DNA of 64,000 nt from assembly GCA_016191335.1 (NCBI GenBank), contig JACPOW010000001.1:1035-65034 (forward strand), given 5' to 3'. This document shows positions 1 to 64,000 of this stretch, piece after piece. This DNA comes from Elusimicrobiota bacterium. Lineage in GTDB: Bacteria; Elusimicrobiota; Elusimicrobia; UBA1565; UBA9628. The notes under the pieces are model-generated. The model made no database searches, was not told the DNA's origin, and saw only the letters and a list, made by a program, of their open reading frames with translations. Each line of letters opens with the position of its first letter. Within the stretch, counting starts at the first letter, position 1. Both the position numbers and the translations under genes were made by a program.

Positions 1-800
1 TAATGCGCATGGATGAATTCAGTCAACGCCGATCCGGGGTCTGAGCGCTTCATGAAGGAGGTGCCGATCAGGAAGCCCTTGTAGCCTAACGGCGATAACG
101 AATCGAGGTCGCTCCGCGAGCGCAGGCCGCTCTCCGCGACGGCCACGGTTCCGGGAAGGCAGACCAACGGCGCTAAGCGACGAGCGACGTTTAAGTCCAC
201 CTTCAACGACTTTAAATCCCTCGAGTTAACGCCGATCAGAGCGCCGCCGGCGGCTCGCGCCGCCTCGGCTTCGGCTTCGTCATGGACCTCGATGAGAACC
301 GACAAACCCAACGACTTGGCGGCGTTGTGCATAGGACCGAGTCGAGGACCCAACAGAGCCGCGATCAGGAGCACCGCGTCGGCGCCGATCGATCGCGCGA
401 CCTCGAACTGGTACTCGTCGACCATGAAATCCTTCATCAACAACGGAGTGGTCGGGCAGCTGTCGCGGGCGCCGGCCAAGAAACTGTAGTCGCCGCCGAA
501 GAACTCCGGTTCGGTCAGGATAGAAACCGCCGCGGCGCCCGCGGAAACATAACTTGCCGCGATCCTCGCGGCTTCGACGGGGGAGGCGTTTGAACGGAGA
601 ATGCCCTCGGACGGAGAGACGAACTTCACCTCGGCGATGACCTGCGGGCCCGGCTTCGAGAGAGCGTTTTTCAACGACAACGGAGGGTGGTCGTACAGCG
701 GCTGGGTCCGGAGCCATTCGACCGGGCGGTCGAGCTTCTCGCGGGCGACGCGCTCCTTGGTCCGGTCGCCGATCTTCCCGAGGATGCCGAGGTCAGCCAT
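1..800 (-). CDS. trpC: indole-3-glycerol phosphate synthase; 3' end abuts the window edge
   Basis: Not in the ORF track because it runs to the window edge. My minus-frame translation reads MADLGILGKIGDRTKERVA...QVIAEVKFVSPSEGIL...LLMKDFMVDEYQ...VLIEVHDEAEAE...LIGVNSRDLKSLKVDL...GFLIGTSFMK. ATG at 798-800 overlaps the trpD stop by 8 nt. Confidence 0.85.
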   Translation of the reverse strand, partial: MADLGILGKIGDRTKERVAREKLDRPVEWLRTQPLYDHPPLSLKNALSKPGPQVIAEVKFVSPSEGILRSNASPVEAARIAASYVSAGAAAVSILTEPEFFGGDYSFLAGARDSCPTTPLLMKDFMVDEYQFEVARSIGADAVLLIAALLGPRLGPMHNAAKSLGLSVLIEVHDEAEAEAARAAGGALIGVNSRDLKSLKVDLNVARRLAPLVCLPGTVAVAESGLRSRSDLDSLSPLGYKGFLIGTSFMKRSDPGSALTEFIHAH

Positions 801-1812
801 CGACCGTGAGCCGGCGGAGGATGGCCAGCGAGGCGGCCGCCCTTCCTGAATCGATGGACTCCTCCGCCATCGCCAGGCCCTCCTTCCAATCACGGGCGAG
901 GCCCGCGACCATCAAGGCGGCGGCGGCGTTGAGCAGGCACACGTCGCGGGCGGGGCCGGACTCGCCGAAGAGGACGGCGCGGGTGATCCAGGCGTTCTTG
1001 TCGGCGTCGCCGCCGGCCAGGGCCTTGAGGGGGCGGCGCTTGAGGCCGACGGACTCGGGGGTGACCTCGGTGACGGAGACCTTGCCGCCGCGCAGGCGCG
1101 CGACGACGGTCGGCGCGGAGAGGGAGAGCTCGTCGAGGCCGTCCTTGGAGGAGACGACCATCGCGTCCTCGGCGCCGAGGGCCTTGAGGGCCTCGGCCAA
1201 GGGCTTCACGAGGGACGGCGAGTACACGCCCAGAAGCTGGCGCTTGGCGCCGGCCGGGTTCGACAGGGGGCCGAGGAGGTTGAAGACGGTGCGCGTGCCG
1301 AGCTGGCGGCGGATGGGGCCGACCTTGGCCACGGCGGGATGGTGCGCGGGCGCGAACAGGAAGCCGACGCCGGCGACGTCCACGCACTCGGCCGCGAGCC
1401 GGGGGGTGATGTCGGTGCGCACGCCCAGGGCCTCGAGGACGTCGGCCGAGCCGGAGCGGCTGGAGACCGCGCGGTTGCCGTGCTTGGCGACGGCGGCGCC
1501 GGCGCCGGCGGCGACGAAGGCGACGGTCGTCGAGATGTTGAAGGTGCCGGAGCCGTCCCCCCCGGTCCCGCAGGTGTCGAGCAGGGGGCGGCGCTTGGCC
1601 TTGACCTTCACCGCGCGCGCGCGCATCGCCTCGGCGAAGCCGATGAGCTCGGGGACCGTCTCGCCGCGCACGCGCAGGGCGGCGAGGAAGGCGCCGGCCT
1701 GGGCGTCGGTGACGCCGCCGCCGATCAGGGCGTTCATCGCGGCGCGCGCCTGGGCGCGGTCGAGGGCCCGTCCGGAGAGGACGATCTTGAGGAGCTCGGG
1801 GAAGAGGATCAC
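793..1812 (-). CDS. trpD: anthranilate phosphoribosyltransferase
   Basis: 339-aa ORF with CGTGGDGSGTFNIST and KHGNRAVSSRSGSADVLEALG motifs. GTG start overlaps the upstream kinase stop (GTGA). Confidence 0.9.
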   Translation of the reverse strand: MILFPELLKIVLSGRALDRAQARAAMNALIGGGVTDAQAGAFLAALRVRGETVPELIGFAEAMRARAVKVKAKRRPLLDTCGTGGDGSGTFNISTTVAFVAAGAGAAVAKHGNRAVSSRSGSADVLEALGVRTDITPRLAAECVDVAGVGFLFAPAHHPAVAKVGPIRRQLGTRTVFNLLGPLSNPAGAKRQLLGVYSPSLVKPLAEALKALGAEDAMVVSSKDGLDELSLSAPTVVARLRGGKVSVTEVTPESVGLKRRPLKALAGGDADKNAWITRAVLFGESGPARDVCLLNAAAALMVAGLARDWKEGLAMAEESIDSGRAAASLAILRRLTVDG

Positions 1813-2470
1813 GCTTTGGGCAGGAGGAGCTTGAAGGTCGATCCCTTCGGGCTCGTCTCGTAGGCCACCGACCCGCCGTTGCCCTCGAGGTACTTGCGCG
1901 CCAGCGCGAGGCCGAGCCCCATGCCCTTGGGCTTGGTGGTCATGAAGGCCTCGAACATCACGTCGGCGATCTTGGGGTCGACGCCCTTGCCGGCGTCGGT
2001 CACCGAGATCGTCAGGCCGTCCTTGCCGGCCGTGGTCGCGACCTTGACCGTCCCCTTCTCGTCCTGGGCGGCGAAGGCGTTTTCGAGCAGGCGCTTGACG
2101 GCGTCGCCGATCGCCTTGCCGTCGAACTTGCCGTTGACGCCCTTGGCGCCGAGCTTGAGGTCCACCTTGCCGCCTTCGGGCGGCGTGTAGTTCTCGACGG
2201 CGTCGCCGACGACCGAGTCGAGGGGCACGGTCTCGGCCGCGGGCTCGTAGGGGCGGGAGAAGGTGAGCATGTCGGCGATGAGCTTGTCGGCGCGCGCGAT
2301 CTCGCTCTCGATGATCTTCAGGTGCTTCTCGACCTTGGGGTCGAGCTTGGCCTGGCCCAGCTTCGCCCGGACGAAGTAGGCGGAGTTGTTGATCACGGCC
2401 ATCGGGTTGCGCAGGTCGTGGCCGATGACGGACGCGGCCCGGCGCAGCAGTTCCGCCTCTCCCTTGGTGA

Positions 2471-2474
<4 letters not shown>
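1809..2474 (-). CDS. small cytoplasmic histidine kinase core (HisKA + HATPase_c) with no sensor or TM domain
   Basis: 221 aa from internal ATG 2474 of the 400-aa track ORF. H-box IGHDLRNP; G-boxes DAGKGV and GMGLGLA. ATGA overlap with the fumC stop. The upstream part of the long ORF is an Arg/Pro-rich shadow. Confidence 0.8.
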
Positions 2475-3874
<1,400 letters not shown>

Positions 3875-3925
3875 GCCCCGATGATATAAAAAGACGGGGC
3901 GGTTCAACGCCGATAACGGTCAAGC

Positions 3926-4564
3926 CTACTCGTCGTCGCCCAGGAGGCGGACGTTGGCCTTCCAGTAGCGGGGCTCGATCTCGATGCCCCCGACCGGCCG
4001 GAGCGGGCCCCAGTCCTCGTACAGGTAGACCATCTTGTCCGGGGCGGACTTCTGCTTGAGCCAGCCGTCGAAGACGACGCCCGTGTACTTCCAGTCCGTG
4101 CCCGCGGGGAACACGATCACCGCGTTGTGCTGCGTCGGCGGCAGGCCGTAGCGGATCTTCTTGACGACGAGGCTCTTCTTGACCAGCAGCGGCTGCAGGG
4201 CGGAGAAGGTCTCGCTCTGGTGCGAGATGCAGCCGCGCTCGAGGTTGCCGCCGTTGAAGAGCTTGAAGGTGTCCTCGATGTTGGTCATCGTGCCGTTGCC
4301 GTAGGCGTCGGCGGTCGCGCTCGGGTAGCGGGCGTGGAGGCGGGCGACGGCGTCGCTGGCGGCCTGCACCAGGGGCCCGAAGTCGGCCATGTTCTGCACC
4401 GACCAGTTCATCCCCTTCTCGGAGGCGTCGATGACCTTATAGACCGGTATGCGCGCGCGCGTGAAGGCGTCGTGCCCGGCGCGGACCTTCGCGGAGTCGA
4501 CCGCGGCCACCTGGGCCAAGGCGGGCATCGCGGCGGCGAGCAGGACCGTGAAAAGAGGGGCCAT
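3926..4564 (-). CDS. secreted hypothetical protein
   Basis: 212-aa ORF with a signal-peptide-like N-terminus (MAPLFTVLLAAAMPALAQV) and high GC3. No family recognised. Confidence 0.6.
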   Translation of the reverse strand: MAPLFTVLLAAAMPALAQVAAVDSAKVRAGHDAFTRARIPVYKVIDASEKGMNWSVQNMADFGPLVQAASDAVARLHARYPSATADAYGNGTMTNIEDTFKLFNGGNLERGCISHQSETFSALQPLLVKKSLVVKKIRYGLPPTQHNAVIVFPAGTDWKYTGVVFDGWLKQKSAPDKMVYLYEDWGPLRPVGGIEIEPRYWKANVRLLGDDE

Positions 4565-4570
4565 ACCCGA

Positions 4571-4598
4571 AGTATAACCCCGGTTTTCCCCCCGTCAA
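4571..4598 (-). promoter_or_regulatory. sigma70-like promoter TTGACG-N16-TATACT, 6 nt before the ATG (leaderless layout)
   Basis: The minus strand reads cTTGACGgggggaaaaccggggtTATACTtcgggtATG. It has the same hexamers and spacing as the promoter at 26073-26100. Confidence 0.55.
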
Positions 4599-4629
4599 GG
4601 CCCTTCGGGGCGAGCACCCAGAAGAGCCA

Positions 4630-6264
4630 TCACCTAATGATCGGATTGATACGGCGCCAGACTTCATCGTGGTCCGGGGAAGTTCGACGTTGATCGTCGC
4701 GAGGCGGATTGTCATTCCCGCGACGAGGAGTGTCGTGTTGCGGAGTCCGGGGGTTCCACCGCCGATCATACTCCACGGCCTCTTTCTTCCGTTGTTTCGC
4801 GTAAAGCGTCATGAATTTATCGAAGCGCGCCGAATCCGTGATTTCCGAGGTATGATCGAACAGGTCGTCGATGCATCGGTCTCTGTTCCCCCGCGCTCCG
4901 AACATGTAATCGAGCCTGGCGGGGAAATCCGGCTGAGCGACGACTTTCCCGAGCAAGACGGCCGAGCCATTGCAACCAGGAGAGGGTTGCGTCCGCCGAT
5001 TCTCCAGTACTTCGTGGATCTGCCGGCATGTGCGGGAAACGAGCAGCGCGACCTCCACATCGTTTAAGTTCAAAGTCGTTTTTAACGCGGGCTTAAAGAA
5101 AAAGTAGTTGTTCTCGTCACGAAAGCCCATAAAAATCCCGCTATGCTCTTGATAGGCAAGCCGGTAACCACACTGTGACGCCATCAGGTCGAGCTGACGC
5201 CAAACGGCCTCTTCTGCTTCAACGGCGCGACGCTCCGTTTCCTGGCGTTCGCGGGCCAACCTCTCTTCCTCGATCCGTTTCTGCAGGGCTTCCTGCCGGG
5301 CGCGTTCGGCCGCCACTTTCTCCGCCAACCGCATGAACTCCTCTTCGATATTGACCTGGATCGTCTCGTAATGATCCTTCCATTTGGCTTGCTGGGCGGG
5401 GTCTAGCCCGTTGTCCGTCAGAGGTACGCCGGTGCGCACTGCTTCGGAGAAATCCTTATGATTCTTCCGGATGTCATCTTCGTCCTTCTTTTCGAGGCCA
5501 AAGGCCTTGATAAAGTCGAGGTCGCGCTTGTAAGCATCTCGCTCCTCTTTGTCGATGTTCTGCCAGCCGCGCCGTTTCCCTTTGCTGTCCGTCCAGTCGA
5601 GCCGGTCGAAATGGCGAGATTCGTGAAATAGGATGCGCGCGAGATAGCCTGGATTCTTCTTCTCAAGAGCGAGACCGAGCGTGTCCTTAAGAATCAGCAC
5701 TCTGCCATCGAGCAGAGTGATCGCCTGACGCTCGCCGGGCGTGCGAGGATCCAATTTTGTCGCCCCGCTGTAGTGCGGTTGCCCATCGCTCCCGACTATC
5801 TTCACCGACAGCATCACGCCAGGGCCGGATTCGGTGACACGCGGATTCCATCGGGTCATCAGTCCGGCGACATAGGCGTCCGCCGCGTCCGAAGGCACCT
5901 GGATTTCGAACGGGCCATCGTGTCGAATCCTGACATGGTAGAGGTCCGCCGTCATCGTCATGGCACTCTGATAGGTCTGTTCTTGGGTCGTGTAGGCGGC
6001 AAGATACGCCTGAACGGCTGCGAGCTTGACTTCATCGGAGGCCGCAGTAGCGCGGATGGCGATGTATGCCGCCTTCAACTGTTGCACGATAGGCTCGAGG
6101 TCCTGTGCCTCCTTAAGGGTCGTTAAAATCTTGGCTTTGGAATCCCTCGTTGAGGGCCCGGGATCAGGAGTACACGGCACGCCTGGGGCCGCTGCAGAGC
6201 ACAACGCGGCGAGGGCGGGCGATGGCACTGCTGCCAGACTCAGCGCAAGAAGGAGGCGCCTCAT
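4630..6264 (-). CDS. secreted protein with an HExxH motif (HESRH) and a central coiled-coil; putative metallopeptidase-like
   Basis: 544-aa ORF in an AT-richer stretch. Signal peptide MRRLLLALSLAAVPSPALA. HESRH is encoded at 5611-5625. Charged heptad-like region EEEFMRLAEKVAAERARQEALQKRIEEERLARERQETERR. ATGA coupling to the upstream gene. Confidence 0.6.
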   Translation of the reverse strand: MRRLLLALSLAAVPSPALAALCSAAAPGVPCTPDPGPSTRDSKAKILTTLKEAQDLEPIVQQLKAAYIAIRATAASDEVKLAAVQAYLAAYTTQEQTYQSAMTMTADLYHVRIRHDGPFEIQVPSDAADAYVAGLMTRWNPRVTESGPGVMLSVKIVGSDGQPHYSGATKLDPRTPGERQAITLLDGRVLILKDTLGLALEKKNPGYLARILFHESRHFDRLDWTDSKGKRRGWQNIDKEERDAYKRDLDFIKAFGLEKKDEDDIRKNHKDFSEAVRTGVPLTDNGLDPAQQAKWKDHYETIQVNIEEEFMRLAEKVAAERARQEALQKRIEEERLARERQETERRAVEAEEAVWRQLDLMASQCGYRLAYQEHSGIFMGFRDENNYFFFKPALKTTLNLNDVEVALLVSRTCRQIHEVLENRRTQPSPGCNGSAVLLGKVVAQPDFPARLDYMFGARGNRDRCIDDLFDHTSEITDSARFDKFMTLYAKQRKKEAVEYDRRWNPRTPQHDTPRRGNDNPPRDDQRRTSPDHDEVWRRINPIIR

Positions 6265-7118
6265 CTGACGATCTCGAGGAGGATGGTTTCGGTGGAGATG
6301 GGTCCGAGAGCGTCGGCGACGCGCTGAGCATGCTGCTTGCGTGTCGTTTCGGGCGACTGAAAGCTCGACGTGAGCTTGATGAAGCTTTCGGTGATAGGCC
6401 CAGGCCTATCGTCTAGTTCGACGTGGATACGGTAGCGACCCGGGGTCTTGAACTCATTGCGGACGACCATCGTCCGGAACGGTTCCGAGGGGGAATCTCC
6501 GTCTCCGAGGCTGCGAAGGGTTTCGCCGGGGCCGATCCTGACCCTGAAAGTCGTACTCGCAGTGCTCTCGGCTTGTTGTTGGGCGGTGAAAGGGGCATCC
6601 ATCCGCTTCATCGGAGAATGCCTGCCGCCGAGCGCGGGCTCAAGGCGATGGGTCTTTCCAGATGAATCCGTCAGCAGGAACTTGATCGTCCTCATCGAAT
6701 GGAGCAGGCCGCCCCATCGGAAGACGCTCGAGTCGTATTCGATGTAATTGATCGGCGCCCGGCCGACGTTCGTCATCTCGAGGCGATAACGAACGGCCTC
6801 TCCGACGCGGATCTTAGTCTTCTCGAGAACGAGCTTGAGCCGGACCTTACGCTCGAGGGGTTCGGGAATGAACCCGGCGGGCGCGGGCGACACCATCATG
6901 CGCGTATTCCTATCCTCGAGCCGCTTATCCGCGTCGACGAGTGCGTCCAACTTCTTGATCTCATCGGGAACGGGGCGTTTCTCGTCGGAATGCTTCGGCA
7001 TCGCCAGCGGAGCAGGGGGGGCGGAGGATTCGGGGGGCGGGGCCGAAGACCGCTTACACGCGGCGGAAACGATCAGCAGCGCGACGAAAGCGACATTCCT
7101 CATTTCAGGTAGCCCCAT
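6261..7118 (-). CDS. putative lipoprotein, function unknown
   Basis: 285-aa ORF. Lipobox-like LIVSAAC after MRNVAFVAL (alternative start 7103). Stop overlaps the start of the 544-aa gene. AT-richer composition. Confidence 0.6.
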   Translation of the reverse strand: MGLPEMRNVAFVALLIVSAACKRSSAPPPESSAPPAPLAMPKHSDEKRPVPDEIKKLDALVDADKRLEDRNTRMMVSPAPAGFIPEPLERKVRLKLVLEKTKIRVGEAVRYRLEMTNVGRAPINYIEYDSSVFRWGGLLHSMRTIKFLLTDSSGKTHRLEPALGGRHSPMKRMDAPFTAQQQAESTASTTFRVRIGPGETLRSLGDGDSPSEPFRTMVVRNEFKTPGRYRIHVELDDRPGPITESFIKLTSSFQSPETTRKQHAQRVADALGPISTETILLEIVR

Positions 7119-7120
7119 CC

Positions 7121-7148
7121 AAAAAATAGAAGCGGCGTTAGCCGCTTC
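7121..7148 (-). terminator. Rho-independent terminator downstream of msrAB
   Basis: The minus strand reads GAAGCGGC-TAAC-GCCGCTTC (perfect 8-bp stem) followed by TATTTTTTGG. Confidence 0.7.
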
Positions 7149-7323
7149 CCTGGACTCATCCGGTTGAGGCCGGATCGTGGATACCCCGAGGCCGATTCCC
7201 CGAGCTACAGAGTTACTGTAGTTATGATAGTCCGGCCTGAGCGTGCCATCGAGGGTCTTACGGCCCAGATGACACTGGGTCTGACAGTTTTTGGGCGTCA
7301 GCCCAACTTAGATCAACTTCGCC

Positions 7324-8406
7324 TCAGTCTCCGAGCACCGATTCCGGGCGCAGGAAGTGGCAGGTGTAGCCGTCCGGCCGCTTCTGCAGGTAGTCCTGGT
7401 GGTCCTCTTCGGCCTTCCAGTACTGGTCGGCCTTCTTGACCTCGGTGACGATGGGCGCGCCCCACTTCCCCTTCTTGTTCAGGCGCTCGATGAACGCCTC
7501 GGCCGTCTTCTTCTGGGCCTCGGTGTGGTAGAAGATCGCGGAGCGGTAGGACGAGCCGCGGTCGTTGCCCTGACGGTCCTTCGTCGTCGGGTCGTGCATG
7601 CGGAAGTACCAGCGCAGCAGGACCTCGAAGGAGAGCTTCTGCGGGTCGTACTCGACGCGCACGGCCTCGGCGTGGCCTTCGTGGTTGCGGTAGGTGGCGT
7701 TCTTGACCTGGCCGCCGGCGTAGCCGACGTCGGTGCGGATCACGCCCGGGATCTTGCGCAGGATGTGCTGCATGCCCCAGAAGCAGCCGCCGGCGAGCTC
7801 GACGACCTCGGTCTTCGCCGGGGCGGCCTTGGCCTGCTCCTTGCGGGCGGCCTCGACCTTGTTGAACAGGGGCAGGTAGCGGCCGTAGCCCTCGGCCTCG
7901 AGCTTGTCGACCGGGATGAAGCGCAGGGACGCCGAGTTGATGCAGAAGCGCAGGCCGCCCTTGTCCTTGGGGCCGTCGTCGAAGACGTGGCCGAGGTGGC
8001 TGTCTCCGTGCTTGGAGCGGACCTCGGTGCGGACCATGCCGAACTCGCGGTCCTTCTTCTCGACGACGTTGGCCGGCTCGATCGGCCGGGTGAAGCTGGG
8101 CCAGCCCGTCCCTGAGTCGAACTTGTCGGTGGAGGAGAACAGGGGCTCGCCGCTGGCGATGTCCACGTAGATGCCGGCCGCATGGTTGTTCCAGTAGGCG
8201 TTCTGGAAGGGCGGCTCGGTGGCCGCGTTGCACACCACGGAGAACTGCTCCGGGGTGAGCGTTTTCTTTAGCTCTTCCTGGGACGGCTTCTTGTAGGTCA
8301 TCGTATTCTCCTTCTTATGGGGGGCCGGCGCGGCGCGGACGAAGGCCGACGAGAGCAGCATGACGGCGACGAGTCCTGTCATCATTCGGTTCATCATATC
8401 ACTCAT
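7324..8406 (-). CDS. msrAB: exported MsrB-MsrA fusion methionine sulfoxide reductase
   Basis: 360 aa from ATG 8406 ([25 protein letters not shown] signal). MsrB part has GWPSFTRPI...[11 protein letters not shown]. MsrA part has GGCFWGMQH. The rest of the 583-aa track ORF is shadow. Confidence 0.9.
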
Positions 8407-8429
8407 GAGTGAAGGCCGGCCCGCCGGGA

Positions 8430-8457
8430 TTACAGCCCGGGGGCGAAATGCTAGGAT
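8430..8457 (+). promoter_or_regulatory. promoter TTACAG-N16-TAGGAT, 6 nt before the ccdA ATG (leaderless layout)
   Basis: Sequence ttacagcccgggggcgaaatgcTAGGATgaaaaaATG. It lies in the 57-bp divergent gap with msrAB. Confidence 0.45.
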
Positions 8458-8463
8458 GAAAAA

Positions 8464-9198
8464 ATGGGAAACGGAACGGTCGGTTTCGGGGCGGCGTTTC
8501 TGGGCGGTCTGGTGTCCTTCCTGTCCCCGTGCGTGCTGCCGCTGGTGCCGGGCTACATCTCCTTCATGTCCGGCCTGACGCTGGAGGAGCTCTCGGCCGG
8601 GGGCGACGACAAGACGCGCCTGAAGCACGCGGGCTGGGAGTCGCTGTGCTTCGTCGCCGGCTTCTCCCTGATCTTCACCTTGCTCGGCGCGACGGCGACC
8701 ACGGTCGGCCGCGTGCTGGCGGAGCAGGCCCCGATCGTCAGCAAGGTCGCCGGCGCGGTCGTCATCCTGTTCGGCCTGCACATGACCGGGATCATGCCCA
8801 TCAAGTGGCTCTATTACCAGAAGCGCGCGGACACCGCGGCGTTCAAGGCCGGGTACGTCGGCTCCTTCTTCATGGGCCTGGCCTTCGCCTTCGGCTGGAC
8901 CCCGTGCATCGGCCCGATCCTGTCGGGCATCCTCGCCATCGCCGCGACGCGCGAGACGGTCGCCCAGGGGATGCTCCTGCTCTTCGTGTACTCGCTGGGC
9001 CTCGGGATCCCGTTCGTGATCACCGGCTTCGCGGTCACGCGCTTCATGCGCTTCTTCACGCACTACAAGAAGCACATCCGCACCGGGGAGATGGTCGCCG
9101 GCGCCCTGCTCATCGCCATCGGCCTTCTGATCTTCCTCGATAAGCTCTCGATGCTCAACCGCTTCACGCCCAAATTCCTGGAGCGGTTCCTGCTGTGA
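8464..9198 (+). CDS. ccdA: CcdA/DsbD-family thiol-disulfide transporter
   Basis: 244-aa polytopic protein with the two Cys-containing helices LSPCVLPL and WTPCIGP. Confidence 0.85.
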
Positions 9199-9692
9199 CG
9201 CGGGACATCGCGCGCTGGGCGCTCCTATGCGCCGCCGCCCTGTTCTGGGCGTGCACGCCGTCCGCGCCCGCCGGCGCCCCCGAGGCCGCCGCCGCGCTGA
9301 GCGGCAGGACGCTCGACGGGAAGACCGTTTCCCTGGCCGACCACAAGGGCAAGGTCGTGCTCGTGGATTTCTGGGCCACCTGGTGCGACCCGTGCAAGGC
9401 GGAGATCCCGGAGCTCGTGAAGCTGCAGGAGGCCCTCGGCCCCAAGGGCTTCGTCATCCTCGGCGTCTCGATGGACGACGAGCCCGAGGCCGTGGCGCCC
9501 TTCGCCAGGCGCGCGGGGATCAACTACCCGGTCCTGATCAACGGCGGCGAGACCCCCCCGAAGGGCTGGGTCGTGCCGGGCCTGCCGACCGCCTACCTCA
9601 TCGGCCGCGACGGGACGGTCCTCTCGCGCCAATTCGGGTCTAAGTCGATCGACAAGCTCGGCGCCGAAGTCGAAGCCGCCCTCGCGAAGTAG
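9195..9692 (+). CDS. TlpA/ResA-like periplasmic thioredoxin-fold thiol:disulfide oxidoreductase (lipoprotein-like)
   Basis: 165 aa. WCDPC active site. N-terminal LFWAC lipobox-like signal. GTGA overlap with ccdA. Confidence 0.85.
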
Positions 9693-9704
9693 TAGGATAA
9701 TCGC

Positions 9705-10580
9705 ATGAGCGCCCTCACGGTCAGCGTCGTCGTCCCCGCGTACAACGAGGCCGAGGCCATCGGCCCGGTGATGGCCGACCTGCACGCCGAGCTCAAGAAA
9801 CGCGGCCTGGAGTTCGAGATCCTCGTCGTCGACGACGGCTCCTCCGACGGCACCGCGAAGGCCGTGAACCCGGCACACGCCCGCGTCATCTCGCATCCCA
9901 CCAACGGCGGCTACGGCCGCGCGCTGCTGACCGGCATCGAGGCCGCGAAGCACGAGTGGGTGCTCATGATCGACGCGGACGGCTCCTACCCTCCCTCCGA
10001 GATCCTGAAGCTGCTCGACTTCGCGCCCGACTTCGACCTCGTCATCGGCGCGCGCGAGGGCGCCCACTTCTGGGGCACGCCGACCAAGGCGTTCCTGCGC
10101 TGGGTGTACCTGCGGCTGGCGAGCTTCGTCGTCGGCGCGCGCGTGCCCGACGCGAACTCCGGCCTGCGCCTGGTGCGCAAGTCGCTCGTGGACCAGCGCG
10201 CGCTCGTGCGCTGCCTCGGCTACTCGTTCACGACGACGATGACCTTGTCCTTCCTGATGCAGGGGCGCTTCGTGAAGTACATGCCCATCGAGTTCCGCGC
10301 CCGTTCCGGCGGCCACTCCAAGGTGAAGCCCTTCCGCGATATCCTGCGCACGCTCCAGCTGATGACGCAGGTCATGATCATCTACAACCCGCTCAAGCTG
10401 TTCGTGACCATCGCTTTGCTCCTCGTGCTCAAGGCGCTCGTCCTGTTCGCCCTGGCCGTGAACCTCGGCGCTCCGCTGCTCGTCCTCTGCTCGGCGGTCG
10501 CCTCCTTCGGCGCGCTGTTCGCCTTCACGGCCGGCTGCGTGCTCGACTCGATGCGCATGCACGGGCAGTGGCGCCCGTAA
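9705..10580 (+). CDS. GT2 glycosyltransferase with C-terminal TM helices (polyprenol-phosphate sugar synthase type)
   Basis: VVVPAYNE, VVDDGSSDGT and IDADGS motifs, then two hydrophobic C-terminal helices. TAGGAT-N6-ATG lies directly upstream. Confidence 0.8.
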   Translation: MSALTVSVVVPAYNEAEAIGPVMADLHAELKKRGLEFEILVVDDGSSDGTAKAVNPAHARVISHPTNGGYGRALLTGIEAAKHEWVLMIDADGSYPPSEILKLLDFAPDFDLVIGAREGAHFWGTPTKAFLRWVYLRLASFVVGARVPDANSGLRLVRKSLVDQRALVRCLGYSFTTTMTLSFLMQGRFVKYMPIEFRARSGGHSKVKPFRDILRTLQLMTQVMIIYNPLKLFVTIALLLVLKALVLFALAVNLGAPLLVLCSAVASFGALFAFTAGCVLDSMRMHGQWRP

Positions 10581-10590
10581 CGGAGCGCGC

Positions 10591-12084
10591 ATGAACCTCG
10601 TCGTCGGCTCGGGGCCCTCCGGAGTCGCCGCCGCCTCGGCCCTCCTCGACGCGGGCAAGCCCGTGCTCATGGTCGACATCGGCCGCGAGCTCGATCCACG
10701 ATGGTGCCAGGCATCCCGTTATTTTCAGTATTCGGCGGACGATCCCGCCCGGAAAAGGGTCTTCGGCTCGGAATACCCCTATTTGACGGACCGCGAGGCG
10801 GGCCTGGTCCAGAAGGGCACGAAATGCCTCGCCTCCGGCGGGAAAGGAGGCCTCTCCGCGGTGTGGGGAGCGTCGGTCCTCCCCTTTCCGGACGCGGAGA
10901 TCGAGGATTGGCCTTTTCCCGCCCGAGACCTCCACGACCATTACAAAAAGGCCGCCGCGCTCCTGGGCATCGCCGGCGCTGCGGACGGCCTGGCCGGGCG
11001 GTTCCCGTTCTACGCGCCGCCCTCGCCCCCGTTGAACCCGTCCCTGCAGGCCCGCGCCGTCCTCTCCCGTTTCGACGCCGACGCGCTCCGCTCGAACGGC
11101 TTCACCTTCGGCCAGGCGCGTCATGCCGTCAGCGCCGCGGCCTGCCAGTACGACGGCACCTGCCTGTCCGGCTGCGAGCGCGGCGCGATCTGGAACGCCG
11201 CCGTCGCCGTCGAGGCGCTGAAGAAACGCCTCGGGTTCGAGTACCGCGGCGGCGTCAAGGTCTTGTCCCTCGAAGATCGCCCCGACGGCGTGCGCCTGCA
11301 CGTCGCGCCGGAGGGCGCGTCGAGGACGGTCATCGACGGGGAAAAAGCGTTCCTCGCGTGCGGCCCCCTCGCCACGGCCCGCCTCGTGTGCGGGTCGTTC
11401 GGCGCCCCCGCCGAGGGCCTGCCCCTGCTCTCCCAGCCCTACTTCGTCCTGCCCCTGATCCTGGACCGGGACGTCCCCGGCGCCCCGGAGGAGAAGCTCC
11501 ACACCTTGGCGCAGGTCTTCCTGGAGCTCGAGGACAAGGATGTCTCCAAACACCTCGTCCATCTCCAGATCTACGGCCACAACGAGGTCATCGCCGACCG
11601 CCTCGCGGACGCCGCGCGCTGGGCGGGGCCATTCGCCGGCGCCGTCGAGCGTCATTTCGCCCCGCGTCTTCTCGCCATACAGGGCTATCTGCACTCCGAC
11701 GAGGGCGTCCCGGTCCGGATCACCGCCGAAGGCCGGGGCGAGGATTGCCGGCTCACGGTGAAGGCCGGGGACGCCTCGGCGACCAAGGCCGCCGTCCGCC
11801 GTGTCGCCGCCAAGATCGCGCGCCAGTCCGGCGAGCTGGGCTTCAACCCTCTTTCCTTCATGCTCAAGGTCGGCAAGCCCGGCGAGGGCAACCACGCCGG
11901 CGGCACCTTCCCGATGAAGAAGACCCCGGCGGCCTGGCAGACGGACGCCCTGGGCCGCCTCCACGGCCGCGAGCGCGTCCACCTCGTCGACTCCTCCGTC
12001 CTCCCCTCCATCCCCGCGACGACCTTCACCTACGCCGTGATGGCCAACGCGAGCCGCATCGCCTCCGAAGCCGCGGGCGCCTGA
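10591..12084 (+). CDS. GMC-family-like FAD-dependent oxidoreductase
   Basis: N-terminal VVGSGPSGVAAA dinucleotide fold. The C-terminus GNHAGGTFPM...VHLVDSSVLPSIPATTFTYAVMANASRIA resembles the GMC C-terminal domain. Confidence 0.65.
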   Translation: MNLVVGSGPSGVAAASALLDAGKPVLMVDIGRELDPRWCQASRYFQYSADDPARKRVFGSEYPYLTDREAGLVQKGTKCLASGGKGGLSAVWGASVLPFPDAEIEDWPFPARDLHDHYKKAAALLGIAGAADGLAGRFPFYAPPSPPLNPSLQARAVLSRFDADALRSNGFTFGQARHAVSAAACQYDGTCLSGCERGAIWNAAVAVEALKKRLGFEYRGGVKVLSLEDRPDGVRLHVAPEGASRTVIDGEKAFLACGPLATARLVCGSFGAPAEGLPLLSQPYFVLPLILDRDVPGAPEEKLHTLAQVFLELEDKDVSKHLVHLQIYGHNEVIADRLADAARWAGPFAGAVERHFAPRLLAIQGYLHSDEGVPVRITAEGRGEDCRLTVKAGDASATKAAVRRVAAKIARQSGELGFNPLSFMLKVGKPGEGNHAGGTFPMKKTPAAWQTDALGRLHGRERVHLVDSSVLPSIPATTFTYAVMANASRIASEAAGA

Positions 12085-12092
12085 GCCCCGCC

Positions 12093-12115
12093 GCGACTCG
12101 CACCGGTGCGAGTTC
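12093..12115. repeat. intergenic palindrome family B, copy 1 (core ACTCGCACCGGTGCGAGT)
   Basis: The 23-mer gcgactcgcaccggtgcgagttc recurs exactly, inverted, at 54311-54333. The 18-bp core is a perfect palindrome. Confidence 0.8.
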
Positions 12116-12135
12116 CTCAGAAGAGACCGGGATTT

Positions 12136-12179
12136 ACTACTGATAATCACTGTTCCCGGGAACAGTGATTATCAATAGT
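12136..12179. repeat. intergenic palindrome family A, copy 1 (34-bp perfect palindrome TGATAATCACTGTTCCCGGGAACAGTGATTATCA)
   Basis: Perfect inverted repeat at 12141-12174, extended imperfectly to 12136-12179. A related copy sits at 62420-63 and shares the 21-mer tgataatcactgttcccggga. Confidence 0.85.
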
Positions 12180-12302
12180 AGCGGCCCGATTTTGGACGGG
12201 GCACAAAATACTGCAAATAGTGGAATGCCTGACACCAAAGCAAACATCGGTAGGCCTGGCACCATCCCTAAGGGAAGCGCGGAAATTGGTACAATCGCGA
12301 TC

Positions 12303-14725
<2,423 letters not shown>

Positions 14726-14729
<4 letters not shown>

Positions 14730-14779
14730 CGCCGATCGAGGCCCTCCAGGCCCTGAACGCGCTGAAGAAGCAACTGTAA
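14726..14779 (+). CDS. 17-codon mini-ORF encoding the MutS C-terminal helix-like peptide MTPIEALQALNALKKQL
   Basis: It is in the +1 frame relative to mutS. Its ATG overlaps the mutS TGA (ATGA) and its TAA overlaps the mutL ATG (TAATG). The peptide resembles the usual extreme C-terminus of MutS. Confidence 0.4.
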
Positions 14780-16593
14780 TGCCCACCATCCAGCGCCTCC
14801 CCGAAGAAGTCTTCTCCCGCATCGCCGCCGGAGAAGTCGTGGAGAGACCCGCGTCCCTTCTCAAGGAGCTGATCGAGAACTCGCTGGACGCCCAGGCGAC
14901 GAGCATCGACATCGAGGTGTTCGGGGCCGGGAAAACCTCGCTGCGCGTCTCCGACAACGGAGTCGGCATGGACGCCGAGGACGTCAAGCTCTGCCTCGAG
15001 CGCCACGCCACGAGCAAGATCGCCGCGTTCGAGGACCTCGACAAGCTGCACACGTTCGGCTTCCGCGGCGAGGCGCTGTACGCCATCGCGGCGGTCTCGA
15101 AGGTCACCGTCACCAGCGCCCAGAAAGACGCCAAGACCGGCTGGCGCGTGACGAGCGCGGGCGGCAAGGTCACCAACGGCCCGGCGCCCGCCGTCCACGG
15201 CACGACCGTGTTCGTCAAGGACCTGTTCTACAACACGCCCGCGCGCCTCGAATTCCTCAAGTCCGACGGCTCCGAGCGCTCGCGCCTGGCCGCGGTGGTC
15301 GAGGAGGCCGCGCTCGCCAACCCCGGCGTGCGCTTCACCTACAAGTCCGAAGGCCGTCAGGTCCTGCGCTTCGAGCCCGAGGACTCCGGCGACTTCTTCA
15401 CCGATTTCGACCTGCGCGCCGCGGCCGTGCTCGGCGACGACCTCGCCGGCGGACTGCTGCCCATCGACGTCGAGCGCCCCGGCGTGCGCGTGCGCATGCT
15501 CGTCTCCCCGTTCGACAAGATGCCGTCCTCGCGCAGCTTCCAGTACTTCTTCGTCAACAAGCGCCCGGTGTCCTCGAAGATCCTCAACACCGCCCTGTAC
15601 AAGGCCTACGGCGAGCACCGCCCCGCCGGCAAGCAGCCGGTGTGCGTGGCCCTGCTCGAGCTCAATCCCGACGCCTTCGACGCGAACGTCCACCCCGGCA
15701 AGCGCGAGGTGCGCTTCAAGAAGGACGGCGAGATGTTCGAGATCGTCAGCGGGCTCGTCGCCTCCGCCCTGGCCAAGGCCAAAGCCGCGGCGCCGATCAC
15801 CGTCGAGGTCGCGGCGACGTCGTCCGTCGTCGTGGACGCCCCGTCGCCGGTGGACCCGGCGGTGAAGCCGTCGACTGAGGCGCCGAATCCTGATGGTTAC
15901 TACCTCGGAGGAAGAGGCTTCATCCCCCAGGACTTCAAGCAGCTCAAGCTCAGCTCCGCCGTGGCGATGGGCGCTCCGGAAGGCGCTCCTGCCTGGTACA
16001 CGCCGCCCTTCCGCTACGTGGGGCAGATCGAGCGCAGCTACATGGTCTTCGAGGCCAACGGCGGCCTCTTCGTCCTCGACCAGCACGCCGCCGCCGAGCG
16101 CGTCCTGTTCGAGAAGCTGATGGCCGAGATCGAGGCCGGCGGCGCCAAGTCGCAGAAGCTGATGATCCCGGTCCCGGTCGACCTTCCCGCGTCCGCGGTG
16201 AGGGCCGTCCTGGAAAAAGCCGAGCGCCTGCACAAGATCGGCTTCGAGGTCGTCGCGCACGGCAAGAACGGGCTGCACGTGACGGCGGTGCCCGCCCTTT
16301 TCTATCAAGCCGACGACACCAAGAAGCTGATCCATCGCGTCATCGACAGCCTGTCCGACCCCGTCGCCGAGGCCGAGCGCCTGCGGCACGACGCCACCGC
16401 GACGATCGCGTGCAAGGCCGCCGTGAAGTCCCACGACCGGCTGGGCGAGGAGGAGGCCTACAAGCTCCTCGACGCCCTGCGCGACTGCAAGGACGGCTCG
16501 GCCTGCCCGCACGGACGCCGCGCGATGCTCGCGCTCAACCGCGACGAGCTCGCGCGCCGCTTCCAGCGTCCCGGAGCCGTGCCTCTCGCGTGA
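14779..16593 (+). CDS. mutL: DNA mismatch repair endonuclease MutL
   Basis: 604 aa. GHKL N-terminus (ELIENSLDA, DNGVGM). C-terminal endonuclease motif DQHAAAERVLFE. Confidence 0.9.
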   Translation: MPTIQRLPEEVFSRIAAGEVVERPASLLKELIENSLDAQATSIDIEVFGAGKTSLRVSDNGVGMDAEDVKLCLERHATSKIAAFEDLDKLHTFGFRGEALYAIAAVSKVTVTSAQKDAKTGWRVTSAGGKVTNGPAPAVHGTTVFVKDLFYNTPARLEFLKSDGSERSRLAAVVEEAALANPGVRFTYKSEGRQVLRFEPEDSGDFFTDFDLRAAAVLGDDLAGGLLPIDVERPGVRVRMLVSPFDKMPSSRSFQYFFVNKRPVSSKILNTALYKAYGEHRPAGKQPVCVALLELNPDAFDANVHPGKREVRFKKDGEMFEIVSGLVASALAKAKAAAPITVEVAATSSVVVDAPSPVDPAVKPSTEAPNPDGYYLGGRGFIPQDFKQLKLSSAVAMGAPEGAPAWYTPPFRYVGQIERSYMVFEANGGLFVLDQHAAAERVLFEKLMAEIEAGGAKSQKLMIPVPVDLPASAVRAVLEKAERLHKIGFEVVAHGKNGLHVTAVPALFYQADDTKKLIHRVIDSLSDPVAEAERLRHDATATIACKAAVKSHDRLGEEEAYKLLDALRDCKDGSACPHGRRAMLALNRDELARRFQRPGAVPLA

Positions 16594-16982
16594 GCGTCAA
16601 GCACCCTCACGCGCACACGCGAGGCCATCTCCGCCGCCTGCTCGAAGCGATCTTCGCCTTCGTCGTCTGCGTCGTCCTGTACGCGCTCGTGATGACCGGC
16701 TCGGTGTGGTTCCCGCTGTTCCTCGGCGGCGCCAAGGTCAAGCCGCTCGTCGCCTTCCTCCTGATGCCGATGGACGTGCTGATGCTCGGCTGGAACCAGC
16801 CGTGGCACATCCTGGGCTTCCATCTGCTGACCACCGCGACGGCCTTCGTCCTGTCCCGGGCCGACACGGACAAGCAGTACAAGCTGATGCTGATCGCCTT
16901 CGCGACCTGCGCCCTCGTCAGCGCCGTCAACGACGCGATCAAGGCGTACCGCGTCCTCCACCATCCCCATCCGGCGAAATGA
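16590..16982 (+). CDS. small integral membrane protein, function unknown
   Basis: GTG at 16590 overlaps the mutL stop (GTGA). About 130 aa with 3-4 hydrophobic helices. The start is uncertain. Confidence 0.45.
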   Translation: MSVKHPHAHTRGHLRRLLEAIFAFVVCVVLYALVMTGSVWFPLFLGGAKVKPLVAFLLMPMDVLMLGWNQPWHILGFHLLTTATAFVLSRADTDKQYKLMLIAFATCALVSAVNDAIKAYRVLHHPHPAK

Positions 16983-16986
16983 CGCC

Positions 16987-17634
16987 ATGATGCCCGACCT
17001 CGACCGCATCTACGACCGGGCCTTCTTCGAGGAGTGGGGCCCGGGCCACGAGAAGTACATCCGCTCGGCGGAGATCATCGCCGGCGTCCTCCACGAGCTC
17101 CTGCGGCCCAGGCGCCTCGTCGACCTCGGGGCCGGCTGCGGGGTCTACAGCCACCTGTTCGCCAAGCGCGGCGTGGAGGTCCTCGCCATCGACGGCGTCC
17201 TGCCGCCTCCCGAGCTCGCCTACCCGGTCCCGTTCCACGTCCGCGACCTCACCGCGCCGTTCGAGAACGTCTGGGGGAAGTTCGACCTCGCCCTGTGCCT
17301 CGAGGTCGCCGAACACATCCCCGAGCCCCTGTCGGACGCGTTCCTGGACAACCTCCTGGGCTTCTCCGACCGGCTCGTCCTGTCCGCGGCCCAGCCCAAC
17401 CAGGGGGGCCACCACCACGTCAACGAGCGGCCCAAGCGGTATTGGGTGGCCAAGCTCGCCGAGAAGGGCTTCGCCTATAACCACCGCGAGACCGGCCGGG
17501 TGCTGACGGCGCTGACCGCCGCGCGCCCGCCCTACATGTGGATGGCGGAGCAGATCAGTGTGTACGACCGGGGCCCGGCCTCGCCCGGGACGAAGGACCG
17601 CCTGCCGTTCTCCGTGCCGCCTCCGTCCCGATGA
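16987..17634 (+). CDS. class I SAM-dependent methyltransferase
   Basis: 215 aa. Motif I is LVDLGAGCGVYS. An acidic loop (LAID) and CLEVAEHI are typical of small-molecule methyltransferases. Confidence 0.75.
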   Translation: MMPDLDRIYDRAFFEEWGPGHEKYIRSAEIIAGVLHELLRPRRLVDLGAGCGVYSHLFAKRGVEVLAIDGVLPPPELAYPVPFHVRDLTAPFENVWGKFDLALCLEVAEHIPEPLSDAFLDNLLGFSDRLVLSAAQPNQGGHHHVNERPKRYWVAKLAEKGFAYNHRETGRVLTALTAARPPYMWMAEQISVYDRGPASPGTKDRLPFSVPPPSR

Positions 17635-18713
17635 TCGAGCGCGCCAAGGCCTTCTACCGCGACCACGAGCCGGCCTGCACCGCCGGCTTCTTCGTCGCGG
17701 GCTTCCTGTTCGACACGCTCGCCGTCGGGCGCATCGACAAGCTCCACAACATCATCCATCAGGCGGTCTACCTCTCGCTGTGCGCCCTGTTCACGAGCCT
17801 CGAGCTGCGCGAGCGCCACGGCCGGTTCGCCCCGCCCGAGCGCCTGAAGACCGCGTGGCGCTACCACGCCGGGGCCACGCACTTCATGCTCGGGACCTTG
17901 CTCAACATCTACACGCTCTTCTTCTTCAAGAGCGCGTCGATGGGCACCTCCTTCCTGTTCCTCGTCATCCTCGCCGCGCTGCTCGCGGTCAACGAGCTCA
18001 AGCCGTTCGAGAGCTCGGGGACTTTGCTGCGCACGACCTTGTTCAGCCTGTGCCTCGTCTCCTACTTCACCTACCTGGTCCCGACCTTGATGGGCCGCAT
18101 CGGCGCGCTGCCTTTCCTCGGCTCCCTCGTCGCGGCGTCGGCGTGCGTCGCCGCGCTGACCTGGCGCCTCGAGGTCCGCCTGCCGGAGCACAAGCCGGAG
18201 GTCCGCCGCCACGTCGTCTACCCGTTCGCCGCCGTCGCCGTCCTTTTCGCGGTCCTCTACTTCGCCAAGGTCATCCCGCCGGTGCCGCTGTCGCTGTCCG
18301 AGATCGGCGTCTACCACGAGGTGCGCCGCGAGGGCGGCCGCTTCGCCCTGACCTCGACGCGCCCGCGCTGGAAGTTCTGGCAGCGCGGCGACCAGACCTT
18401 CCTCGCCCGCCCCGGCGACGCGATCTACTGTTGGATCAGCGTCTTCTCCCCCACGAACTTCCGCGAGCGCCTCGAGGTCCACTGGCGCTTCCGCGAGCCC
18501 GGCGGCTGGGGCGAGCCCGAGGTCATCCCCCTGCCGATCACCGGCGGGCGGGACGAGGGCTGGCGCGGGTTCACGGCCAAGGCGAAGCACAAGCCCGGGC
18601 GCTGGCGCGTCGAGGTCGTGACCTCGGACGGCCGCGAGCTGGGGCGCATCCAACTGACCGTCACGCCGGACGAGTCAGTTTTGCCGCGCGAAACGCGTAT
18701 CATCTGGAGGTGA
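17631..18713 (+). CDS. polytopic membrane protein with a DUF2914-like C-terminal domain
   Basis: 360 aa from ATG 17631 (ATGA overlap with the methyltransferase). About 6 TM helices, then a beta-rich tail ...GRWRVEVVTSDGRELGRIQLTV. Confidence 0.6.
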   Translation: MIERAKAFYRDHEPACTAGFFVAGFLFDTLAVGRIDKLHNIIHQAVYLSLCALFTSLELRERHGRFAPPERLKTAWRYHAGATHFMLGTLLNIYTLFFFKSASMGTSFLFLVILAALLAVNELKPFESSGTLLRTTLFSLCLVSYFTYLVPTLMGRIGALPFLGSLVAASACVAALTWRLEVRLPEHKPEVRRHVVYPFAAVAVLFAVLYFAKVIPPVPLSLSEIGVYHEVRREGGRFALTSTRPRWKFWQRGDQTFLARPGDAIYCWISVFSPTNFRERLEVHWRFREPGGWGEPEVIPLPITGGRDEGWRGFTAKAKHKPGRWRVEVVTSDGRELGRIQLTVTPDESVLPRETRIIWR

Positions 18714-18721
18714 GGTAGACC

Positions 18722-19468
18722 ATGAAGAACCCGGGAACTCTGATCGTCCTCGTCCTGCTCGCCGCCGGCGCCGCCGTCGGCATCTACGGCGCCCGCTCCT
18801 TCCTCGGGACGCCGCCCCCCGCGCCGGGCCTCTCCTCGGCTCCGGTCGCGGCTCCGCCCGCCTTGCCCGCGAACCTCCCCCCGCTCGGCAAGAGCGACGA
18901 CTTCGTCCGCCTGCGCGCCTCGGACCTGTCGAAGGCGAGCGCGTTCGGCGAGTGGCTCAAGCAGGAGTCCCTGATCGCGCGCCTGGCCGCCGCGACGAGC
19001 ATGATCGCCAACGGCAAGTTCCCGCGCGAGACCTTCGCCGCGTTCGCCCCGCGCGGGAAGTTCCTCGTCCTCAGGAAGGGCGGCAAGGTCCTCGTCGACC
19101 CCGCCGGCTACGCGCGCTACGACGCCTTCGCGGCCATGGTCGCGGGCGTGGACGCGGTCGCGGCCGCCAGGCTGTTCGAGGAGCTGGAGCCTTTGTTCGA
19201 CGCCGCCCACCGCGAGCTCGGCGAGAAGACGGCGGGCGCGCGCGCGACCTTCCTCGCCGCGGCCGCCGAGCTGCTGGAGACGCCGCGGCTCGAGGACGGC
19301 GCCCTCCTCAAGGAAGGCAAGAAAGGCATCGGCTGGGTGTACGCCGACGAGGAGCTGGAGGCGCGCAGCCTCGCGCAGAAGCAGCTCATGCGCATGGGCC
19401 CGAAGAACCAGGACGCGGTGCAGGCGAAGATCCGCGCCGTGACCTTGGCTCTGGGCGCCCGCCGCTAA
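18722..19468 (+). CDS. single-pass membrane protein, DUF3014-like
   Basis: 248 aa. N-terminal TM, Pro/Ala linker, LPPLGKSDDFVRLRASDL...VDPAGYARYD pattern. GGAGGTGAGG Shine-Dalgarno upstream. Confidence 0.55.
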   Translation: MKNPGTLIVLVLLAAGAAVGIYGARSFLGTPPPAPGLSSAPVAAPPALPANLPPLGKSDDFVRLRASDLSKASAFGEWLKQESLIARLAAATSMIANGKFPRETFAAFAPRGKFLVLRKGGKVLVDPAGYARYDAFAAMVAGVDAVAAARLFEELEPLFDAAHRELGEKTAGARATFLAAAAELLETPRLEDGALLKEGKKGIGWVYADEELEARSLAQKQLMRMGPKNQDAVQAKIRAVTLALGARR

Positions 19469-20370
19469 AGCCGCGCGAGCAAAGAGAATACGAAGGAGTC
19501 GCCGAGCATCCCGCCCGGCCTCCAGGCGAAGGAGGCGTCGACCGCCCTCCAGCTCAGGCCGGCGCCGAGGCTGAGGACCGCGAGGGCGCCGAGGTCCCGG
19601 CGCGAGAGGTCCGCGCCGCCGCGCAGCGAGCCCGCGAGGTCCTTGGAAACGCCGTGCGTCCACTCCGCGCCCAGGCCCGCGTCGGAGGACGCGCCGTGGG
19701 GCCGGTAACGGTAATCCAAAGCCAAAGTCAATCCCTCGGGCAGACGATAGCTCGCGCCGGCCGCCGCGACGATGGGCAGTGGCGAGCGCTCGTCCGCGAA
19801 CCTCATCCGCGACCCGACGTTGCGCACCGCCAGGCCGACCTGCGCCACGCCGGGCCCCAGGCGCCCCGGCCGGTAAAGGCCGCCCAGGTCGAGCGCCGCG
19901 CTCCGCGCCTCGGCCTCGGCGATCGAGCTCGTGATGTATTTGACGCCGGCGCCCAGCCGCAGGCCCGACGAGACGCTCACGCCGTAGGCGAGGTCCGCGG
20001 CGGTGTCGGACGCGGAGAACCCGCCCGTGGGCTTGCCCGCGGCGTCCCGGCCGTCGAGCCGTCCCTGGCCCAGGTGCCGGACGGCCGCGCCGAAGGTCCC
20101 GGCCCGGGTCGGCTGGGCGAAGCCGATGAAGTCGAAGCGGGTGTCCTCGCCCATCGCGACGCGCGTGAAGCCGACCTGGCGGGAGGGAAGGTCCGCGAGG
20201 CCGGACGGATTCCAGGCGACGGCGTCGACGCCGTCGGCCACCGCGGTGTAGGCGCCCCCCATGGCCGCGGCGCGCGCGCCGACGCCGATCTTCAGGAAGG
20301 GCGCGCCTTCCTGCGCCGAGGCGACCGACGGGAGGAGCGCGGCGAGGAGCGCGAGAGCCGTTATCCTCAT
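19465..20370 (-). CDS. PorV/PorQ-family-like outer-membrane beta-barrel
   Basis: 301 aa from ATG 20370 (ATGA overlap with the cargo stop). Signal peptide, then FLKIGVGARAAAMGGAYTAVADGVDAVAWNPSGLA, matching the PorV-family N-terminal signature. Alternating beta-strand pattern to the C-terminus. Confidence 0.7.
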   Translation of the reverse strand: MRITALALLAALLPSVASAQEGAPFLKIGVGARAAAMGGAYTAVADGVDAVAWNPSGLADLPSRQVGFTRVAMGEDTRFDFIGFAQPTRAGTFGAAVRHLGQGRLDGRDAAGKPTGGFSASDTAADLAYGVSVSSGLRLGAGVKYITSSIAEAEARSAALDLGGLYRPGRLGPGVAQVGLAVRNVGSRMRFADERSPLPIVAAAGASYRLPEGLTLALDYRYRPHGASSDAGLGAEWTHGVSKDLAGSLRGGADLSRRDLGALAVLSLGAGLSWRAVDASFAWRPGGMLGDSFVFSLLARL

Positions 20371-23300
20371 TTGATCAGGGCCACCTTGCCCGTCCTTCCG
20401 ATGGCGGGCCGGCCCTGCTTGCGGGCGTTCACCGAGTAGAGATAGACCGCGGAGGCGGCCCCGCGCACGTCCCAGTGATAATCGTAGGTGTACTGCGCCC
20501 CTTTCCCGTTCCCGTCGTCGAGCAGGACCGGTCCGGCGAGGCTGCCTCCGTTCACGCGCCGGCCCGACAGGTCGAAGATGTCGACGTCCACCTCGTCGGC
20601 CACCCCGGCCTGGAGACGGATCGTCACGCGCTCTCCGCGCCGCGAGGGATTGGGGAAGGCGTACAGGTCGCGGAAGAGGAAGGCCTCCTCCGCGGCGGCG
20701 GGCGCCGCCCCGGACCCCGTCCCCGCGCCGACGGCGGCCAACGGCCCCGCCCCGCCGGCCGGAGCGACGATCTCGCGCACGCTCATCTTCTTGTAGAGAA
20801 GGCCGTTCGTGCCGACGCCGTCGCTGCGGAAGTAGACGGTGGCGTTGGGCAGCCCCGATTCGCTTCCGGGGCGGCCGGAGCCGTTGGTCAACCGCTCCTG
20901 TGGGTTCACTCCGGCCGCGCAGGGGGTCCCGTCGCCCCACGCGCTCCCGTTGTCCTCGAACCGGTTGACGAGGAACCAGGAGCCGCCGCCGGCTCCGTCC
21001 GTCATGTCCATGTAGTGCTCCACCATGACGTTGCCGTCCGGCAGGTCGTAGACGACGTACTTGTGGCCGATCCAGACGTTGAATGGCATCGAGGCGGAGA
21101 CGGGCCAAAAGGTCGTGGTGGTGTTGTTGACCGCGTAGGAGGTCGGATGGCGGGTCTCCTTATAGAAGTCCACGTGCCCGTCGTATCTGATCCGCGCGCC
21201 GACCCCTCTCGTGTCGCAGAGCTGCGCCGTTTCGCTGCCGGTGGTCCCGTGGTTGGTGCGGGCCGCGCCGTCGATCCCCGCGTAAGCCACGTTGGAGTCG
21301 GCGACCCTCATCGCATAGACCGTCATCTCCACGTCGTGCCACTGCTTCGCGTGCGAGTTCGCCACCGTCATGGAGCTGCTGCCCTTGACGAACTCCGGGT
21401 GATGGATGTACATCCGGGGCGCGCTGCCGGAGATCTTGAACACCCCGCTGGCCGCGTCGATGAGATAATTCGCGGTCCCGTGGGCGGCGTCGAACCAGGG
21501 ATCGATCGGGTCCCTGGCGAAGCCGAACGAGCGGTTGATCCCGTTATCCCAGGACGAGTACCACGTCTTGCTTCCCCCCGCGGTGGCGTACAGCTCCCGG
21601 ATGCCGTCCCACCACGGGACCGTCGAGGCGGCGACGGTCAGATTGCACATCGTCGCGGCGCCGGGCGAGGCGAGGAAGCCGAGGTTGTCGAGGACGGTCG
21701 CCGTGCTGTGGTTGGAGCGGAACGTGTAGTTCCGGGCGAGCAGGACCCGGGGAGCTCCCGGCGAGGTCACGTACACGTCGAAGATGTGCGCGGAGGCGTT
21801 GACCCGGAGGTCGAAGCGGTAGGAGGTCCCCGTGCTGTAGGCGACGGTCGACATGCGCGCGTAGGCGGTGCTGTAGCGCACGTCGATGAAGCCCTGGGAG
21901 TTGAAGCGCACGCCCGCGGCGAGGGCGGAGAGGCTCCCGGCGGCCCCGCCGGACAGGCCGACGGAGGACTCCATCCCGGCGGAGCTGGGCGTGACGTCGA
22001 AGGAGACCGTGAACGAGCTGACCTGCGGCGGGATGGCCTCGTTGCGCCAGGCGCCGGCGCTGGTCAGGCAGCCGGCGCCCGACGGCGACGTCGTGAAGGT
22101 CCCGTCGCCCGAGAACGCGAGGTTGCCCGCCGCGTCGGCGGATCCGACCCGGTAATGGTAGAGCGTCCCGGCGGAGAGGCCGCCGACGGACCGGGTGTGA
22201 ACCGTGCTGGTGGAGGCGTCCGGCGCCGTCGAGCTGCCGTAGGCGGCGCTCGTCCCGTAATCGACCCGGGAGGTCGACGGCTCGTCGGTGACCCAGGCGA
22301 GGGCGGCCGAGCTGATCCCCAGGTCCGCGACGACGACCGAGCTGATGACCGGGGCCGTATGGTCCACCGTGACGGCGACGGCCGCCGAGGTCGAGGCGTT
22401 CCCGTCCGCGTCCCAGGCCAAGGCGGTCAAGCTGTGCCCGCCTTCGCTCGACACGGCCGTGTCCCAGACCGCCGCGTAGGGCGCGGCGGCGTCCGGCGGG
22501 CCCAGATTCGCGCCGTCGAGCCGGAACTGGACCGTCGCCACCGCGACGTCGTCGAAGGCGGCGGCCGTCACGGCGACGGTCCCGGCCAGGACCGCTCCGT
22601 CCTGGGGCGACAGGACCGAGACCGTCGGCGTCGCGACGTTGACGGCGACGTTCGTGAAGCGGGCGGACGCGTCCTCGGTGTAGAGGCTGATGCGCCCCGA
22701 GGTGTAAGGCCGCTGCGCGTCGGTGAACGTCGTGATGAGGACGCCGTCGACGAAAGCCGACAGGACGTTCTGCCTCTGGGCGATCTTGACGTGGTACGCC
22801 CCGCCGATCGGGAAGACGGGAGACGAGCCCGTCGTCAGGAAGCGCTGGCCGCCGGGGTAGGCGGGATCCGCCTTGCCCAGCTCCCATCCGTCGGGCTTGG
22901 GGATGAAGTAGTAGAAGTGGGCGTTGTCCGCGTAGTCCCAGACCACCCAGGCCGCCTCCCACGGATTGGGCGGGGAGCCCGTCCTCAGCTGGGCGGTCGT
23001 GCGCAGATCGGCGGACAGGGTCATCGGGGAGGCGAACGACAGACCGGACACCAGGGCCGCGTGGGTCTCCGACGAAGAGGCGCTCGCGAAGGGGCTCTCC
23101 TCGAGCCAGGAGCGGCCGCCGTCGGTCCTCACGGAGGTGCAGCCGTAGCCGTTGAACACGGAGGTCCAGGGACCGAAGACCGCGCCGTCGACGAGGCAGA
23201 CATCCGGCGTGTAGGACGAGAAATCGTCGAAGAACGATACGGCCGGAGAGGAGGGCGCGGTCGTGAACGTCGCATCGGCGGAGACCGCGAGGTTGCCCAA

Positions 23301-24923
23301 GGCGTCGGCGGATCCGACGCGGTAGTGGTAGAGGGTCCCGGTGGAGAGCCCGCTCAGGAACGCGTCGTGGACGGCGACGGTGGACGGGTCGGGCGCCGTG
23401 AGACCGCCGTAGGCCGTGCTCGTGCCGTACTCGACCCGGGAGGTCGCGGGCTCGCCGGTGACCCAGGCGATGGCCGCGTAGTCGATGCCCACGGCCGTGA
23501 CGGCCGCCGAACCGATGAGCGGCGGCGTGTTGTCCACCGTGACGGAAACGGCCGCGGCGGTCGAGGCGTTGCCCGCCGTGTCCCACGCCACCGCGCCCAG
23601 GCTGTGGAGCCCGTCGCTCGACAGCGCGGTGTTCCAGTCGAGCCCGTAGGGCGCGACGGCGTCGGGGGGCCCCAGGTCCTCGCCGTCGAGCCGGAACTGA
23701 ACCGTCGCCACGGCGACGCCGTCGAACGCCGCCGCGGCCACCGCGACGGATCCCGCGATCGTCGCCCCTCCGGCGGGCGATGAGATCGCCACCGTCGGCG
23801 GCGTGAGGTCAGGAGCGACGAGGGTCGAGAAGGAGGAGTCGCCCGAGACGGCGAGGTTTCCCGCGGCGTCGGCCGAGCGGACCCGGTAATGATACGGCGT
23901 CCCGGCGGCGAGCCCGGTCAAGAGCCGGACGTGGCTGGTGACGGTCGACGCGTCGAGCGCCGTGAGGCTCCCGTAGGCGGTGCTCGTGCCGTACTCGACC
24001 TGAGAGCTCGAGGGCTCGTTCGTGAACCACGACACCGCGGCCGAGCTCGAGCCTATGCCCCCGACGGCGGCCGAGCTGATGACGGGTGAAGTGTTGTCCA
24101 CCGTGACGGAGACGGCCGCGGAGGTCGAGGCGTTGCCCGCCGCGTCCCACGCCACGGCGCTCAGGCTGTGCGCGCCGTCGCTCGACAGGACGGTGTTCCA
24201 GCTCGCCGCGTAGGGCGCCAGGAGGTCCGGCGGGCCGAGGGCGGCGCCGTCGAGCTTGAACTGGACCGTCGTCACGGCCACGTTGTCCGAGGCCGCCGCC
24301 TGGACCGTGCGCAGGCCCCGCACCACCGCGCCGCCCGTGGGGGACGAGATGGTCACCGTGGGCGGAACGCCATCGGGGCCGGACGCCGTGAATACGACGT
24401 CGACCCAGTAGTTGCTGGACCGCGTGCCGCGGTTCGGGAAGGCCGCGGCGCTCGAGTAGACGTATAAGCCGTTGACCCCGTCGAGCCCGTCCCGCAGGGC
24501 GTGCAGCGGCGGATTGTCGATCCCCGCGGCGGAGAAGGTGAGCCGAGTGACCGCGTAGACCGCCGCGGTATGATAGGAAGCGACGTAGGTCGTCCCGGCC
24601 TGGATCGCGATGGGAGACGCGAAGCTCGCCGACTGCCAGCCCGTCGCGGTCTCCCCCGTGAAGGTCACGGAGCCGAGGAGAGCGCCCGTGTTCGTCCAGA
24701 GATGACCCGTGTGCGCGCCGGTGTTCCCCGCGGTCTTATAGAAGCGCAGGCCCGTGATCTGGCCCGCCGAGTCCGCGCGGAAGCGCACGCCGAGCTCGAC
24801 GGAACGGGAGTTGGGGCTGGAATCGCCCGCGGCGGGCAGCTGGGTCGTGAAAATGGACGCCGCGCGAGCCGTACCGGTCAGGAACAGCGCGGACAGAAGG
24901 AGCGGCAGGAAACGGATGGACAC
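20367..24923 (-). CDS. 1518-aa secreted multidomain protein: DUF4082-like, three Ig-like/FN3-like modules, ConA/LamG-like domains, T9SS-type C-terminal sorting domain
   Basis: GTG start and signal peptide MSIRFLPLLLSALFLTGTARA. The C-terminal ~95 aa (YAFPNPSRRGERVTIRL...VDVDIFDLSGRRV...HWDVRG...AVYLYSVNA...GKVALIK) fit the T9SS type-A/FlgD-Ig-like CTD pattern. Confidence 0.85.
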   Translation of the reverse strand: MSIRFLPLLLSALFLTGTARAASIFTTQLPAAGDSSPNSRSVELGVRFRADSAGQITGLRFYKTAGNTGAHTGHLWTNTGALLGSVTFTGETATGWQSASFASPIAIQAGTTYVASYHTAAVYAVTRLTFSAAGIDNPPLHALRDGLDGVNGLYVYSSAAAFPNRGTRSSNYWVDVVFTASGPDGVPPTVTISSPTGGAVVRGLRTVQAAASDNVAVTTVQFKLDGAALGPPDLLAPYAASWNTVLSSDGAHSLSAVAWDAAGNASTSAAVSVTVDNTSPVISSAAVGGIGSSSAAVSWFTNEPSSSQVEYGTSTAYGSLTALDASTVTSHVRLLTGLAAGTPYHYRVRSADAAGNLAVSGDSSFSTLVAPDLTPPTVAISSPAGGATIAGSVAVAAAAFDGVAVATVQFRLDGEDLGPPDAVAPYGLDWNTALSSDGLHSLGAVAWDTAGNASTAAAVSVTVDNTPPLIGSAAVTAVGIDYAAIAWVTGEPATSRVEYGTSTAYGGLTAPDPSTVAVHDAFLSGLSTGTLYHYRVGSADALGNLAVSADATFTTAPSSPAVSFFDDFSSYTPDVCLVDGAVFGPWTSVFNGYGCTSVRTDGGRSWLEESPFASASSSETHAALVSGLSFASPMTLSADLRTTAQLRTGSPPNPWEAAWVVWDYADNAHFYYFIPKPDGWELGKADPAYPGGQRFLTTGSSPVFPIGGAYHVKIAQRQNVLSAFVDGVLITTFTDAQRPYTSGRISLYTEDASARFTNVAVNVATPTVSVLSPQDGAVLAGTVAVTAAAFDDVAVATVQFRLDGANLGPPDAAAPYAAVWDTAVSSEGGHSLTALAWDADGNASTSAAVAVTVDHTAPVISSVVVADLGISSAALAWVTDEPSTSRVDYGTSAAYGSSTAPDASTSTVHTRSVGGLSAGTLYHYRVGSADAAGNLAFSGDGTFTTSPSGAGCLTSAGAWRNEAIPPQVSSFTVSFDVTPSSAGMESSVGLSGGAAGSLSALAAGVRFNSQGFIDVRYSTAYARMSTVAYSTGTSYRFDLRVNASAHIFDVYVTSPGAPRVLLARNYTFRSNHSTATVLDNLGFLASPGAATMCNLTVAASTVPWWDGIRELYATAGGSKTWYSSWDNGINRSFGFARDPIDPWFDAAHGTANYLIDAASGVFKISGSAPRMYIHHPEFVKGSSSMTVANSHAKQWHDVEMTVYAMRVADSNVAYAGIDGAARTNHGTTGSETAQLCDTRGVGARIRYDGHVDFYKETRHPTSYAVNNTTTTFWPVSASMPFNVWIGHKYVVYDLPDGNVMVEHYMDMTDGAGGGSWFLVNRFEDNGSAWGDGTPCAAGVNPQERLTNGSGRPGSESGLPNATVYFRSDGVGTNGLLYKKMSVREIVAPAGGAGPLAAVGAGTGSGAAPAAAEEAFLFRDLYAFPNPSRRGERVTIRLQAGVADEVDVDIFDLSGRRVNGGSLAGPVLLDDGNGKGAQYTYDYHWDVRGAASAVYLYSVNARKQGRPAIGRTGKVALIK
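22068..24377 (-). repeat. three ~190-codon paralogous coding modules inside the cargo gene
   Basis: Copies at about 23814-24377, 23244-23813 and 22068-22628. Each encodes ...SSP.GGA...VQF.LDG..LGPPD..APY...W.T..SS.G.HSL.A.AWD..GNAST.AAV.VTVD.T.P, then ...V.YGTS.AYG..TA.D.ST...H......GL..GT.YHYRV.SADA.GNLA.S.D..F.T. Confidence 0.8.
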
Positions 24924-25011
24924 GCCGCGGAGTCTAGGATTTCACCCCGCGCCCGCCCATAGCAGGGCGGCAACAAAAATAAGTCGGCGAGCAATCCGGC
25001 CTACGCCGGTT

Positions 25012-25458
25012 CTACTTGGCGGCCCAGTCGACGGGGATCACGAACACGTTCTTGACGACGGTGGAGCCGCCGCCGTTGGGGACGGTCACCTTGTCGATGC
25101 CGACGCCCTTGTAGAACACCTTGTGGTGCCCCCAGATCCCGAGGTTCACGCCCTCGCCGCCGCGGCGCAGGACCAAGGTCGTCGCGCCGTTGTCGCCGCC
25201 CGCGTTCGTCACGGCGACGACGGAGAACGCCCCGTCCGCGCTGGCGTAGGTCCGGTTCTCCTGCCCCTCGCGGTCCACGGAGCAGCCCGCGTACTTCAGG
25301 TCGGCGGTGCGCGCCGCGTCGGGAACGGTGTAGTCGCTGAGCCACAGGCCGAAAGTGATCTTCTCCCAGGCCGAGGTCATCTCGTTGCGCTGGCAGGCGG
25401 CGGTTTGGGCCGAGGCGGGGACGGACAGGACGGCGGCGAGCAGGGCGGCGATGATCAT
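25012..25458 (-). CDS. secreted hypothetical protein
   Basis: 148 aa. Signal peptide MIIAALLAAVLSVPASA. TATAAT and a GGAGGT Shine-Dalgarno upstream on the minus strand. Confidence 0.65.
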   Translation of the reverse strand: MIIAALLAAVLSVPASAQTAACQRNEMTSAWEKITFGLWLSDYTVPDAARTADLKYAGCSVDREGQENRTYASADGAFSVVAVTNAGGDNGATTLVLRRGGEGVNLGIWGHHKVFYKGVGIDKVTVPNGGGSTVVKNVFVIPVDWAAK

Positions 25459-25551
25459 GAACGGGTACCTCCGGGCCGGAATAGCCCTGTGGTTATTATA
25501 ACCCGAATCGGCCTCGCCGCATGGGCCGAAAGGCCCTGACCACTTAGGTGA

Positions 25552-25977
25552 CTATTTGTCCTTGATGGAGGACTTCTTGTCGAGCCAGACGCCGAGGATG
25601 GCGTGGGTCCGCTTGGCGATGCCGAGCTCGTTCTCGTAGTCCTCGAGGAACTTCACGAAGGCCTTGTTCTCCTCGGGGGTGTGCGAGCCCTTGGTGTAGG
25701 CGCGGTAGTAGGACTGGCCGTTCTCGAAGTACTCGACGCGCACGGCCAGGTCGCGGGCGACCTCGCCGGCGGTGTCGAGCGTGCCCTTCGGCCGCGCGGG
25801 GACGGCCGGCGGGAGGAGAGGCGCGGGCTTCGTCTCGACGGCTATGACGGAAACGTTCGCCGCCGGTGCGGCGGACGTCGACGCGATGACCGCGGCGCCC
25901 GGCATGCCGGGCAGCGGCGGGAGCTCGGCGGCGCGGACGGACGGGACGGCCAGCAGGAGGAAAAGGGTCGTGATCAT
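25552..25977 (-). CDS. secreted hypothetical protein
   Basis: 141 aa. Signal peptide MITTLFLLLAVPSVRA, a Pro/Ala linker, then a small C-terminal domain. Confidence 0.6.
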   Translation of the reverse strand: MITTLFLLLAVPSVRAAELPPLPGMPGAAVIASTSAAPAANVSVIAVETKPAPLLPPAVPARPKGTLDTAGEVARDLAVRVEYFENGQSYYRAYTKGSHTPEENKAFVKFLEDYENELGIAKRTHAILGVWLDKKSSIKDK

Positions 25978-26072
25978 CCCCGAATCCTACCATTCGCGCG
26001 ACGACGGCGGCCATCACTTGACGGGGACGCGGAAACACTTTTCACGCGAAAATTTTTTACCGTGGGTGGGTC

Positions 26073-26100
26073 TTGACGCCGGGGGTTTCGGGGCTATACT
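26073..26100 (+). promoter_or_regulatory. near-consensus sigma70-type promoter TTGACG-N16-TATACT with no downstream CDS
   Basis: Sequence cTTGACGccgggggtttcggggcTATACTcatcgca. The next recognisable plus-strand gene is 2.8 kb away. Confidence 0.6.
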
Positions 26101-26106
26101 CATCGC

Positions 26107-26346
26107 ATACCCGCTCCGAAACCGGTGTGCAGTCGGTGCCGCGAAGTGGACGCCGAGTTGAGGCCGAGGCCGTAACCGGCGATGAAGTGAGTGGCAGTCG
26201 GAGCGCAGTCGCAAGCCGTAGTATCGGGCGCGTCGTCGCGGGAGTTCCCGTCGAGACGCGAGGGTGCGCCCGGCGTTACGGGTTCGGGGCGGGTTCTGTG
26301 AGGCGCCGAGGCGGTCCCCTAGTGGACGCCGGTCTCGGCGCCTCCT
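26107..26346 (+). ncRNA. candidate structured small RNA (~240 nt); 6S-like rod is one possibility, identity unknown
   Basis: Bounded by the promoter and a strong hairpin. 26109-26120 (ACCCGCUCCGAA) pairs 12/12 (one G-U) with 26283-26294, then an A.G mismatch and 3 more bp. This encloses ~187 nt. The overlapping 91-aa ORF starts inside the -35 box. Confidence 0.5.
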
Positions 26347-26354
26347 AATTTATA
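26300..26354 (+). terminator. long GC hairpin followed by a short T-rich tail; probably a bidirectional stop for the sRNA and the convergent S41 gene
   Basis: GAGGCGCCGAG (26300-26310) pairs perfectly with CTCGGCGCCTC (26334-26344). Followed by CTAATTTATA. Confidence 0.55.
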
Positions 26355-26366
26355 CCCCGCCGGCCG

Positions 26367-28745
26367 CTACGGCTTCGCGGGCGCCGCGGGCGCCGGAGCC
26401 GAAGGCTCCAGCATCCCGGCCAGGGCCTTCAGGATCTTCCAGCGGTACTCGGCGAACCCCGTGCGCAGGTCCTTGGCGGTGATCTCGTAAGGGATGTCGG
26501 GGGTCACGCCCAGGTTCTCGATGGGCTGGCCGTTGGGCCGCTCGGCGAGGCTGCCGGTCGCGGAGAGATGGTCGATGCCGAACTGGTCGACGGAGTAGGC
26601 GTTGACGATGCCGCCCGCGCCCGCGGTGCGCACGCCGAGGATGGTGGCGCGCTTGTTGTCCTGCATGATCGCGGGGAAGAAGTCTCCGCCGGAGAAGTCC
26701 AGCGCGTTGGTCAGCAGGAGGATGGGCTTGGTGTAGCGCTCCTCCGCCTTCGGCGCGGGGTCGATGTCGGCCACGCCCTTGACGTGGATCAGGTCCGTGA
26801 AGCGGCTGCCCGCGTTGAACGCCTTGAGGATGAACTGGGCGGACTGGACCATCAGGGCCATGAACTTGCCGTCGACGGGGTAGCCCCCGGCGTTCGGCGG
26901 CTCCTCCTCCTCGCCCGCCTTCGTCTTCTTCTTCTTCTCCTTGAGCTTGGAGGCTCCGCCCTGCTGCTGGCGCATGAGCTGGAGCAGGAAGTCCGCCGAC
27001 TCGTGCGCGTCGGACTCGCCGATGATGAGGCGGTGGCGCGGCGTGACCAGCGGCTTGTCGGTCAGGTGCGAGGCGAGGGCGTAGAGGTAGAACACGCTGC
27101 CGCCGGGGTTGCTCACCTGGTCGATGACCAGCGCCTCGGTCTCGGCCTGGAACTTGGCGATGATCTTGGCGAACTCCTGGACCTCGGCGTAGTCGCCGTC
27201 GTAGGCGGCGATGCGGATGTAGCCCTTCTTCTTGCCGTCCTTCGTCTCGAAGATGTAGGCGTCGAAGTGGCTGTCCTCGTCGCTGCGCCACAGGATCTTC
27301 CCGAGGCGGGGCACGAAGCTCTTGCGGGCGCCGATCATGAACGGGTTGTCGGCGGCCTCGGAGCGCATGCTCGAGAAGAGGTCGATGAGGGGGTGCACCG
27401 CGGCGACGATGGCCTTGCCCACGGAGCTGAAGAAGCCGGCGCGGACCGGGCCGGAACGCCCGGCGGCGGCGCCGCCGATCAGGCCTTCGGGCTCGAGCAT
27501 GCCGGCGTTGCGCAGCGGCACGTCCTGGGCGAGGAGCTCGGGGGTGTAGTCCCACGGCAGGACGACCTTGTAGAACTCGCCCTTGCTGCGGATGACGATC
27601 TCCGCGCCGCCCCGGGGGATGTCGTTGTCGCCGCGCGCGCGCCGGCGGTTGGTCAGGAACATCTCGGCCATGCGCTGGTCGGTCTGGGCCGTGTTGCCCG
27701 TCATGCGGCCGGCGATCTCCGCGACGGCCTCGGCGGTCGGCTTGCCCTCGAACGCGACGAGCTCGTCGCCCATCTTGAACGGGAAGACCTCGAGCGGGAG
27801 CTTCTCCCGGTCGATGTAGGTCAGGTAGTAGCGGCCCTCGGCGCCGGCGACGGAGAAGGGGAGCTTGGAGCTCTCGGTGGAGTGGAAGGAGATGCTGACG
27901 TGGTAGTCGCGCATCGACGCGACCAGCTTCGCCAGGAGGTCCTGGAACTCGCGGGTCGTGATGGCGGGGTTCGCCAGGATGGCGGCCTTGGCCGTGTCGT
28001 ACTCGCGCTTCAGGTCGAGCTGGAAGCGGTCCTTCTTCATGTCGAGGGGCGCGTACTGCTCGGCGAAGATCGAGGCGACCTGGTACAGCGAGGCGAGCAT
28101 CCGCTGCTGCGTCTGCGCGGCGTCGGAGGCCTTGGCCGGCGCGAAGGAGGGGCGCAGGCCGTTGGAGCGGAAGGTGCGTCCGCCGCGGGCGCTCAGGTCC
28201 GACGAGGCGAAGGCGTGGACGTCGGCGTCGGAGGCCTTGGAGCCGTCGAAGATGCGGCCGATGTTGACGACCTCGACCGCGGAGACGCGGGAGGCGGACT
28301 CGCCGGCGATGGCCGAGAGGGAGGCGAGCGGCGTCGCGGTCTCCGTCGCCTCGGCCTTGGCGGACGCGTTCGCCGGCGTGACGGCGGGCGTCGCGGCGGG
28401 CGTCACGGCGGCGGCGCGGGCGGCGGACGGGACGGACGCGGGCTTCGCGGCGGCCGGCGCGGAGAGGGAGGCGGCGAGGGCGGAGGGCGCGGCGGCCGGG
28501 GCCGACAGGACGGGGGCGGCGGAGAGGAGGCCCAGCGAGTTGACGGACAGCGAGGGGATCGCGGAGACGCCGGCGTTGACGCCCGTCACGGAGGCCGCGG
28601 CGGAGGCGCCGGCGGCGGAGACGCCGGGGGTGACCCGCGCGTTGTAGGTCTGGGACCAGGCCGCGCTGCCCGGAAGGCTGAGCCCGATCGCCAAGATCAG
28701 GGTCACGGCCAGGGATTTCTTCGCGGCGGGTCGTTCAACGATCAC
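26367..28745 (-). CDS. CPAF-like S41-family serine protease with a ~200-aa Ala/Ser/Pro-rich N-terminal region
   Basis: 792 aa. Blocks recalled from Chlamydia CPAF are matched: RDYHVSISFHSTESSKLPFSV, EFAKIIAKFQAETEALVIDQVSNPGGSVFYLYALASHLTDKPL, LDFSGGDFFPAIMQDNKRATILGVRTAGAGG and IENLGVTPDI. This places the His/Ser/Glu catalytic residues. Confidence 0.75.
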   Translation of the reverse strand: MIVERPAAKKSLAVTLILAIGLSLPGSAAWSQTYNARVTPGVSAAGASAAASVTGVNAGVSAIPSLSVNSLGLLSAAPVLSAPAAAPSALAASLSAPAAAKPASVPSAARAAAVTPAATPAVTPANASAKAEATETATPLASLSAIAGESASRVSAVEVVNIGRIFDGSKASDADVHAFASSDLSARGGRTFRSNGLRPSFAPAKASDAAQTQQRMLASLYQVASIFAEQYAPLDMKKDRFQLDLKREYDTAKAAILANPAITTREFQDLLAKLVASMRDYHVSISFHSTESSKLPFSVAGAEGRYYLTYIDREKLPLEVFPFKMGDELVAFEGKPTAEAVAEIAGRMTGNTAQTDQRMAEMFLTNRRRARGDNDIPRGGAEIVIRSKGEFYKVVLPWDYTPELLAQDVPLRNAGMLEPEGLIGGAAAGRSGPVRAGFFSSVGKAIVAAVHPLIDLFSSMRSEAADNPFMIGARKSFVPRLGKILWRSDEDSHFDAYIFETKDGKKKGYIRIAAYDGDYAEVQEFAKIIAKFQAETEALVIDQVSNPGGSVFYLYALASHLTDKPLVTPRHRLIIGESDAHESADFLLQLMRQQQGGASKLKEKKKKTKAGEEEEPPNAGGYPVDGKFMALMVQSAQFILKAFNAGSRFTDLIHVKGVADIDPAPKAEERYTKPILLLTNALDFSGGDFFPAIMQDNKRATILGVRTAGAGGIVNAYSVDQFGIDHLSATGSLAERPNGQPIENLGVTPDIPYEITAKDLRTGFAEYRWKILKALAGMLEPSAPAPAAPAKP

Positions 28746-28949
28746 TTGAGCCTCCTGCGGCCACTGCTGTTTCGATAACGGGATTATGCGCCAATAGCGC
28801 TTTCAAGGGGTGAGCAAGAGGGCCAATAGACCCACGGCAATGGGCCCACGCGAGTTTGGGCCCTCTGGTCTTACAAAAGCACCTATCGGCCCCCCGTCGG
28901 CGGACGGGAAAACCCTTTGGCTCCTCTGTTGCATGGATATGTAGGCGTT

Positions 28950-29522
28950 ATGTTAGAGATACGCTTTCACGGCCGCGGCGGCCAAGGGACGGTCCTCGCC
29001 GCCAAGATCATCGCCGACGCGGTCCTGCGCCAGGGCGAGAAGCAGTGCCTGGCGATCCCGGAGTTCGGCGTCGAGCGCCGCGGCGCGCCGGTCATGGCCT
29101 ACGCCCGCGTCAGCGACCAGCCCATCCTCGCGCGCACCAAGATCTACGCGCCGGACGCCCTGGTCGTCCTCGACCCCACCCTATATACGTCCGACATCCT
29201 GAAAGGGATCAAGCCCGGCGGCACGGTCCTGACCAACAGCGACCCCGCCGACATCCCGAAGCTCTCCGCCCGCGCGCCGGGCCTCAAGTTCATCGCCGTC
29301 CCCGCGCACAATATCGCGCTCGAGCTCAAGCTCGGCTCCGCCTCGAGCCCGATCGTCAACACCGCGATGTGCGGCGCCGCCTGCGCCGTGTTCGGCCTGT
29401 GCGGCCTCGACGCGCTGCTCGAGTGCGTCCGCGAGGCCGTGCCGGTCAAGGCCGACGCCAACGTCGAGGCCGCGCGCCGCGCCTTCGAAGCCGCCCGGGA
29501 GGTCCTGCATGCCTCTGCTTGA
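28950..29522 (+). CDS. 2-oxoacid:ferredoxin oxidoreductase, gamma subunit
   Basis: 190 aa from ATG 28950. MLEIRFHGRGGQGTVLAAKII is the typical gamma-subunit N-terminus. Confidence 0.85.
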   Translation: MLEIRFHGRGGQGTVLAAKIIADAVLRQGEKQCLAIPEFGVERRGAPVMAYARVSDQPILARTKIYAPDALVVLDPTLYTSDILKGIKPGGTVLTNSDPADIPKLSARAPGLKFIAVPAHNIALELKLGSASSPIVNTAMCGAACAVFGLCGLDALLECVREAVPVKADANVEAARRAFEAAREVLHASA

Positions 29523-29790
29523 CGAAGACCCCAGAGCCTACCCGCGCGTGATGATCGCGTCGCGCTCGATGGACGAGAACCACACGGGCAACTGGCGCAC
29601 CTTGCGCCCCGTCATCGACGCGAAGGCCTGCACCGGCTGCAACATCTGCTGGAAGCAGTGCCCCGAGGCCTGCGTGGACCTGACCGACAAGGTCCCGAGC
29701 ATCGACATGGATTACTGCAAGGGCTGCGGCATCTGCGTGGCCGAGTGCCCGGCCCACTGCGTGCATTTCGTCCCCGAGAGCGCGTCATGA
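29509..29790 (+). CDS. 2-oxoacid:ferredoxin oxidoreductase, delta subunit (2x[4Fe-4S] ferredoxin)
   Basis: 93 aa with CTGCNICWKQCP and CKGCGICVAECP cluster motifs. Confidence 0.85.
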   Translation: MPLLDEDPRAYPRVMIASRSMDENHTGNWRTLRPVIDAKACTGCNICWKQCPEACVDLTDKVPSIDMDYCKGCGICVAECPAHCVHFVPESAS

Positions 29791-30941
29791 AGAAAGTCCT
29801 CAGCGGAAACCACGCCGCGGCGCTGGCCGCGCAGCTCGCCCGGACCCAGGTCTCCGTCGGCTATCCGATCACGCCGGCCACCCAGGTCTTCGAGGCTCTA
29901 GCGGAAATGAAGTCCAAAGGTGAATTCCCCGGGGAGTTCATCGCCGCGGAGTCCGAGCACTCGGTCATGGCCGCGCTGCTCGGCGCCTCCACCGCCGGGG
30001 CGCGCACCTTCACCGCGACCTCCTCGCACGGCCTGGCCTACATGCACGAGGTCCTGCACTGGGTCGCCGGAGCGCGCCTGCCCATCGTGATGATCGACGT
30101 CAACCGGGCCCTCGCCGCGCCGTGGAACCTGTGGACCGACCAGACCGACTCCCTCTCCCAGCGCGACACCGGCTGGATGCAGACCTACTGCTCGACCAAC
30201 CAGGAAGTCCTCGACACAGTGCTGATGTCGTTCAAGATCGCCGAGCGCGTGATGCTGCCCTCGATGGTGGTGCTCGACGGCTTCACTTTGTCTCACAGCT
30301 ACGAGCCGGTCGACGTCCCGGCCCAGGCGGACGTCGACGCGTTCCTGCCCCCCTTCCGCCCGGAGCTGAAGCTCGACTGCGACCAGCCGATCACCTTCGG
30401 CTCGCTCACCCAGCCCAAGGACTACCTGCGCCTGCGCCGCCGCATGGCCGCGGACATGGCCGAGGCCGAGGACGCCATCGAGGAGGTCGGGCGCGAGTTC
30501 GGCGAGATGTTCGGCCGCTCCTACGGCCAGCTCGACCCCTATCTCTGCGAGGACGCCGAGACCATCCTCGTGACGAGCGGGGCCGTCGGCTCCACCGCGC
30601 GCGCCGCCGTCGACGCGCTGCGCGCCAAGGGCCTCAAGGCCGGCAACCTGCGCCTGCGCGCCTTCCGGCCGTTCCCGGCCAAGGCCCTGCGCGCCTTCGT
30701 GCGTCCGGGCATGAAGCTCGCGGTCGTCGACCGCAACTACTCCCCCGGCATGGGCGGCATCTTCGCCCAGGAGATCAAGGCCGCGCTGTACCCGCGCCCC
30801 GGCGTCTCCGTGCACGGCTACGTGACCGGCCTCGGAGGCGGCGACATCACCGTCGAGCTGCTCCAGGAGGTCTGGGAGCGGGTCGACGAGTCTCCCGTGG
30901 CCGAGGTCCCCGCCGCGACCTGGGTGGAGGACGCCCGATGA
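29787..30941 (+). CDS. 2-oxoacid:ferredoxin oxidoreductase, alpha subunit
   Basis: 384 aa from ATG 29787 (ATGA overlap). N-terminus MKKVLSGNHAAALAAQLARTQVSVGYPITPAT. Confidence 0.85.
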   Translation: MKKVLSGNHAAALAAQLARTQVSVGYPITPATQVFEALAEMKSKGEFPGEFIAAESEHSVMAALLGASTAGARTFTATSSHGLAYMHEVLHWVAGARLPIVMIDVNRALAAPWNLWTDQTDSLSQRDTGWMQTYCSTNQEVLDTVLMSFKIAERVMLPSMVVLDGFTLSHSYEPVDVPAQADVDAFLPPFRPELKLDCDQPITFGSLTQPKDYLRLRRRMAADMAEAEDAIEEVGREFGEMFGRSYGQLDPYLCEDAETILVTSGAVGSTARAAVDALRAKGLKAGNLRLRAFRPFPAKALRAFVRPGMKLAVVDRNYSPGMGGIFAQEIKAALYPRPGVSVHGYVTGLGGGDITVELLQEVWERVDESPVAEVPAATWVEDAR

Positions 30942-31822
30942 CCACGCTCAAGAAGACGAAGACCTCGATCCCCCAGACCGAGCTGATGAGCTCGGGCCAC
31001 CTGGCCTGCCAGGGCTGCGGCGCGACGATGGCGATGCGCTACGCGCTCAAGGGCCTGGGCGACCGGACCGTCATGGTCGTCCCCGCCTGCTGCTGGACCG
31101 TGATCTCCGGGGCCAATCCGCGCAGCTCGATCAACCTGCCGCTGCTGCACAGCCCCTTCGCCGCGGCCGCGGCCACGGCGACCGGCGTCAAGGCCGGCCT
31201 CGTCTCCCGCGGCGACAAGGAGACGACCGTCGTGGCCTGGGCCGGCGACGGCGGCACCTTCGACATCGGCATCCAGGCGCTGTCCGGCGCCGCCGACCGC
31301 AACGAGGACATCCTCTACGTCTGCTACGACAACGAGGCCTACATGAACACCGGGGTGCAGCGCAGCGGCGGCACGCCCTCCGGCGCGTGGACGATGTCCA
31401 CCCCCGGCGGGAGCTCGCGCCCGAAGAAGGACCTCGACGCGATCATGCTCGCCCACCACATCCCCTATTTCGCCACCGCCACGCCGGCCTACGCCGAGGA
31501 CATGGTGCGCAAGTTCGCCAAGGCGCGGACGGTCAAGGGCTTCCGCTTCATCCACATCCTCTCCCCGTGCCCCCCCGGCTGGAAGACCGACCCGATGGAC
31601 AGCACCAAGCTCTCCCGCCTGGCCGTGCAGACCGGCCTGTTCCGCCTCTACGAGGTGGAGGAGGGCGTGATGAAGCTCAACATGAACGTGGCCAACCGCA
31701 AGCCCGTCGCGGAATACCTGAAGGCGCAGGGCCGCTTCAAGAACATGCCCCCGGATGAGATGTCCGCGATCCAGGCCCGCGTCGACGCGTTCTGGGAGAG
31801 CGAGAAGGGGCGGCCGTCATGA
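30938..31822 (+). CDS. 2-oxoacid:ferredoxin oxidoreductase, beta subunit (ThDP-binding)
   Basis: 294 aa from ATG 30938 (ATGA overlap). Contains GHLACQGCG, AWAGDGGTFDIG and YDNEAYMNTG. Confidence 0.85.
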   Translation: MTTLKKTKTSIPQTELMSSGHLACQGCGATMAMRYALKGLGDRTVMVVPACCWTVISGANPRSSINLPLLHSPFAAAAATATGVKAGLVSRGDKETTVVAWAGDGGTFDIGIQALSGAADRNEDILYVCYDNEAYMNTGVQRSGGTPSGAWTMSTPGGSSRPKKDLDAIMLAHHIPYFATATPAYAEDMVRKFAKARTVKGFRFIHILSPCPPGWKTDPMDSTKLSRLAVQTGLFRLYEVEEGVMKLNMNVANRKPVAEYLKAQGRFKNMPPDEMSAIQARVDAFWESEKGRPS

Positions 31823-31998
31823 CGCCGCGCAAGAGCAAGTGCGTCGAGTGCCGCCACTGCGACATGCAGCTCGACCCCAAGAAGGGCTCGCGCCATCACT
31901 GCGCGCGCAAGAAGCGCGTCCTCCCCGCCAACGTGACCTCGCGCCCGGCGTGCGACCGCTTCGAGGCGCCCAAGCCGTCCGGCCACTGGGGACCCTAG
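31819..31998 (+). CDS. 59-aa 4-Cys miniprotein (C-x2-C-x16-C-x16-C), translationally coupled to the beta subunit
   Basis: Below the ORF-track cutoff. ATGA overlap with the beta stop. Product MTPRKSKCVECRHCDMQLDPKKGSRHHCARKKRVLPANVTSRPACDRFEAPKPSGHWGP. Almost every codon ends in G/C, as in real genes here. A paralogous module sits at 37204-37356. Confidence 0.6.
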   Translation: MTPRKSKCVECRHCDMQLDPKKGSRHHCARKKRVLPANVTSRPACDRFEAPKPSGHWGP

Positions 31999-32047
31999 CC
32001 GCCCCCCCGCCGACTTTCGTATCCTCATCCTCACGCTGGAGAAAACC

Positions 32048-34378
32048 ATGCCCACCGTCACCGCCGCCGAACAATTCACGCTGAGGCCCCGCCGCGCCGT
32101 CTACCTGAAGCCCGAGCCCGCCGCCTTCGAGGGCGTCGAGACGCTCGAGGCGATGGACGCCGCCTACCGCGCCCTGTGCGCGATCCTCTTCAACTTCGTG
32201 CCGAACTCCGGCCATCCGGGAGGCAGCATCTCCTCGGGGCGCATCGTCTCCTCCCTCCTCTACAAGAACCTGCGCTACGACTTCTCCCGCCCCGACACGA
32301 TCGACAACGACGTCCTCGTCTACGCCGCCGGCCACAAGGCGATGGGCCTGTACGGGATGTACGCCCTGCGCGACGAGTGGGTCCGCATCGCGCGCCCCGA
32401 CCTCCTGCCCTCCGAGCGCCGCCGCCTGCGCCTCGAGGACCTGCTCGGCTTCCGCCGCAACCCGACGCAGTCGACGCCCCTCTTCCGCCAGTTCAAGTGC
32501 ATGGCCCTCGACGGCCATCCGACCCCGATGACGCCCTTCGTGCCCGTCGCCACGGGCGCCTCCGGCGTCGGCGACTGCACCGGCGTCGGCCTGGCGCTCG
32601 CCGCGATGGACGCCTTCGGGCCCAAGGGCCCCCGCGTCCACCTCCTCGAGGGCGAAGGCGGCATGACCGCCGGGCGCGTGCACGAGGCGCTGGCCACCGC
32701 GGCCACCGCGGGCCTGTCGAACGCCATCATGCACCTGGACTGGAACCAGGCCTCGATCGACTCCGACCGCGTCACCGCCGAGGGCGACAAGCCCGGCGAC
32801 TACGTGCAGTGGGACCCGCGCGAGCTGCTGTACATGAACGACTGGAACCTCGTCGAGGCCGGCGACGGCAGCGACTTCCGCCGCGTGCTGGCCGCCCAGC
32901 AGGCCGCGCTCTCCCTCGACAACGGCCAGCCCACCGCGATCGTGTACCGCACGACCAAGGGCTGGAAGTACGGCATCGAGGGCAAGGGCTCCCACGGCGC
33001 GGGCCACGCTTTCTGCTCCGACGCCTTCTACAAGGCCGTCGAGCCTTTCGAGACCGCGTTCGGCGTGAAGCTCCCCCGCTTCGAAGGGGAGAAGACCCCG
33101 GACCGCGTCGAGGCGGCGTACTGGGAGACCTTGCTCACCATGCGCAAGGCGTTCGAGACGAAGCGCCCCGACGTGGCGCGCTTCGCGGCCGGGCGCGTGG
33201 CCGAAGCGGGCGCGGCGACCCCGAAGGGGCGCGCCGTCCGCGCCGGCGGGCCCGACCTGGCGGCGCTGTACGCCTCCGACCTCAAGGCCGAGGTCACGCC
33301 CGAGCCCCTCAAGCTCGAGACCGGCAAGGCCGCCACCATCCGAGGCGCCTTGGGCGACGCTTTGGGCTACCTCAACACCGTCACCAAGGGCGCCATCATC
33401 GCGTGCGCGGCCGACCTGGCCGAGTCCACGAGCGTCTCCCCGATCAACAAGGCCTTCGCCAAGGGCTGGTTCCACGCCAAGAACAACCCCGTCTCGCGCC
33501 TGATCTCCGTCGGCGGCATCTGCGAGGACGCGATGGGCGGCGTGATGGCCGGGGCCTCGAGCCTGGGCCTGCACATCGGCGTGTCGAGCTCCTACTCCGC
33601 CTTCATCGCCGCGCTCGAGCACGTCCCCGCGCGCCTGCACTCCATCGGCCAGCAGATGCGCCACGAGGCGACGGGCGAGCCCAACCGCGTCTGGATCATG
33701 GTCAACGCCCACGCCGGCCCGCTCACCGGCGAGGACGGCCCGACCCACGCCTGTCCTCAGGCCCTGCAGCTGCTGCAGGACAACTTCCCGAAGGGCTCGC
33801 TGATCACGCTCACGCCCTGGGACCCGTCGGAGGTCTGGCCGCTCGTGATGGAATCCCTGCGCGCCCGCCCCGCCGTGCTGGCCCCGTTCGTCACGCGCCC
33901 GGCCTGCCCGGTGCCGGACCGCGCGAAGATGGGATTGCCGCCCGCGTCCGCGGCGGCCAAGGGCATCTACGCGGTGCGCCGCGGCGGCAAGAAGACCGTC
34001 GTCCTGCAGGGCCACGGCGTGGCGCATCACTTCATGCGCGACGTCCTGCCCAAGCTCGACGCCGCGGGCGTCAAGCTCAACGTCTTCTACGTGGCCAGCG
34101 CCGAGCTCTACGACCGCCTCAGCCCCGCCGAAAAGGAGGAAGTCTTCCCGCCCGAGCTGGCCTTCAACTCCATGGGCATCACGGACTTCACCTTGGCCAC
34201 GATGTGGCGCTGGGTGCGCTCCGACGCGGGGCTGGCGGCGACGCTGTATCCGGCGAAGACCTTGGGCTACCTGGGCAGCGGCTCGGGCGACAAGGTCCTC
34301 GAGCAGGCGGGCCTGACCGGCCCCGGACAGCTGGCGGCGATCACGGCCTGGGTCGCCGGCGGCGATTCGAGAGACTGA
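32048..34378 (+). CDS. long transketolase-family ThDP enzyme (776 aa), atypical
   Basis: Contains HPGGSISSG, LLEGEGGMTAG...LDWNQASID and TGEDGPTH. GGAGAAAACC Shine-Dalgarno upstream. An extra segment of roughly 100 aa lies between the PP and Pyr domains. Confidence 0.75.
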   Translation: MPTVTAAEQFTLRPRRAVYLKPEPAAFEGVETLEAMDAAYRALCAILFNFVPNSGHPGGSISSGRIVSSLLYKNLRYDFSRPDTIDNDVLVYAAGHKAMGLYGMYALRDEWVRIARPDLLPSERRRLRLEDLLGFRRNPTQSTPLFRQFKCMALDGHPTPMTPFVPVATGASGVGDCTGVGLALAAMDAFGPKGPRVHLLEGEGGMTAGRVHEALATAATAGLSNAIMHLDWNQASIDSDRVTAEGDKPGDYVQWDPRELLYMNDWNLVEAGDGSDFRRVLAAQQAALSLDNGQPTAIVYRTTKGWKYGIEGKGSHGAGHAFCSDAFYKAVEPFETAFGVKLPRFEGEKTPDRVEAAYWETLLTMRKAFETKRPDVARFAAGRVAEAGAATPKGRAVRAGGPDLAALYASDLKAEVTPEPLKLETGKAATIRGALGDALGYLNTVTKGAIIACAADLAESTSVSPINKAFAKGWFHAKNNPVSRLISVGGICEDAMGGVMAGASSLGLHIGVSSSYSAFIAALEHVPARLHSIGQQMRHEATGEPNRVWIMVNAHAGPLTGEDGPTHACPQALQLLQDNFPKGSLITLTPWDPSEVWPLVMESLRARPAVLAPFVTRPACPVPDRAKMGLPPASAAAKGIYAVRRGGKKTVVLQGHGVAHHFMRDVLPKLDAAGVKLNVFYVASAELYDRLSPAEKEEVFPPELAFNSMGITDFTLATMWRWVRSDAGLAATLYPAKTLGYLGSGSGDKVLEQAGLTGPGQLAAITAWVAGGDSRD

Positions 34379-34384
34379 GCCCGG

Positions 34385-36964
34385 TCACCTCGCGCGCAGC
34401 AGGACGTCTTCAGGTCCCGACAGGGACGGCGTCTGGTCGCGGTTCTGGCGGCGCGCCTCGTCCTGGACCTTGGGCTTGAGGTAGGAGTGCAGGGAGGCCG
34501 TCGTGACCGGCCCGCCCGCCGACAGCCCCTTGAGCAGGTGGTAGGTGAACAGGCCGTGGCCCTGCTCCTTGAGCACGCTCGTGATCTGGTCGGGCTGGGT
34601 CGCCGCGAGCACCGAGAGGCGGCCCGTCGCGGGCTTCTGCAGCCTCGACACGAGCGGCCGCGCGCCCTCGGAGAGCACGGAGCGCCCTCCCGCTCCCGAG
34701 AAGCAGGCGTCGAGCAGGACGACGACCTGCTTCGCCTTGAGGCCGTCGAGCGTCTTATAGAGCCGGTCCACGGGATACGCCGTGTCCGCGAGGAACGAGG
34801 CGTCGCCGTCCCACGGCATCAGGAACGCCCGGCCCGTCGACGGGTCGGGCGCGCCGTGCCCCGAGAAATAGAAGAAGACCCGGCTGCGCTCGTTCGCGTT
34901 CTTGGGCAGCCAGCTCTCGAGGTACTTGGCGAGCGCGGAGCGCCCGGCCTTGGCGCCCGAGAGCAGGATGAGGTTGCGCTCGGGCACGCCGAGAGCCTTG
35001 AGGTGACGGCGCACCGCGGCCGCGTCGCGTTCGGCGAAGAGCGCCTTCGGAAGCTCGGAGTACTCCTCGACGCCGACGACGATCGCGAAGGCGTCGGGAT
35101 CCTCGGGCAAGGCGTAGCCGGGCTTGTCCGCGTCGGAGACGAGCGCCGGCGCCGCGGCCGGCGGCGCGACGGCGACGGCGGCCTTCTTCTCGCGCGCGGC
35201 GGCCGCCGCCACGGCCTGATCGACGAGGCGATGCACGTCGGGCGTTGGAGCGGCGGGCTTGCCGCGCGCGGACGCGGAGCGCAGGATGTTCAATGTCTCG
35301 GCGCCCTTCGCGTGGTCGTAGGGCGTCTTCTGGCTGTTGTCCTGCCACAAGGGATCGGCGCCCTTGGCGAGCAGCCAGCTCACCATCTTCGCGTTCCCCT
35401 GCTCGGCGGCGCGCGTCAGCGCGGTGAACCCGATCTGGTCGGGCCGGTCGATTCTGGCGCCTCCCGCCAGCAGCGCCTGCGCGGACTCGAGGGAGCAGTC
35501 GGGCCGCACGGCGCAGCCCGCGAGCGGCGCCTCATCGCGCGCGCCGTCTCCCTGGTTCGGGTCGGCCCCCGCGGCGAGCAGCCGCTTGACGACGTCCGGC
35601 CACTCGAGCGCCATCGTGAGCGGAGGCTCCTTGCGTCCGGAGCGCAAGGACAGGTCCGGCTTGTGCTTGAGCAGAGCGGCGAGCAGCGGCTCCGAAGGCT
35701 TCGGGCGCGGCCACGGCGGGCCCTCGAGCAGGCGCGTGAGCGCCGTGTAGCCTTTCGCGTCGGGGGCGTCGAGCTTCGCGCCGGCGGCGAGCAGCGCCTC
35801 GAGGGACTCGGGGCCGCAGTCCTTCTCCCCCTCGGAATGCCGGCTCGTCAGATAGGTGAGCGGAGTCAGCCCGCGCTCGGCGTCCGCCTGCTCGGGATCG
35901 GCGCCGTGCTTGAGGGCCCAGTCCAACAGTTCGGGGTCGCACGCGACGCGGTGAAGCGGGGGACGTCCCCCGGACATCAGGCCGCGATGCCCCGGATGCG
36001 ACAGGAGCAGCTTGACAGCCTCGCGATTGCCCGCGGCCAGGGCGGTCTCAAGAGGCACCTCCCCTTCCCTGACGCAGGAAACAGGGTCCCCGCCAGGGTA
36101 GGCCAGCAGCCAGCGCAGCGCGGGCGTCAGCGCCGGCGAAGCGGCGGCGCGAGCCAGCGAGACTCTGCGCAGGCACCATGGGGATTCGAAGGCGACGCCG
36201 CGCGACACGATCAGGTCGGCGAGAGCCGGATCGGGCCGCTCGACCTCGAACAGCGCGCGATCAACCGCACCGTCTACAATGTAATCAGGCCCGATCTTCA
36301 GAGTGGGGCTCGACTCGAGGACCAAGCGCAGAGTCTGAGTGTCGCCACGGACGCCCGCCCGCGGCCAATCCGAATCGAACGGATAACCGGAGGCGAGCAG
36401 GCCCCGCGCCGCCTCGGGGCAGACACTCGAGGGGGCCGGTTGAAGCTTGGCGCCGCGCTTGATGAGCAGCTCGAAATGCTTCATGCAGCATTCGCCGGCG
36501 GCACGGTATAGCGGACCGTCGTAGACGTCTTTCGGGTGGGCGTTGGGCGAAGCACCTCCGTCGAGCAGGACCTCGAGCAAAGCGGGGTTCTCGCGGCCTT
36601 GAGGGCAGCCGCTGTGATAGGTCAACTGGGAGGTCATGTTCCCCTTGTTGCTCACGTCGGCGCGAACGCCGGCCGCGAGAAGCCGTTTGACGGTCTCGGT
36701 GCCGCGCTGCATGGCGAACTTGAGCAGGGACAGCTGATCCTCGTCGGCGGAAGGGACCTTCACGCCGGCGGCGAGCAGCAGATGGACGGACCCGGTCGAC
36801 CCGGATCTCAACGCCTCCTGAAGATGCGCGGTCTTGGGCTTGCGCTCCTTGAGAAGCTCGGCGACCTTCGCCGGGTCTCCCAGCGCGTCCATGAGGGGGT
36901 CTTTCGCGGCGGCGATCGAAGGCAGGACGGCGGCGAGCAGCAGGGCGGGGAGCAAAGTCCTCAT
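34385..36964 (-). CDS. secreted ankyrin-repeat protein with a C-terminal caspase-family (C14) domain
   Basis: 859 aa from ATG 36964 (signal MRTLLPALLLAAVLPSIAAA). At least 8 ankyrin-like repeats (G[AG][AD][PL][ND] turns, e.g. LLAAGADPNQGD, LAKGADPLWQD). The C-terminus has the His-Cys dyad context FFYFSGHGAP and VVLLDACFSGAGG. Confidence 0.8.
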   Translation of the reverse strand: MRTLLPALLLAAVLPSIAAAKDPLMDALGDPAKVAELLKERKPKTAHLQEALRSGSTGSVHLLLAAGVKVPSADEDQLSLLKFAMQRGTETVKRLLAAGVRADVSNKGNMTSQLTYHSGCPQGRENPALLEVLLDGGASPNAHPKDVYDGPLYRAAGECCMKHFELLIKRGAKLQPAPSSVCPEAARGLLASGYPFDSDWPRAGVRGDTQTLRLVLESSPTLKIGPDYIVDGAVDRALFEVERPDPALADLIVSRGVAFESPWCLRRVSLARAAASPALTPALRWLLAYPGGDPVSCVREGEVPLETALAAGNREAVKLLLSHPGHRGLMSGGRPPLHRVACDPELLDWALKHGADPEQADAERGLTPLTYLTSRHSEGEKDCGPESLEALLAAGAKLDAPDAKGYTALTRLLEGPPWPRPKPSEPLLAALLKHKPDLSLRSGRKEPPLTMALEWPDVVKRLLAAGADPNQGDGARDEAPLAGCAVRPDCSLESAQALLAGGARIDRPDQIGFTALTRAAEQGNAKMVSWLLAKGADPLWQDNSQKTPYDHAKGAETLNILRSASARGKPAAPTPDVHRLVDQAVAAAAAREKKAAVAVAPPAAAPALVSDADKPGYALPEDPDAFAIVVGVEEYSELPKALFAERDAAAVRRHLKALGVPERNLILLSGAKAGRSALAKYLESWLPKNANERSRVFFYFSGHGAPDPSTGRAFLMPWDGDASFLADTAYPVDRLYKTLDGLKAKQVVVLLDACFSGAGGRSVLSEGARPLVSRLQKPATGRLSVLAATQPDQITSVLKEQGHGLFTYHLLKGLSAGGPVTTASLHSYLKPKVQDEARRQNRDQTPSLSGPEDVLLRAR

Positions 36965-37034
36965 CCGGCCGATTGTACCCGTTCGACGGATTTTGGACAA
37001 GCCCGGCTGGCAGGTTTGTTGCATTTCAGACGAC

Positions 37035-37187
37035 ATGAAAAAGTGCCCTGATTGTCGCAATCCCGTCACTTCGCTGATGTTCCTCGACGGCAAGCTCGTC
37101 CCCGAGCACTACTGCGAGCGCTGCTGTAAGAGCGTCGCCCCCGTGGTGAAGCCCGTCGCGGCGCCCCGGGAAGCGGTCCCCGCCTAA
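37035..37187 (+). CDS. 50-aa zinc-ribbon-like protein (CxxC-x19-CxxC)
   Basis: Product MKKCPDCRNPVTSLMFLDGKLVPEHYCERCCKSVAPVVKPVAAPREAVPA. It ends 16 nt before the CoA-transferase A gene. No clear Shine-Dalgarno. Confidence 0.45.
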   Translation: MKKCPDCRNPVTSLMFLDGKLVPEHYCERCCKSVAPVVKPVAAPREAVPA

Positions 37188-37203
37188 GACCCCCAGGGGC
37201 CTC

Positions 37204-38370
37204 ATGCCGAAGACCGGCGCCCCCGTCTGCTCGGACTGCGGCTGGCTGGAGACGCGGACCAGCGCCGACGGCCGCTCGTTGCGCTTCTGCGTCAAGCACG
37301 GCATGCCGCGCTCCGCGGTCGACCTCCTCTCCGCGCCCTGCAGCGACTTCAAGCCCCTGGAGACGACGGGAGTCCTCCCCGCCCAGCCCCCGCTCCCCCC
37401 GCCGGTCCGGCCGCTGCCGGAACCGCCGCTGTTCCAGCCGCCGGACCCCGACGGCTTCCGCCGCTTCCTGCGCGACGACAAGGATTTTTCGCTCCGCTCG
37501 AAACTGATGGACGAGCGCCAGGCGGTCAAGCGCTTCATCCGCACCGGCGACTACATCGGCTTCGAGCTGTACGGCACGGTCCGCTGCCCGATGTCGGTGG
37601 TGCGCGAGATCGCGCGCCGGAAGATCGGCGGCCTGCGCCTGATGGGCCAGGGCCTGATGGACGCCGACTTCCTGATCGCCTCCGGCCTCGTCGACGAGAT
37701 GGACATCACCTACGTGGGCTACGAGGCCTACGGCCTCTCCCCCATCCTGCGCCGCGCCGTCGAGGGCGGCGCGCTCAAGCTCGCGGAATGGTCCAACGCC
37801 GCCATCACCTGGCGCATGAAGGCGGCGGCGATGGGCCTGCCGTTCCTGCCCGCGCGGACCATGCTCGGCACCGACACGCTCGCCCGCAGCCCGGCCAAGA
37901 CGATGAAGGACCCCTTCACCGGCATGGACCTGACCTTGCTGCCGGCGCTCGTCCTCGACACGGCGGTCATCCACGTCCACCGCGCCGACAAGTTCGGCAA
38001 CTGCCAGATCGACGGCATCTCCGGCTTCGCCGTCGAGATGTCCCGGGCCTGCAAGCGCCTCATCGTCAGCGCCGAGGAGATCGTCGACACCGAGGTGTTC
38101 CGCAGGACGCCCGAGCGCACCGTCATCCCCTATTTCCTCGTCGACGCCGTCGTCCCCGCGCCCTTCGGCGCGCACCCCGGCGAGACCTGCGGCGTCTACC
38201 GCCGCGACGAGCCGCACATCAAGGCCTACCTCGAGGCGACGCGGTCCGAGGAAGCGACCAAGGAATATCTCGACGAGTTCATCCACGGCGTGAAGGACCA
38301 CGCCGCCTATCTCAAGCGCGTCGGCGCCGCCCGCCTGGGCAAGCTGAAGGTGAGGAAGAATGAGCGCTGA
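37204..38370 (+). CDS. family-I CoA-transferase subunit A (glutaconate-CoA-transferase-like) with a ~100-aa N-terminal 4-Cys + Pro-rich extension
   Basis: 388 aa. The canonical domain begins near KLMDERQAVKRFIRTGDYIGFE. The extension MPKTGAPVCSDCGWLETRTSADGRSLRFCVKHGMPRSAVDLLSAPCSDFKP has high GC3 and the same Cys spacing as ORF 31819-31998. Confidence 0.8.
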   Translation: MPKTGAPVCSDCGWLETRTSADGRSLRFCVKHGMPRSAVDLLSAPCSDFKPLETTGVLPAQPPLPPPVRPLPEPPLFQPPDPDGFRRFLRDDKDFSLRSKLMDERQAVKRFIRTGDYIGFELYGTVRCPMSVVREIARRKIGGLRLMGQGLMDADFLIASGLVDEMDITYVGYEAYGLSPILRRAVEGGALKLAEWSNAAITWRMKAAAMGLPFLPARTMLGTDTLARSPAKTMKDPFTGMDLTLLPALVLDTAVIHVHRADKFGNCQIDGISGFAVEMSRACKRLIVSAEEIVDTEVFRRTPERTVIPYFLVDAVVPAPFGAHPGETCGVYRRDEPHIKAYLEATRSEEATKEYLDEFIHGVKDHAAYLKRVGAARLGKLKVRKNER

Positions 38371-39127
38371 GAAGGCCAACGCCACCGAGCGCCTCGCCTG
38401 CACCGCGGCCCGCCTGATGAAGGGCCGCACGACCGTCTTCATCGGCACCGGCGTGCCGATGCTGGCCGCGTCGCTCGCCCGCGCCCTGTACGCGCCCTCG
38501 CTCATCCCCGTCTTCGAGTTCGGCGGCGTCGGCTCGACCCTCGAGAAGCTGCCGCTCGCCGTCGGCGAGCACAACTCCTTCCGCCGCGGCGTCGCGGCGA
38601 TGGGCATCTGCGACGTGATGGAGGCCGCGCAGCGCGGCGTGGTGCGAGACGGCTTCCTCGGCGGCGCGCAGATCGACCCGTACGGCAACCTGAACACGAC
38701 CGTGATCGGCCCCTACGACGACCCCGCGGTGCGCCTGCCCGGCTCGGGCGGGGCCAACGACGTCGGCTCCCTGTGCTGGCGCACGATCATCATCATGAAG
38801 CACGAGCGCAAGCGCTTCGTGCCGAAGGTGGATTTCCTGACCACGCCGGGCTACCTCGACGGCCCCGGCGCCCGCGAGCGCGCGGGCCTGCCGCCGGAGA
38901 CGGGCCCCTACCGCGTCGTGACCGACCTCGCCGTCTTCGACTTCGACCCGGGCTCCAAGCGCATGCGCCTGATCGCGCTGAACCCCGGCGTGACCACGGA
39001 GCGCGTCGCCGCCGAGACCGGCTTCCCTTTCCCCATCGCCGACCGGGTCACGCTCAACGCCGACCCGACCCCGCTCGAGCTTCGGACTTTGCGCCGCAAG
39101 ATCGACCCCGACAAGGTCTTCCTCTGA
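38360..39127 (+). CDS. family-I CoA-transferase subunit B
   Basis: 255 aa. GGAQIDPYGNLNTTVIG...RLPGSGGANDV pattern. Overlaps subunit A by 11 nt. Confidence 0.8.
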   Translation: MSAEKANATERLACTAARLMKGRTTVFIGTGVPMLAASLARALYAPSLIPVFEFGGVGSTLEKLPLAVGEHNSFRRGVAAMGICDVMEAAQRGVVRDGFLGGAQIDPYGNLNTTVIGPYDDPAVRLPGSGGANDVGSLCWRTIIIMKHERKRFVPKVDFLTTPGYLDGPGARERAGLPPETGPYRVVTDLAVFDFDPGSKRMRLIALNPGVTTERVAAETGFPFPIADRVTLNADPTPLELRTLRRKIDPDKVFL

Positions 39128-39201
39128 CCCGACTGCTGCTCGTCGACCTGATCCCCGATACCGCGGTCCACCACCCGCGGACGATCACCTTTCCGTTCCT
39201 G

Positions 39202-40608
39202 ATGGGCCTGAGCCGGCTCCTCGGCTGGCGGGCCTGCTGGAGCGCGCTCGGCGTGCGCTACGCCCCCGACCTGCGCTACGTCCTGACGAAGGAGGACCTG
39301 GCGCTCCTGCTCGCCGAGACGAAGCGCCGCCGTCCCGAGATCGTGGTCATCAACCAGCGCCTGCCGAAGGGCCAGATGAACGCGATCGCCGCCGCGTCCG
39401 GCGCGCGCGTCGTGTATTGGAACATGACCGAGAACGTCCACGACCTCGCCGAACACGTCCGGCGCCGGATGCCGGAAGCCCGCGGCCCCGTCCTCGACGA
39501 CCCGGGGCTGCTCGACCGGATACGCCCGGACTACCGGTGCACGATCCTCAACAAGGCCCCCTGGGCCGCCAACCCGGTCGTCGAGGTGATCGGCGGCCAT
39601 CGCTGCTCCTACCACGCTCCCGTCGCCTCCAATCCGTTCTACCGCGGCCTCGGCCTGCCGTCGGCGAGCATGGGCTGCTCCTTCTGCCAGGTGCCCGACA
39701 TGAAGAGCTCCCGCTGGCGGGTCAAGGATGCGGCGGCCTTCACCGTGAGGCAGATCGCGGCGCTCAGCCGCCAGCGGCCCGCGAAAGGCGGCGAGACGCG
39801 CCTCAACCTGTGCGGCTACGAGCTGTGGCGGCGCCTCGAGGAGCTCGCCCGCGCCTTGGTCCGCGAGGGCGTGCGCGGCGTCGAGCTCGATTTCATGCCC
39901 CGGCTCGACGAGGTGCTCGCCGCGCGGGTCGCCATCGAGCGCGTCCTGCCGCTGCTGGCGGGCAACGGGATCTCCCTGCGCATCAACGGCCTGGGTGTCG
40001 AGAACTTCTCGCCGGACGAGAACGCGCGCCTGCACAAGGGCATCACGGCCGAGCAGGTCCATGAGGCGTCCGCCTTCCTGACCGCCTGCTCCGAGCGCTG
40101 GCCCGGGACCTTCCGGCTGCCGTTCGGTGGGCTGGGCATGATCCTGTTCACGCCCTGGACGACGCTGAAGGACCTGCGCGTCAACCTCGACAACATCGAG
40201 CGCTGCCCTTTGATCGACCGCCCGTTCGCGCTCAGCCGGCGGCTGATGCTGTTCCCGGGCGCGCCGGTCACCTTGCTCGCCGAGCGGGACGGCCTTCTCG
40301 CGAAGACGCACGACGGCCTCTTCTACAACGCCGGCTGCAAGATCGACGCCGACAAGAACGACCTCCCCTGGCGCTTCGCCCGGCCGGAGGTCGCGGTGCT
40401 GTGGAGCCTCGCCCGCCGGATCTCGTCGGACCGCTACAACATCCCCGACGACGACCCCGTCAAGCGCGCCGCCGCGCCCTTCGTCGACCGGCCCGGGAGG
40501 GCGCCGTTCGACCCCCTCCCGCTGTTCCGGGAGGCCGTCGACGCCATCGAGCGCCGCCCGAAGACCGCCTCGCCGCTCGAGCTGCTCGCGCTCCTGCGCG
40601 CGCCCTAG
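39202..40608 (+). CDS. radical-SAM-like TIM-barrel protein with a non-canonical Cys motif (start uncertain; frame open from 39124)
   Basis: The frame is open from the codon overlapping the subunit B stop. The first ATG is at 39202, with only CTG codons before it. Motif HRCSYH-x..-GCSFC (C-x23-C-x2-C). Later blocks (GLGVENFS, GMILFTPWTTLKDL) resemble radical-SAM barrels. Confidence 0.5.
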   Translation: MGLSRLLGWRACWSALGVRYAPDLRYVLTKEDLALLLAETKRRRPEIVVINQRLPKGQMNAIAAASGARVVYWNMTENVHDLAEHVRRRMPEARGPVLDDPGLLDRIRPDYRCTILNKAPWAANPVVEVIGGHRCSYHAPVASNPFYRGLGLPSASMGCSFCQVPDMKSSRWRVKDAAAFTVRQIAALSRQRPAKGGETRLNLCGYELWRRLEELARALVREGVRGVELDFMPRLDEVLAARVAIERVLPLLAGNGISLRINGLGVENFSPDENARLHKGITAEQVHEASAFLTACSERWPGTFRLPFGGLGMILFTPWTTLKDLRVNLDNIERCPLIDRPFALSRRLMLFPGAPVTLLAERDGLLAKTHDGLFYNAGCKIDADKNDLPWRFARPEVAVLWSLARRISSDRYNIPDDDPVKRAAAPFVDRPGRAPFDPLPLFREAVDAIERRPKTASPLELLALLRAP

Positions 40609-41876
40609 CGGCGGCGGGCGACGGCGCGCAGGCTCGCCTCGAGGTCCTTGATGATGTCCACGGGGCTCTCGAGCCCGATGGACAGGCGTATGCCGCGGTT
40701 CTCCTTCATCGGGCCGTGGCCGGCGTAGGCCGAGTGCGTCATCCCCGAGGGGAGCTCGATCAAGGTCTTGGTGTGGCCGAGGCTGACGGCCAAGGTCACG
40801 CAGTAGGCGTTCTGCGCGACGTGGTCGACGAACTTGACCGCGTCGATCTTCCTCTCGTCGAGCTTGAAGTAGATCATGTTGCCCGGCGCGAAGCCCCCGT
40901 CGAAGTCGCGCATCTGGCGCAGCGCCAGGCCGTGCTGCGGGAAGGAGTCGAGCCCGGGGTAGCGGACGGTCGCGACCAGGGGATGGTTCTGGAGGTAGCG
41001 GGCGACGTGCAGGGCGCTGTACTGCTGGCGCTTGATGCGCAGCGGGATGGTGGGCACGCCGTAGACCAGGATGGCCCACGCGGCCTTCGGCGAGAGGATG
41101 CCGCCGAAGTCCTTGCGGTAGCTCGCCAGCAGAGGGAAGACCTCCTTGGAGCAGCACACCGCGCCCCCGACCTCGGTGCCGAAGCCGCCGATGTTCTTGG
41201 TCAGGGAATGGAGCGTGACGTCGATGCCGTGCTCGATCGGGCGCTGGCCGAAGGGCGTGGCGAAGGTGTTGTCGATGACCGTGAAGATCCTCCGCTTGCG
41301 GCCCTTGTTGGCCTTGGCCGCGGCGTCGGAGACGGCGCGCAGGTCCACGAGGTCCAAGGTCGGGTTGACCGGGGACTCGAAGTACAGCGCGCGCGTGCGG
41401 GAGTTGACCGCCTTCGCCACCGCCTTGGCGTCGGTGAAGTCGACGCGCCGCACCTTGATGCCGAGCTTCGGATACCAATTGGTGAACAGGGAATGCGTGC
41501 AGCCGTACAGCAAGGTGTGCGCGACGACCTCGTCGCCCGACTGGAGCAGGCAGCCCAGCGCCGCCGAGACGGCGGCCATGCCGGAGGCGAAGGTCAGGCA
41601 GGCGTCGGCGCCCTCCATCGAGGCGATCTGGCTCTCCAGGAGGCCGCGCGTCGGCTCCTCGAGTCGGTCGTAGATGTAGATCGGCGCCTCGCTCTCCTTG
41701 CGGAACGCGCCGAACTCGTTGAAGCCGCGGGCCGCGCGCTTGACCGACTCCAGGCGGAAGGTCGTCGACGCGGTGAGGGGCGGCACCACGTGATGGGCGT
41801 AGTCCCACCGCGGGGTCTTGGCCGCGCCGTGCACGATGCGGGTCGTCTTCTTGTAGCCGGCGGCGTTGTTGGCCAT
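40605..41876 (-). CDS. Cys/Met-metabolism PLP-dependent enzyme (methionine gamma-lyase / cystathionine gamma-synthase / OAH sulfhydrylase family)
   Basis: 423 aa. HSLTKNIGG PLP-lysine block; YDRLEEPTR, ESPVNPTL and DNTFATP blocks. Exact activity cannot be called from the sequence. Confidence 0.8.
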   Translation of the reverse strand: MANNAAGYKKTTRIVHGAAKTPRWDYAHHVVPPLTASTTFRLESVKRAARGFNEFGAFRKESEAPIYIYDRLEEPTRGLLESQIASMEGADACLTFASGMAAVSAALGCLLQSGDEVVAHTLLYGCTHSLFTNWYPKLGIKVRRVDFTDAKAVAKAVNSRTRALYFESPVNPTLDLVDLRAVSDAAAKANKGRKRRIFTVIDNTFATPFGQRPIEHGIDVTLHSLTKNIGGFGTEVGGAVCCSKEVFPLLASYRKDFGGILSPKAAWAILVYGVPTIPLRIKRQQYSALHVARYLQNHPLVATVRYPGLDSFPQHGLALRQMRDFDGGFAPGNMIYFKLDERKIDAVKFVDHVAQNAYCVTLAVSLGHTKTLIELPSGMTHSAYAGHGPMKENRGIRLSIGLESPVDIIKDLEASLRAVARRR

Positions 41877-41885
41877 GGTGGCTCC

Positions 41886-42251
41886 TTATTTCCCGGCGGG
41901 GGTCAGCGGCGGGTGGCCGGGAGGCAAGGTCATGGCCGAGGCGGCGGCGACGGGCGCGTGGCAGGACTGCGCGCGCTTCTTCAGGCCGTAGCTCGCGGCG
42001 CCGCACAGGAAGCCGCCCAGGCCGACGACGGCCAAGGTCCAGCCCACGGCCTGGCCCGCGCGTCTGACCCAGACCCCGTCCTTCTCGACCGAGCGCAGGA
42101 CCCAGACGCCGAGCGCGGCGATCGCCGCCATCAACGCCGTGCTCAAGGCTCCGCAGCCGTGGCCGGTCGCGCAGCCTCCCGCCGTCGTGCCGCAGGCGGC
42201 CGAAGCGCTCGCGGGGATGAGGACCAAAGCCGTCAAGATCAGTCGCGTCAT
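41886..42251 (-). CDS. small Cys-rich membrane or lipoprotein, unknown function
   Basis: 121 aa from ATG 42251. MTRLILTALVLIPASASAACGTTAGGCATGHGCG, then two TM helices. It lies 9 nt upstream of the PLP enzyme gene. Confidence 0.5.
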   Translation of the reverse strand: MTRLILTALVLIPASASAACGTTAGGCATGHGCGALSTALMAAIAALGVWVLRSVEKDGVWVRRAGQAVGWTLAVVGLGGFLCGAASYGLKKRAQSCHAPVAAASAMTLPPGHPPLTPAGK

Positions 42252-42324
42252 GTGAGACCTCCGTTTCGGTCTGACTAAGCAACGTTCCGGCCTCCGGGCC
42301 GTATCGTTGCTAATATATACGCGC

Positions 42325-43098
42325 ATGATGCCAAAAGAGCACGGGGCCTGGGCCATCCTGATCGCGCCGATCGTGGTCGGCCTGATCGCCGCCCCCGCCG
42401 TGTCCCCGGCCGCCGCCGCGCTGTTCGTCCTCGGCTCGCTCGCGGTGTTCCTGTCGCGCACCCCGATGCAGGCCCTTCTGGCCAGGCCCGGCGACCGCCG
42501 GGCCTGGGGCTGGCTGGCTTTCTACGCGGCCCTGGCCGCGGGCGCCTTCCTGCCCCTGATCGTCGTGCTGGACTGCTGGAAGCTCCTGTACTTCGCCGTG
42601 CCCTCCGCCGTCCTGCTGGCCCAGAACCTCCACATGAACCGGTCGGGCCAGCGCTTCAGCGCCTTCAACGAGGCCGCCGGCGTCTTCGGCCTGTGCCTGG
42701 GCGCGCCCGCCGCCTACTACGCGGCCTCCTTCACCCTCGACGCCCGGGCCTGGACGCTGTGGCTGCTGTGCTCGCTCTACTACCTCGGCCCCATCTTCTA
42801 CGTGAAGATGGCCGCCCTCCAGCATCGCGCCGCCGGCGACCCCGCGGCCGTGCCCGCGATCGCCGTGATGGGCCGCCGCTCGACGGTCTACCACGCCCTG
42901 ACCTTGGCCGCCGTCGCCGCCTGGGCCGCCGCCGGCGGGGTCCCCTTCGTCGTCGCCATCCCGTTCGCCGCCGCGCTGGCGAAGACCGTCCTGCGAGGCC
43001 GGCGCCCGCCCGCCCGCGTCGACTTCAAGGCGCTCGGCTACTCGGAGATCGCCTACTCCGTCGTGTTCGTCATCGTGATGGGCTTCGCCTTCGCGTGA
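42325..43098 (+). CDS. YwiC-like family polytopic membrane protein
   Basis: The MMPKEHGAWAILIAPIVVG N-terminus matches the YwiC-like signature. An AT-rich -10 (TAATATATA) directly precedes the ATG. Confidence 0.6.
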   Translation: MMPKEHGAWAILIAPIVVGLIAAPAVSPAAAALFVLGSLAVFLSRTPMQALLARPGDRRAWGWLAFYAALAAGAFLPLIVVLDCWKLLYFAVPSAVLLAQNLHMNRSGQRFSAFNEAAGVFGLCLGAPAAYYAASFTLDARAWTLWLLCSLYYLGPIFYVKMAALQHRAAGDPAAVPAIAVMGRRSTVYHALTLAAVAAWAAAGGVPFVVAIPFAAALAKTVLRGRRPPARVDFKALGYSEIAYSVVFVIVMGFAFA

Positions 43099-43188
43099 CG
43101 GGCGTTTCTCATCCACGCCCCGAATGACTCGCGCGCCGAAAGTGTAGTAGGATTGCGGGGCGCAAAACCCGGTCCGCACGGAGCTCCC

Positions 43189-43875
43189 ATGAACACTTTC
43201 TGGTCTGAGATCGAAGCCGTCATCGAGAAGAAGTCCCTCCTGAAGCACCCCTTCTACCAGGCCTGGACCGCCGGCACGCTCACGCGCGAGGACCTCGCGC
43301 ACTACGCCCAGCAATACTACAAGCAGGAAGCCCGCTTCCCGCGCTTCGTCAGCGCCGTGCACTCCAACACCCCCGACCTGGCGACGCGCCAGATGCTCCT
43401 CGAGAACCTGACCCACGAGGAAGCCGGCGCGGACAACCACCCCGAGCTGTGGCTGCGCTTCGCGGAGACCGTCGGCGCCGACCGCGCCTCCGTCCTCGGC
43501 GCCGAGGCCCACGCCGGCACGACGAAGTGCGTGGAGACCTTCGACCGCCTGTCCCGCGGCTCCTGGCAGGCCGGCCTGGCCGCGCTCTACGCCTACGAGG
43601 CGCAGCAGCCCGCCGTCGCCAAGACCAAGATCGAGGGCCTGAAGTCGAAGTACGGCCTCGACTCCAAGAACGCCCTCGGCTTCTTCTCGGTCCACGAGAC
43701 CATGGACGCCTGGCACTCGGCGTCGGAGAAGCAGGTCCTCGTCGCCGAGCTGGAGAAGAACCCCGCCCTCGGCGCCGAGATGAAGGCCGCGGTGTCCGAC
43801 GCCTGCGACGCGCTCAACGCCCTGCTCGACGGCGTGTGCGAGGCGCGCGGCATCATGGCGTGCGCGACGGCCTGA
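43189..43875 (+). CDS. CADD-like (PqqC/TenA/heme-oxygenase-fold) di-metal oxygenase
   Basis: 228 aa from ATG 43189 with a GGAG Shine-Dalgarno. HPFYQAWTAGTLTREDLAHYAQQYYKQEARFPRFVSAVHS and LAALYAYEAQQP parallel the Chlamydia CADD (CT610) sequence as I recall it. Confidence 0.7.
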   Translation: MNTFWSEIEAVIEKKSLLKHPFYQAWTAGTLTREDLAHYAQQYYKQEARFPRFVSAVHSNTPDLATRQMLLENLTHEEAGADNHPELWLRFAETVGADRASVLGAEAHAGTTKCVETFDRLSRGSWQAGLAALYAYEAQQPAVAKTKIEGLKSKYGLDSKNALGFFSVHETMDAWHSASEKQVLVAELEKNPALGAEMKAAVSDACDALNALLDGVCEARGIMACATA

Positions 43876-43950
43876 TCCCCGGACCTCGTCACTAAAGGTG
43901 ACCGCCGCGGTCACGCGGCGTAAACATCGAACTGGTTTAGTCTACGGGCG

Positions 43951-45111
43951 ATGACCAACGCCCCCGGGGATCCCGGCTCGACCGCCCCGCTCGACGAGCT
44001 CGAGCGGCTGAAGATGTCCGAGGCGCGCCTGCGCTCGGTCATCGAGGCCGCCCCCAACGCGATGGTCATGATGGACCGCGCGGGGAGGATCGTCCTGGTC
44101 AACGCCCAGGCCGAGAAGGTGTTCGGCTACGGCCGCGCGGAGCTTCTCGACCGGCGGATCGAGATCCTCGTCCCTCCTCGCTTCCGCACGGCCCATCCCG
44201 GGCACCGCGCGGGCTTCCACGCGGAACCGCGCGCCCGACCCATGGGCACGGGGCGCGACCTGTACGGCCTGCGCAAGGACGGCACGGAGGTCCCCATCGA
44301 GATCGGGCTCAGCCCGATCGGGACGTCGGAAGGCCTCGTCCTGGCCTCGATCATCGACATCACCGAGCGCAAGAAGCTCGAGGAGCAGGCCAGGGAGAGG
44401 GCCCGCCTCGAGGCCGCCCAGGAGGAACTCGAGGCGTTCTCCTATTCCGTCGCCCACGACCTGCGGGCCCCCTTGCGACACATCGACGGCTTCATCCAGA
44501 TGCTCGGCGCGAACACCGCGGGGAAGCTCGACGACCGCGGCCGGGACCTGATGGACAAGATCTCCCGCGCGGCCAAGAGGCTGGGCGCGCTGATCGACGA
44601 GCTCCTCGAGTTCTCCAAGACGGCGCGCATCGAGATGCGCCGGGAGCCCGTCGACCTCGGGGCGATCGTCGCCGACGTCATCGCCGAGTTCCAGCCGGAG
44701 CTCAAGGACCGCGCCGTGGAGTGGCGGGTCGCCGCGCTGCCGAAGGCGGTGGGCGACCCGGGGATGATCCGGCTCGTCTTCGCCAACCTGATCGGCAACG
44801 CGCTCAAGTTCAGCCGCGGCCGCGCTCCAGCGGTCATCGAGATCGACGCCCGCGACAGCAAGGCGGACGGCTGGGTGATCCGCGTCCGCGACAACGGGGT
44901 GGGCTTCGACATGCGCTTCTCCGCCAAGCTCTTCGGCGTGTTCCAGCGGCTGCACGGCATGGAGGAGTTCGAGGGATCGGGCATCGGCCTGGCGCACGTC
45001 CGCCGCATCGTCGCCAAGCACGGCGGTCAGACCTGCGCCGAAGGCGAGGTCGGCAAGGGGGCCGCGTTCTATTTCACGCTTCCGGCGCCCGACAAGACGG
45101 AGGAGACATGA
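43951..45111 (+). CDS. cytoplasmic PAS-domain sensor histidine kinase
   Basis: 386 aa. PAS (SVIEAAPNAMVMMDRAGRIVLVN), H-box SYSVAHDLRAPLR, HATPase boxes NLIGNALKF, DNGVGFD and GSGIGLA. Confidence 0.85.
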   Translation: MTNAPGDPGSTAPLDELERLKMSEARLRSVIEAAPNAMVMMDRAGRIVLVNAQAEKVFGYGRAELLDRRIEILVPPRFRTAHPGHRAGFHAEPRARPMGTGRDLYGLRKDGTEVPIEIGLSPIGTSEGLVLASIIDITERKKLEEQARERARLEAAQEELEAFSYSVAHDLRAPLRHIDGFIQMLGANTAGKLDDRGRDLMDKISRAAKRLGALIDELLEFSKTARIEMRREPVDLGAIVADVIAEFQPELKDRAVEWRVAALPKAVGDPGMIRLVFANLIGNALKFSRGRAPAVIEIDARDSKADGWVIRVRDNGVGFDMRFSAKLFGVFQRLHGMEEFEGSGIGLAHVRRIVAKHGGQTCAEGEVGKGAAFYFTLPAPDKTEET

Positions 45112-45551
45112 CCGGTCCCGGCAAGATATTGCTGGTCGAGGACGACCCCGGGGACGCCGAGATGACCCTCCATGTCCTGACGCGCGAGGCGGGGATCACC
45201 CAGGAGGTCGTCGTGGCGCGCGACGGCGCCGAGGCGCTCGACTACCTCAAGCGCGAGGGAGCCTTCGCCGGCCGCACGTCCGGGGACCCGGTCGTCGTCC
45301 TGCTCGACATCAAGCTGCCCAAGCTCGGCGGCATCGAGGTGCTGCGGGAGATGAAGGCCAGCGAGCGCCTGAAGGCGGTCCCCGTCGTGATGCTGACCTC
45401 CTCCCGGGAGCCCGCCGACGTGACCGAATGCCACCGGCTCGGCGTCAACGCCTACGTCGTCAAGCCGGTCGAGTTCGAGGATTTCCGCGCGGCGGTGAAG
45501 ACCGTCGGCGTTTTCTGGGCCCGGCTCAACGAACGTCCGCGGCGGCCCTAG
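45108..45551 (+). CDS. stand-alone receiver-domain response regulator
   Basis: 147 aa from ATG 45108 (ATGA overlap). ILLVEDDPGD, LLDIKLPK, MLTSS and YVVKP receiver landmarks. No output domain. Confidence 0.85.
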   Translation: MTGPGKILLVEDDPGDAEMTLHVLTREAGITQEVVVARDGAEALDYLKREGAFAGRTSGDPVVVLLDIKLPKLGGIEVLREMKASERLKAVPVVMLTSSREPADVTECHRLGVNAYVVKPVEFEDFRAAVKTVGVFWARLNERPRRP

Positions 45552-46270
45552 GGCAGGTTCCACAGGTGGTGCCACTGCGGACGCAGGAACACCTCCTTGA
45601 CCGCGCGGCGGGCGATCGCCTCGAAGCGCAGCGCGCGGGCGGCGGGGATCGTCTTCACCTTCCCGACCGGCGTCGCGGGCTGAAGGTACAGCGGCAGCGG
45701 GTGCGGGGCGCGGCGCACGAGCTCGACGACGGTCTTCCACTCGTCCTCGGTCGCGCGGTCGCTCAGGACGACCTTCACGAACGCGCGCGGCGGCAGGACG
45801 CGGATGAAGTCGCGGTGGGCCCCCCAGGTGTCGCGGCCCGTCGAGGACGGGAGCTTGATGTCCATGGCGACGAGGTCGCACAGCGGCGCCAGCGCGGACA
45901 TGGGCACGGGCAAGGTCCCGTTCGTCTCGAGGTGGTTCTCCAGGCCCTTCTTGCGGGCCCAGCGCATCAGCGGCATCAGGAACTGGGGATGGAGCAGGGG
46001 CTCGCCGCCGGTCCAGGAGATGGCGCGGTGGGCCCGCGCGTGGGCGAGGGCTTCGATCTCGTGTTTGACATATTCGGCGGACCGCACGAGTCCTGAAGGG
46101 ATCGGGATGGTGTCGGGCTCGTCGCAGTAATCGCAGGAGAGGTTGCAGCCGCCGAGACGGACGAAGATCTGCCGCTCGCCCAGGCGAGGGCCTTCGCCCT
46201 GGAGCGAGGAGAAGATCTCGACGAGACGGGCGCGGGACTCGTCGGACAGTTTGAGCGTCGCCGGGGTCAC
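45548..46270 (-). CDS. queE: 7-carboxy-7-deazaguanine synthase (radical SAM)
   Basis: 240 aa from GTG 46270 (GTGA overlap with queC). EIFSSLQGEGPRLGERQIFVRLGGCNLSCDYCD. Confidence 0.85.
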   Translation of the reverse strand: MTPATLKLSDESRARLVEIFSSLQGEGPRLGERQIFVRLGGCNLSCDYCDEPDTIPIPSGLVRSAEYVKHEIEALAHARAHRAISWTGGEPLLHPQFLMPLMRWARKKGLENHLETNGTLPVPMSALAPLCDLVAMDIKLPSSTGRDTWGAHRDFIRVLPPRAFVKVVLSDRATEDEWKTVVELVRRAPHPLPLYLQPATPVGKVKTIPAARALRFEAIARRAVKEVFLRPQWHHLWNLP

Positions 46271-46947
46271 AGGGCGGGATCCGGAAGGCGGGCTTCGCGG
46301 AAGCCCTTGGCGCGGAGCTTGCACGAGTCGCAACGGCCGCACTGACGGGCGCCGCCGGCGTAGCACGACCAGGTCAAGCGGAGAGGGGCGCCGACGCGGG
46401 CGGCCAGCTGAACGACGCCCTTCTTGTCGAGGCGCAGAAGAGGGGCGAGTATCCGCAACGGCTTGCCTTCGGAGCCGCGCTTCGTGCCTTCCCTGGCGAC
46501 CTTGCCGAAGGCGTCGATGAACGGGGGGCGGCAATCGGGGTAGCCGGAATAGTCCAACGCATTCGCGCCGATGACGATGGCGGAGGCGCCGACGGCGTCC
46601 GCGAGGGAGACCGCCAACGACAAAAAGATGGTGTTTCGTCCCGGCACATACGTCGACGGAACGCCGCCGGTGCCGATCTTTTTCAACGGCGTGTCCGGGA
46701 TTCGAAGGGACGAATTAGTCAAAGACGAGCCCTGGAGCCACGGCAGCGAGATGGAAACCTCATGGAGCCGTACCTCCGCGGCCCGCGCTACCGCGCGGGC
46801 CGCGGAAAGCTCTTTGACGTGCCTTTGGCCATAACGGATCGATAAAGCGATGACGGAAGAGTACTCGCTCTTGGCCCAGTACAACGCCGTCGTGGAGTCC
46901 AAGCCTCCCGACAGAAGAACAACGGCGACGCCTTTCTTCTTCACCAC
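46267..46947 (-). CDS. queC: 7-cyano-7-deazaguanine synthase
   Basis: 226 aa. VVLLSGGLDSTT PP-loop. C-terminal Zn Cys cluster CYAGGARQCGRCDSC. Confidence 0.9.
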   Translation of the reverse strand: MVKKKGVAVVLLSGGLDSTTALYWAKSEYSSVIALSIRYGQRHVKELSAARAVARAAEVRLHEVSISLPWLQGSSLTNSSLRIPDTPLKKIGTGGVPSTYVPGRNTIFLSLAVSLADAVGASAIVIGANALDYSGYPDCRPPFIDAFGKVAREGTKRGSEGKPLRILAPLLRLDKKGVVQLAARVGAPLRLTWSCYAGGARQCGRCDSCKLRAKGFREARLPDPAL

Positions 46948-47729
46948 TACGCTTTCTTCTCCGGGAACTTGCCTTCCAACGCCTCTTTACAGATCCTCAC
47001 CACATCGGCGCTGAAGTTTCCCTTTTCGATCATCCAGGCGAAATATCCCCGATCCGCTCTGACCACCTCGCGGATGGTCTTGCCCTTGTGCTTGTTGCCG
47101 AATCCAAAAGCGGCTTCGCCGTTTTTCCAAACAAATTTACCTTCAACGTCAACCCTACTTGGATCGATCTGATTGCACCAGGCTTCGATGCCGGCCACAT
47201 CCTTGGGCAGGTCCGTGTACCTCTCGATCTGCGCCCACAGGATCTCGGCGGTGGCGCGAACGTCGGCCTCGGCGCGATGCGCGCCCGAGAGATCCTTCCC
47301 GCAATAGAACTTATAGGCGGCGGTGAGGTCGCGGCGCTCCTTGCGCTGGAAGATCGTGAACGAATCGACGACTCTTTTTCCCGCCTCGGGCCACTCCGCG
47401 CCGAAGCGCTTGAACTCCGCCGTCAGCAGGGGGATGTCGTATTTCGCGGCGTTGAAGCCGGAGAGGTCGGCGTCCTTGAACATCTCGAGGATCTTGGGGG
47501 CGAGGTCGGAGAGGCGGGGCTGGTCTTTGACCATCTCGTCGGAGATGCGGTGGATCGCGGTGGCCTCGGGCGGTATCGGCACGCCGGGGTTGACGAGGGA
47601 GGAGAACACGGACTCCGACCCGTCGGGCTCGCGCCTCAGTATGCAGATGTCGACGATGCGGTCCTCGAGGGGGTTGACGCCGGTGGCCTCCAGGTCGAAG
47701 ATGCAGATGGCGCGGTCGAGCTTGATCAT
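46947..47729 (-). CDS. DEDDh 3'-5' exonuclease (DnaQ-like) with an extra C-terminal domain
   Basis: 260 aa from ATG 47729. IFDLEATG (Exo I), GFNAAKYDIPLL (Exo II), HRAEADVRA (Exo III). Confidence 0.8.
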   Translation of the reverse strand: MIKLDRAICIFDLEATGVNPLEDRIVDICILRREPDGSESVFSSLVNPGVPIPPEATAIHRISDEMVKDQPRLSDLAPKILEMFKDADLSGFNAAKYDIPLLTAEFKRFGAEWPEAGKRVVDSFTIFQRKERRDLTAAYKFYCGKDLSGAHRAEADVRATAEILWAQIERYTDLPKDVAGIEAWCNQIDPSRVDVEGKFVWKNGEAAFGFGNKHKGKTIREVVRADRGYFAWMIEKGNFSADVVRICKEALEGKFPEKKA

Positions 47730-48238
47730 TTGGGCGGCTCCTGGGAGACGGGGGCGGTGGACACGGCGGGGGCTTCGGTGACGGTGGTCGTCGAGACCGC
47801 GGCGGTCGGCGGGACGACGAGGAAGGCGCGCGGGGCCGCGGTGGAGGTCTGCGGCGGCTCGTACTTCGCGTCCTTCGGCCGGCACTCGTAGACGAGGTGC
47901 TGGAAGGGCGCGATCTTGAAATGGTCCATGCCCTTGTCGAGGCTGGTGGCGATGTCCGTGCCGGCGTAGGAGATGTCCGCGTCCTGGCGCAGATACTCGT
48001 CGACGATCTGGGGCGCGAGCAGCTTGCCGCAGTTGCGGCGCATGCGGCGCAGGGCGTCGCGGCGCCGGCCGGAGACGAACCAGCCCCAGCCCTCCACCGA
48101 GTAGCGGACGTTCCCCCCGCCCATGTCGACGAAGCCGACCTCCTTGATCGGCCCCTTGCGCGGCTTGCGGCGCTCGACCGTCTCGGCCACGCAGGACGAG
48201 AGGACCAGGAGGGCCAGCAGGGGCAGGGTCTTCCTCAT
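47726..48238 (-). CDS. lipoprotein, unknown function
   Basis: 170 aa. MRKTLPLLALLVLSSC lipobox. Thr/Pro/Ala-rich tail. Confidence 0.65.
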   Translation of the reverse strand: MRKTLPLLALLVLSSCVAETVERRKPRKGPIKEVGFVDMGGGNVRYSVEGWGWFVSGRRRDALRRMRRNCGKLLAPQIVDEYLRQDADISYAGTDIATSLDKGMDHFKIAPFQHLVYECRPKDAKYEPPQTSTAAPRAFLVVPPTAAVSTTTVTEAPAVSTAPVSQEPPK

Positions 48239-49590
48239 TTCAGCGCCCTCAGAGGGGCCGCGGAAGGCTCCGCCGCCGGCTCGCCCCCGGTGAGCCGCTC
48301 CGCGCAGCGCTTGCCGTCGAGGATGGTCTCCTCCATGAAGGAGTACTTCCAGCCGCCGTAGCGGCCGATGGACTCGACGCCGAGCGAGGCGAGGTGGCGG
48401 AAGATCGTGTTCACCGCGGGCGTGCGGGCGCGGTCGTAGACGACGTAGCCGACCGGCACCGGCATCCAGATCTTGGCTGATATCTCGTCGCTGCGGCGCA
48501 GCAGGCCCGCCTCGCGCAGGCCCTTGATCATGTCCGCCTCGAGCTTGTCGCGGTCCACGCGCGTCCCGCCCGGGCGCGTCGCCTCGAGATACAGCGCGGC
48601 GTGCCCCTCCGGGGCGAGGTGCGGGGAGAAGTTGCTCGAGTAGCCGACACGATAGAATGGAAATCGCTTTTCCGGGTAATAGATCCAGTGCTTGTCCGCC
48701 GGGGCGGGACGGTCGATCCCCACGTTGAGGTTCCAGACGGTGTTCCAGCGCAGGTCGCCTCTCGCGGCCTTCACGCCCGCGGGCAGCGGCTTAGCGAGGT
48801 CCAGGAACGCGTTCAAGGGAAGGGTGTTCACCAGGCGCTCGTAGCGCACCTCGCCGAGGCCGCGCACCGAGGCGACCTTCTCGCGCAGGTCCACGGCCAG
48901 GACGGGGCTGTCCACGCGCACGACGCCGGGCTCCAGGCGGTCGGCGAGCGCGTCGGGCAGGGACTGTATGCCGCCGCGCACGGGATAGCGGAAGGTCGCG
49001 TTGTAGCCGAACAGGGCGTTGCCGTCGGTGAGGGCGCCGTATAGGACCTCGGAGGCGGTCGGCTTCGGCACGAAGCGGCCCTGCCACTCGGTCGTCAGCT
49101 TCGAGAGCGGCGTGCGCCAGAGCTTCTCGTTGTACGGGCGCATGAAGCGGCGCGTGATCCCGTCGCCGAACGTCGCCCGGCACCAGGACAGGAAATCGGG
49201 GTTTCGATCCAAGGGCGTCGGCCGGTGCACGGTCTCGAGGAACCCCGCGACGCAGTCCGCGACGGTCTCGGGCGGCAGCCCCTTCGTGTTCGCCTGGAAA
49301 GGATAACGGGTGAACGCGCCCTGCGAGTAGATCCACGCCTTTCGCTCGTGCGCGGCGACGTTGTCCTTGAGCAGGTCGAGGATCAGGGATTTCCCGTAGG
49401 GGTCGTGCAGGTGCAGCAGATGGCCGGTGTAGTCGAAGGTGAACCTGCCCGTGGTCACCGAGCCGGCCGTGCCGCCGACGCGGTCCTTGGCCTCGACGAC
49501 GAGGCGGGAGCGCACGCCCCGCTCGCCGAGGTGATACGCGGCCGAGAGGCCCGCCAGGCCGCCGCCGAGGACGAGGACGTCGACCTTCAT
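48235..49590 (-). CDS. FAD-dependent UDP-galactopyranose-mutase-like / amine-oxidase-fold flavoprotein
   Basis: 451 aa from ATG 49590 (ATGA overlap). VLVLGGGLAGLSAA...EAKDRVGG dinucleotide fold. C-terminal GRYGGWKYSFMEE resembles the long-type UGM tail. Confidence 0.65.
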   Translation of the reverse strand: MKVDVLVLGGGLAGLSAAYHLGERGVRSRLVVEAKDRVGGTAGSVTTGRFTFDYTGHLLHLHDPYGKSLILDLLKDNVAAHERKAWIYSQGAFTRYPFQANTKGLPPETVADCVAGFLETVHRPTPLDRNPDFLSWCRATFGDGITRRFMRPYNEKLWRTPLSKLTTEWQGRFVPKPTASEVLYGALTDGNALFGYNATFRYPVRGGIQSLPDALADRLEPGVVRVDSPVLAVDLREKVASVRGLGEVRYERLVNTLPLNAFLDLAKPLPAGVKAARGDLRWNTVWNLNVGIDRPAPADKHWIYYPEKRFPFYRVGYSSNFSPHLAPEGHAALYLEATRPGGTRVDRDKLEADMIKGLREAGLLRRSDEISAKIWMPVPVGYVVYDRARTPAVNTIFRHLASLGVESIGRYGGWKYSFMEETILDGKRCAERLTGGEPAAEPSAAPLRALK

Positions 49591-50621
49591 CGCATCTCGA
49601 CGAGCGCCATGCGGCGCCCGACCCAGCCGACCAGGAGCGCGACCAGCGCGTAGACCGCGATCGCGCCGCGCAGCGGCAGCTGCGTCACGAGGAACGCGCA
49701 GAAGCTCAGGAACGCCGCGGCCGCGCCGGCCATCAGCACGACCTGCCCGCGCTCGAACCCCATCTTCTCGAGGCGCAGCGCGAAGTGGTCCTTGGAGCCG
49801 AGGAACGGGGACTTGCCCTGGTTGAGGCGCAGGAGGCTCACGAAGAAGGTGTCGAAGGCGGGCACGAAGAGTATCAGCAGCGGCGCGAAGACGCCCGCGT
49901 CGTTGACGTCGGAGTAGCGCGTGCCGAGCGAGATGCCCGCGAGCAGGAAGCCGATGAGCAGGCTGCCGCTGTCGCCCATGAAGATCTTGCGCTTCCTCGA
50001 CAGGTTCCACGGCAGGAACCCGATCGCGGCGCCCGCCAGGGCGGCGGAGGCGAAGTTGACGTAGAGCTCCTCGGTCGGCAGGGAGATCATCAGGAAGCCG
50101 AGCGCGGCGATCGCCGCCTGGCTCGCGGACAGGCCGTCCATGATGTCGACGATGTTGAAGGCGTTGGTCACGCCGACGATCCAGACGCCGGTCACCACCG
50201 CCGCGACGTAGGCCGGAGACAGGAAGCGCATGCGCAGGCCGAACAGGATGAGCAGGGCCGCGGCCAGGATCTGCACGAGGAACTTGGGCTTGTAGTCCAC
50301 GCCCTCGGGGCGCTTGAGGTCGTCGATGAGGCCGAGGGCGAAGATCAGCGAGCCGCCGAGGACCAACGCGCGCAGGTTGTACAAGGTGCCGGTCGGGAAG
50401 TTCGTGGTCAGGCGCAGCAGCAGCATCGTCGCCATGAAGCCCAGGTAGATGGCCACGCCGCCGAACACCGGGGTCGGCTCCTTGTGCGTCTTGACCGCGG
50501 AGCCCGGCGTGTCGAGCACGCCCAGGCGCACCGACAGCAGGCGCACGAGCGGGGTCATGAAGAAGGACACCCCCGCCGAGCAGATGAAGGAGGTCAGCAG
50601 CAGGCCCGTGTAGCTCTTCAC
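49587..50621 (-). CDS. polyprenol-phosphate sugar-1-phosphate transferase (WecA/MraY, GT4 family)
   Basis: 344 aa, about 10 TM helices. NAFNIVDIMDGL and FMGDSGS motifs. Confidence 0.85.
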   Translation of the reverse strand: MKSYTGLLLTSFICSAGVSFFMTPLVRLLSVRLGVLDTPGSAVKTHKEPTPVFGGVAIYLGFMATMLLLRLTTNFPTGTLYNLRALVLGGSLIFALGLIDDLKRPEGVDYKPKFLVQILAAALLILFGLRMRFLSPAYVAAVVTGVWIVGVTNAFNIVDIMDGLSASQAAIAALGFLMISLPTEELYVNFASAALAGAAIGFLPWNLSRKRKIFMGDSGSLLIGFLLAGISLGTRYSDVNDAGVFAPLLILFVPAFDTFFVSLLRLNQGKSPFLGSKDHFALRLEKMGFERGQVVLMAGAAAAFLSFCAFLVTQLPLRGAIAVYALVALLVGWVGRRMALVEMR

Positions 50622-52579
50622 AGGCGCCCCACGACGCAGCCGCGGCCCGTGAACTCCGTCTTCAGCGTGTCCTCGAGGCCCTTCCAGTTGACGGCCCCGG
50701 CGGGCGTCAGCGAGCCCAGGCCCGGTCCGAGGCGCGCGGCCTCGCGCGGGACGATCAGCACGCGGGTGAAGCCGTCGGCCCGCAGCGACGAGAGCAGCGC
50801 CGCGGGGTCGGCGGACTCGTTGGCGCGGCGGACGAAGAGGTTGGGCATGTGCACGGTGCTGGGGAGGTGGGCGGCCGGCAGATAATAGCCGCGCTGCTCC
50901 CCGACGACCAGTATTTTATCATTCTCGACGGCGTTGCCCCGGAGCCAGTCCGCGCAGGAGTAGTAGTCCAGGCGGCGCGTCAGGAACGCCTCGCGGCTCT
51001 CGAGCCCGAAGGCCGTCGACCCGGAGCCGAAGGTCGAGTGGACGAACACGAACAAAAACAGGTGCGCGAAGGTCATGACCCCGAGCGCGCCCGCGATGAC
51101 GACGCGCGACCAGCGGTCGAGCACCCCCCACAGGGCGACCAGGCCGCAGGCGCCCAGCAGCGCCATGACCGGCACCAGGACGGTCAAAAAGCGCAGGACG
51201 ACCCCGCTCGAGAACCACGCCGCGCCCCACAGGAAGCAGAACAGCAGCAGCCCGCGCAGGCTCCGGTTCTTCGACGCCGCCCAGGCGCCGAGCGGCAGGA
51301 GCCACAGCGAGATGTCCCAACCCAGGTCGCCCAGCACGTCCATGCCGCCGCCGAAGCGCAAGGGATTGCGCAGCAGGAGGATCGGCAGCGAGATGAGCGA
51401 GTGGAAGAACCCGCCGATGTGGCCGTACTCGGTCAGCACGCTGAAGTAGCCCGCGGCGAGCTCCGCGTTCCAGCCGGTGCCGGTGTTCTCGAACCACTTG
51501 TACAGGAACGGGAACACGGGGTTTCGCACGCACACCCAGTTCTTGATCAGCCATGGCGCGAACAGGGCGCTGACGATCGCCGTGAACAGGACCAGGTCGA
51601 CGGCCCGGTCCTTGCGACGGTCGAACGCGAAGCCCCAGAGCAGCCGCAGGCCGAAGGCCGCCGCGCCGATGCCCGCGTAGTACTTGGTGCCGAGCGCCAG
51701 GCCGGTGAAGATGGCCGACAGGATCAGCCAGCCCCGCGGTCCGCCCCCCTCCGGCGCCAGCCGCCGCCAGCGTTCGAAGGACAACGCGGCCGCGGTGACC
51801 CACAGCATGACGAGAGGCTCGACGTAGGTCGTCGACGACATCAGCAGCAGCGCCGAGTGCGTGGCGATGAAGATCGCGGCCAGCGCCACCGCGCTCATCG
51901 GCGCCTCGCGGCGGCCGAGGGAGAACACCCACCAGATCGAGAGCACCATCGACAGCCACATGTACATCTGCGCCAGCAGGTCGCTCCCGAGCAGCAGCGC
52001 CAGGGAGAACAGCATCTCCCCGTTCTGCGGGAAATGGGCGTAGACGATGCCGGGCGGGGCGAACAGCCGCCCCTCGCGCAGGTAGGCCTGGGGCAAAGCC
52101 AGGTGATAGACGAGGGAGTCGTACTGGTGCGGCGGCACGAGGCACATCCACAGCGCGGCCAGCAGCGGCAGGGCCACCGCCGCGGCCGCGAGCGGGCGCT
52201 CGCGCAGCAGGCTCTGGTCGGGCGCCAGCGAGGCGAGCGCCGGCTTGAGCTCCGCGTAGCCGATCAGCCACAGCGCGGCGAGCAGGGCCGAGGCGGCCCA
52301 GGGCTTGAACAGGCCCAGCGCGCCGAGGAGGAAGCCGCCGAGGGCGAGAAGGCCGAGCCCCAAGGTCATGCCGCACAAGGTCTTCTGCGACTCGCTCATG
52401 TCGCTGAGGCCCAGCTTCCCGGCGAGGACGCGGCCGGAGCCGGTGGCGAGGAGTATGGTCAGCGCGAGGAGCACGAAGGGCACGCAGCCGGGCCGCAGCG
52501 CCACCCAGAGGGAATCGGCCGCCGACAGCGCGCCGAGCCCCGCCGTCAGCAGCGCGAAGGCCGCCGCGGCTCGGCTCAT
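50618..52579 (-). CDS. large polytopic membrane protein, GT-C-fold glycosyltransferase-like, with a C-terminal soluble domain
   Basis: 653 aa, more than 12 hydrophobic helices, then a ~150-aa periplasmic-looking tail. Overlaps its neighbours by 4 nt on both sides. Confidence 0.5.
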   Translation of the reverse strand: MSRAAAAFALLTAGLGALSAADSLWVALRPGCVPFVLLALTILLATGSGRVLAGKLGLSDMSESQKTLCGMTLGLGLLALGGFLLGALGLFKPWAASALLAALWLIGYAELKPALASLAPDQSLLRERPLAAAAVALPLLAALWMCLVPPHQYDSLVYHLALPQAYLREGRLFAPPGIVYAHFPQNGEMLFSLALLLGSDLLAQMYMWLSMVLSIWWVFSLGRREAPMSAVALAAIFIATHSALLLMSSTTYVEPLVMLWVTAAALSFERWRRLAPEGGGPRGWLILSAIFTGLALGTKYYAGIGAAAFGLRLLWGFAFDRRKDRAVDLVLFTAIVSALFAPWLIKNWVCVRNPVFPFLYKWFENTGTGWNAELAAGYFSVLTEYGHIGGFFHSLISLPILLLRNPLRFGGGMDVLGDLGWDISLWLLPLGAWAASKNRSLRGLLLFCFLWGAAWFSSGVVLRFLTVLVPVMALLGACGLVALWGVLDRWSRVVIAGALGVMTFAHLFLFVFVHSTFGSGSTAFGLESREAFLTRRLDYYSCADWLRGNAVENDKILVVGEQRGYYLPAAHLPSTVHMPNLFVRRANESADPAALLSSLRADGFTRVLIVPREAARLGPGLGSLTPAGAVNWKGLEDTLKTEFTGRGCVVGRL

Positions 52580-53328
52580 TTAGCGGTCTTCGGCTCGAAC
52601 AGCGCGAACTTCATGACGCCCAGGCGCTGCAGCACGTACTGGCCCAGGCACCACATCGCCGACAGCCCGTACTCGCAGGAACGCACGAAGTTGATCGACG
52701 AGGCCTCCGCGAAGTAGCGCGCGGCGACGGGCACGTCGCCCAGGCGCTGCTTCAGGTAGGCGGCCTGGATCAGGAACTGCTGGTCGAACACGAAGTCGTC
52801 GGAGTTGTCCTCCCACGGGATCGTCTCGAGGCACTTGCGCGAGTAGGCGCGCAGGCCCGAGTGCCACTCGCCGAGGTTCTGGCCGGTGACGGAGTTCTCG
52901 AACATCGTCAGCAGGCGGTTGAAGACATACTTGTACACCGGCATCCCGCCGCTCAAGGCCTCCCAGCGGGTGCGGATGCGGTTGCCGCAGACCATGTCGC
53001 AGATGTCGTGGGTGATCAGGTCCGACATGATCGGCACGAGGCGGGCGTCGTACTGGTAATCGGGGTGGACCATGATCACGACGTCGGCGCCCTTGCGCAG
53101 CGCCTCGGTGTAGCAGGTCTTCTGGTTGCCGCCGTAGCCCTTGTTGGTCGCGTGCTGGATCACGGTCAGGCCGAGCTTCCTGGCGAGCGCGACGGTGCCG
53201 TCCTTGGAGCAGTCGTCGACGAGGATGACCTCGTCCACCGACCCGGGAGGGATGTCCTTGATGGTGCGCTCGAGCGTCTTCTCCGCGTTGTAGGCGGGCA
53301 TGACGACGATGACTTTGGGCTTGGCCAT
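52576..53328 (-). CDS. GT2 glycosyltransferase
   Basis: VVMPAYNAEKTL, LVDDCSKDGT and HPDYQYD. Start taken at MAKPKV (alternative 53337). Confidence 0.8.
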   Translation of the reverse strand: MAKPKVIVVMPAYNAEKTLERTIKDIPPGSVDEVILVDDCSKDGTVALARKLGLTVIQHATNKGYGGNQKTCYTEALRKGADVVIMVHPDYQYDARLVPIMSDLITHDICDMVCGNRIRTRWEALSGGMPVYKYVFNRLLTMFENSVTGQNLGEWHSGLRAYSRKCLETIPWEDNSDDFVFDQQFLIQAAYLKQRLGDVPVAARYFAEASSINFVRSCEYGLSAMWCLGQYVLQRLGVMKFALFEPKTAK

Positions 53329-53377
53329 GAGGCCCACATTATAGGAAATGGAGGGGCGGTCTCAGGCGGCCCGAGGG

Positions 53378-54277
53378 TCAGGCCAGGGCGTCTTTCAGGC
53401 CTTCGGCGAGCGGACGGGGCCTGAGGCCCAGCTCGGCGAAGACCGCGGCGTAGTCCGCGTCGTGGGCGCTCTGAACGGCGCCGGTCACGTTGCTGACCGA
53501 CAGCGGCGGCGAAGCGAGGAAAAGCCCCAGGACGCGCGCGATCCCCATCGCCGCCCAGTACGGGAGATGGACCTTGAGCGGCTTCTTGCCCAAGGAAGCT
53601 CCGATCATGTCGATGAGCCCGGCCAAGGTGACGCTCTGGGGACCGCCGACGGCGTAGGTCTTCCCGATCGTCCTCGGCTCGGCCAGGCAGCCGGCGACGA
53701 CGGCGCACACGTCGTCGGCGTGAACCGGCTGGAAGCGGACCGACCCGTCGCCGATCACCGGGACGAACGGCGCGGAGACGGTCACGCGCGCGAGCTTACC
53801 GAACACCCCCGGATCGTTCGGCCCGTAGACGAGGCTCGGCACCAAGGTCGTGACCTCGAGCCCGGAGGCGGCGAAGGCCTCGTCGGACCGCGCCTTGGTC
53901 TCGCCGTAGGCGCCGCGCCGCTCCAGGCGCGAGGCCTGGCTGCCGATGTTGATCACGCGGCGCACGCCCGCCGCCCGGCACGCCTCGATGAGGTTGTGCG
54001 CCCCGCCCACGTTGACCGCGACGATGTCCGGCTCGTCGCCTTTGCGCGCGGCCAGGTGCACGACGGCGTCCGCGCCGGCCGCCGCGGCCTTCAGCGAGGC
54101 GGCGTCGGTCATGTCGCCTTGGACGAGCTCGATGCCCGCCGGGAGCAGGCCTTTCGCGCGCGCCGCGTCGCGCACGAGGCAGCGCACGGCGTATCGGTCG
54201 ACGAGAAGGGACGCCAGGCGCCGGCCGATGAAACCGGTCGCGCCTGTGATCAGAACCGTTTTCTTCGTCTCGGTCAC
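53378..54277 (-). CDS. NAD-dependent epimerase/dehydratase-family SDR
   Basis: 299 aa with the VLITGATGFIGRRL Rossmann motif. Confidence 0.8.
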   Translation of the reverse strand: MTETKKTVLITGATGFIGRRLASLLVDRYAVRCLVRDAARAKGLLPAGIELVQGDMTDAASLKAAAAGADAVVHLAARKGDEPDIVAVNVGGAHNLIEACRAAGVRRVINIGSQASRLERRGAYGETKARSDEAFAASGLEVTTLVPSLVYGPNDPGVFGKLARVTVSAPFVPVIGDGSVRFQPVHADDVCAVVAGCLAEPRTIGKTYAVGGPQSVTLAGLIDMIGASLGKKPLKVHLPYWAAMGIARVLGLFLASPPLSVSNVTGAVQSAHDADYAAVFAELGLRPRPLAEGLKDALA

Positions 54278-54310
54278 GATCGCAATCCTATCATTATCCG
54301 CCGTAGCGCC

Positions 54311-54333
54311 GAACTCGCACCGGTGCGAGTCGC
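54311..54333. repeat. intergenic palindrome family B, copy 2 (inverted orientation)
   Basis: gaactcgcaccggtgcgagtcgc is the exact reverse complement of 12093-12115. It is followed by a second hairpin, GACTATCC-ttga-GGATAGTC (54345-54364), that overlaps the methyltransferase stop codon. Confidence 0.8.
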
Positions 54334-54362
54334 CCCGCCGCCGCGACTATCCTTGAGGATAG

Positions 54363-54932
54363 TCAGGACCCGGACGGGCGGCTGGCGAGCAGGAAGGCGT
54401 TCATGCCGAGCTCGAAGGAGTGGACGTCCTCGACGACGAGGCCCGCCTCGCGCGCCCAGGAGGCGAGGGCCTCCGGGGAGACGTCGAAATCCTTGTGCTC
54501 GCCGGGCTCCACGTCGCGCACCAGGCCGGTGTGCACGAGTCCATCGTGGACCATGATGCCGAGCTTGGTCGGGGTGGTCACGATGAGGCGGCCGCCGGGC
54601 GCCAGGCAGCGGCGGACCTCGCTCAGGACGGCCTTGGGGTCGGCGATGTGCTCGAGCACGGCCAGTATCGTGATCTGGTCGAGGAAGCCGTCGGCGAAAG
54701 GCAGGTTCTTGGTGATGTCGGCCTTGAGCAAGGTGATGGTCCCGTCCTGGCCGTCCTCGACGGTGATGTCGAGGCCCCAGCTCTCGTCGGCCAGGCCGCG
54801 GACCTTCGTCAGGAAGTGGTGGTCGAAGCGGCAGCCGAGGTCCGCCATGCGCCGGCAGCGGCGCAGGTGCGGGACCACCTCGCGGTAGCGCAGGGAGTGG
54901 ATCAGGTTCTCGATCAGGTTGTGAAGGGCCAT
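54363..54932 (-). CDS. class I SAM-dependent methyltransferase
   Basis: 189 aa. MADLGC motif I; LAPGGRLIVTTP post-I/II region. Confidence 0.7.
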   Translation of the reverse strand: MALHNLIENLIHSLRYREVVPHLRRCRRMADLGCRFDHHFLTKVRGLADESWGLDITVEDGQDGTITLLKADITKNLPFADGFLDQITILAVLEHIADPKAVLSEVRRCLAPGGRLIVTTPTKLGIMVHDGLVHTGLVRDVEPGEHKDFDVSPEALASWAREAGLVVEDVHSFELGMNAFLLASRPSGS

Positions 54933-54933
54933 C

Positions 54934-56592
54934 TCATCTCCTCAGGCGCCAGACCCGCAGCCAGGGGCCCATCGTGGTCCCGGGCTCGGACGGGAATTCG
55001 CGGACCAGGTCGGCGCCGGCTGCGAGCTCCGCGAAGAAGGTGGCGAGCTCGCGGGCGCGGCGGGGGTCGGCGCCGAAGCTCGAGGTGACGACCCAGCGCG
55101 CGCGCACCGCGCGCACCGGGTCGAGGCCCGGGCGCACGTCGAGGAAATCCCCGTCGGCCTGAGAGGCGGCGACGTGGCGCGGCGAGGAGAACAGGTCCCC
55201 CGCCGAGCGCTGGATGCGGTAGACGCGCCAGCCGCCGCCGGGATGACGGTCGGCCATCGCGCGCCAGAGCCTCGAGCGCGGGGAGCCCGCGGCCGCGGTG
55301 CGGGAGGCCAGGTCCTCGCACTGCTCCTTCGACGGGGTCGCGCGCGGCGAGGCGTGGGGCAGGTCGAGGAGGATGGTCTCGCCCGAGGGGATGTTCGCCG
55401 TCATCCAGGCTTCCGCCTGCGCGCGCGTGTCCGGCAAGGTCAGGTCGGCGACGTAGCGCCACGAGAGGAACAGCCCGGGGGCCAGGACGAGGGCCGCGGC
55501 CGCCGCCCGCCGCCAGGGCCTCGTCCCGCCGAGCAAAGTCAGGCCCTCGCTCGACAGGAGGGCCAGCGCCGGGAACACGCCGAGCAGGTAGCGCTGCCAG
55601 CCCCCGTCGGGGCTCCCGGACAGGACCAGGTAGTACGCCGCGACCGGGACGGCCAGGAGGATGGCGCGGCGCGTCCGGCGCCACGCCAGCACGGCGAGCC
55701 CGATCACCGCCGCCGCCCCCGCGGGGGAGCCGTCCCCGCCGTAGGTCCAGAGGTTGTAGGCCACGGTCTTCGCCATCGCCGCCGCGTCGTGCGGGCGCAG
55801 GCGGCCCAGGTCGGCGTAATCCGTCCAGTCGGCGGCGAAGCGGGAGAAGTCGAGCGCGATGAAGGGAGAGCCGACGACGAACGCGGCGGCGGCGAAGGCC
55901 GCGGCTTGGAGGAGCCAGGTCCAGTACGGCGGCCCGCCCTCGCGCAGCAGCCAGGCGAGCGGCAGGAGCAGCGCCAACGGCGCGGCGGTGTATTGGGTCG
56001 AGCAGGCGGCGCCGACGAGCGCGCCCGCGGCGAACAGCCAGCCGCGCGCCCCGCCCGCCTGGAAGCGCAGGGCGCAGGCCCAGGCGCCGGCGGCGAAGAG
56101 CAGCATCAAGGAGTCGGGCTTGGCCGCGTGGGCCAGCTCGACGAGCACCGGGGAGAAGGCCAATATCAACGCGCCGTACGGCCAGCGCGTCCGGTCCTCC
56201 GCGCGCTCCGTGCGCGAGACGACGACGAGCGCTCCCAGCGACGCCGCCGCCGCGACCACGCGCGCGATCAGGTAGAAGCCCGTCGGGGCGAAGCCGTACA
56301 GCGCGGCGAAGTCCAACGCGGACTTGCGCAGGCCGAAGACCGACCACGCCCCGAACCACAGACCGTACAGCCCGGCGAGCATGGTCGGCCACACCGTCGG
56401 GTACTTGAACGAGTGCGGCCGCAGGCTGCCGCTGCCGAAGGACACCGCCATGTTGACCAGGTGCGGCTCGTCGGCGTTGTAGGTGTGGGGCAGGCCGTAG
56501 CCGATCTTGACGAAGCGCAGGGCCGCGGCCAGGAGCGCGCAGGCGATCAGGACCCAGGCCCAGGGCGACAGCGACTCGGCGCGCTTACGCAC
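54934..56592 (-). CDS. GT-C-fold (ArnT/PMT-like, GT39/83-type) membrane glycosyltransferase
   Basis: 552 aa. The first periplasmic loop carries ADEPH (the DE motif typical of GT-C). Many TM helices, then a C-terminal soluble domain. Confidence 0.65.
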   Translation of the reverse strand: MRKRAESLSPWAWVLIACALLAAALRFVKIGYGLPHTYNADEPHLVNMAVSFGSGSLRPHSFKYPTVWPTMLAGLYGLWFGAWSVFGLRKSALDFAALYGFAPTGFYLIARVVAAAASLGALVVVSRTERAEDRTRWPYGALILAFSPVLVELAHAAKPDSLMLLFAAGAWACALRFQAGGARGWLFAAGALVGAACSTQYTAAPLALLLPLAWLLREGGPPYWTWLLQAAAFAAAAFVVGSPFIALDFSRFAADWTDYADLGRLRPHDAAAMAKTVAYNLWTYGGDGSPAGAAAVIGLAVLAWRRTRRAILLAVPVAAYYLVLSGSPDGGWQRYLLGVFPALALLSSEGLTLLGGTRPWRRAAAAALVLAPGLFLSWRYVADLTLPDTRAQAEAWMTANIPSGETILLDLPHASPRATPSKEQCEDLASRTAAAGSPRSRLWRAMADRHPGGGWRVYRIQRSAGDLFSSPRHVAASQADGDFLDVRPGLDPVRAVRARWVVTSSFGADPRRARELATFFAELAAGADLVREFPSEPGTTMGPWLRVWRLRR

Positions 56593-57775
56593 GGCGGCCC
56601 TCCTTCCCCCGGACCAGGGCGAGCGCGCCCGCCGACGCGAGCAGGACCAGGAACGGCTCGAGGGGCAGGCGGTAGCGCAGCGAGGTGAAGAAGACCGAAT
56701 GCACGACGGTCAGATAGGCGAACAGCGCCCACACCGCTCCCCACGGCGAGGCCGCGGCGAAGGTCCCGCGCGCGCCCCACAGCGCCAGCGCGAAGACGAC
56801 GGTGAAGTAGACGCCCAGCGCCCCGCGCTGCCACCACACGTGCGGGTCGTACGGGAACGGCCGCCAGAACAGGAAGGCCTTGCCGACCACGATCTTCACC
56901 GCCCCGAGCGGGTCGGCGCGCACGAGCGCGGCGGTCTTCCTGGCGAAATGGTCGCCGACGGCGATCGGGTCGGTGAGGCCCAGCGCCTGGACCTCCGCCC
57001 CCATCTCCGCCGGGTGGCGGCGCACGACCTCGCGGTCGAGGGTGAAGCCTTCATACAGGTTCCAGCCCATCAAGGTCGCGGCGGGCACGACCTTCCCGTA
57101 TTTGAAATAGTTGCGCGCGGTCCACGCGGCCGACGGCGCCAGCCAGCCCGCGCCGAGCAAGGCGCAGAACAGGAAGGCGCGTTTAAGACCCTGCGCGCGC
57201 CACAGGACCAGGAACAGGAGGGCGGGATAGCCGCCGAGGACGGAACGGCACAGGACGCACAGGCCGCCCCACAAACCCCACGCGGCCAGACGCCAGGACA
57301 AGGGACGGTCCCACTCCTTCAACAGACCGACGAAGAACAACAATGTCATCGCGATGAACAAAGTCTCGGTCTGGAGATGAGGCGTGAAGAAGATGAGCGC
57401 GGGATCGACGGCGCACCACAGCGCGGCGAGCCGCGCGGTCTTATCGTCCGCCAGCCGCGAGCCGAGCCTGCGGACCAGGACGACGGAGGCCGCACCGGCG
57501 AGGCATTGGAGAAGAAGGACCGGAAGGGGATCCGGCGAGCGGAATATGCCGAGCAGCGCGGCGACGACCATCGTGTATAAAGGCGGATGCGTGGCGTCGA
57601 AGGCGGGCATCGGCAGCCAGCCGAGCCAGGACTGGGCCAGGTTGAAATAGAGGTCGCGGCCGTACACCTCGCCCAGGCCCTTGGCCACGAAGAAGGCGGT
57701 GAAGCCCAGACGCAACCCGAGCGCCAAGGCGAAGACCGCCGCGTCGTAGCGGCGCGCGCTCAGCCGTTCGAGCAT
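56585..57775 (-). CDS. GT-C-fold (PMT_2/ArnT-like) membrane glycosyltransferase
   Basis: 396 aa from ATG 57775. GRDLYFNLAQSW...THPPLYT loop; 9-11 TM helices. Overlaps the upstream GT2 gene by 16 nt. Confidence 0.65.
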   Translation of the reverse strand: MLERLSARRYDAAVFALALGLRLGFTAFFVAKGLGEVYGRDLYFNLAQSWLGWLPMPAFDATHPPLYTMVVAALLGIFRSPDPLPVLLLQCLAGAASVVLVRRLGSRLADDKTARLAALWCAVDPALIFFTPHLQTETLFIAMTLLFFVGLLKEWDRPLSWRLAAWGLWGGLCVLCRSVLGGYPALLFLVLWRAQGLKRAFLFCALLGAGWLAPSAAWTARNYFKYGKVVPAATLMGWNLYEGFTLDREVVRRHPAEMGAEVQALGLTDPIAVGDHFARKTAALVRADPLGAVKIVVGKAFLFWRPFPYDPHVWWQRGALGVYFTVVFALALWGARGTFAAASPWGAVWALFAYLTVVHSVFFTSLRYRLPLEPFLVLLASAGALALVRGKEGRRA

Positions 57776-58449
57776 CGAAGTCTCAGAAGCGTCCACAGCG
57801 CCTCGATCCCGTCGTACCAGCGGATCTTCTTGCCCTCCTCGATGCGGCGGGGGCGGTAGCTGATGGGCACCTCGAGGATGGGGATGCCGCGCAGAAGGGT
57901 CTTCGCCGTCACTTCGGGGCAGAACTCGAAACCGGTGCATTGGAGATCGAAGGACCGCAGCAAGGCGGTCTTGAACACCTTGTAGCAGGTGGGCTCGTCG
58001 GTGATCGACGAGCCGTACAGGAGATTGGTGAACACCGACACCAGGCGCCCGCCGTAGTAGTAGCGCGCGTAGGAGCGCTCGTTGCCCGCCGCCAGATGGC
58101 GCGAGCCGTACACGACCTCGGCCCGGCCCTCCTCGATGGGTAAAAGCAGTTTTGCGTAATCGGCCGGGTCGTACTCGAGGTCCGCGTCCTGGATGAGGAC
58201 CACCTCGCCCGTCGCCTTGGCCAGCGCCGTCCGTATCGCCGTCCCCTTCCCCGCGTTCTTCTCGTGCTTGAGCACGACCGTGCCGGGCTTGGCCGCGGCC
58301 TTCGCCGCCTCGTAGGTGCCGTCGGTGGAGCCGTCATCCACGACGATGACCTCGAGGTCCCGCCCCGGGTTGCGTCCGTACACCGCCTCGAGGCAGGCGG
58401 CGATGGTCTTGGCTTCGTTGTAGGCGGGGATGAGGACGGAGACCTTCAC
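57760..58449 (-). CDS. GT2 glycosyltransferase (polyprenol-phosphate mannose/glucose synthase-like)
   Basis: 229 aa. VLIPAYNEAKTI, VVDDGSTDGT and IQDADLEYDP. Confidence 0.8.
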   Translation of the reverse strand: MKVSVLIPAYNEAKTIAACLEAVYGRNPGRDLEVIVVDDGSTDGTYEAAKAAAKPGTVVLKHEKNAGKGTAIRTALAKATGEVVLIQDADLEYDPADYAKLLLPIEEGRAEVVYGSRHLAAGNERSYARYYYGGRLVSVFTNLLYGSSITDEPTCYKVFKTALLRSFDLQCTGFEFCPEVTAKTLLRGIPILEVPISYRPRRIEEGKKIRWYDGIEALWTLLRLRCSNG

Positions 58450-58799
58450 TTAAACGCCGCCTTCCACTCGTCTTCCTTGAACCCGAGCAGGCCGCGGTCC
58501 TTGAGCAGCACGAAAGGCCTCTTGACCAGGCGGCCGTTCTTCGACAGAAGCGCCAGCGCATCGGCCTCTTTCATCGTCTTGAGCTTCTCGCCGATCCCCA
58601 TCTCCCGGTAGACGACGCCGGAGGTGTTGAACAGGCGCTTCAGGTCTCCGGCGAAGGCGAGCATGGCCTTGAGCTCGGCCAAAGAGGGGGCCTGGTCCAC
58701 GATCGGCACGCGCTGATAAGCCACCTTCCGGGCGTCGAGGAACTTCAGCGCCTGGCGGCACGTGGAGCACTTCTCGTACTCGTAGACGCGCACGGTCAT
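58446..58799 (-). CDS. ArsC/Spx/MgsR-family thioredoxin-fold protein
   Basis: 117 aa. The N-terminal YEYEKCSTCRQALKFL CxxC context is typical of the family. It is the first gene of the long minus-strand train. Confidence 0.75.
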   Translation of the reverse strand: MTVRVYEYEKCSTCRQALKFLDARKVAYQRVPIVDQAPSLAELKAMLAFAGDLKRLFNTSGVVYREMGIGEKLKTMKEADALALLSKNGRLVKRPFVLLKDRGLLGFKEDEWKAAFK

Positions 58800-58933
58800 G
58801 GCTTGGATTATAGCGGTCCGGACCCAATTAAGGAAGGGGGGTCCAACGGGCCTCCCCGGGAGGGACCAAAGAAGCCCCCTCCTTGGGACCTCCGGCCCCC
58901 GTCGTCCCGACGGGGAAGGGCTACACTAACCCC

Positions 58934-61435
58934 ATGATGACTTCACCGCGCCGCGCCCTGTCCATCCTCCTGGCCGCCGCCCTTCTCCTGGGCGCGGTGC
59001 CTCCGGAAGCCCAGGCGCAGGTCGTCCGGGTCGCGTCCGGCCAGACCGGCGCCATGCCGGTCTCCCCCGTGACCGGACCGGTGACCGGGACGACGATGGC
59101 CCCCGCCCTCGGGATCGGCGCCGCGAGCCTTACTGGGACCTTGGCCGTCCCCTCCATCTCTCTCTCCCCCGTCGTCGCCCCGGCCGCCGTTTCCGCCGCC
59201 GTCCCGGTGGCCGCCGCCGCCCCGGCTCTGACCGCCACCCTCCGCGCCGCCGCCGCGGACGCCCCTAAGCTCCCCGACGCGCCCAAGGCCGCCGCCCCGG
59301 TCGAGAAGAAGACCTGGACCCAGCGCCTCGCCTCGATGCTCGGCCGCAAGCCCGCGCCCGCCGCTCCGTCCGCCGAGACCGCGAAGACCGACGCCGACAG
59401 GATGTTCGACGGCGCGTCCGAGACCGAGGCGTCGACCGAGGGCAAGCCCGTCACCGCGGGCGAGGTCAAGATCACGCACTCGTTCAAGGCCGGCCTGTCC
59501 GCCAAGCTCACCGCCCACAAGGCCCTCTCCGCCGCCAAGCGCGCCGCGACCGTGGACGAGTTCGGCGGCCCGCTCACCGAGCCGATGACCTTCCGCCAGC
59601 GCGTCGGCTACGGCCTCAAGCAAGGCCTCAACCTCGTCGGCCTCGGCGCCATCCTGGAGATGACGCTCCGCCCCTTCCTCGCCATCTTCCCGTGGCCGCA
59701 GTACATGTCCGACACCGCCCTGAGCGGCTTCGGCCGCGTCGCCCTGCTCGCCAAGTACGGTCCCAACGAGATCATCGAAGGCCTCGCCACCTCCCCCGCG
59801 ACCTTCCTCGGCCTCAGCATCCCCTGGGCCGTCACCATGGAGGAGATCTCCTACCGCCTCCTCGGCTTCGGCGCCATCTTCCTCGTCTTGGCCGCGGTCA
59901 AGCCCTTCACCCGCTGGATCTCGTCCATGATCGAGGGCCTTCCCGACGCGGCCGGCGTCGTCGGCGGCGCCAAGCGCGTGCTGAAGCTCGGCGACTGGCT
60001 GTCCCACCTCGCCTTCCCCATCGCCGCGGCCCTCTCCTCCCTGAGCTTCGCCGCCGCCCACTTCGCGACCTGGGGCTTCTCCCCCTTCGTCCTCGCCCTG
60101 AACGTCATCCTCGGCCTGTACCTGGCCCACACCGCCTACCGCAGCCGCGGCCTGACCGCGCCCATCATCGCCCATCTCGTCTTCAACCTCGTCACCGTCG
60201 GCGGCCTTCTCGTCGCGCTGACCTGGTCGCCCTTCGCCGGCGCCGCCTTCGCCGTCATCGCCGGCCTGATCGGCGCGTCCTCTTTGCTCCACGGCTGGCT
60301 GACGCGCCGCAAGGAGCGCGCCTTCCGCATGAAGAACGGCGCCAAGGCCCTCGTCGCCGTCATGATGCTCGGCGGCCTCCTCTCCGTCTGGAACGACCCG
60401 ACGCAGACCCGCCCCAACGAGGCCGTCTCGCGCGCCGCCATCGAACAGGTGCAGAGCAAGACCGAGGCCGCCCCCGCCCCCGTCGTCGCCGAGGCCCCGG
60501 CGGCCGTCGCCGCCGCCGTCGAGTCCCGCGAGGCGATGGTCGCCCGCGTCAAAGGCTCCGTCGTCAACGTGATCGTGCGCATGCCTCAGGGCATGGCCAC
60601 CGGCTCCGGCTTCATCCTCACGCCCGACGGCGTCTTCATCACCAACGCCCACGTCGTCGGCTCGCGCCAGCCCGGACAGCTCGTCGAGGCGCGCGTCCCC
60701 GGAGTGCAGGGCGTCATGAAGGCCAAGGTCCTCGCCGTCAACCACGACAAGGACCTCGCCATCGTCCAGCTCCAGCCGCGCGCCGACGGCAAGCCCTGGC
60801 CCGTCGTCAAGCTCGCCTCCGAAGCCCCGCGCGAGGGCGCCGACGTCACCGCCACCGGCTACCCGCGCGGCCTCCCGTTCACCGTCAGCGCCGGCGTCGT
60901 CAGCGGCATGGACGGCCGCGGGAACATGTACGTCAAGCACCTGCAGACCGACGCCGCGATCAACCCCGGAAACTCCGGCGGCCCGTTGTTCAACGCCAAG
61001 GGCGAGGTGGTCGGCGTCAACACGCAGATCTACACGCAGAGCGGCGGCTCCGAGGGCCTGGGCTTCTCCATCATGGCTCCCGAGGTGGCGCACGTGATGG
61101 CGCAGTACGCCGCCACCGGCAACATCGGCACGGCCTCTCTCGGCATCATCGCCAACCTCTCCGACCCGATGGCCCCCGAAGCGGGCCTCGAGATCGAGTA
61201 CATCCGCCACGGCTCGGCCGCCGAGAAGGCCGGCCTCAAGCGCGGGGACCTGATCATCGGCGTGGGCGAGGCGACCATCTCCGAGGGCGGCCAGGAGGCC
61301 GCGGGCCACATCGCGGCCGTCCTCTCCAAGATGATCCCGGGCCAGAAGACGACCATCACCGTCCTTCGCGGCGACGAGCCCGTGCAGCTCGAGCTCACCG
61401 CCGACGCGAAAGTCACCAAGGCTCCGAGCCACTAA
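58934..61435 (+). CDS. fusion protein: Ala/Pro-rich region + CPBP (CAAX/Abi) intramembrane protease + HtrA-type S1C serine protease + PDZ
   Basis: 833 aa from ATG 58934. CPBP motifs EEISYRLLGF, FAAAHF and AHLVFNL. HtrA triad contexts TNAHVV, DLAIVQL and GNSGGP. PDZ block GSAAEKAGLKRGDLIIGV. Confidence 0.8.
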   Translation: MMTSPRRALSILLAAALLLGAVPPEAQAQVVRVASGQTGAMPVSPVTGPVTGTTMAPALGIGAASLTGTLAVPSISLSPVVAPAAVSAAVPVAAAAPALTATLRAAAADAPKLPDAPKAAAPVEKKTWTQRLASMLGRKPAPAAPSAETAKTDADRMFDGASETEASTEGKPVTAGEVKITHSFKAGLSAKLTAHKALSAAKRAATVDEFGGPLTEPMTFRQRVGYGLKQGLNLVGLGAILEMTLRPFLAIFPWPQYMSDTALSGFGRVALLAKYGPNEIIEGLATSPATFLGLSIPWAVTMEEISYRLLGFGAIFLVLAAVKPFTRWISSMIEGLPDAAGVVGGAKRVLKLGDWLSHLAFPIAAALSSLSFAAAHFATWGFSPFVLALNVILGLYLAHTAYRSRGLTAPIIAHLVFNLVTVGGLLVALTWSPFAGAAFAVIAGLIGASSLLHGWLTRRKERAFRMKNGAKALVAVMMLGGLLSVWNDPTQTRPNEAVSRAAIEQVQSKTEAAPAPVVAEAPAAVAAAVESREAMVARVKGSVVNVIVRMPQGMATGSGFILTPDGVFITNAHVVGSRQPGQLVEARVPGVQGVMKAKVLAVNHDKDLAIVQLQPRADGKPWPVVKLASEAPREGADVTATGYPRGLPFTVSAGVVSGMDGRGNMYVKHLQTDAAINPGNSGGPLFNAKGEVVGVNTQIYTQSGGSEGLGFSIMAPEVAHVMAQYAATGNIGTASLGIIANLSDPMAPEAGLEIEYIRHGSAAEKAGLKRGDLIIGVGEATISEGGQEAAGHIAAVLSKMIPGQKTTITVLRGDEPVQLELTADAKVTKAPSH

Positions 61436-61453
61436 GTTTCGTATCGTTTCGGC

Positions 61454-61999
61454 ATGACCCGAAACCTCTGGCTCGCGGCGCTGCTCCTGTCCCCACTCCC
61501 GGTCCGCGCGGCGGAGGATCAGTACGCCGCGCTCAAGCCTCTCCTGGGCACCTGGCTCGTGGACCGCGACTGCCGGGTCTATAGAGACAAGGTCCTCGTC
61601 GTCTTCTCCCGCCAGCCCAAGAACGTCCTCGTCGAATTCCGCAGCCCGGGCAAGACCGAGGCGCTGTGGGGCAAGGCCGACATCACCTCGACCGGCGAGG
61701 AAGACCGCTACCGCGCGGTCACCGTCCTGCCGGGCAACCCGGTCCTCAAGGCGCTCGGCATCTCCTCGGTGAGCGGGAGCGTGAACGTCTCGACCGAGGA
61801 CGAGGACGACGAGGACTCGCTGCCTCACAACTACATCACGAGCACCTCGAAGGTCTCCGTGCTCTCGAGCCTGCTCACCATACGGCTGCGCGAGAAGTAC
61901 AAGAAGGGGACCTTCATCTTCAACGTCGAGTCGCCGATGGGCAAGCAGACCTGCCGGGGCTCGGGCGTGAAGCGGCCGGCCGCGAAGAAGCAGCCCTAG
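61454..61999 (+). CDS. secreted hypothetical protein
   Basis: 181 aa. Signal MTRNLWLAALLLSPLPVRA. Acidic patch EDEDDED. Lys-rich tail. Confidence 0.55.
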   Translation: MTRNLWLAALLLSPLPVRAAEDQYAALKPLLGTWLVDRDCRVYRDKVLVVFSRQPKNVLVEFRSPGKTEALWGKADITSTGEEDRYRAVTVLPGNPVLKALGISSVSGSVNVSTEDEDDEDSLPHNYITSTSKVSVLSSLLTIRLREKYKKGTFIFNVESPMGKQTCRGSGVKRPAAKKQP

Positions 62000-62373
62000 C
62001 GGGACGGCTCGCGCGCGGCGGGCTCCCGCCACAGCTTCCAGGAGCGCCAGAGGTTGATGACGGCGAGAGCCCCGAAGCCCGCCGTCATCGCCGCCGCCTC
62101 GCGGCTCTTTCCGACGGAACCCGCGTTCTGGGCCACGCCCGCCAGGCCGAGTCCGGCGTTGCCGCCCGTCGCGATCGCCTGGACCGTGAAGCTCTCCCCC
62201 TGCGCGTTGCGCGGGTCGCCGGGACGCCAGGGCCCGAACGGCGCGGGCGCGGGGGTCGAGCGGGCGAAGCGGGGGCGTGTATTGGCGTAGAGGTCCAGGT
62301 CGAGCTTGCCGGCGCGCGCGGGGCCGGCGAGGAGGAAGGCCGCGAGGGCGAGGCATGTTTTTACTCTGGTCAT
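61996..62373 (-). CDS. small secreted hypothetical protein
   Basis: 125 aa. Signal MTRVKTCLALAAFLLAGPARA. One C-terminal hydrophobic helix. Confidence 0.5.
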   Translation of the reverse strand: MTRVKTCLALAAFLLAGPARAGKLDLDLYANTRPRFARSTPAPAPFGPWRPGDPRNAQGESFTVQAIATGGNAGLGLAGVAQNAGSVGKSREAAAMTAGFGALAVINLWRSWKLWREPAAREPSR

Positions 62374-62419
62374 GGGATCTGAGTCGTCGTTTTCCGTCGC
62401 GTCTGACTCGTCGCCGAAA

Positions 62420-62463
62420 AACTATTGATAATCACTGTTCCCGGGACTAGTGATTATCGTTAG
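62420..62463. repeat. intergenic palindrome family A, copy 2 (degenerate)
   Basis: actattgataatcactgttcccgggactagtgattatcgttagt matches copy 1 at 39 of 44 positions. The two arms differ at 4 positions. Confidence 0.8.
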
Positions 62464-62508
62464 TGAATACACCCTACGGCAATCGTCCGGAGACATCCGA
62501 TGGGCGGT

Positions 62509-63969
62509 CTATAACCCTTTCTTCCGAACCCATTCCCGCCATCCAGCTACCCATTCCGCGCCAAGAGCGTCGTTGGGCAAAGCGATTCGACTGCTGGGCG
62601 CCCCAGTGATTTTCTGAAGGGCCCTCGCGGCGTGCAGGCGCGTATCCGGAGAATTCGCGGGGTCTGAAAAAACGCCGATGAGGTCTGGCGCAAAGGAATT
62701 AGAATTAAGCGATTGGCCTTCATACAAGGCGCGGTAGGCAACCGATTCAGTCGCCGCAGCTCGAAGCGCCAGATTTTTACCGCTCAAATATCGCCTGAGA
62801 GCGGCCTCCACCGGTTTTCCAGGCAAATTCGCCAATCCTCTCATCGCGCCGGTTTCAGGTCTGTCGGGATTCTTCTCCAGCACGCTCATCAAGATTCTCG
62901 CGCAGCGCTCAGGATCCCTCTTGCGGATCGTGTACGCCAATTCACTCACCTTCCATGGATATAGTTTTGCCGCGGCGGCTTCCACGCGGACCGGATCAGG
63001 CTGCAAGCCAAGGTTGCTGATCAAGCGAGACGCATGCCGGTCTCCGTAGCGCCGCGAGTCCGAAGCTTCCATCTCTACCTGGCGCATCAGAAGCTCGCTG
63101 GCGCGCGAGCTGTCCTTTCGCGCCGCGGCCCCATAAGCTTCCAACTGAAGGGATGGGGATTCCGATCCCATATCCACAAAAACCTCCTCCAACGCCTGCT
63201 TTTCGCCCATTTCGATCAGCGAGGCGTAGGCGGCGTCCCGGAGCATCCCTGCCTTCGCGGTCCGCTCTCGCGCGAGCCGATATAAATGTGGGATGAGTCG
63301 CGGGGCTTTGCAGAGGCGCGGGACATAACTGTTGTGGAAGATGAAGTCTTCGTCGAAGGATGCGATGTGATCCAGCGCCGTTTCACATGCACCGGCGTCC
63401 GCCGACGTCATCGCCTGAGCGGAGATCGCCTCGATCGTCTCGCGCGGCGGCAGTTTGGCCCGCTTCATGTTTCTGGATTGAAGCGCGCTCAAGACAAGGC
63501 GCCACTTCGCCGAATCGTCCCACATTTGAGTTCCCACATCACCTGCCTCGCCCCGGGTGAGATGCAACGCATATTCGCCGATGGCGGAGGCGCGTTTGGG
63601 GCGCCCTTCTTGAACGGCTTTCAGCAACGCTTTTCGGACGGCGGCGGTGGAGGGATAGGAGCTGAGGCCGTAACTGGCCTCGATCTGGACGTTCCCGTGC
63701 TCATCGTCCAGCCCGTCGATCATCAACGTTAGCGCCTCCGGGCTCATCAGAAATCGCAACAGATGCTGGGCTTGCTCGCGCTGTCTGAATTCCGTGCTCT
63801 TCATCATGGATCGAGCTTGAGAAATCGTGCCGGCGATGAACTGCTCGTTTGCGGGAATCAGTTCGAAGTCGAGCGGCGGGCTTTGGATCGGAGTGTAGGG
63901 GCCCTGCATCGCGTCCAGGTGGATCATGCCCGGCGACGCTGAGACGGAGTGGCGTCCTGGACGATTCAA
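62509..63969 (-). CDS. alpha-helical repeat (HEAT/ARM-like) hypothetical protein in an AT-richer region
   Basis: 486-aa ORF with lower G+C than its surroundings. Repetitive helical segments (…ALLKAVQEGR…, …AALRRYLSGKNLALRAAATESV…, …ARALQKITG…). The N-terminus and start near the window edge are uncertain. Confidence 0.5.
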   Translation of the reverse strand: MNRPGRHSVSASPGMIHLDAMQGPYTPIQSPPLDFELIPANEQFIAGTISQARSMMKSTEFRQREQAQHLLRFLMSPEALTLMIDGLDDEHGNVQIEASYGLSSYPSTAAVRKALLKAVQEGRPKRASAIGEYALHLTRGEAGDVGTQMWDDSAKWRLVLSALQSRNMKRAKLPPRETIEAISAQAMTSADAGACETALDHIASFDEDFIFHNSYVPRLCKAPRLIPHLYRLARERTAKAGMLRDAAYASLIEMGEKQALEEVFVDMGSESPSLQLEAYGAAARKDSSRASELLMRQVEMEASDSRRYGDRHASRLISNLGLQPDPVRVEAAAAKLYPWKVSELAYTIRKRDPERCARILMSVLEKNPDRPETGAMRGLANLPGKPVEAALRRYLSGKNLALRAAATESVAYRALYEGQSLNSNSFAPDLIGVFSDPANSPDTRLHAARALQKITGAPSSRIALPNDALGAEWVAGWREWVRKKGL

Positions 63970-64000
63970 GAGCGCCCACTCGTTCAGGTCCGCCGTTTGC

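Follow-up and report, generated by a model that had tools for sequence, protein, structure and literature searches.

From positions 34385 to 36964 on the minus strand, the window (the whole 64,000-nucleotide stretch of DNA that was analyzed) carries a genuine gene, whose exported product pairs an arm of ankyrin repeats with a caspase-like cysteine protease domain that is intact. Judging by the sequence, we think it rather probable that the product is an extracytoplasmic clan-CD cysteine endopeptidase that processes or degrades envelope or extracellular proteins. Its caspase domain places it in a family that is very large, unstudied, mostly made up of lipoproteins, rich in paralogs and almost confined to Elusimicrobiota.

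34385–36964, minus strand: coding sequence of the 859-residue ankyrin/caspase-like protein, with a TGA stop at 34385–34387 (from the ORF, Pfam matches and identity to an NCBI entry)
36972–37000, minus strand: putative sigma-70-like promoter, TTGTCC-17-TACAAT (pattern search; one found versus 0.0 expected)

The 859-residue product is the exact sequence of NCBI entry MBI2787067.1 (annotated as 'ankyrin repeat domain-containing protein [Elusimicrobia bacterium]'), which comes from an Elusimicrobia MAG. The full extent of the ORF is 34385–37093 on the minus strand, and the ATG at 36964 gives the 859-residue form. The earlier note on this DNA had raised the possibility that the true start was an upstream ATG at 37093; the codon there, the most upstream start codon of the ORF, is TTG. 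We favor 36964 since the full-length ortholog P0241 starts at the same Met and has the same AAAKDP site, the sigma-70-like site lies within the would-be extension, the divergent zinc-ribbon gene on the plus strand starts at 37035 (also inside the extension), and the homology between the window and the related contig L081 picks up again at 37030; the NCBI gene call agrees. The promoter-like site is the sole such site in 34200–37400; 7 nt separate its end from the ATG, and an ortholog of the gene has TAGAAT 6 nt before its own ATG. Because there is no Shine-Dalgarno sequence upstream of the 36964 ATG, the mRNA may be leaderless.

34355–37029, no strand assigned: 2.7-kb indel comprising the gene and its predicted promoter, absent at the same place in L081 (blastn, L081 gene order and junction sequences)

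In L081, a contig with ~89% identity, the zinc-ribbon gene comes directly after the transketolase-like gene, indicating that 34355–37029 is a 2.7-kb indel. An antisense insertion between two halves of a metabolic cluster had been described before, and the comparison bears this out, as both halves are syntenic in L081 and the gene is absent from this position. The flanking genes encode oxoacid:ferredoxin oxidoreductase, transketolase-like and CoA-transferase proteins. The previously reported 6-nt distance between stops was confirmed by the coordinates (transketolase-like stop at 34376–34378, ankyrin/caspase stop at 34385–34387, convergent), as was the orientation of the start, which faces the zinc-ribbon gene (called an operon in the earlier note) over 70 bp. 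Orthologs of the ankyrin/caspase gene occupy different genomic contexts, and there is no second copy within the window. The G+C content of the insert (70%) is that of its flanks and the GC3 is 0.885 versus 0.97 in the neighboring genes; a foreign origin was rejected on base composition, since the G+C is the same and the GC3 difference only modest. The gene has no terminator, which like the 6-nt spacing to its neighbor tells nothing of function. The gene has its own predicted promoter and lies on the opposite strand; we read it as a strain-specific accessory insert that has no functional connection with the metabolic genes on either side.

36905–36964, minus strand: predicted Sec (signal peptidase I) signal peptide, residues 1–20 (n-, h- and c-regions and A-x-A site; conserved in P0241)

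We read the N-terminus by rule, looking for charge in the n-region, a hydrophobic h-region of 10–15 residues and small residues at -3 and -1. In the sequence MRTLLPALLLAAVLPSIAAA, followed by KDP, the n-region is basic, the core is hydrophobic (Kyte-Doolittle 2.7) and there is an A-x-A site; it can be parsed as MR-TLLPALLLAAVLPSI-AAA/K, with cleavage predicted between AAA and KDP, after Ala20. This reading, with a site shared by ortholog P0241, agrees with the signal peptide proposed earlier. A lipobox Cys is absent from the 859-residue protein; among the 258 relatives used for counting export signals and residue conservation, a lipobox is found in 170 and a hydrophobic N-terminus in 46 more. 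In view of its own signal peptide and of these signals in its relatives, the protein is very probably exported, and it is a member of a long-ankyrin subgroup with an ordinary signal peptide, unlike the lipoprotein majority.

35330–36847, minus strand: all-alpha ankyrin-like repeat region, residues 40–545, ~13–15 repeats (Pfam, piecewise scan, LLxxGA signatures)
35138–35329, minus strand: linker, residues 546–609, Ala/Pro-rich with a predicted helix (DVHRLVDQAVAAAAAREKK) (full-length model)

A Pfam scan of the 859-residue protein gave matches to Ank_2, Ank_4 and Ank (89.5, 79.4 and 68.2 bits, respectively), all above the gathering cut-offs. When the scan was done piecewise, residues 296–560 were significant (~296–545 within the repeat region), residues 24–180 were weak, and the ~120 residues from 178 to 302 gave no ankyrin signal. 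About 15 'LLxxGA' signatures recur at a spacing of ~33 residues between residues 40 and 545; most of the repeats are degenerate, and those toward the N-terminus are mostly sub-threshold one by one. The count of at least eight repeats in the earlier note was therefore fair, given the Pfam scores and the recurring signatures, with ~13–15 repeats by signature. We took this count from the sequence signatures because the ankyrin half was poorly modeled: a full-length AlphaFold run with a mixed ankyrin/caspase alignment had a mean pLDDT of 66.8, with most of the ankyrin region below 60. The same model placed linker helices at residues 551–567 and 575–598, and a segment resembling the Ala/Pro-rich linker is also present in P0002, P0241 and P0242.

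34388–35137, minus strand: caspase-like domain (Peptidase_C14, clan CD), residues 610–859, including the conserved SD(V/A)DKPxY lead-in motif (Pfam, AlphaFold, Foldseek)
34856–34858, minus strand: codon of catalytic His703, within SGHG (residues 701–704) (matches the active-site His of Yca1 and TbMCA2 in the alignment; 257 of 258 relatives have His)
34703–34705, minus strand: codon of catalytic Cys754, within DACFSG (residues 752–757) (Cys in 256 of 258 relatives; end of strand 746–754, its usual place in the caspase fold)
35024–35026, minus strand: codon of Asp647, which is predicted to be an acid of the S1 pocket and corresponds to TbMCA2 Asp95 and MALT1 Asp365 (profile alignment; Asp in 258 of 258 relatives)
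34709–34711, minus strand: codon of Asp752, which precedes the catalytic Cys by two residues and by motif position is equivalent to TbMCA2 Asp211 and MALT1 Asp462 (Asp in 258 of 258 relatives)
34649–34696, minus strand: near-invariant post-Cys loop, residues 757–772 (GAGGRSVLSEGARPLV), with Arg761 and Arg769 (conservation; low pLDDT at residues 758–771)

The C-terminal C14 domain claimed earlier was recovered by domain HMM above the cut-off, with structure prediction and Foldseek in agreement. The PF00656 match covered residues 626–849 and model positions 3–224 of 233 (E = 1.2e-12, 48.5 bits, cut-off 21.4). An AlphaFold model of the domain (pLDDT 91.1, pTM 0.87) has a predicted caspase-type alpha/beta fold, and its search against the PDB with Foldseek gave 269 matches with E-values of 0.001 or less, of which the best 50 were all MALT1, GSU0716 (3bij), metacaspases or caspases, the top match being to MALT1 paracaspase (E = 1.7e-12, TM about 0.6). 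In the model a post-Cys region of ~100 residues contains strands 5 and 6 and two helices, so that the caspase fold appears complete. Orthocaspases, as Klemencic and Funk define them, lack a recognizable p10 domain. The domain also has motifs specific to its family (SDVDKPxY, GAGGRSVLxxGARPLV and QGHGxFTY), the last of which includes an invariant His803. A search of PDB sequences with the single domain sequence returned chance matches only, and a family profile was required; with the profile, metacaspases alone among solved structures were detected by sequence (E ~0.01–0.03), the alignment running from strand 1 past the 'xDA' pocket Asp to the SGHG His.

Both catalytic contexts named in the earlier note, SGHG and DACFSG, are intact, and its concern that a proper alignment might show a misaligned dyad was not borne out: the family profile aligned SGHG to HYSGHG, the motif with the catalytic His in both Yca1 and TbMCA2, and the dyad is near-invariant in the relatives. 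Cys754 and Asp752 we take as equivalent by motif position to their counterparts in solved enzymes, a correspondence suggested by motif position together with the similarity of the modeled fold. The pocket that accepts Arg or Lys at P1 is formed in TbMCA2 by Cys92, Asp95, Ser156 and Asp211, and in MALT1 by Asp365, Asp462 and Glu500 (PMC4357240, PMC6426788). As the predicted S1 pocket here is likewise acidic (Asp647 and Asp752), as in metacaspases, orthocaspases and paracaspases, the sequence predicts an active protease that cuts after Arg or Lys and not after Asp. Given this pocket, we did not favor SDVD/K as an Asp-type autoprocessing site. A near-invariant Arg646 adjoins Asp647 and could alter the charge of the S1 pocket. 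Asp792 or residue 793, a Gln in this protein but Glu in most relatives, may line the pocket as well. The post-Cys loop, flexible in the model, is a candidate regulatory or autoprocessing loop; of its two Arg residues, Arg769 precedes a Pro and would be a less likely cleavage site than Arg761.

The family was represented by 1,776 clusters at E-values of 1e-30 or less and by at least 584 matches in GTDB species genomes, nearly all in Elusimicrobiota; its sources are almost wholly Elusimicrobiota MAGs from groundwater, soil, peat and lakes. Genomes have several paralogs each; a single assembly contributed up to six of the top 78 loci, and across these 78 loci there was no recurring neighbor gene family or operon partner. 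The N-terminal modules include Sel1, WD40 with PDZ, ankyrin with PDZ, and ankyrin arrays, in proteins of up to 1,741 residues. Pfam ankyrin repeats were found in ~20 of the 120 closest caspase-domain relatives, which answers the database search proposed in the earlier note: the combination of ankyrin repeats and C14 is not rare within Elusimicrobiota. BLAST clustering of the N-terminal regions gave one component only and was uninformative because all were joined through the shared Ala/Pro linker. Our literature search found nothing on this family, and a survey from 2012 counted Elusimicrobia with the groups that lack metacaspases (PMC3501461).

From these features we suggest how the protein may work. 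Once exported by Sec and freed of its signal peptide after Ala20, it would be a soluble periplasmic or secreted protein. The N-terminal ankyrin-like solenoid, to go by the general behavior of ankyrin repeats, would serve as an arm for binding partners or substrates, and the caspase-like domain would cleave proteins by means of His703 and Cys754, with Asp647 and Asp752 directing the cut after Arg or Lys. The Arg-containing loop of residues 757–772 is probably either a gate to the active site or a site of autoprocessing. The family as a whole seems to follow one design, in which the C-terminal caspase domain stays constant and the N-terminal protein-binding modules (ankyrin, Sel1, WD40 or PDZ) are exchangeable. 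The most likely role would be the cleavage of envelope or extracellular proteins, for example in surface remodeling, turnover or peptide acquisition.

The earlier note had proposed an exported protease acting as an effector or an envelope enzyme. Export and the intact dyad agree with the first part of this idea; the host-effector part fared poorly. Ankyrin repeats are enriched in host-associated bacteria, and the protein does have weak matches to models of Legionella Dot/Icm ankyrin effectors, so we considered delivery into eukaryotic host or prey cells as in Legionella, Coxiella or Wolbachia. However, the matches to the AnkY, AnkH, AnkX and AnkG models scored 23–51 bits against NCBIfam cut-offs of 500–1400, which amounts to generic ankyrin similarity, the MAGs with relatives are from groundwater, peat, lakes and soil, the export signals are of the Sec or lipoprotein type and not of a T3SS or T4SS type, and no secretion-system genes flank the gene. 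We regard this as very unlikely. A toxin of the polymorphic type, exported by Sec and using its repeats to present a C-terminal Tox-caspase domain that harms competing bacteria or eukaryotic cells, is less remote and merely unlikely. Zhang et al. (2012) described a Sec-dependent architecture consisting of a signal peptide, repeats (ankyrin, Sel1 or beta-propeller) and a C-terminal caspase-like peptidase, the same as found here, and noted a possible toxin role for C-terminal caspase domains (PMC3482391); in addition, the gene is an accessory indel and its ortholog P0241/P0499 lies two genes downstream of a gene with an Ntox37 domain. Polymorphic toxins, though, have an immunity gene directly downstream and variable C-terminal toxins on a conserved stem. 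Here the convergent transketolase-like gene comes next and no immunity-type gene is adjacent, the polarity is reversed, with variable N-termini and a constant C-terminal domain, no neighbor family recurs at the 78 loci, and two-thirds of the family members are predicted to be lipid-anchored to the producing cell.

Two further readings concern the domain itself and its location. Clan CD includes transpeptidating enzymes, and the caspase-fold domain might be non-hydrolytic, acting as a transpeptidase or ligase (as legumain and GPI-transamidase do) or as a non-catalytic binding module; a faint Peptidase_C13 match (E = 0.044), the family-specific post-Cys loop and the invariant His803 point in that direction. 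The C13 match is below threshold, however, the best structural matches are endopeptidases, and in 258 divergent sequences there is next to no variation at the dyad or at either pocket Asp, which argues against a pseudo-enzyme and implies that members of the family should be working enzymes; we consider the non-hydrolytic reading quite improbable. A cytoplasmic caspase of conflict or programmed cell death (of the EACC1-associated or defense-island type), translated from an upstream start without a signal peptide, is suggested by the best NCBIfam match, 'caspase, EACC1-associated type' (NF047832), and by PADLOC matches, the latter to generic caspase and ankyrin models only. Against it, the NF047832 match scored 76 bits versus a cut-off of 140, the 36964 start has the backing described above, export signals occur throughout the family, the neighboring genes are metabolic with no NTPase or other conflict-system partner nearby, and no neighbor is conserved at the 78 loci. 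This reading is already largely refuted and is the least probable of all.

The favored reading, an extracytoplasmic Arg/Lys-specific endopeptidase, can be extended to the family as a whole. We tentatively propose, as a possibility we would not yet count as likely, that Elusimicrobiota possess a greatly expanded and phylum-specific set of surface or periplasmic caspase-like proteases in which exchangeable repeat modules steer one Arg/Lys-specific domain toward a range of extracytoplasmic targets and the Arg loop serves as a shared activation switch. If true, this would be an extracellular proteolytic network without a described counterpart among bacterial caspase homologs, and one possibly central to how Elusimicrobiota feed on or interact with other cells. 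To our knowledge, bacterial caspase homologs are mostly uncharacterized and are usually treated as cytoplasmic cell-death or defense proteins. The Elusimicrobiota family, being exported and mostly lipid-anchored, points away from such roles, and the variety of its N-terminal modules suggests that proteolysis is directed at particular targets beyond the cytoplasm; confirmation would broaden the range of roles known for the caspase fold in bacteria and offer a way into the envelope biology of a phylum that has not been cultivated. For the window itself the outcome is more ordinary, i.e., an accessory gene in an unrelated metabolic cluster.

Among known systems, gingipains and clostripain offer a functional analogy: these Arg/Lys-specific cysteine proteases of clan CD, found in anaerobes, are secreted or attached to the cell surface and have accessory binding domains. 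These enzymes (also mentioned in PMC3482391) belong to different peptidase families (C25 and C11), we found no sequence match to them, and gingipains use type IX secretion with a C-terminal sorting domain that is absent from the 859-residue protein. The type I metacaspases, such as yeast Yca1 and T. brucei MCA2, can be aligned by profile over strand 1, the pocket Asp and the SGHG His, with the match limited to this segment and to E ~0.01. The 859-residue protein differs from them in having a signal peptide and ankyrin repeats in place of a Pro-rich or zinc-finger prodomain, in lacking a recognizable extra insertion or calcium-site Asp cluster, and in that its domain is compact (~235 residues) and predicted to be extracytoplasmic.

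In MALT1 paracaspase the S1 pocket is made acidic by Asp365 and Asp462, which stand at equivalent positions, and the enzyme is active without cleavage of its post-Cys loop (PMC4357240), which may offer a parallel to the conserved loop of residues 757–772. The likeness to MALT1 was detected at the level of fold only, with 16–19% sequence identity, and does not exceed the likeness to other C14 members; moreover, MALT1 is a cytoplasmic eukaryotic signaling protease with death and Ig domains. The orthocaspases, or bacterial metacaspase-like C14 proteins (e.g., Microcystis MaOC1 and Geobacter GSU0716), share with our protein the prokaryotic C14 domain and the His-Cys dyad in SGHG and DxC, and GSU0716 (3bij) was among the best fold matches of its caspase domain. 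Asp647 corresponds to TbMCA2 Asp95 by alignment and Asp752 to Asp211 by motif position, and orthocaspases share both of these S1-pocket Asp residues with the Elusimicrobiota family, predicting Arg/Lys specificity (PMC6426788). They are also fused to protein-interaction modules, as here; their additional domains are drawn C-terminal in Figure 1 of PMC6426788, with N-terminal ones in its text too, whereas the accessory modules of the Elusimicrobiota family are N-terminal. The Elusimicrobiota family differs further from the orthocaspases in being exported or lipid-anchored and in the three motifs SDVDKPxY, GAGGRSVLxxGARPLV and QGHGxFTY, which are particular to it.

Both domain types that the earlier note had read in this gene scored above their Pfam cut-offs (Peptidase_C14 at residues 626-849, E=1.2e-12, 48.5 bits with the cut-off at 21.4; Ank_2 at 89.5 bits and Ank at 68.2 bits) and the catalytic motifs were present. 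The 859-residue product, read from the ATG at 36964 (N-terminus MRTLLPALLLAAVLPSIAAAKDP), adds an unusually long new member to a database-visible family of bacterial C14 homologues. Its exact sequence is deposited at NCBI under MBI2787067.1, encoded on a 65.7-kb contig and titled 'MAG: ankyrin repeat domain-containing protein [Elusimicrobia bacterium]'. An opposite-strand ORF (34487..36511) was rejected as a shadow ORF of 70% G+C DNA, all homology being on the minus strand.

34385..37093 (-), longest ORF, its upstream-most start being TTG
34385-34387 (-), TGA stop of the ankyrin/caspase-like gene
34376-34378 (+), TGA stop of the convergent transketolase-like gene
34856-34858 (-), codon of His703 in the SGHG motif (residues 701-704)
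34703-34705 (-), codon of Cys754 in the DACFSG motif (residues 752-757)

The active site is intact, correctly aligned and conserved: across 258 family members His703 was retained in 257, Cys754 in 256, and both Asp647 and Asp752 in all 258. A model of the C-terminal 279 residues, built from an alignment with 121 relatives, was confident (pLDDT 91.1, pTM 0.87) and had MALT1 paracaspase as its top PDB match (E=1.7e-12), the further best matches being Geobacter GSU0716 (3bij), the yeast, Candida, trypanosome and Arabidopsis metacaspases, and animal caspases. By sequence, solved structures were reached with the family profile only (Yca1, E=0.0095; TbMCA2, E=0.028); in this alignment SGHG falls on the catalytic HYSGHG of both, Asp647 on Asp95 of TbMCA2, and Ser701 on its Ser156. 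The S1 pocket of TbMCA2 comprises Cys92, Asp95, Ser156 and Asp211, the P1-Arg pocket of MALT1 comprises Asp365, Asp462 and Glu500, and the basic specificity of orthocaspases has been ascribed to the two Asp residues (PMC4357240, PMC6426788). The near-invariance of the dyad and pocket Asp residues, together with the alignment, argues that the dyad is not misaligned and that the protein is very probably a working enzyme, and the conserved, aligned pocket residues lead us to predict Arg/Lys rather than Asp at P1. Three features are specific to the family: a lead-in motif, SD(V)DKPxY; a near-invariant loop after the Cys, GAGGRSVLxxGARPLV (Arg761 in 256/258, Arg769 in 255/258), which is flexible in the model and may gate the active site or be autoprocessed; and a second GHG motif downstream of the catalytic Cys, QGHGxFTY, whose His803 (codon 34556-34558, -) is present in 258/258.

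At the N-terminus, a rule-based reading found a basic n-region followed by a hydrophobic core of 15 residues (Kyte-Doolittle maximum 2.7), with an A-x-A ahead of Lys21, which predicts a Sec signal peptide cleaved after Ala20. The earlier note had allowed for an upstream ATG at 37093; this codon is TTG, and four results disfavoured both it and the ATG at 37036, which is in frame. An N-terminal extension would overrun the zinc-ribbon gene, which begins at 37035 (+); the sole sigma-70-like site in 34200-37400 (TTGTCC-17-TACAAT, 37000..36972, -; 1 found vs 0.0 expected from shuffles) falls within the would-be extension and stops 7 nt short of the ATG at 36964; the colinear orthologue P0241 (810 residues, 46% identity over the full length) begins MRRAIAVFLLTVLMSPLAAAKDP, sharing both the Met and the AAA|KDP site; and DNA homology to the closest relative contig (L081) picks up again at 37030. 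Only 70 bp (36965-37034) separate the divergent starts of the two genes. No Shine-Dalgarno sequence precedes the ATG at 36964, and TAGAAT similarly stands 6 nt ahead of the orthologue's ATG; with a -10-like element 6-7 nt from the start, a leaderless mRNA is therefore plausible.

The estimate of at least 8 ankyrin repeats was reasonable, as we counted about 15 'hhLLxxGAxx' signatures from residue 40 to 545 at a spacing of roughly 33 residues. A piecewise scan gave significant ankyrin matches at residues 296-560, weak ones at 24-180 and none at 178-302, and a full-length AlphaFold model showed this region, at low confidence, as all-alpha with short helix pairs; we estimate 13-15 repeats, mostly degenerate.

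The gene sits within a metabolic cluster, its stop separated by a 6-nt gap from that of the transketolase-like gene, as had been noted.

29658-31822, 2-oxoacid:ferredoxin oxidoreductase subunits
32048-34378 (+), transketolase-like protein
37035-37187 (+), 50-aa zinc-ribbon ORF
37204-39127, CoA-transferase A and B
28911-34354, DNA alignment with L081 52-5412 (~89% identity)
37030-37188, DNA alignment with L081 5471-5629 (~89% identity)

L081 encodes the transketolase-like protein's nearest relative among those available (93% identity), and these alignment blocks place the zinc-ribbon gene there directly after the transketolase-like gene; 34355-37029 is therefore a 2.7-kb indel, in keeping with the proposed insertion between the cluster halves. 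L081 has an insert of its own between the counterparts of 37188 and 37222 (5630-8706: LysR, histidine kinase, response regulator and a 77-aa ORF), where the window, between zinc-ribbon and CoA-transferase A, has 33 nt only. Conversely, 39126-40604 is missing from L081, a second strain-specific insert; its ~468-aa ORF, formed by the later portion of ORF 38773..40608 (+), has the look of a genuine protein, with no Pfam family above threshold and a weak Radical_SAM match alone (E=0.0034). The intergenic slots of the cluster are thus variable and seem to be indel hot spots. Long ankyrin homologues occupy unrelated genomic contexts, the insert matches its flanks in G+C (0.70) with a somewhat lower GC3 (0.885 vs 0.97), and we found nothing linking the gene functionally to the flanking metabolic genes; as an accessory insert, it has a predicted promoter of its own.

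Among these neighbours, the 776-aa transketolase-like protein (Transketolase_N and Transket_pyr, mostly annotated 'hypothetical') is conserved in many Elusimicrobiota, and in a small number of other MAGs, at 58-93% identity; oxidoreductase genes adjoin it in the nearest relative only, neighbours differing already at 84-90% identity. The Cys-rich zinc-ribbon-like ORF has 85% nucleotide identity in L081 and matches no Pfam family, and CoA-transferase A has its own N-terminal CxxC...C extension (37204-37300, +), without a Pfam match.

The more interesting result lies at the level of the family: an expansion, almost restricted to one phylum, of caspase-like enzymes that are exported and for the most part lipoproteins. 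A whole-protein search was dominated by ankyrin matches and gave just one further protein with both domains; with the caspase domain alone we found >1,300 proteins at 55-64% identity, the named ones nearly all from Elusimicrobiota MAGs and typically 400-490 residues long, and about 20 of the best 120 carried Pfam ankyrin. An exhaustive search of cluster representatives gave 1,776 clusters at E<=1e-30. It also brought up P0241 and P0242, both of them long, which share 80% and 68% identity with the caspase domain here, and GTDB species genomes gave at least 584 matches. The distribution is accessory and paralogue-rich: 75 of the 78 best loci (median G+C 66%) were named Elusimicrobia or Elusimicrobiota, the loci came from ~30 assemblies (at most 6 per assembly), and no neighbouring gene family recurred across the 78. 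The N-termini are modular, the same domain being preceded by Sel1 repeats, WD40 + PDZ, ANK + PDZ or a 1,741-aa ankyrin array. Export signals are family-wide, with a lipobox in 170/258 members (Asp at +2 after its Cys in 2/170 only) and another hydrophobic N-terminus in 46/258; among the other 42, many appear to be gene calls cut short. A 2012 survey placed Elusimicrobia among phyla without metacaspases (PMC3501461), and our literature search found no publication on this family.

Four contigs with a P0241-type orthologue (L079, L080, L084, L085) all terminate 30-32 nt past its stop codon, which suggests that the assemblies broke just downstream, at a repeat or strain-variable junction. In three, a 244-aa Ntox37 (PF15535) protein is encoded (L079 2906-3640, L080 500-1234, L084 5877-6611), followed on the same strand by 104-aa and 314-aa ORFs just upstream of the orthologue.

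Extracytoplasmic protein processing or degradation is the function we consider likely. The protein would be exported by Sec and its signal peptide cut after Ala20, the ankyrin arm would bind a protein partner or substrate, and Arg/Lys-specific endoproteolysis would follow outside the cytoplasm, possibly regulated by the conserved post-Cys loop; its role may be in envelope maintenance, nutrient acquisition or antagonism. Of the earlier proposal of an exported protease that could be an effector or an envelope-processing enzyme, export, protease and insertion held up, and the effector part did not: a host effector with ankyrin repeats is very unlikely given relatives from environmental MAGs, Sec signals and Legionella Ank model matches far below threshold. 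A pseudo-enzyme seems quite unlikely with the dyad invariant, a transpeptidase instead of a hydrolytic protease is an unlikely alternative, and a cytoplasmic EACC1-type or defence caspase is hardly credible, the score of 76 bits falling short of the cut-off of 140, with partner genes absent and the start at 36964 well supported.

The remaining alternative, a polymorphic toxin, we regard as unlikely, although a Sec-exported repeat protein with a C-terminal Tox-caspase fits a Sec-dependent class described by Zhang et al. 2012 (PMC3482391) and an Ntox37 gene is found close to one orthologue; most family members are lipid-anchored, and the 78 loci share no conserved neighbour. Toxins of this class and the ankyrin/caspase-like family have the same repeat-plus-caspase architecture, but no immunity gene lies beside the gene here and the family's polarity of variation is reversed.

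What the first reader, a model, noticed from the sequence alone, without database searches (positions are those of the whole stretch)
58934..61435. Single polypeptide combining an intramembrane CPBP protease with an HtrA-type serine protease and PDZ domain
Seen:
- All three CPBP motifs are present (EExxxR in EEISYR, FxxxH in FAAAHF, HxxxN in HLVFN).
- The complete HtrA triad contexts are present (NAHVV, DLAIV, GNSGGP).
- A PDZ domain occurs in the same 833-aa ORF.
- These follow a signal sequence and a ~200-aa Ala/Pro-rich region.

Inference: two mechanistically different proteases are tethered across the membrane, possibly as a processing or quality-control device. I am not aware of this architecture being characterised.
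Basis: partly seen in the sequence, partly recalled or inferred. Interest (0 to 1): 0.6.

Follow-up and report, generated by a model that had tools for sequence, protein, structure and literature searches.

The report
Membrane CPBP protease fused to HtrA
One gene of an uncultured groundwater Elusimicrobiota bacterium really does join a membrane-embedded CPBP (Rce1-like) protease to a periplasmic HtrA-PDZ serine protease, and relatives keep the same pair either fused or as two overlapping genes, so the two proteases almost certainly work together, on substrates that are still unknown.

Summary
ORF 58934-61435 (+) encodes 833 aa. It has a Sec-type signal peptide, a ~190-aa disordered Ala/Thr/Pro/Val-rich region and a polytopic CPBP/Rce1-like core. 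A basic loop plus one more hydrophobic helix and an Ala/Pro linker follow, then an HtrA protease with one PDZ domain.

All three CPBP motifs and the His-Asp-Ser triad are invariant in 42 family members down to 36% identity. It is not an assembly artefact. About 45 sequence clusters from independent Elusimicrobiota assemblies have the same architecture, and independent contigs span the junction.

The new point is that the pairing is older than the fusion. In three of five divergent relatives with informative contigs, the CPBP is a separate gene whose stop overlaps by 4 nt the start of a separate HtrA gene. That HtrA carries its own cleavable signal peptide. So the HtrA half is periplasmic, and the fusion's internal hydrophobic segment sits where that signal peptide was.

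The CPBP half belongs to a narrow clade: 56 hits among 1.84 billion representative proteins. It matches only CPBP profiles and reaches no named subfamily's cut-off.

The function is inferred: cooperative or sequential proteolysis of envelope or membrane proteins at the periplasmic face. No substrate, sigma/anti-sigma pair or other conserved partner was found. The membrane topology has an unresolved parity problem. I found no paper on this architecture. I rate it a new variant of known kinds.

The parts
58934..61435 (+). Whole gene, 833 aa plus stop (an alternative upstream TTG lies at 58883)
58934..59017 (+). Sec-type signal peptide, residues 1-28 (RR, hydrophobic core, AQA|Q)
   Evidence: Read directly from the sequence. 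SP-like N-termini are kept across the clade.
59018..59548 (+). Disordered Ala/Thr/Pro/Val-rich N-region, residues 29-205. It contains the near-invariant F158-D159-G160 island (59405-59413).
   Evidence: Composition; pLDDT below 50; conservation
59555..59572 (+). Juxtamembrane D-E-F-G-G-P motif, residues 208-213. It is near-invariant across the clade and modelled with high confidence as part of the core.
59591..60304 (+). CPBP / Rce1-like membrane core, residues 220-457. Six clear helices: 220-251, 288-320, 360-380, 384-404, 408-430, 433-457.
   Evidence: Pfam PF02517; only CPBP families hit in NCBIfam; core model pLDDT 90.8
59840..59857 (+). CPBP motif 1, EEISYR (E303 E304 R308)
   Evidence: Invariant in 42 sequences. 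E303 is invariant in the wider clade.
60047..60061 (+). CPBP motif 2, FAAAH (F372 H376)
60173..60187 (+). CPBP motif 3, HLVFN (H414 N418)
60305..60391 (+). Basic loop RRKERAFRMK plus hydrophobic segment ALVAVMMLGGLLSVW, residues 458-486. This is an internal signal-anchor at the position of the separate HtrA's signal peptide.
   Evidence: Present in every fused member; stand-alone CPBPs end inside the basic tail. Separate HtrAs start with Sec signal peptides.
60392..60523 (+). Variable Ala/Pro linker, residues 487-530, predicted disordered. The L006 frameshift and the L008 nonsense codon both fall in the equivalent stretch.
60524..61117 (+). HtrA (S1C) protease domain, residues 531-728. Triad: H573 (60650-60652), D607 (60752-60754), S681 (60974-60976).
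61118..61408 (+). Single PDZ domain, residues 729-825, with an S-L-G-I carboxylate-binding loop (A734 and G737 invariant)
61454..61999 (+). 181-aa secreted protein of unknown family, 19 nt downstream with no terminator-like site between. It is possibly co-transcribed and is not a clade-wide partner.

Best explanation
The gene encodes a two-active-site inner-membrane protease.

Shown:
- The N-terminal half is a catalytically complete member of the CPBP (Rce1-like, glutamic-type intramembrane) superfamily.
- The C-terminal half is a DegS/HhoA-like HtrA serine protease with one PDZ domain.
- The two are partners across a whole Elusimicrobiota clade, either fused or as translationally coupled neighbouring genes.

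Inferred with good support:
- The fusion arose by joining a CPBP gene to the overlapping downstream HtrA gene.
- The CPBP's basic cytoplasmic tail and the HtrA's signal peptide became a loop plus an extra transmembrane helix.
- That helix exports the HtrA-PDZ to the periplasm and keeps it tethered by a ~45-residue flexible linker.

Inferred by analogy:
- In archaeal Rce1 the catalytic cavity opens on the side opposite the C-terminus.
- With a cytoplasmic C-terminal end of the core, the cavity here opens to the periplasmic face, the same side as the HtrA. The substrates of the bacterial CPBP myxosortase are also presented at that face.

Proposed mechanism (inference):
- The two proteases act on the same exported or membrane-anchored proteins.
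- The PDZ-gated HtrA, probably trimeric, degrades or clips unfolded periplasmic parts.
- The CPBP cuts the membrane-proximal or membrane-embedded remainder.
- This would be a one-polypeptide counterpart of site-1/site-2 proteolysis, serving envelope protein quality control or maturation.
- The enzyme's own Ala/Val-rich disordered N-region, with its conserved FDG and DEFGGP islands, is a candidate tethered regulatory or self-processed segment.
For: Architecture and motifs.

Recurrence: about 45 clusters at 37-88% identity, all with PF02517 + PF13365 + PDZ. 33 of 44 representatives at 50% identity carry Trypsin_2.

Narrow clade: the CPBP half alone finds only 56 proteins among 1.84 billion, mostly 800-990 aa.

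Two-gene versions with a 4-nt overlap: L010/L011, L012 and L013.

Topology evidence:
- The separate HtrAs start with MRRLLLAGLLALGATRAAAQ and MTGWLLLLAAAASAQA.
- Every fused member has a basic stretch followed by a 15-residue hydrophobic segment, and stand-alone CPBPs end inside the basic tail.
- Loop charge across the family: L2 +2.6, L4 +2.0 and L6 +5.0 net, against L1 -0.4, L3 -0.2 and L5 0.

Same HtrA lineage: separate HtrA partners score 156-184 bits against fused HtrA halves and 87-116 bits against three generic HtrAs.

Fold: the HtrA-PDZ half superposes on DegS, DegQ, AlgW and HhoA, with TM-score normalised to the target up to 0.84.

Literature: Rce1 topology and cavity orientation from PMC5874806. 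Myxosortase substrates and the position of the motifs in TM helices from PMC11980579.

Assembly continuity.
Against: - No substrate or activity data exist.
- No gene neighbour is conserved across the clade. No sigma/anti-sigma pair or C-terminal-sorting-signal protein was seen within about 5 kb.
- Topology parity is unresolved. A cleaved N-terminal signal peptide plus the six clear helices would put the basic loop outside, contrary to its charge and to the signal-peptide logic. A seventh, cryptic crossing has to be assumed. The best candidate is residues 260-286, with invariant G267, R268, G276 and P277 and low pLDDT.
- Foldseek did not recover Rce1 (4CAD) for the CPBP-only model, and a clade profile did not hit it by sequence. 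The cavity orientation therefore rests on family-level analogy.
- Two distant stand-alone CPBPs have no adjacent HtrA.
Confidence: 0.6

Rival explanations
1. The CPBP half is mainly a polytopic membrane anchor or regulatory scaffold for the HtrA protease and is not itself proteolytic. Precedents are non-catalytic CPBP-like regulators, and the four-helix anchor of mycobacterial MarP.
For: The query also matches the MarP family model (NF033740) through its protease part plus the preceding segment, E 5e-26. A few divergent clade members have a degraded motif 1, ET...x in place of EE...R (P0083, P0086, P0087, P0092, P0103).
Against: E303, F372, H376 and H414 are about as conserved as the serine-protease triad across the whole clade, and all seven motif residues are invariant in 42 close members. 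The variants keep the first Glu. In Rce1 that is the catalytic one, while the second Glu points away from the cavity (PMC5874806). In two-gene versions the HtrA has its own cleavable signal peptide and needs no anchor, yet the pairing is kept.
Confidence: 0.15
2. The CPBP is a sorting or maturation protease of the myxosortase type. It removes a membrane-anchoring signal from specific exported proteins. The HtrA is an attached quality-control partner that clears mis-sorted precursors or cleaved stubs.
For: The core's NCBIfam hits include MrtJ (14 of 24 members), the myxosortase core (7 of 24) and MrtS/MrtP. Myxosortase acts on substrates anchored in the inner membrane with the cleavage motif at the periplasmic face (PMC11980579).
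Against: All those hits are far below the families' cut-offs, for example 20.9 bits against 75 for MrtJ. No candidate protein with a C-terminal sorting signal was seen next to the gene. The 181-aa downstream protein has no C-terminal hydrophobic helix. A genome-wide search for a cognate signal was not done.
Confidence: 0.15
3. The fusion is an artefact: an assembly join or a sequencing error that merged two adjacent genes.
For: Two relatives show the halves as separate ORFs. L006 has a frameshift in the linker. L008 has GAG changed to TAG in the linker.
Against: About 45 independent clusters from NCBI, JGI, ENA and Logan assemblies have the uninterrupted ORF, and independent contigs from different samples span it. 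In L006 and L008 the downstream half has no signal peptide of its own, unlike the genuine two-gene versions. Those two are isolated lesions or errors.
Confidence: 0.01

Closest known systems
DegS + RseP (E. coli sigma-E regulated intramembrane proteolysis)
   Same: A membrane-tethered, single-PDZ HtrA protease in the periplasm works with a polytopic intramembrane protease. The HtrA-PDZ half superposes on DegS, with TM-score normalised to the target of 0.75-0.77.
   Different: Here the two are one polypeptide, or an overlapping gene pair. The intramembrane partner is a glutamic-type CPBP, not an M50 zinc site-2 protease. No anti-sigma or ECF sigma gene was seen nearby. Whether cleavage is sequential is untested.
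Rce1 / CPBP superfamily (MmRce1, PDB 4CAD; myxosortase MrtX; MroQ)
   Same: EExxxR, FxxxH and HxxxN motifs lie in membrane helices. The Pfam PF02517 match is above its cut-off. Only CPBP models are hit in NCBIfam.
   Different: - No named subfamily's cut-off is reached.
- Only one clear helix precedes the EE helix, where Rce1 has three.
- There is a cleavable signal peptide and a ~190-aa disordered periplasmic N-region, with extra invariant FDG and DEFGGP motifs.
- A ~40-residue basic loop is inserted between motifs 1 and 2.
- No Foldseek or sequence link to 4CAD was recovered.
MarP (Mycobacterium tuberculosis), MamE and MamO (magnetosome HtrA-like proteins)
   Same: A periplasmic chymotrypsin-fold protease domain is attached to a membrane-spanning region. 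MarP, MamE and MamO family models give weak matches.
   Different: By my own knowledge of those families, not tested here, their membrane parts are not proteases: MarP has four plain helices and MamO a TauE-like transporter domain. Here the membrane part carries a second, complete active site.
ABC_perm_CPBP (NF041647) fusions
   Same: These show that CPBP domains are fused to other membrane modules. This family is the most frequent NCBIfam hit of the core, 19 of 24 members.
   Different: The partner there is an ABC permease, not a protease. The scores are far below the cut-off.

Membership tests
CPBP / Rce1-like intramembrane glutamic endopeptidases (PF02517) | Match to the family profile above the curated cut-off | tested here: met
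   The query scores 24.9 bits against a cut-off of 22.4. 39 of 44 clade representatives match, best E 4.7e-14.
CPBP / Rce1-like intramembrane glutamic endopeptidases (PF02517) | Motif 1 EExxxR, motif 2 FxxxH, motif 3 HxxxN/D | tested here: met
   E303 E304 R308, F372 H376 and H414 N418 are invariant in 42 sequences. In the wider clade a few members have ET..x, or another residue in place of N418.
CPBP / Rce1-like intramembrane glutamic endopeptidases (PF02517) | The motifs lie inside transmembrane helices | tested here: met
   Modelled helices 288-320, 360-380 and 408-430 contain them. Hydropathy agrees.
CPBP / Rce1-like intramembrane glutamic endopeptidases (PF02517) | Fold like the solved MmRce1 (4CAD) | tested here: inconclusive
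   Foldseek of the confident core model (pLDDT 90.8) gave no hit with E below 0.37, and 4CAD was absent. The clade profile against PDB sequences gave no hit.
CPBP / Rce1-like intramembrane glutamic endopeptidases (PF02517) | Proteolytic activity that depends on the Glu/His residues | not testable with these tools
   Needs biochemistry.
Named CPBP subfamilies (MrtJ/MrtX myxosortases, MroQ, ABC_perm_CPBP) | Score above the NCBIfam equivalog cut-off | tested here: not met
   MrtJ 20.9 bits against 75. MroQ 16.3 against 270. ABC_perm_CPBP 16.7 against 435.
HtrA / DegP-DegQ-DegS (peptidase S1C) | Chymotrypsin-fold protease domain with a His-Asp-Ser triad | tested here: met
   Trypsin_2 scores 105.4 bits. 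H573, D607 and S681 are invariant. Fold matches to DegQ, DegP and DegS have E around 1e-21.
HtrA / DegP-DegQ-DegS (peptidase S1C) | At least one C-terminal PDZ domain | tested here: met
   PDZ_2 scores 27.4 bits against 27. PDZ models are matched by 31 of 44 representatives. The structural alignment covers protease plus PDZ1 of DegQ/DegS.
HtrA / DegP-DegQ-DegS (peptidase S1C) | Score above the Do-family subfamily cut-off (TIGR02037) | tested here: not met
   191.5 bits against 416.2. The match covers model positions 57-332 of 434, that is the protease plus the first PDZ only.
HtrA / DegP-DegQ-DegS (peptidase S1C) | Extracytoplasmic location | tested here: met
   This is indirect. Separate partner HtrAs carry cleavable Sec signal peptides. 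The fused form has a basic loop plus a hydrophobic segment at the same position. There was no experimental test.
HtrA / DegP-DegQ-DegS (peptidase S1C) | Trimer-based oligomer | not tested
   No multimer modelling was possible.
DegS-RseP type regulated intramembrane proteolysis | A cognate membrane-spanning anti-sigma substrate and an ECF sigma factor | tested here: not met
   No such genes appear among the neighbours in the window or in loci L008 and L010-L015. Genome-wide presence was not examined.
DegS-RseP type regulated intramembrane proteolysis | An M50 (S2P) zinc metalloprotease as the intramembrane enzyme | tested here: not met
   The membrane half is a CPBP. RseP models match only through the PDZ domain.

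The most novel reading that the evidence does not exclude
The protein is a self-contained two-step proteolysis machine. A PDZ-gated HtrA makes the first, periplasmic cut, and a tethered glutamic-type CPBP protease makes the second, membrane-level cut on the same substrate. That would be the first case of regulated or quality-control intramembrane proteolysis run by a CPBP enzyme, and the first with both steps in one chain. Its own conserved N-terminal disordered tail (FDG and DEFGGP islands) would act as a tethered regulator or self-substrate.
Probability: 0.3. Interest if true: 0.7.

Novelty: new variant of a known kind. Interest (0 to 1): 0.5.

Why it matters
Bacterial CPBP proteases are very numerous, but only a handful have a known role (myxosortase, MroQ). 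This finding gives one CPBP clade a conserved partner, in fused and in overlapping two-gene forms, that is a well-understood periplasmic quality-control protease. That is a concrete, testable functional clue: it places the CPBP in envelope proteolysis at the periplasmic face.

If the two sites act in sequence, it would extend the site-1/site-2 logic of regulated intramembrane proteolysis to a fourth class of intramembrane protease. It would also offer a naturally tethered system for studying the hand-over between the two steps.

The limits are that the clade is known only from uncultured Elusimicrobiota, and that nothing about its substrates is known.

Tried and rejected
- **Assembly or frameshift artefact: rejected.** The architecture is widely conserved and independent contigs span the junction. 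The two split cases in close relatives are a linker frameshift (L006) and a single GAG-to-TAG change (L008), with no export signal on the downstream half.
- **Anti-phage defence (Abi-type): rejected.** The PADLOC hits come only through the generic trypsin-like domain.
- **N-terminal module shared with an M48 protease (P0050): unresolved.** The match is 55% identity over 200 aa. However, P0050 is a singleton on a 1,959-nt contig with no close relatives of the same architecture, so it could be a chimeric contig.
- **Conserved third partner or substrate gene: none found.** None is conserved across the clade.
- **Profile-based genome scan with the core alignment: failed.** No stretch was conserved enough. 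A scan with the distant member P0066 returned only an unrelated Paenibacillus HtrA. Taxonomy of distant members was taken from cluster names instead.
- **Literature: nothing found.** Four searches found nothing on this architecture.
- **Other copies in the window: none.** There are no further copies of any of the three modules.
Full report
**1. What is there**

The + strand carries an ORF from 58883 (TTG) or 58934 (ATG) to 61435. Homologues start at the equivalent of the ATG, so the product is most likely 833 aa. GC content over the gene is about 0.70-0.76, like the flanking genes.

Reading along the protein:
- Residues 1-28 are a Sec-type signal peptide: RR, a 15-residue hydrophobic core, then AQA|Q.
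- Residues 29-205 are rich in Ala (24%), Thr (11%), Pro (10%) and Val (9%).
- Residues 220-457 hold six clearly hydrophobic helices.
- Residues 458-471 are a strongly basic loop (RRKERAFRMK).
- Residues 472-486 are one more hydrophobic segment.
- Residues 487-530 are an Ala/Pro linker.
- A protease domain and a PDZ domain follow.

**2. Domain assignments**

Pfam gives Trypsin_2 at 105.4 bits, PDZ_2 at 27.4 bits (cut-off 27) and Rce1-like PF02517 at 24.9 bits (cut-off 22.4).

In NCBIfam the C-terminal half matches the Do/HtrA subfamily at 191.5 bits. That is below the cut-off of 416, and the match covers the protease plus the first PDZ only. It also matches HhoA, DegS, DegQ, MarP and MamE models.

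The CPBP match is marginal for this one sequence but secure for the clade. 39 of 44 representatives match PF02517, best E 4.7e-14. When the isolated core is scanned against NCBIfam, every family hit is a CPBP family: ABC_perm_CPBP in 19 of 24 members, MrtJ in 14, MroQ in 11 and the myxosortase core in 7. None reaches a family cut-off.

**3. Motifs**

In an 18-sequence alignment and a 42-sequence alignment, down to 36% identity, these residues are invariant: E303, E304, R308, F372, H376, H414, N418, H573, D607 and S681.

In the wider clade, at 23-47% identity to the query, E303 is invariant, and F372, H376 and H414 are kept in at least 90% of sequences. A few members have ET..x instead of EE..R, or a different residue at N418. 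According to the Rce1 review (PMC5874806), the first Glu, the two His and the Asn line the catalytic cavity, while the second Glu points away. The variants therefore keep the essential Glu.

Two further islands are as conserved as the catalytic residues: F158-D159-G160 in the otherwise disordered N-region, and D208-x-F-G-G-P213 just before the first helix.

**4. Not an artefact**

A search of 5.8 billion protein clusters found about 45 clusters with the same PF02517 + PF13365 + PDZ architecture, at 37-88% identity, from NCBI, JGI, ENA and Logan assemblies. Every named one is from Elusimicrobia/Elusimicrobiota.

The source is a groundwater metagenome. Its own Logan contig of 10,286 nt matches 58800-61500 with no differences. 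A 6,975-nt contig from a wastewater run spans the whole gene, with indels that are frame-preserving in sum and lie in the variable linker.

Two close relatives have the halves as separate ORFs. L006 has a frameshift in the linker. L008 has a single GAG-to-TAG change there. In both, the downstream half has no export signal, so these are isolated lesions or errors and not evolved two-gene forms.

**5. A narrow clade with a constant partner**

An exhaustive phmmer search with the CPBP half alone (residues 200-500) against 1.84 billion representative proteins found only 56 hits. Most are 800-990 aa long. 33 of 44 representatives carry Trypsin_2.

About nine representatives are 430-550 aa and end inside the basic tail, straight after the last core helix. 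I looked up the genomic context of six of them:
- P0088 (loci L010 and L011), P0085 (L012) and P0089 (L013): the CPBP gene's stop overlaps by 4 nt the start of a separate HtrA gene of 379, 314 and 372 aa.
- P0100 and P0104, the most distant members: no adjacent HtrA.
- P0087: the contig is too short to tell.

The separate HtrAs score 156-184 bits against fused HtrA halves and 87-116 bits against three generic HtrAs. This is consistent with one lineage, though the control set is small. The pattern is a classical fusion/fission ("Rosetta stone") pattern, and it is the strongest evidence that the two proteases function together.

**6. Topology**

The separate HtrAs begin with classical cleavable signal peptides, MRRLLLAGLLALGATRAAAQ and MTGWLLLLAAAASAQA. 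The HtrA partner is therefore periplasmic.

In every fused member, the same position holds a basic stretch followed by a 15-residue hydrophobic segment. In other words, the CPBP's cytoplasmic basic tail plus the former signal peptide now act as an extra transmembrane helix.

Loop charges across the family agree. L2 (321-359), L4 (402-407) and L6 (456-471) are net +2.6, +2.0 and +5.0. L1, L3 and L5 are about zero or negative.

In MmRce1 the cavity opens on the side opposite the termini (PMC5874806). With the core's C-terminal end in the cytoplasm, the cavity here should open to the periplasm, on the same side as the HtrA. The substrates of the bacterial CPBP myxosortase also present their cleavage motif at that face (PMC11980579).

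One problem is unresolved. A cleaved N-terminal signal peptide plus six clear helices would put the basic loop outside. A seventh crossing is needed, and the best candidate is residues 260-286. This is a helix-coil-helix segment with invariant G267, R268, G276 and P277 and low model confidence. I could not inspect model coordinates.

**7. Structure**

The full-length model (pLDDT 67) is confident for residues 200-470 and 530-830. It predicts disorder for residues 1-185 and 478-527.

The HtrA-PDZ half matches DegQ, DegP, DegS, AlgW, MucD and HhoA at E around 1e-21, with TM-score normalised to the target up to 0.84. It has one PDZ domain and a minimal LA loop, so it is DegS/HhoA-like and not cage-forming DegP-like. 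The last point comes from reading the sequence and my knowledge of the family.

The core-only model is confident (pLDDT 90.8, pTM 0.86). Foldseek nevertheless found no significant PDB match, and 4CAD was not listed. A clade profile found nothing among PDB sequences. The Rce1 fold is therefore not independently confirmed.

**8. Context**

Upstream, and divergently transcribed, are an ArsC-family gene, a family-2 glycosyltransferase and two PMT_2-type membrane glycosyltransferases. This arrangement is syntenic in close relatives.

Nineteen nucleotides downstream is a 181-aa secreted protein with no family match, and no terminator-like site lies between. It is kept only in close relatives and is adjacent only in L008.

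No neighbour is conserved across the wider clade. No sigma/anti-sigma genes were seen. PADLOC hits arise only from the trypsin-like domain.

**9. Interpretation**

The best-supported reading is a bifunctional envelope protease. Its periplasmic, PDZ-gated HtrA and its periplasm-facing CPBP act on common exported or membrane-anchored substrates. The most attractive specific model is sequential cleavage, analogous to site-1 and site-2 proteolysis.

What is shown: the architecture, the conservation of both active sites, the fused and two-gene pairing, and the periplasmic targeting of the HtrA partner.

What is inferred: the cavity orientation, cooperation on shared substrates, and any role of the N-region.

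The rivals are a CPBP that serves as a mere anchor, a myxosortase-like sorting role, and an artefact. They are weighed in their own sections.

**10. Novelty**

Both protease families are well known, and automatic annotation has labelled the two domains in one JGI entry. No paper in the searched library describes the combination. The CPBP core reaches no named subfamily's cut-off. I rate it a new variant of known kinds, of moderate interest.

Noticed in passing
window 7145-7215 (-): A 2dG-II purine riboswitch aptamer (RF03165) scores 74.8 bits against a gathering score of 60 and matches the full length of the model.
   Followed up: no
window 62250-64000: GC content falls from about 0.70 to 0.57-0.61. 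The stretch holds a 486-aa HEAT-repeat ORF on the minus strand (62509-63969). It may be foreign or differently constrained DNA.
   Followed up: no
protein P0050 (1,959-nt Logan contig), compared with window 58934-59542: A 529-aa protein carries the same signal peptide and Ala/Pro-rich N-region, including the FDG island, at 55% identity over 200 aa. Its other half is a Peptidase_M48 domain. It is a singleton with no close relatives of that architecture, so it is either a real domain shuffle or a chimeric contig.
   Followed up: partly
window 59405-59413 and 59555-59572: Two short islands, F158-D159-G160 and D208-E-F-G-G-P213, are as conserved across the clade as the catalytic residues, although the first lies in a region predicted to be disordered. 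Their role is unknown.
   Followed up: partly
L006 7560-7660; L008 5500-5535: Two close relatives carry lesions in the same Ala/Pro linker: a frameshift in a complete-genome MAG, and a GAG-to-TAG nonsense change. Each splits the ORF and leaves the HtrA half without an export signal.
   Followed up: yes
window 60893-60983: Contig depth spikes 10- to 30-fold in all four metagenome runs. Many short contigs end at about 60944 and 60985, the stretch that encodes GNSGGP, which is shared by many unrelated HtrA genes in these communities.
   Followed up: partly
window 54934-58799 (-): A divergently transcribed cluster of an ArsC-family gene, a GT2 glycosyltransferase and two PMT_2-type membrane glycosyltransferases is syntenic with the fusion gene in close relatives. 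The 451-aa ORF 56585-57940 overlaps the GT2 ORF by 181 nt. The equivalent gene in L008 is called as 396 aa, so its true start is probably further downstream.
   Followed up: partly
L015 2180-6228: Next to a distant stand-alone CPBP of this clade there is no HtrA. Instead there are a 460-aa unknown protein, a Peptidase_S8 (subtilisin-type) gene and a short Trypsin_2-like fragment within 4 kb. A different serine protease may be the partner there.
   Followed up: no
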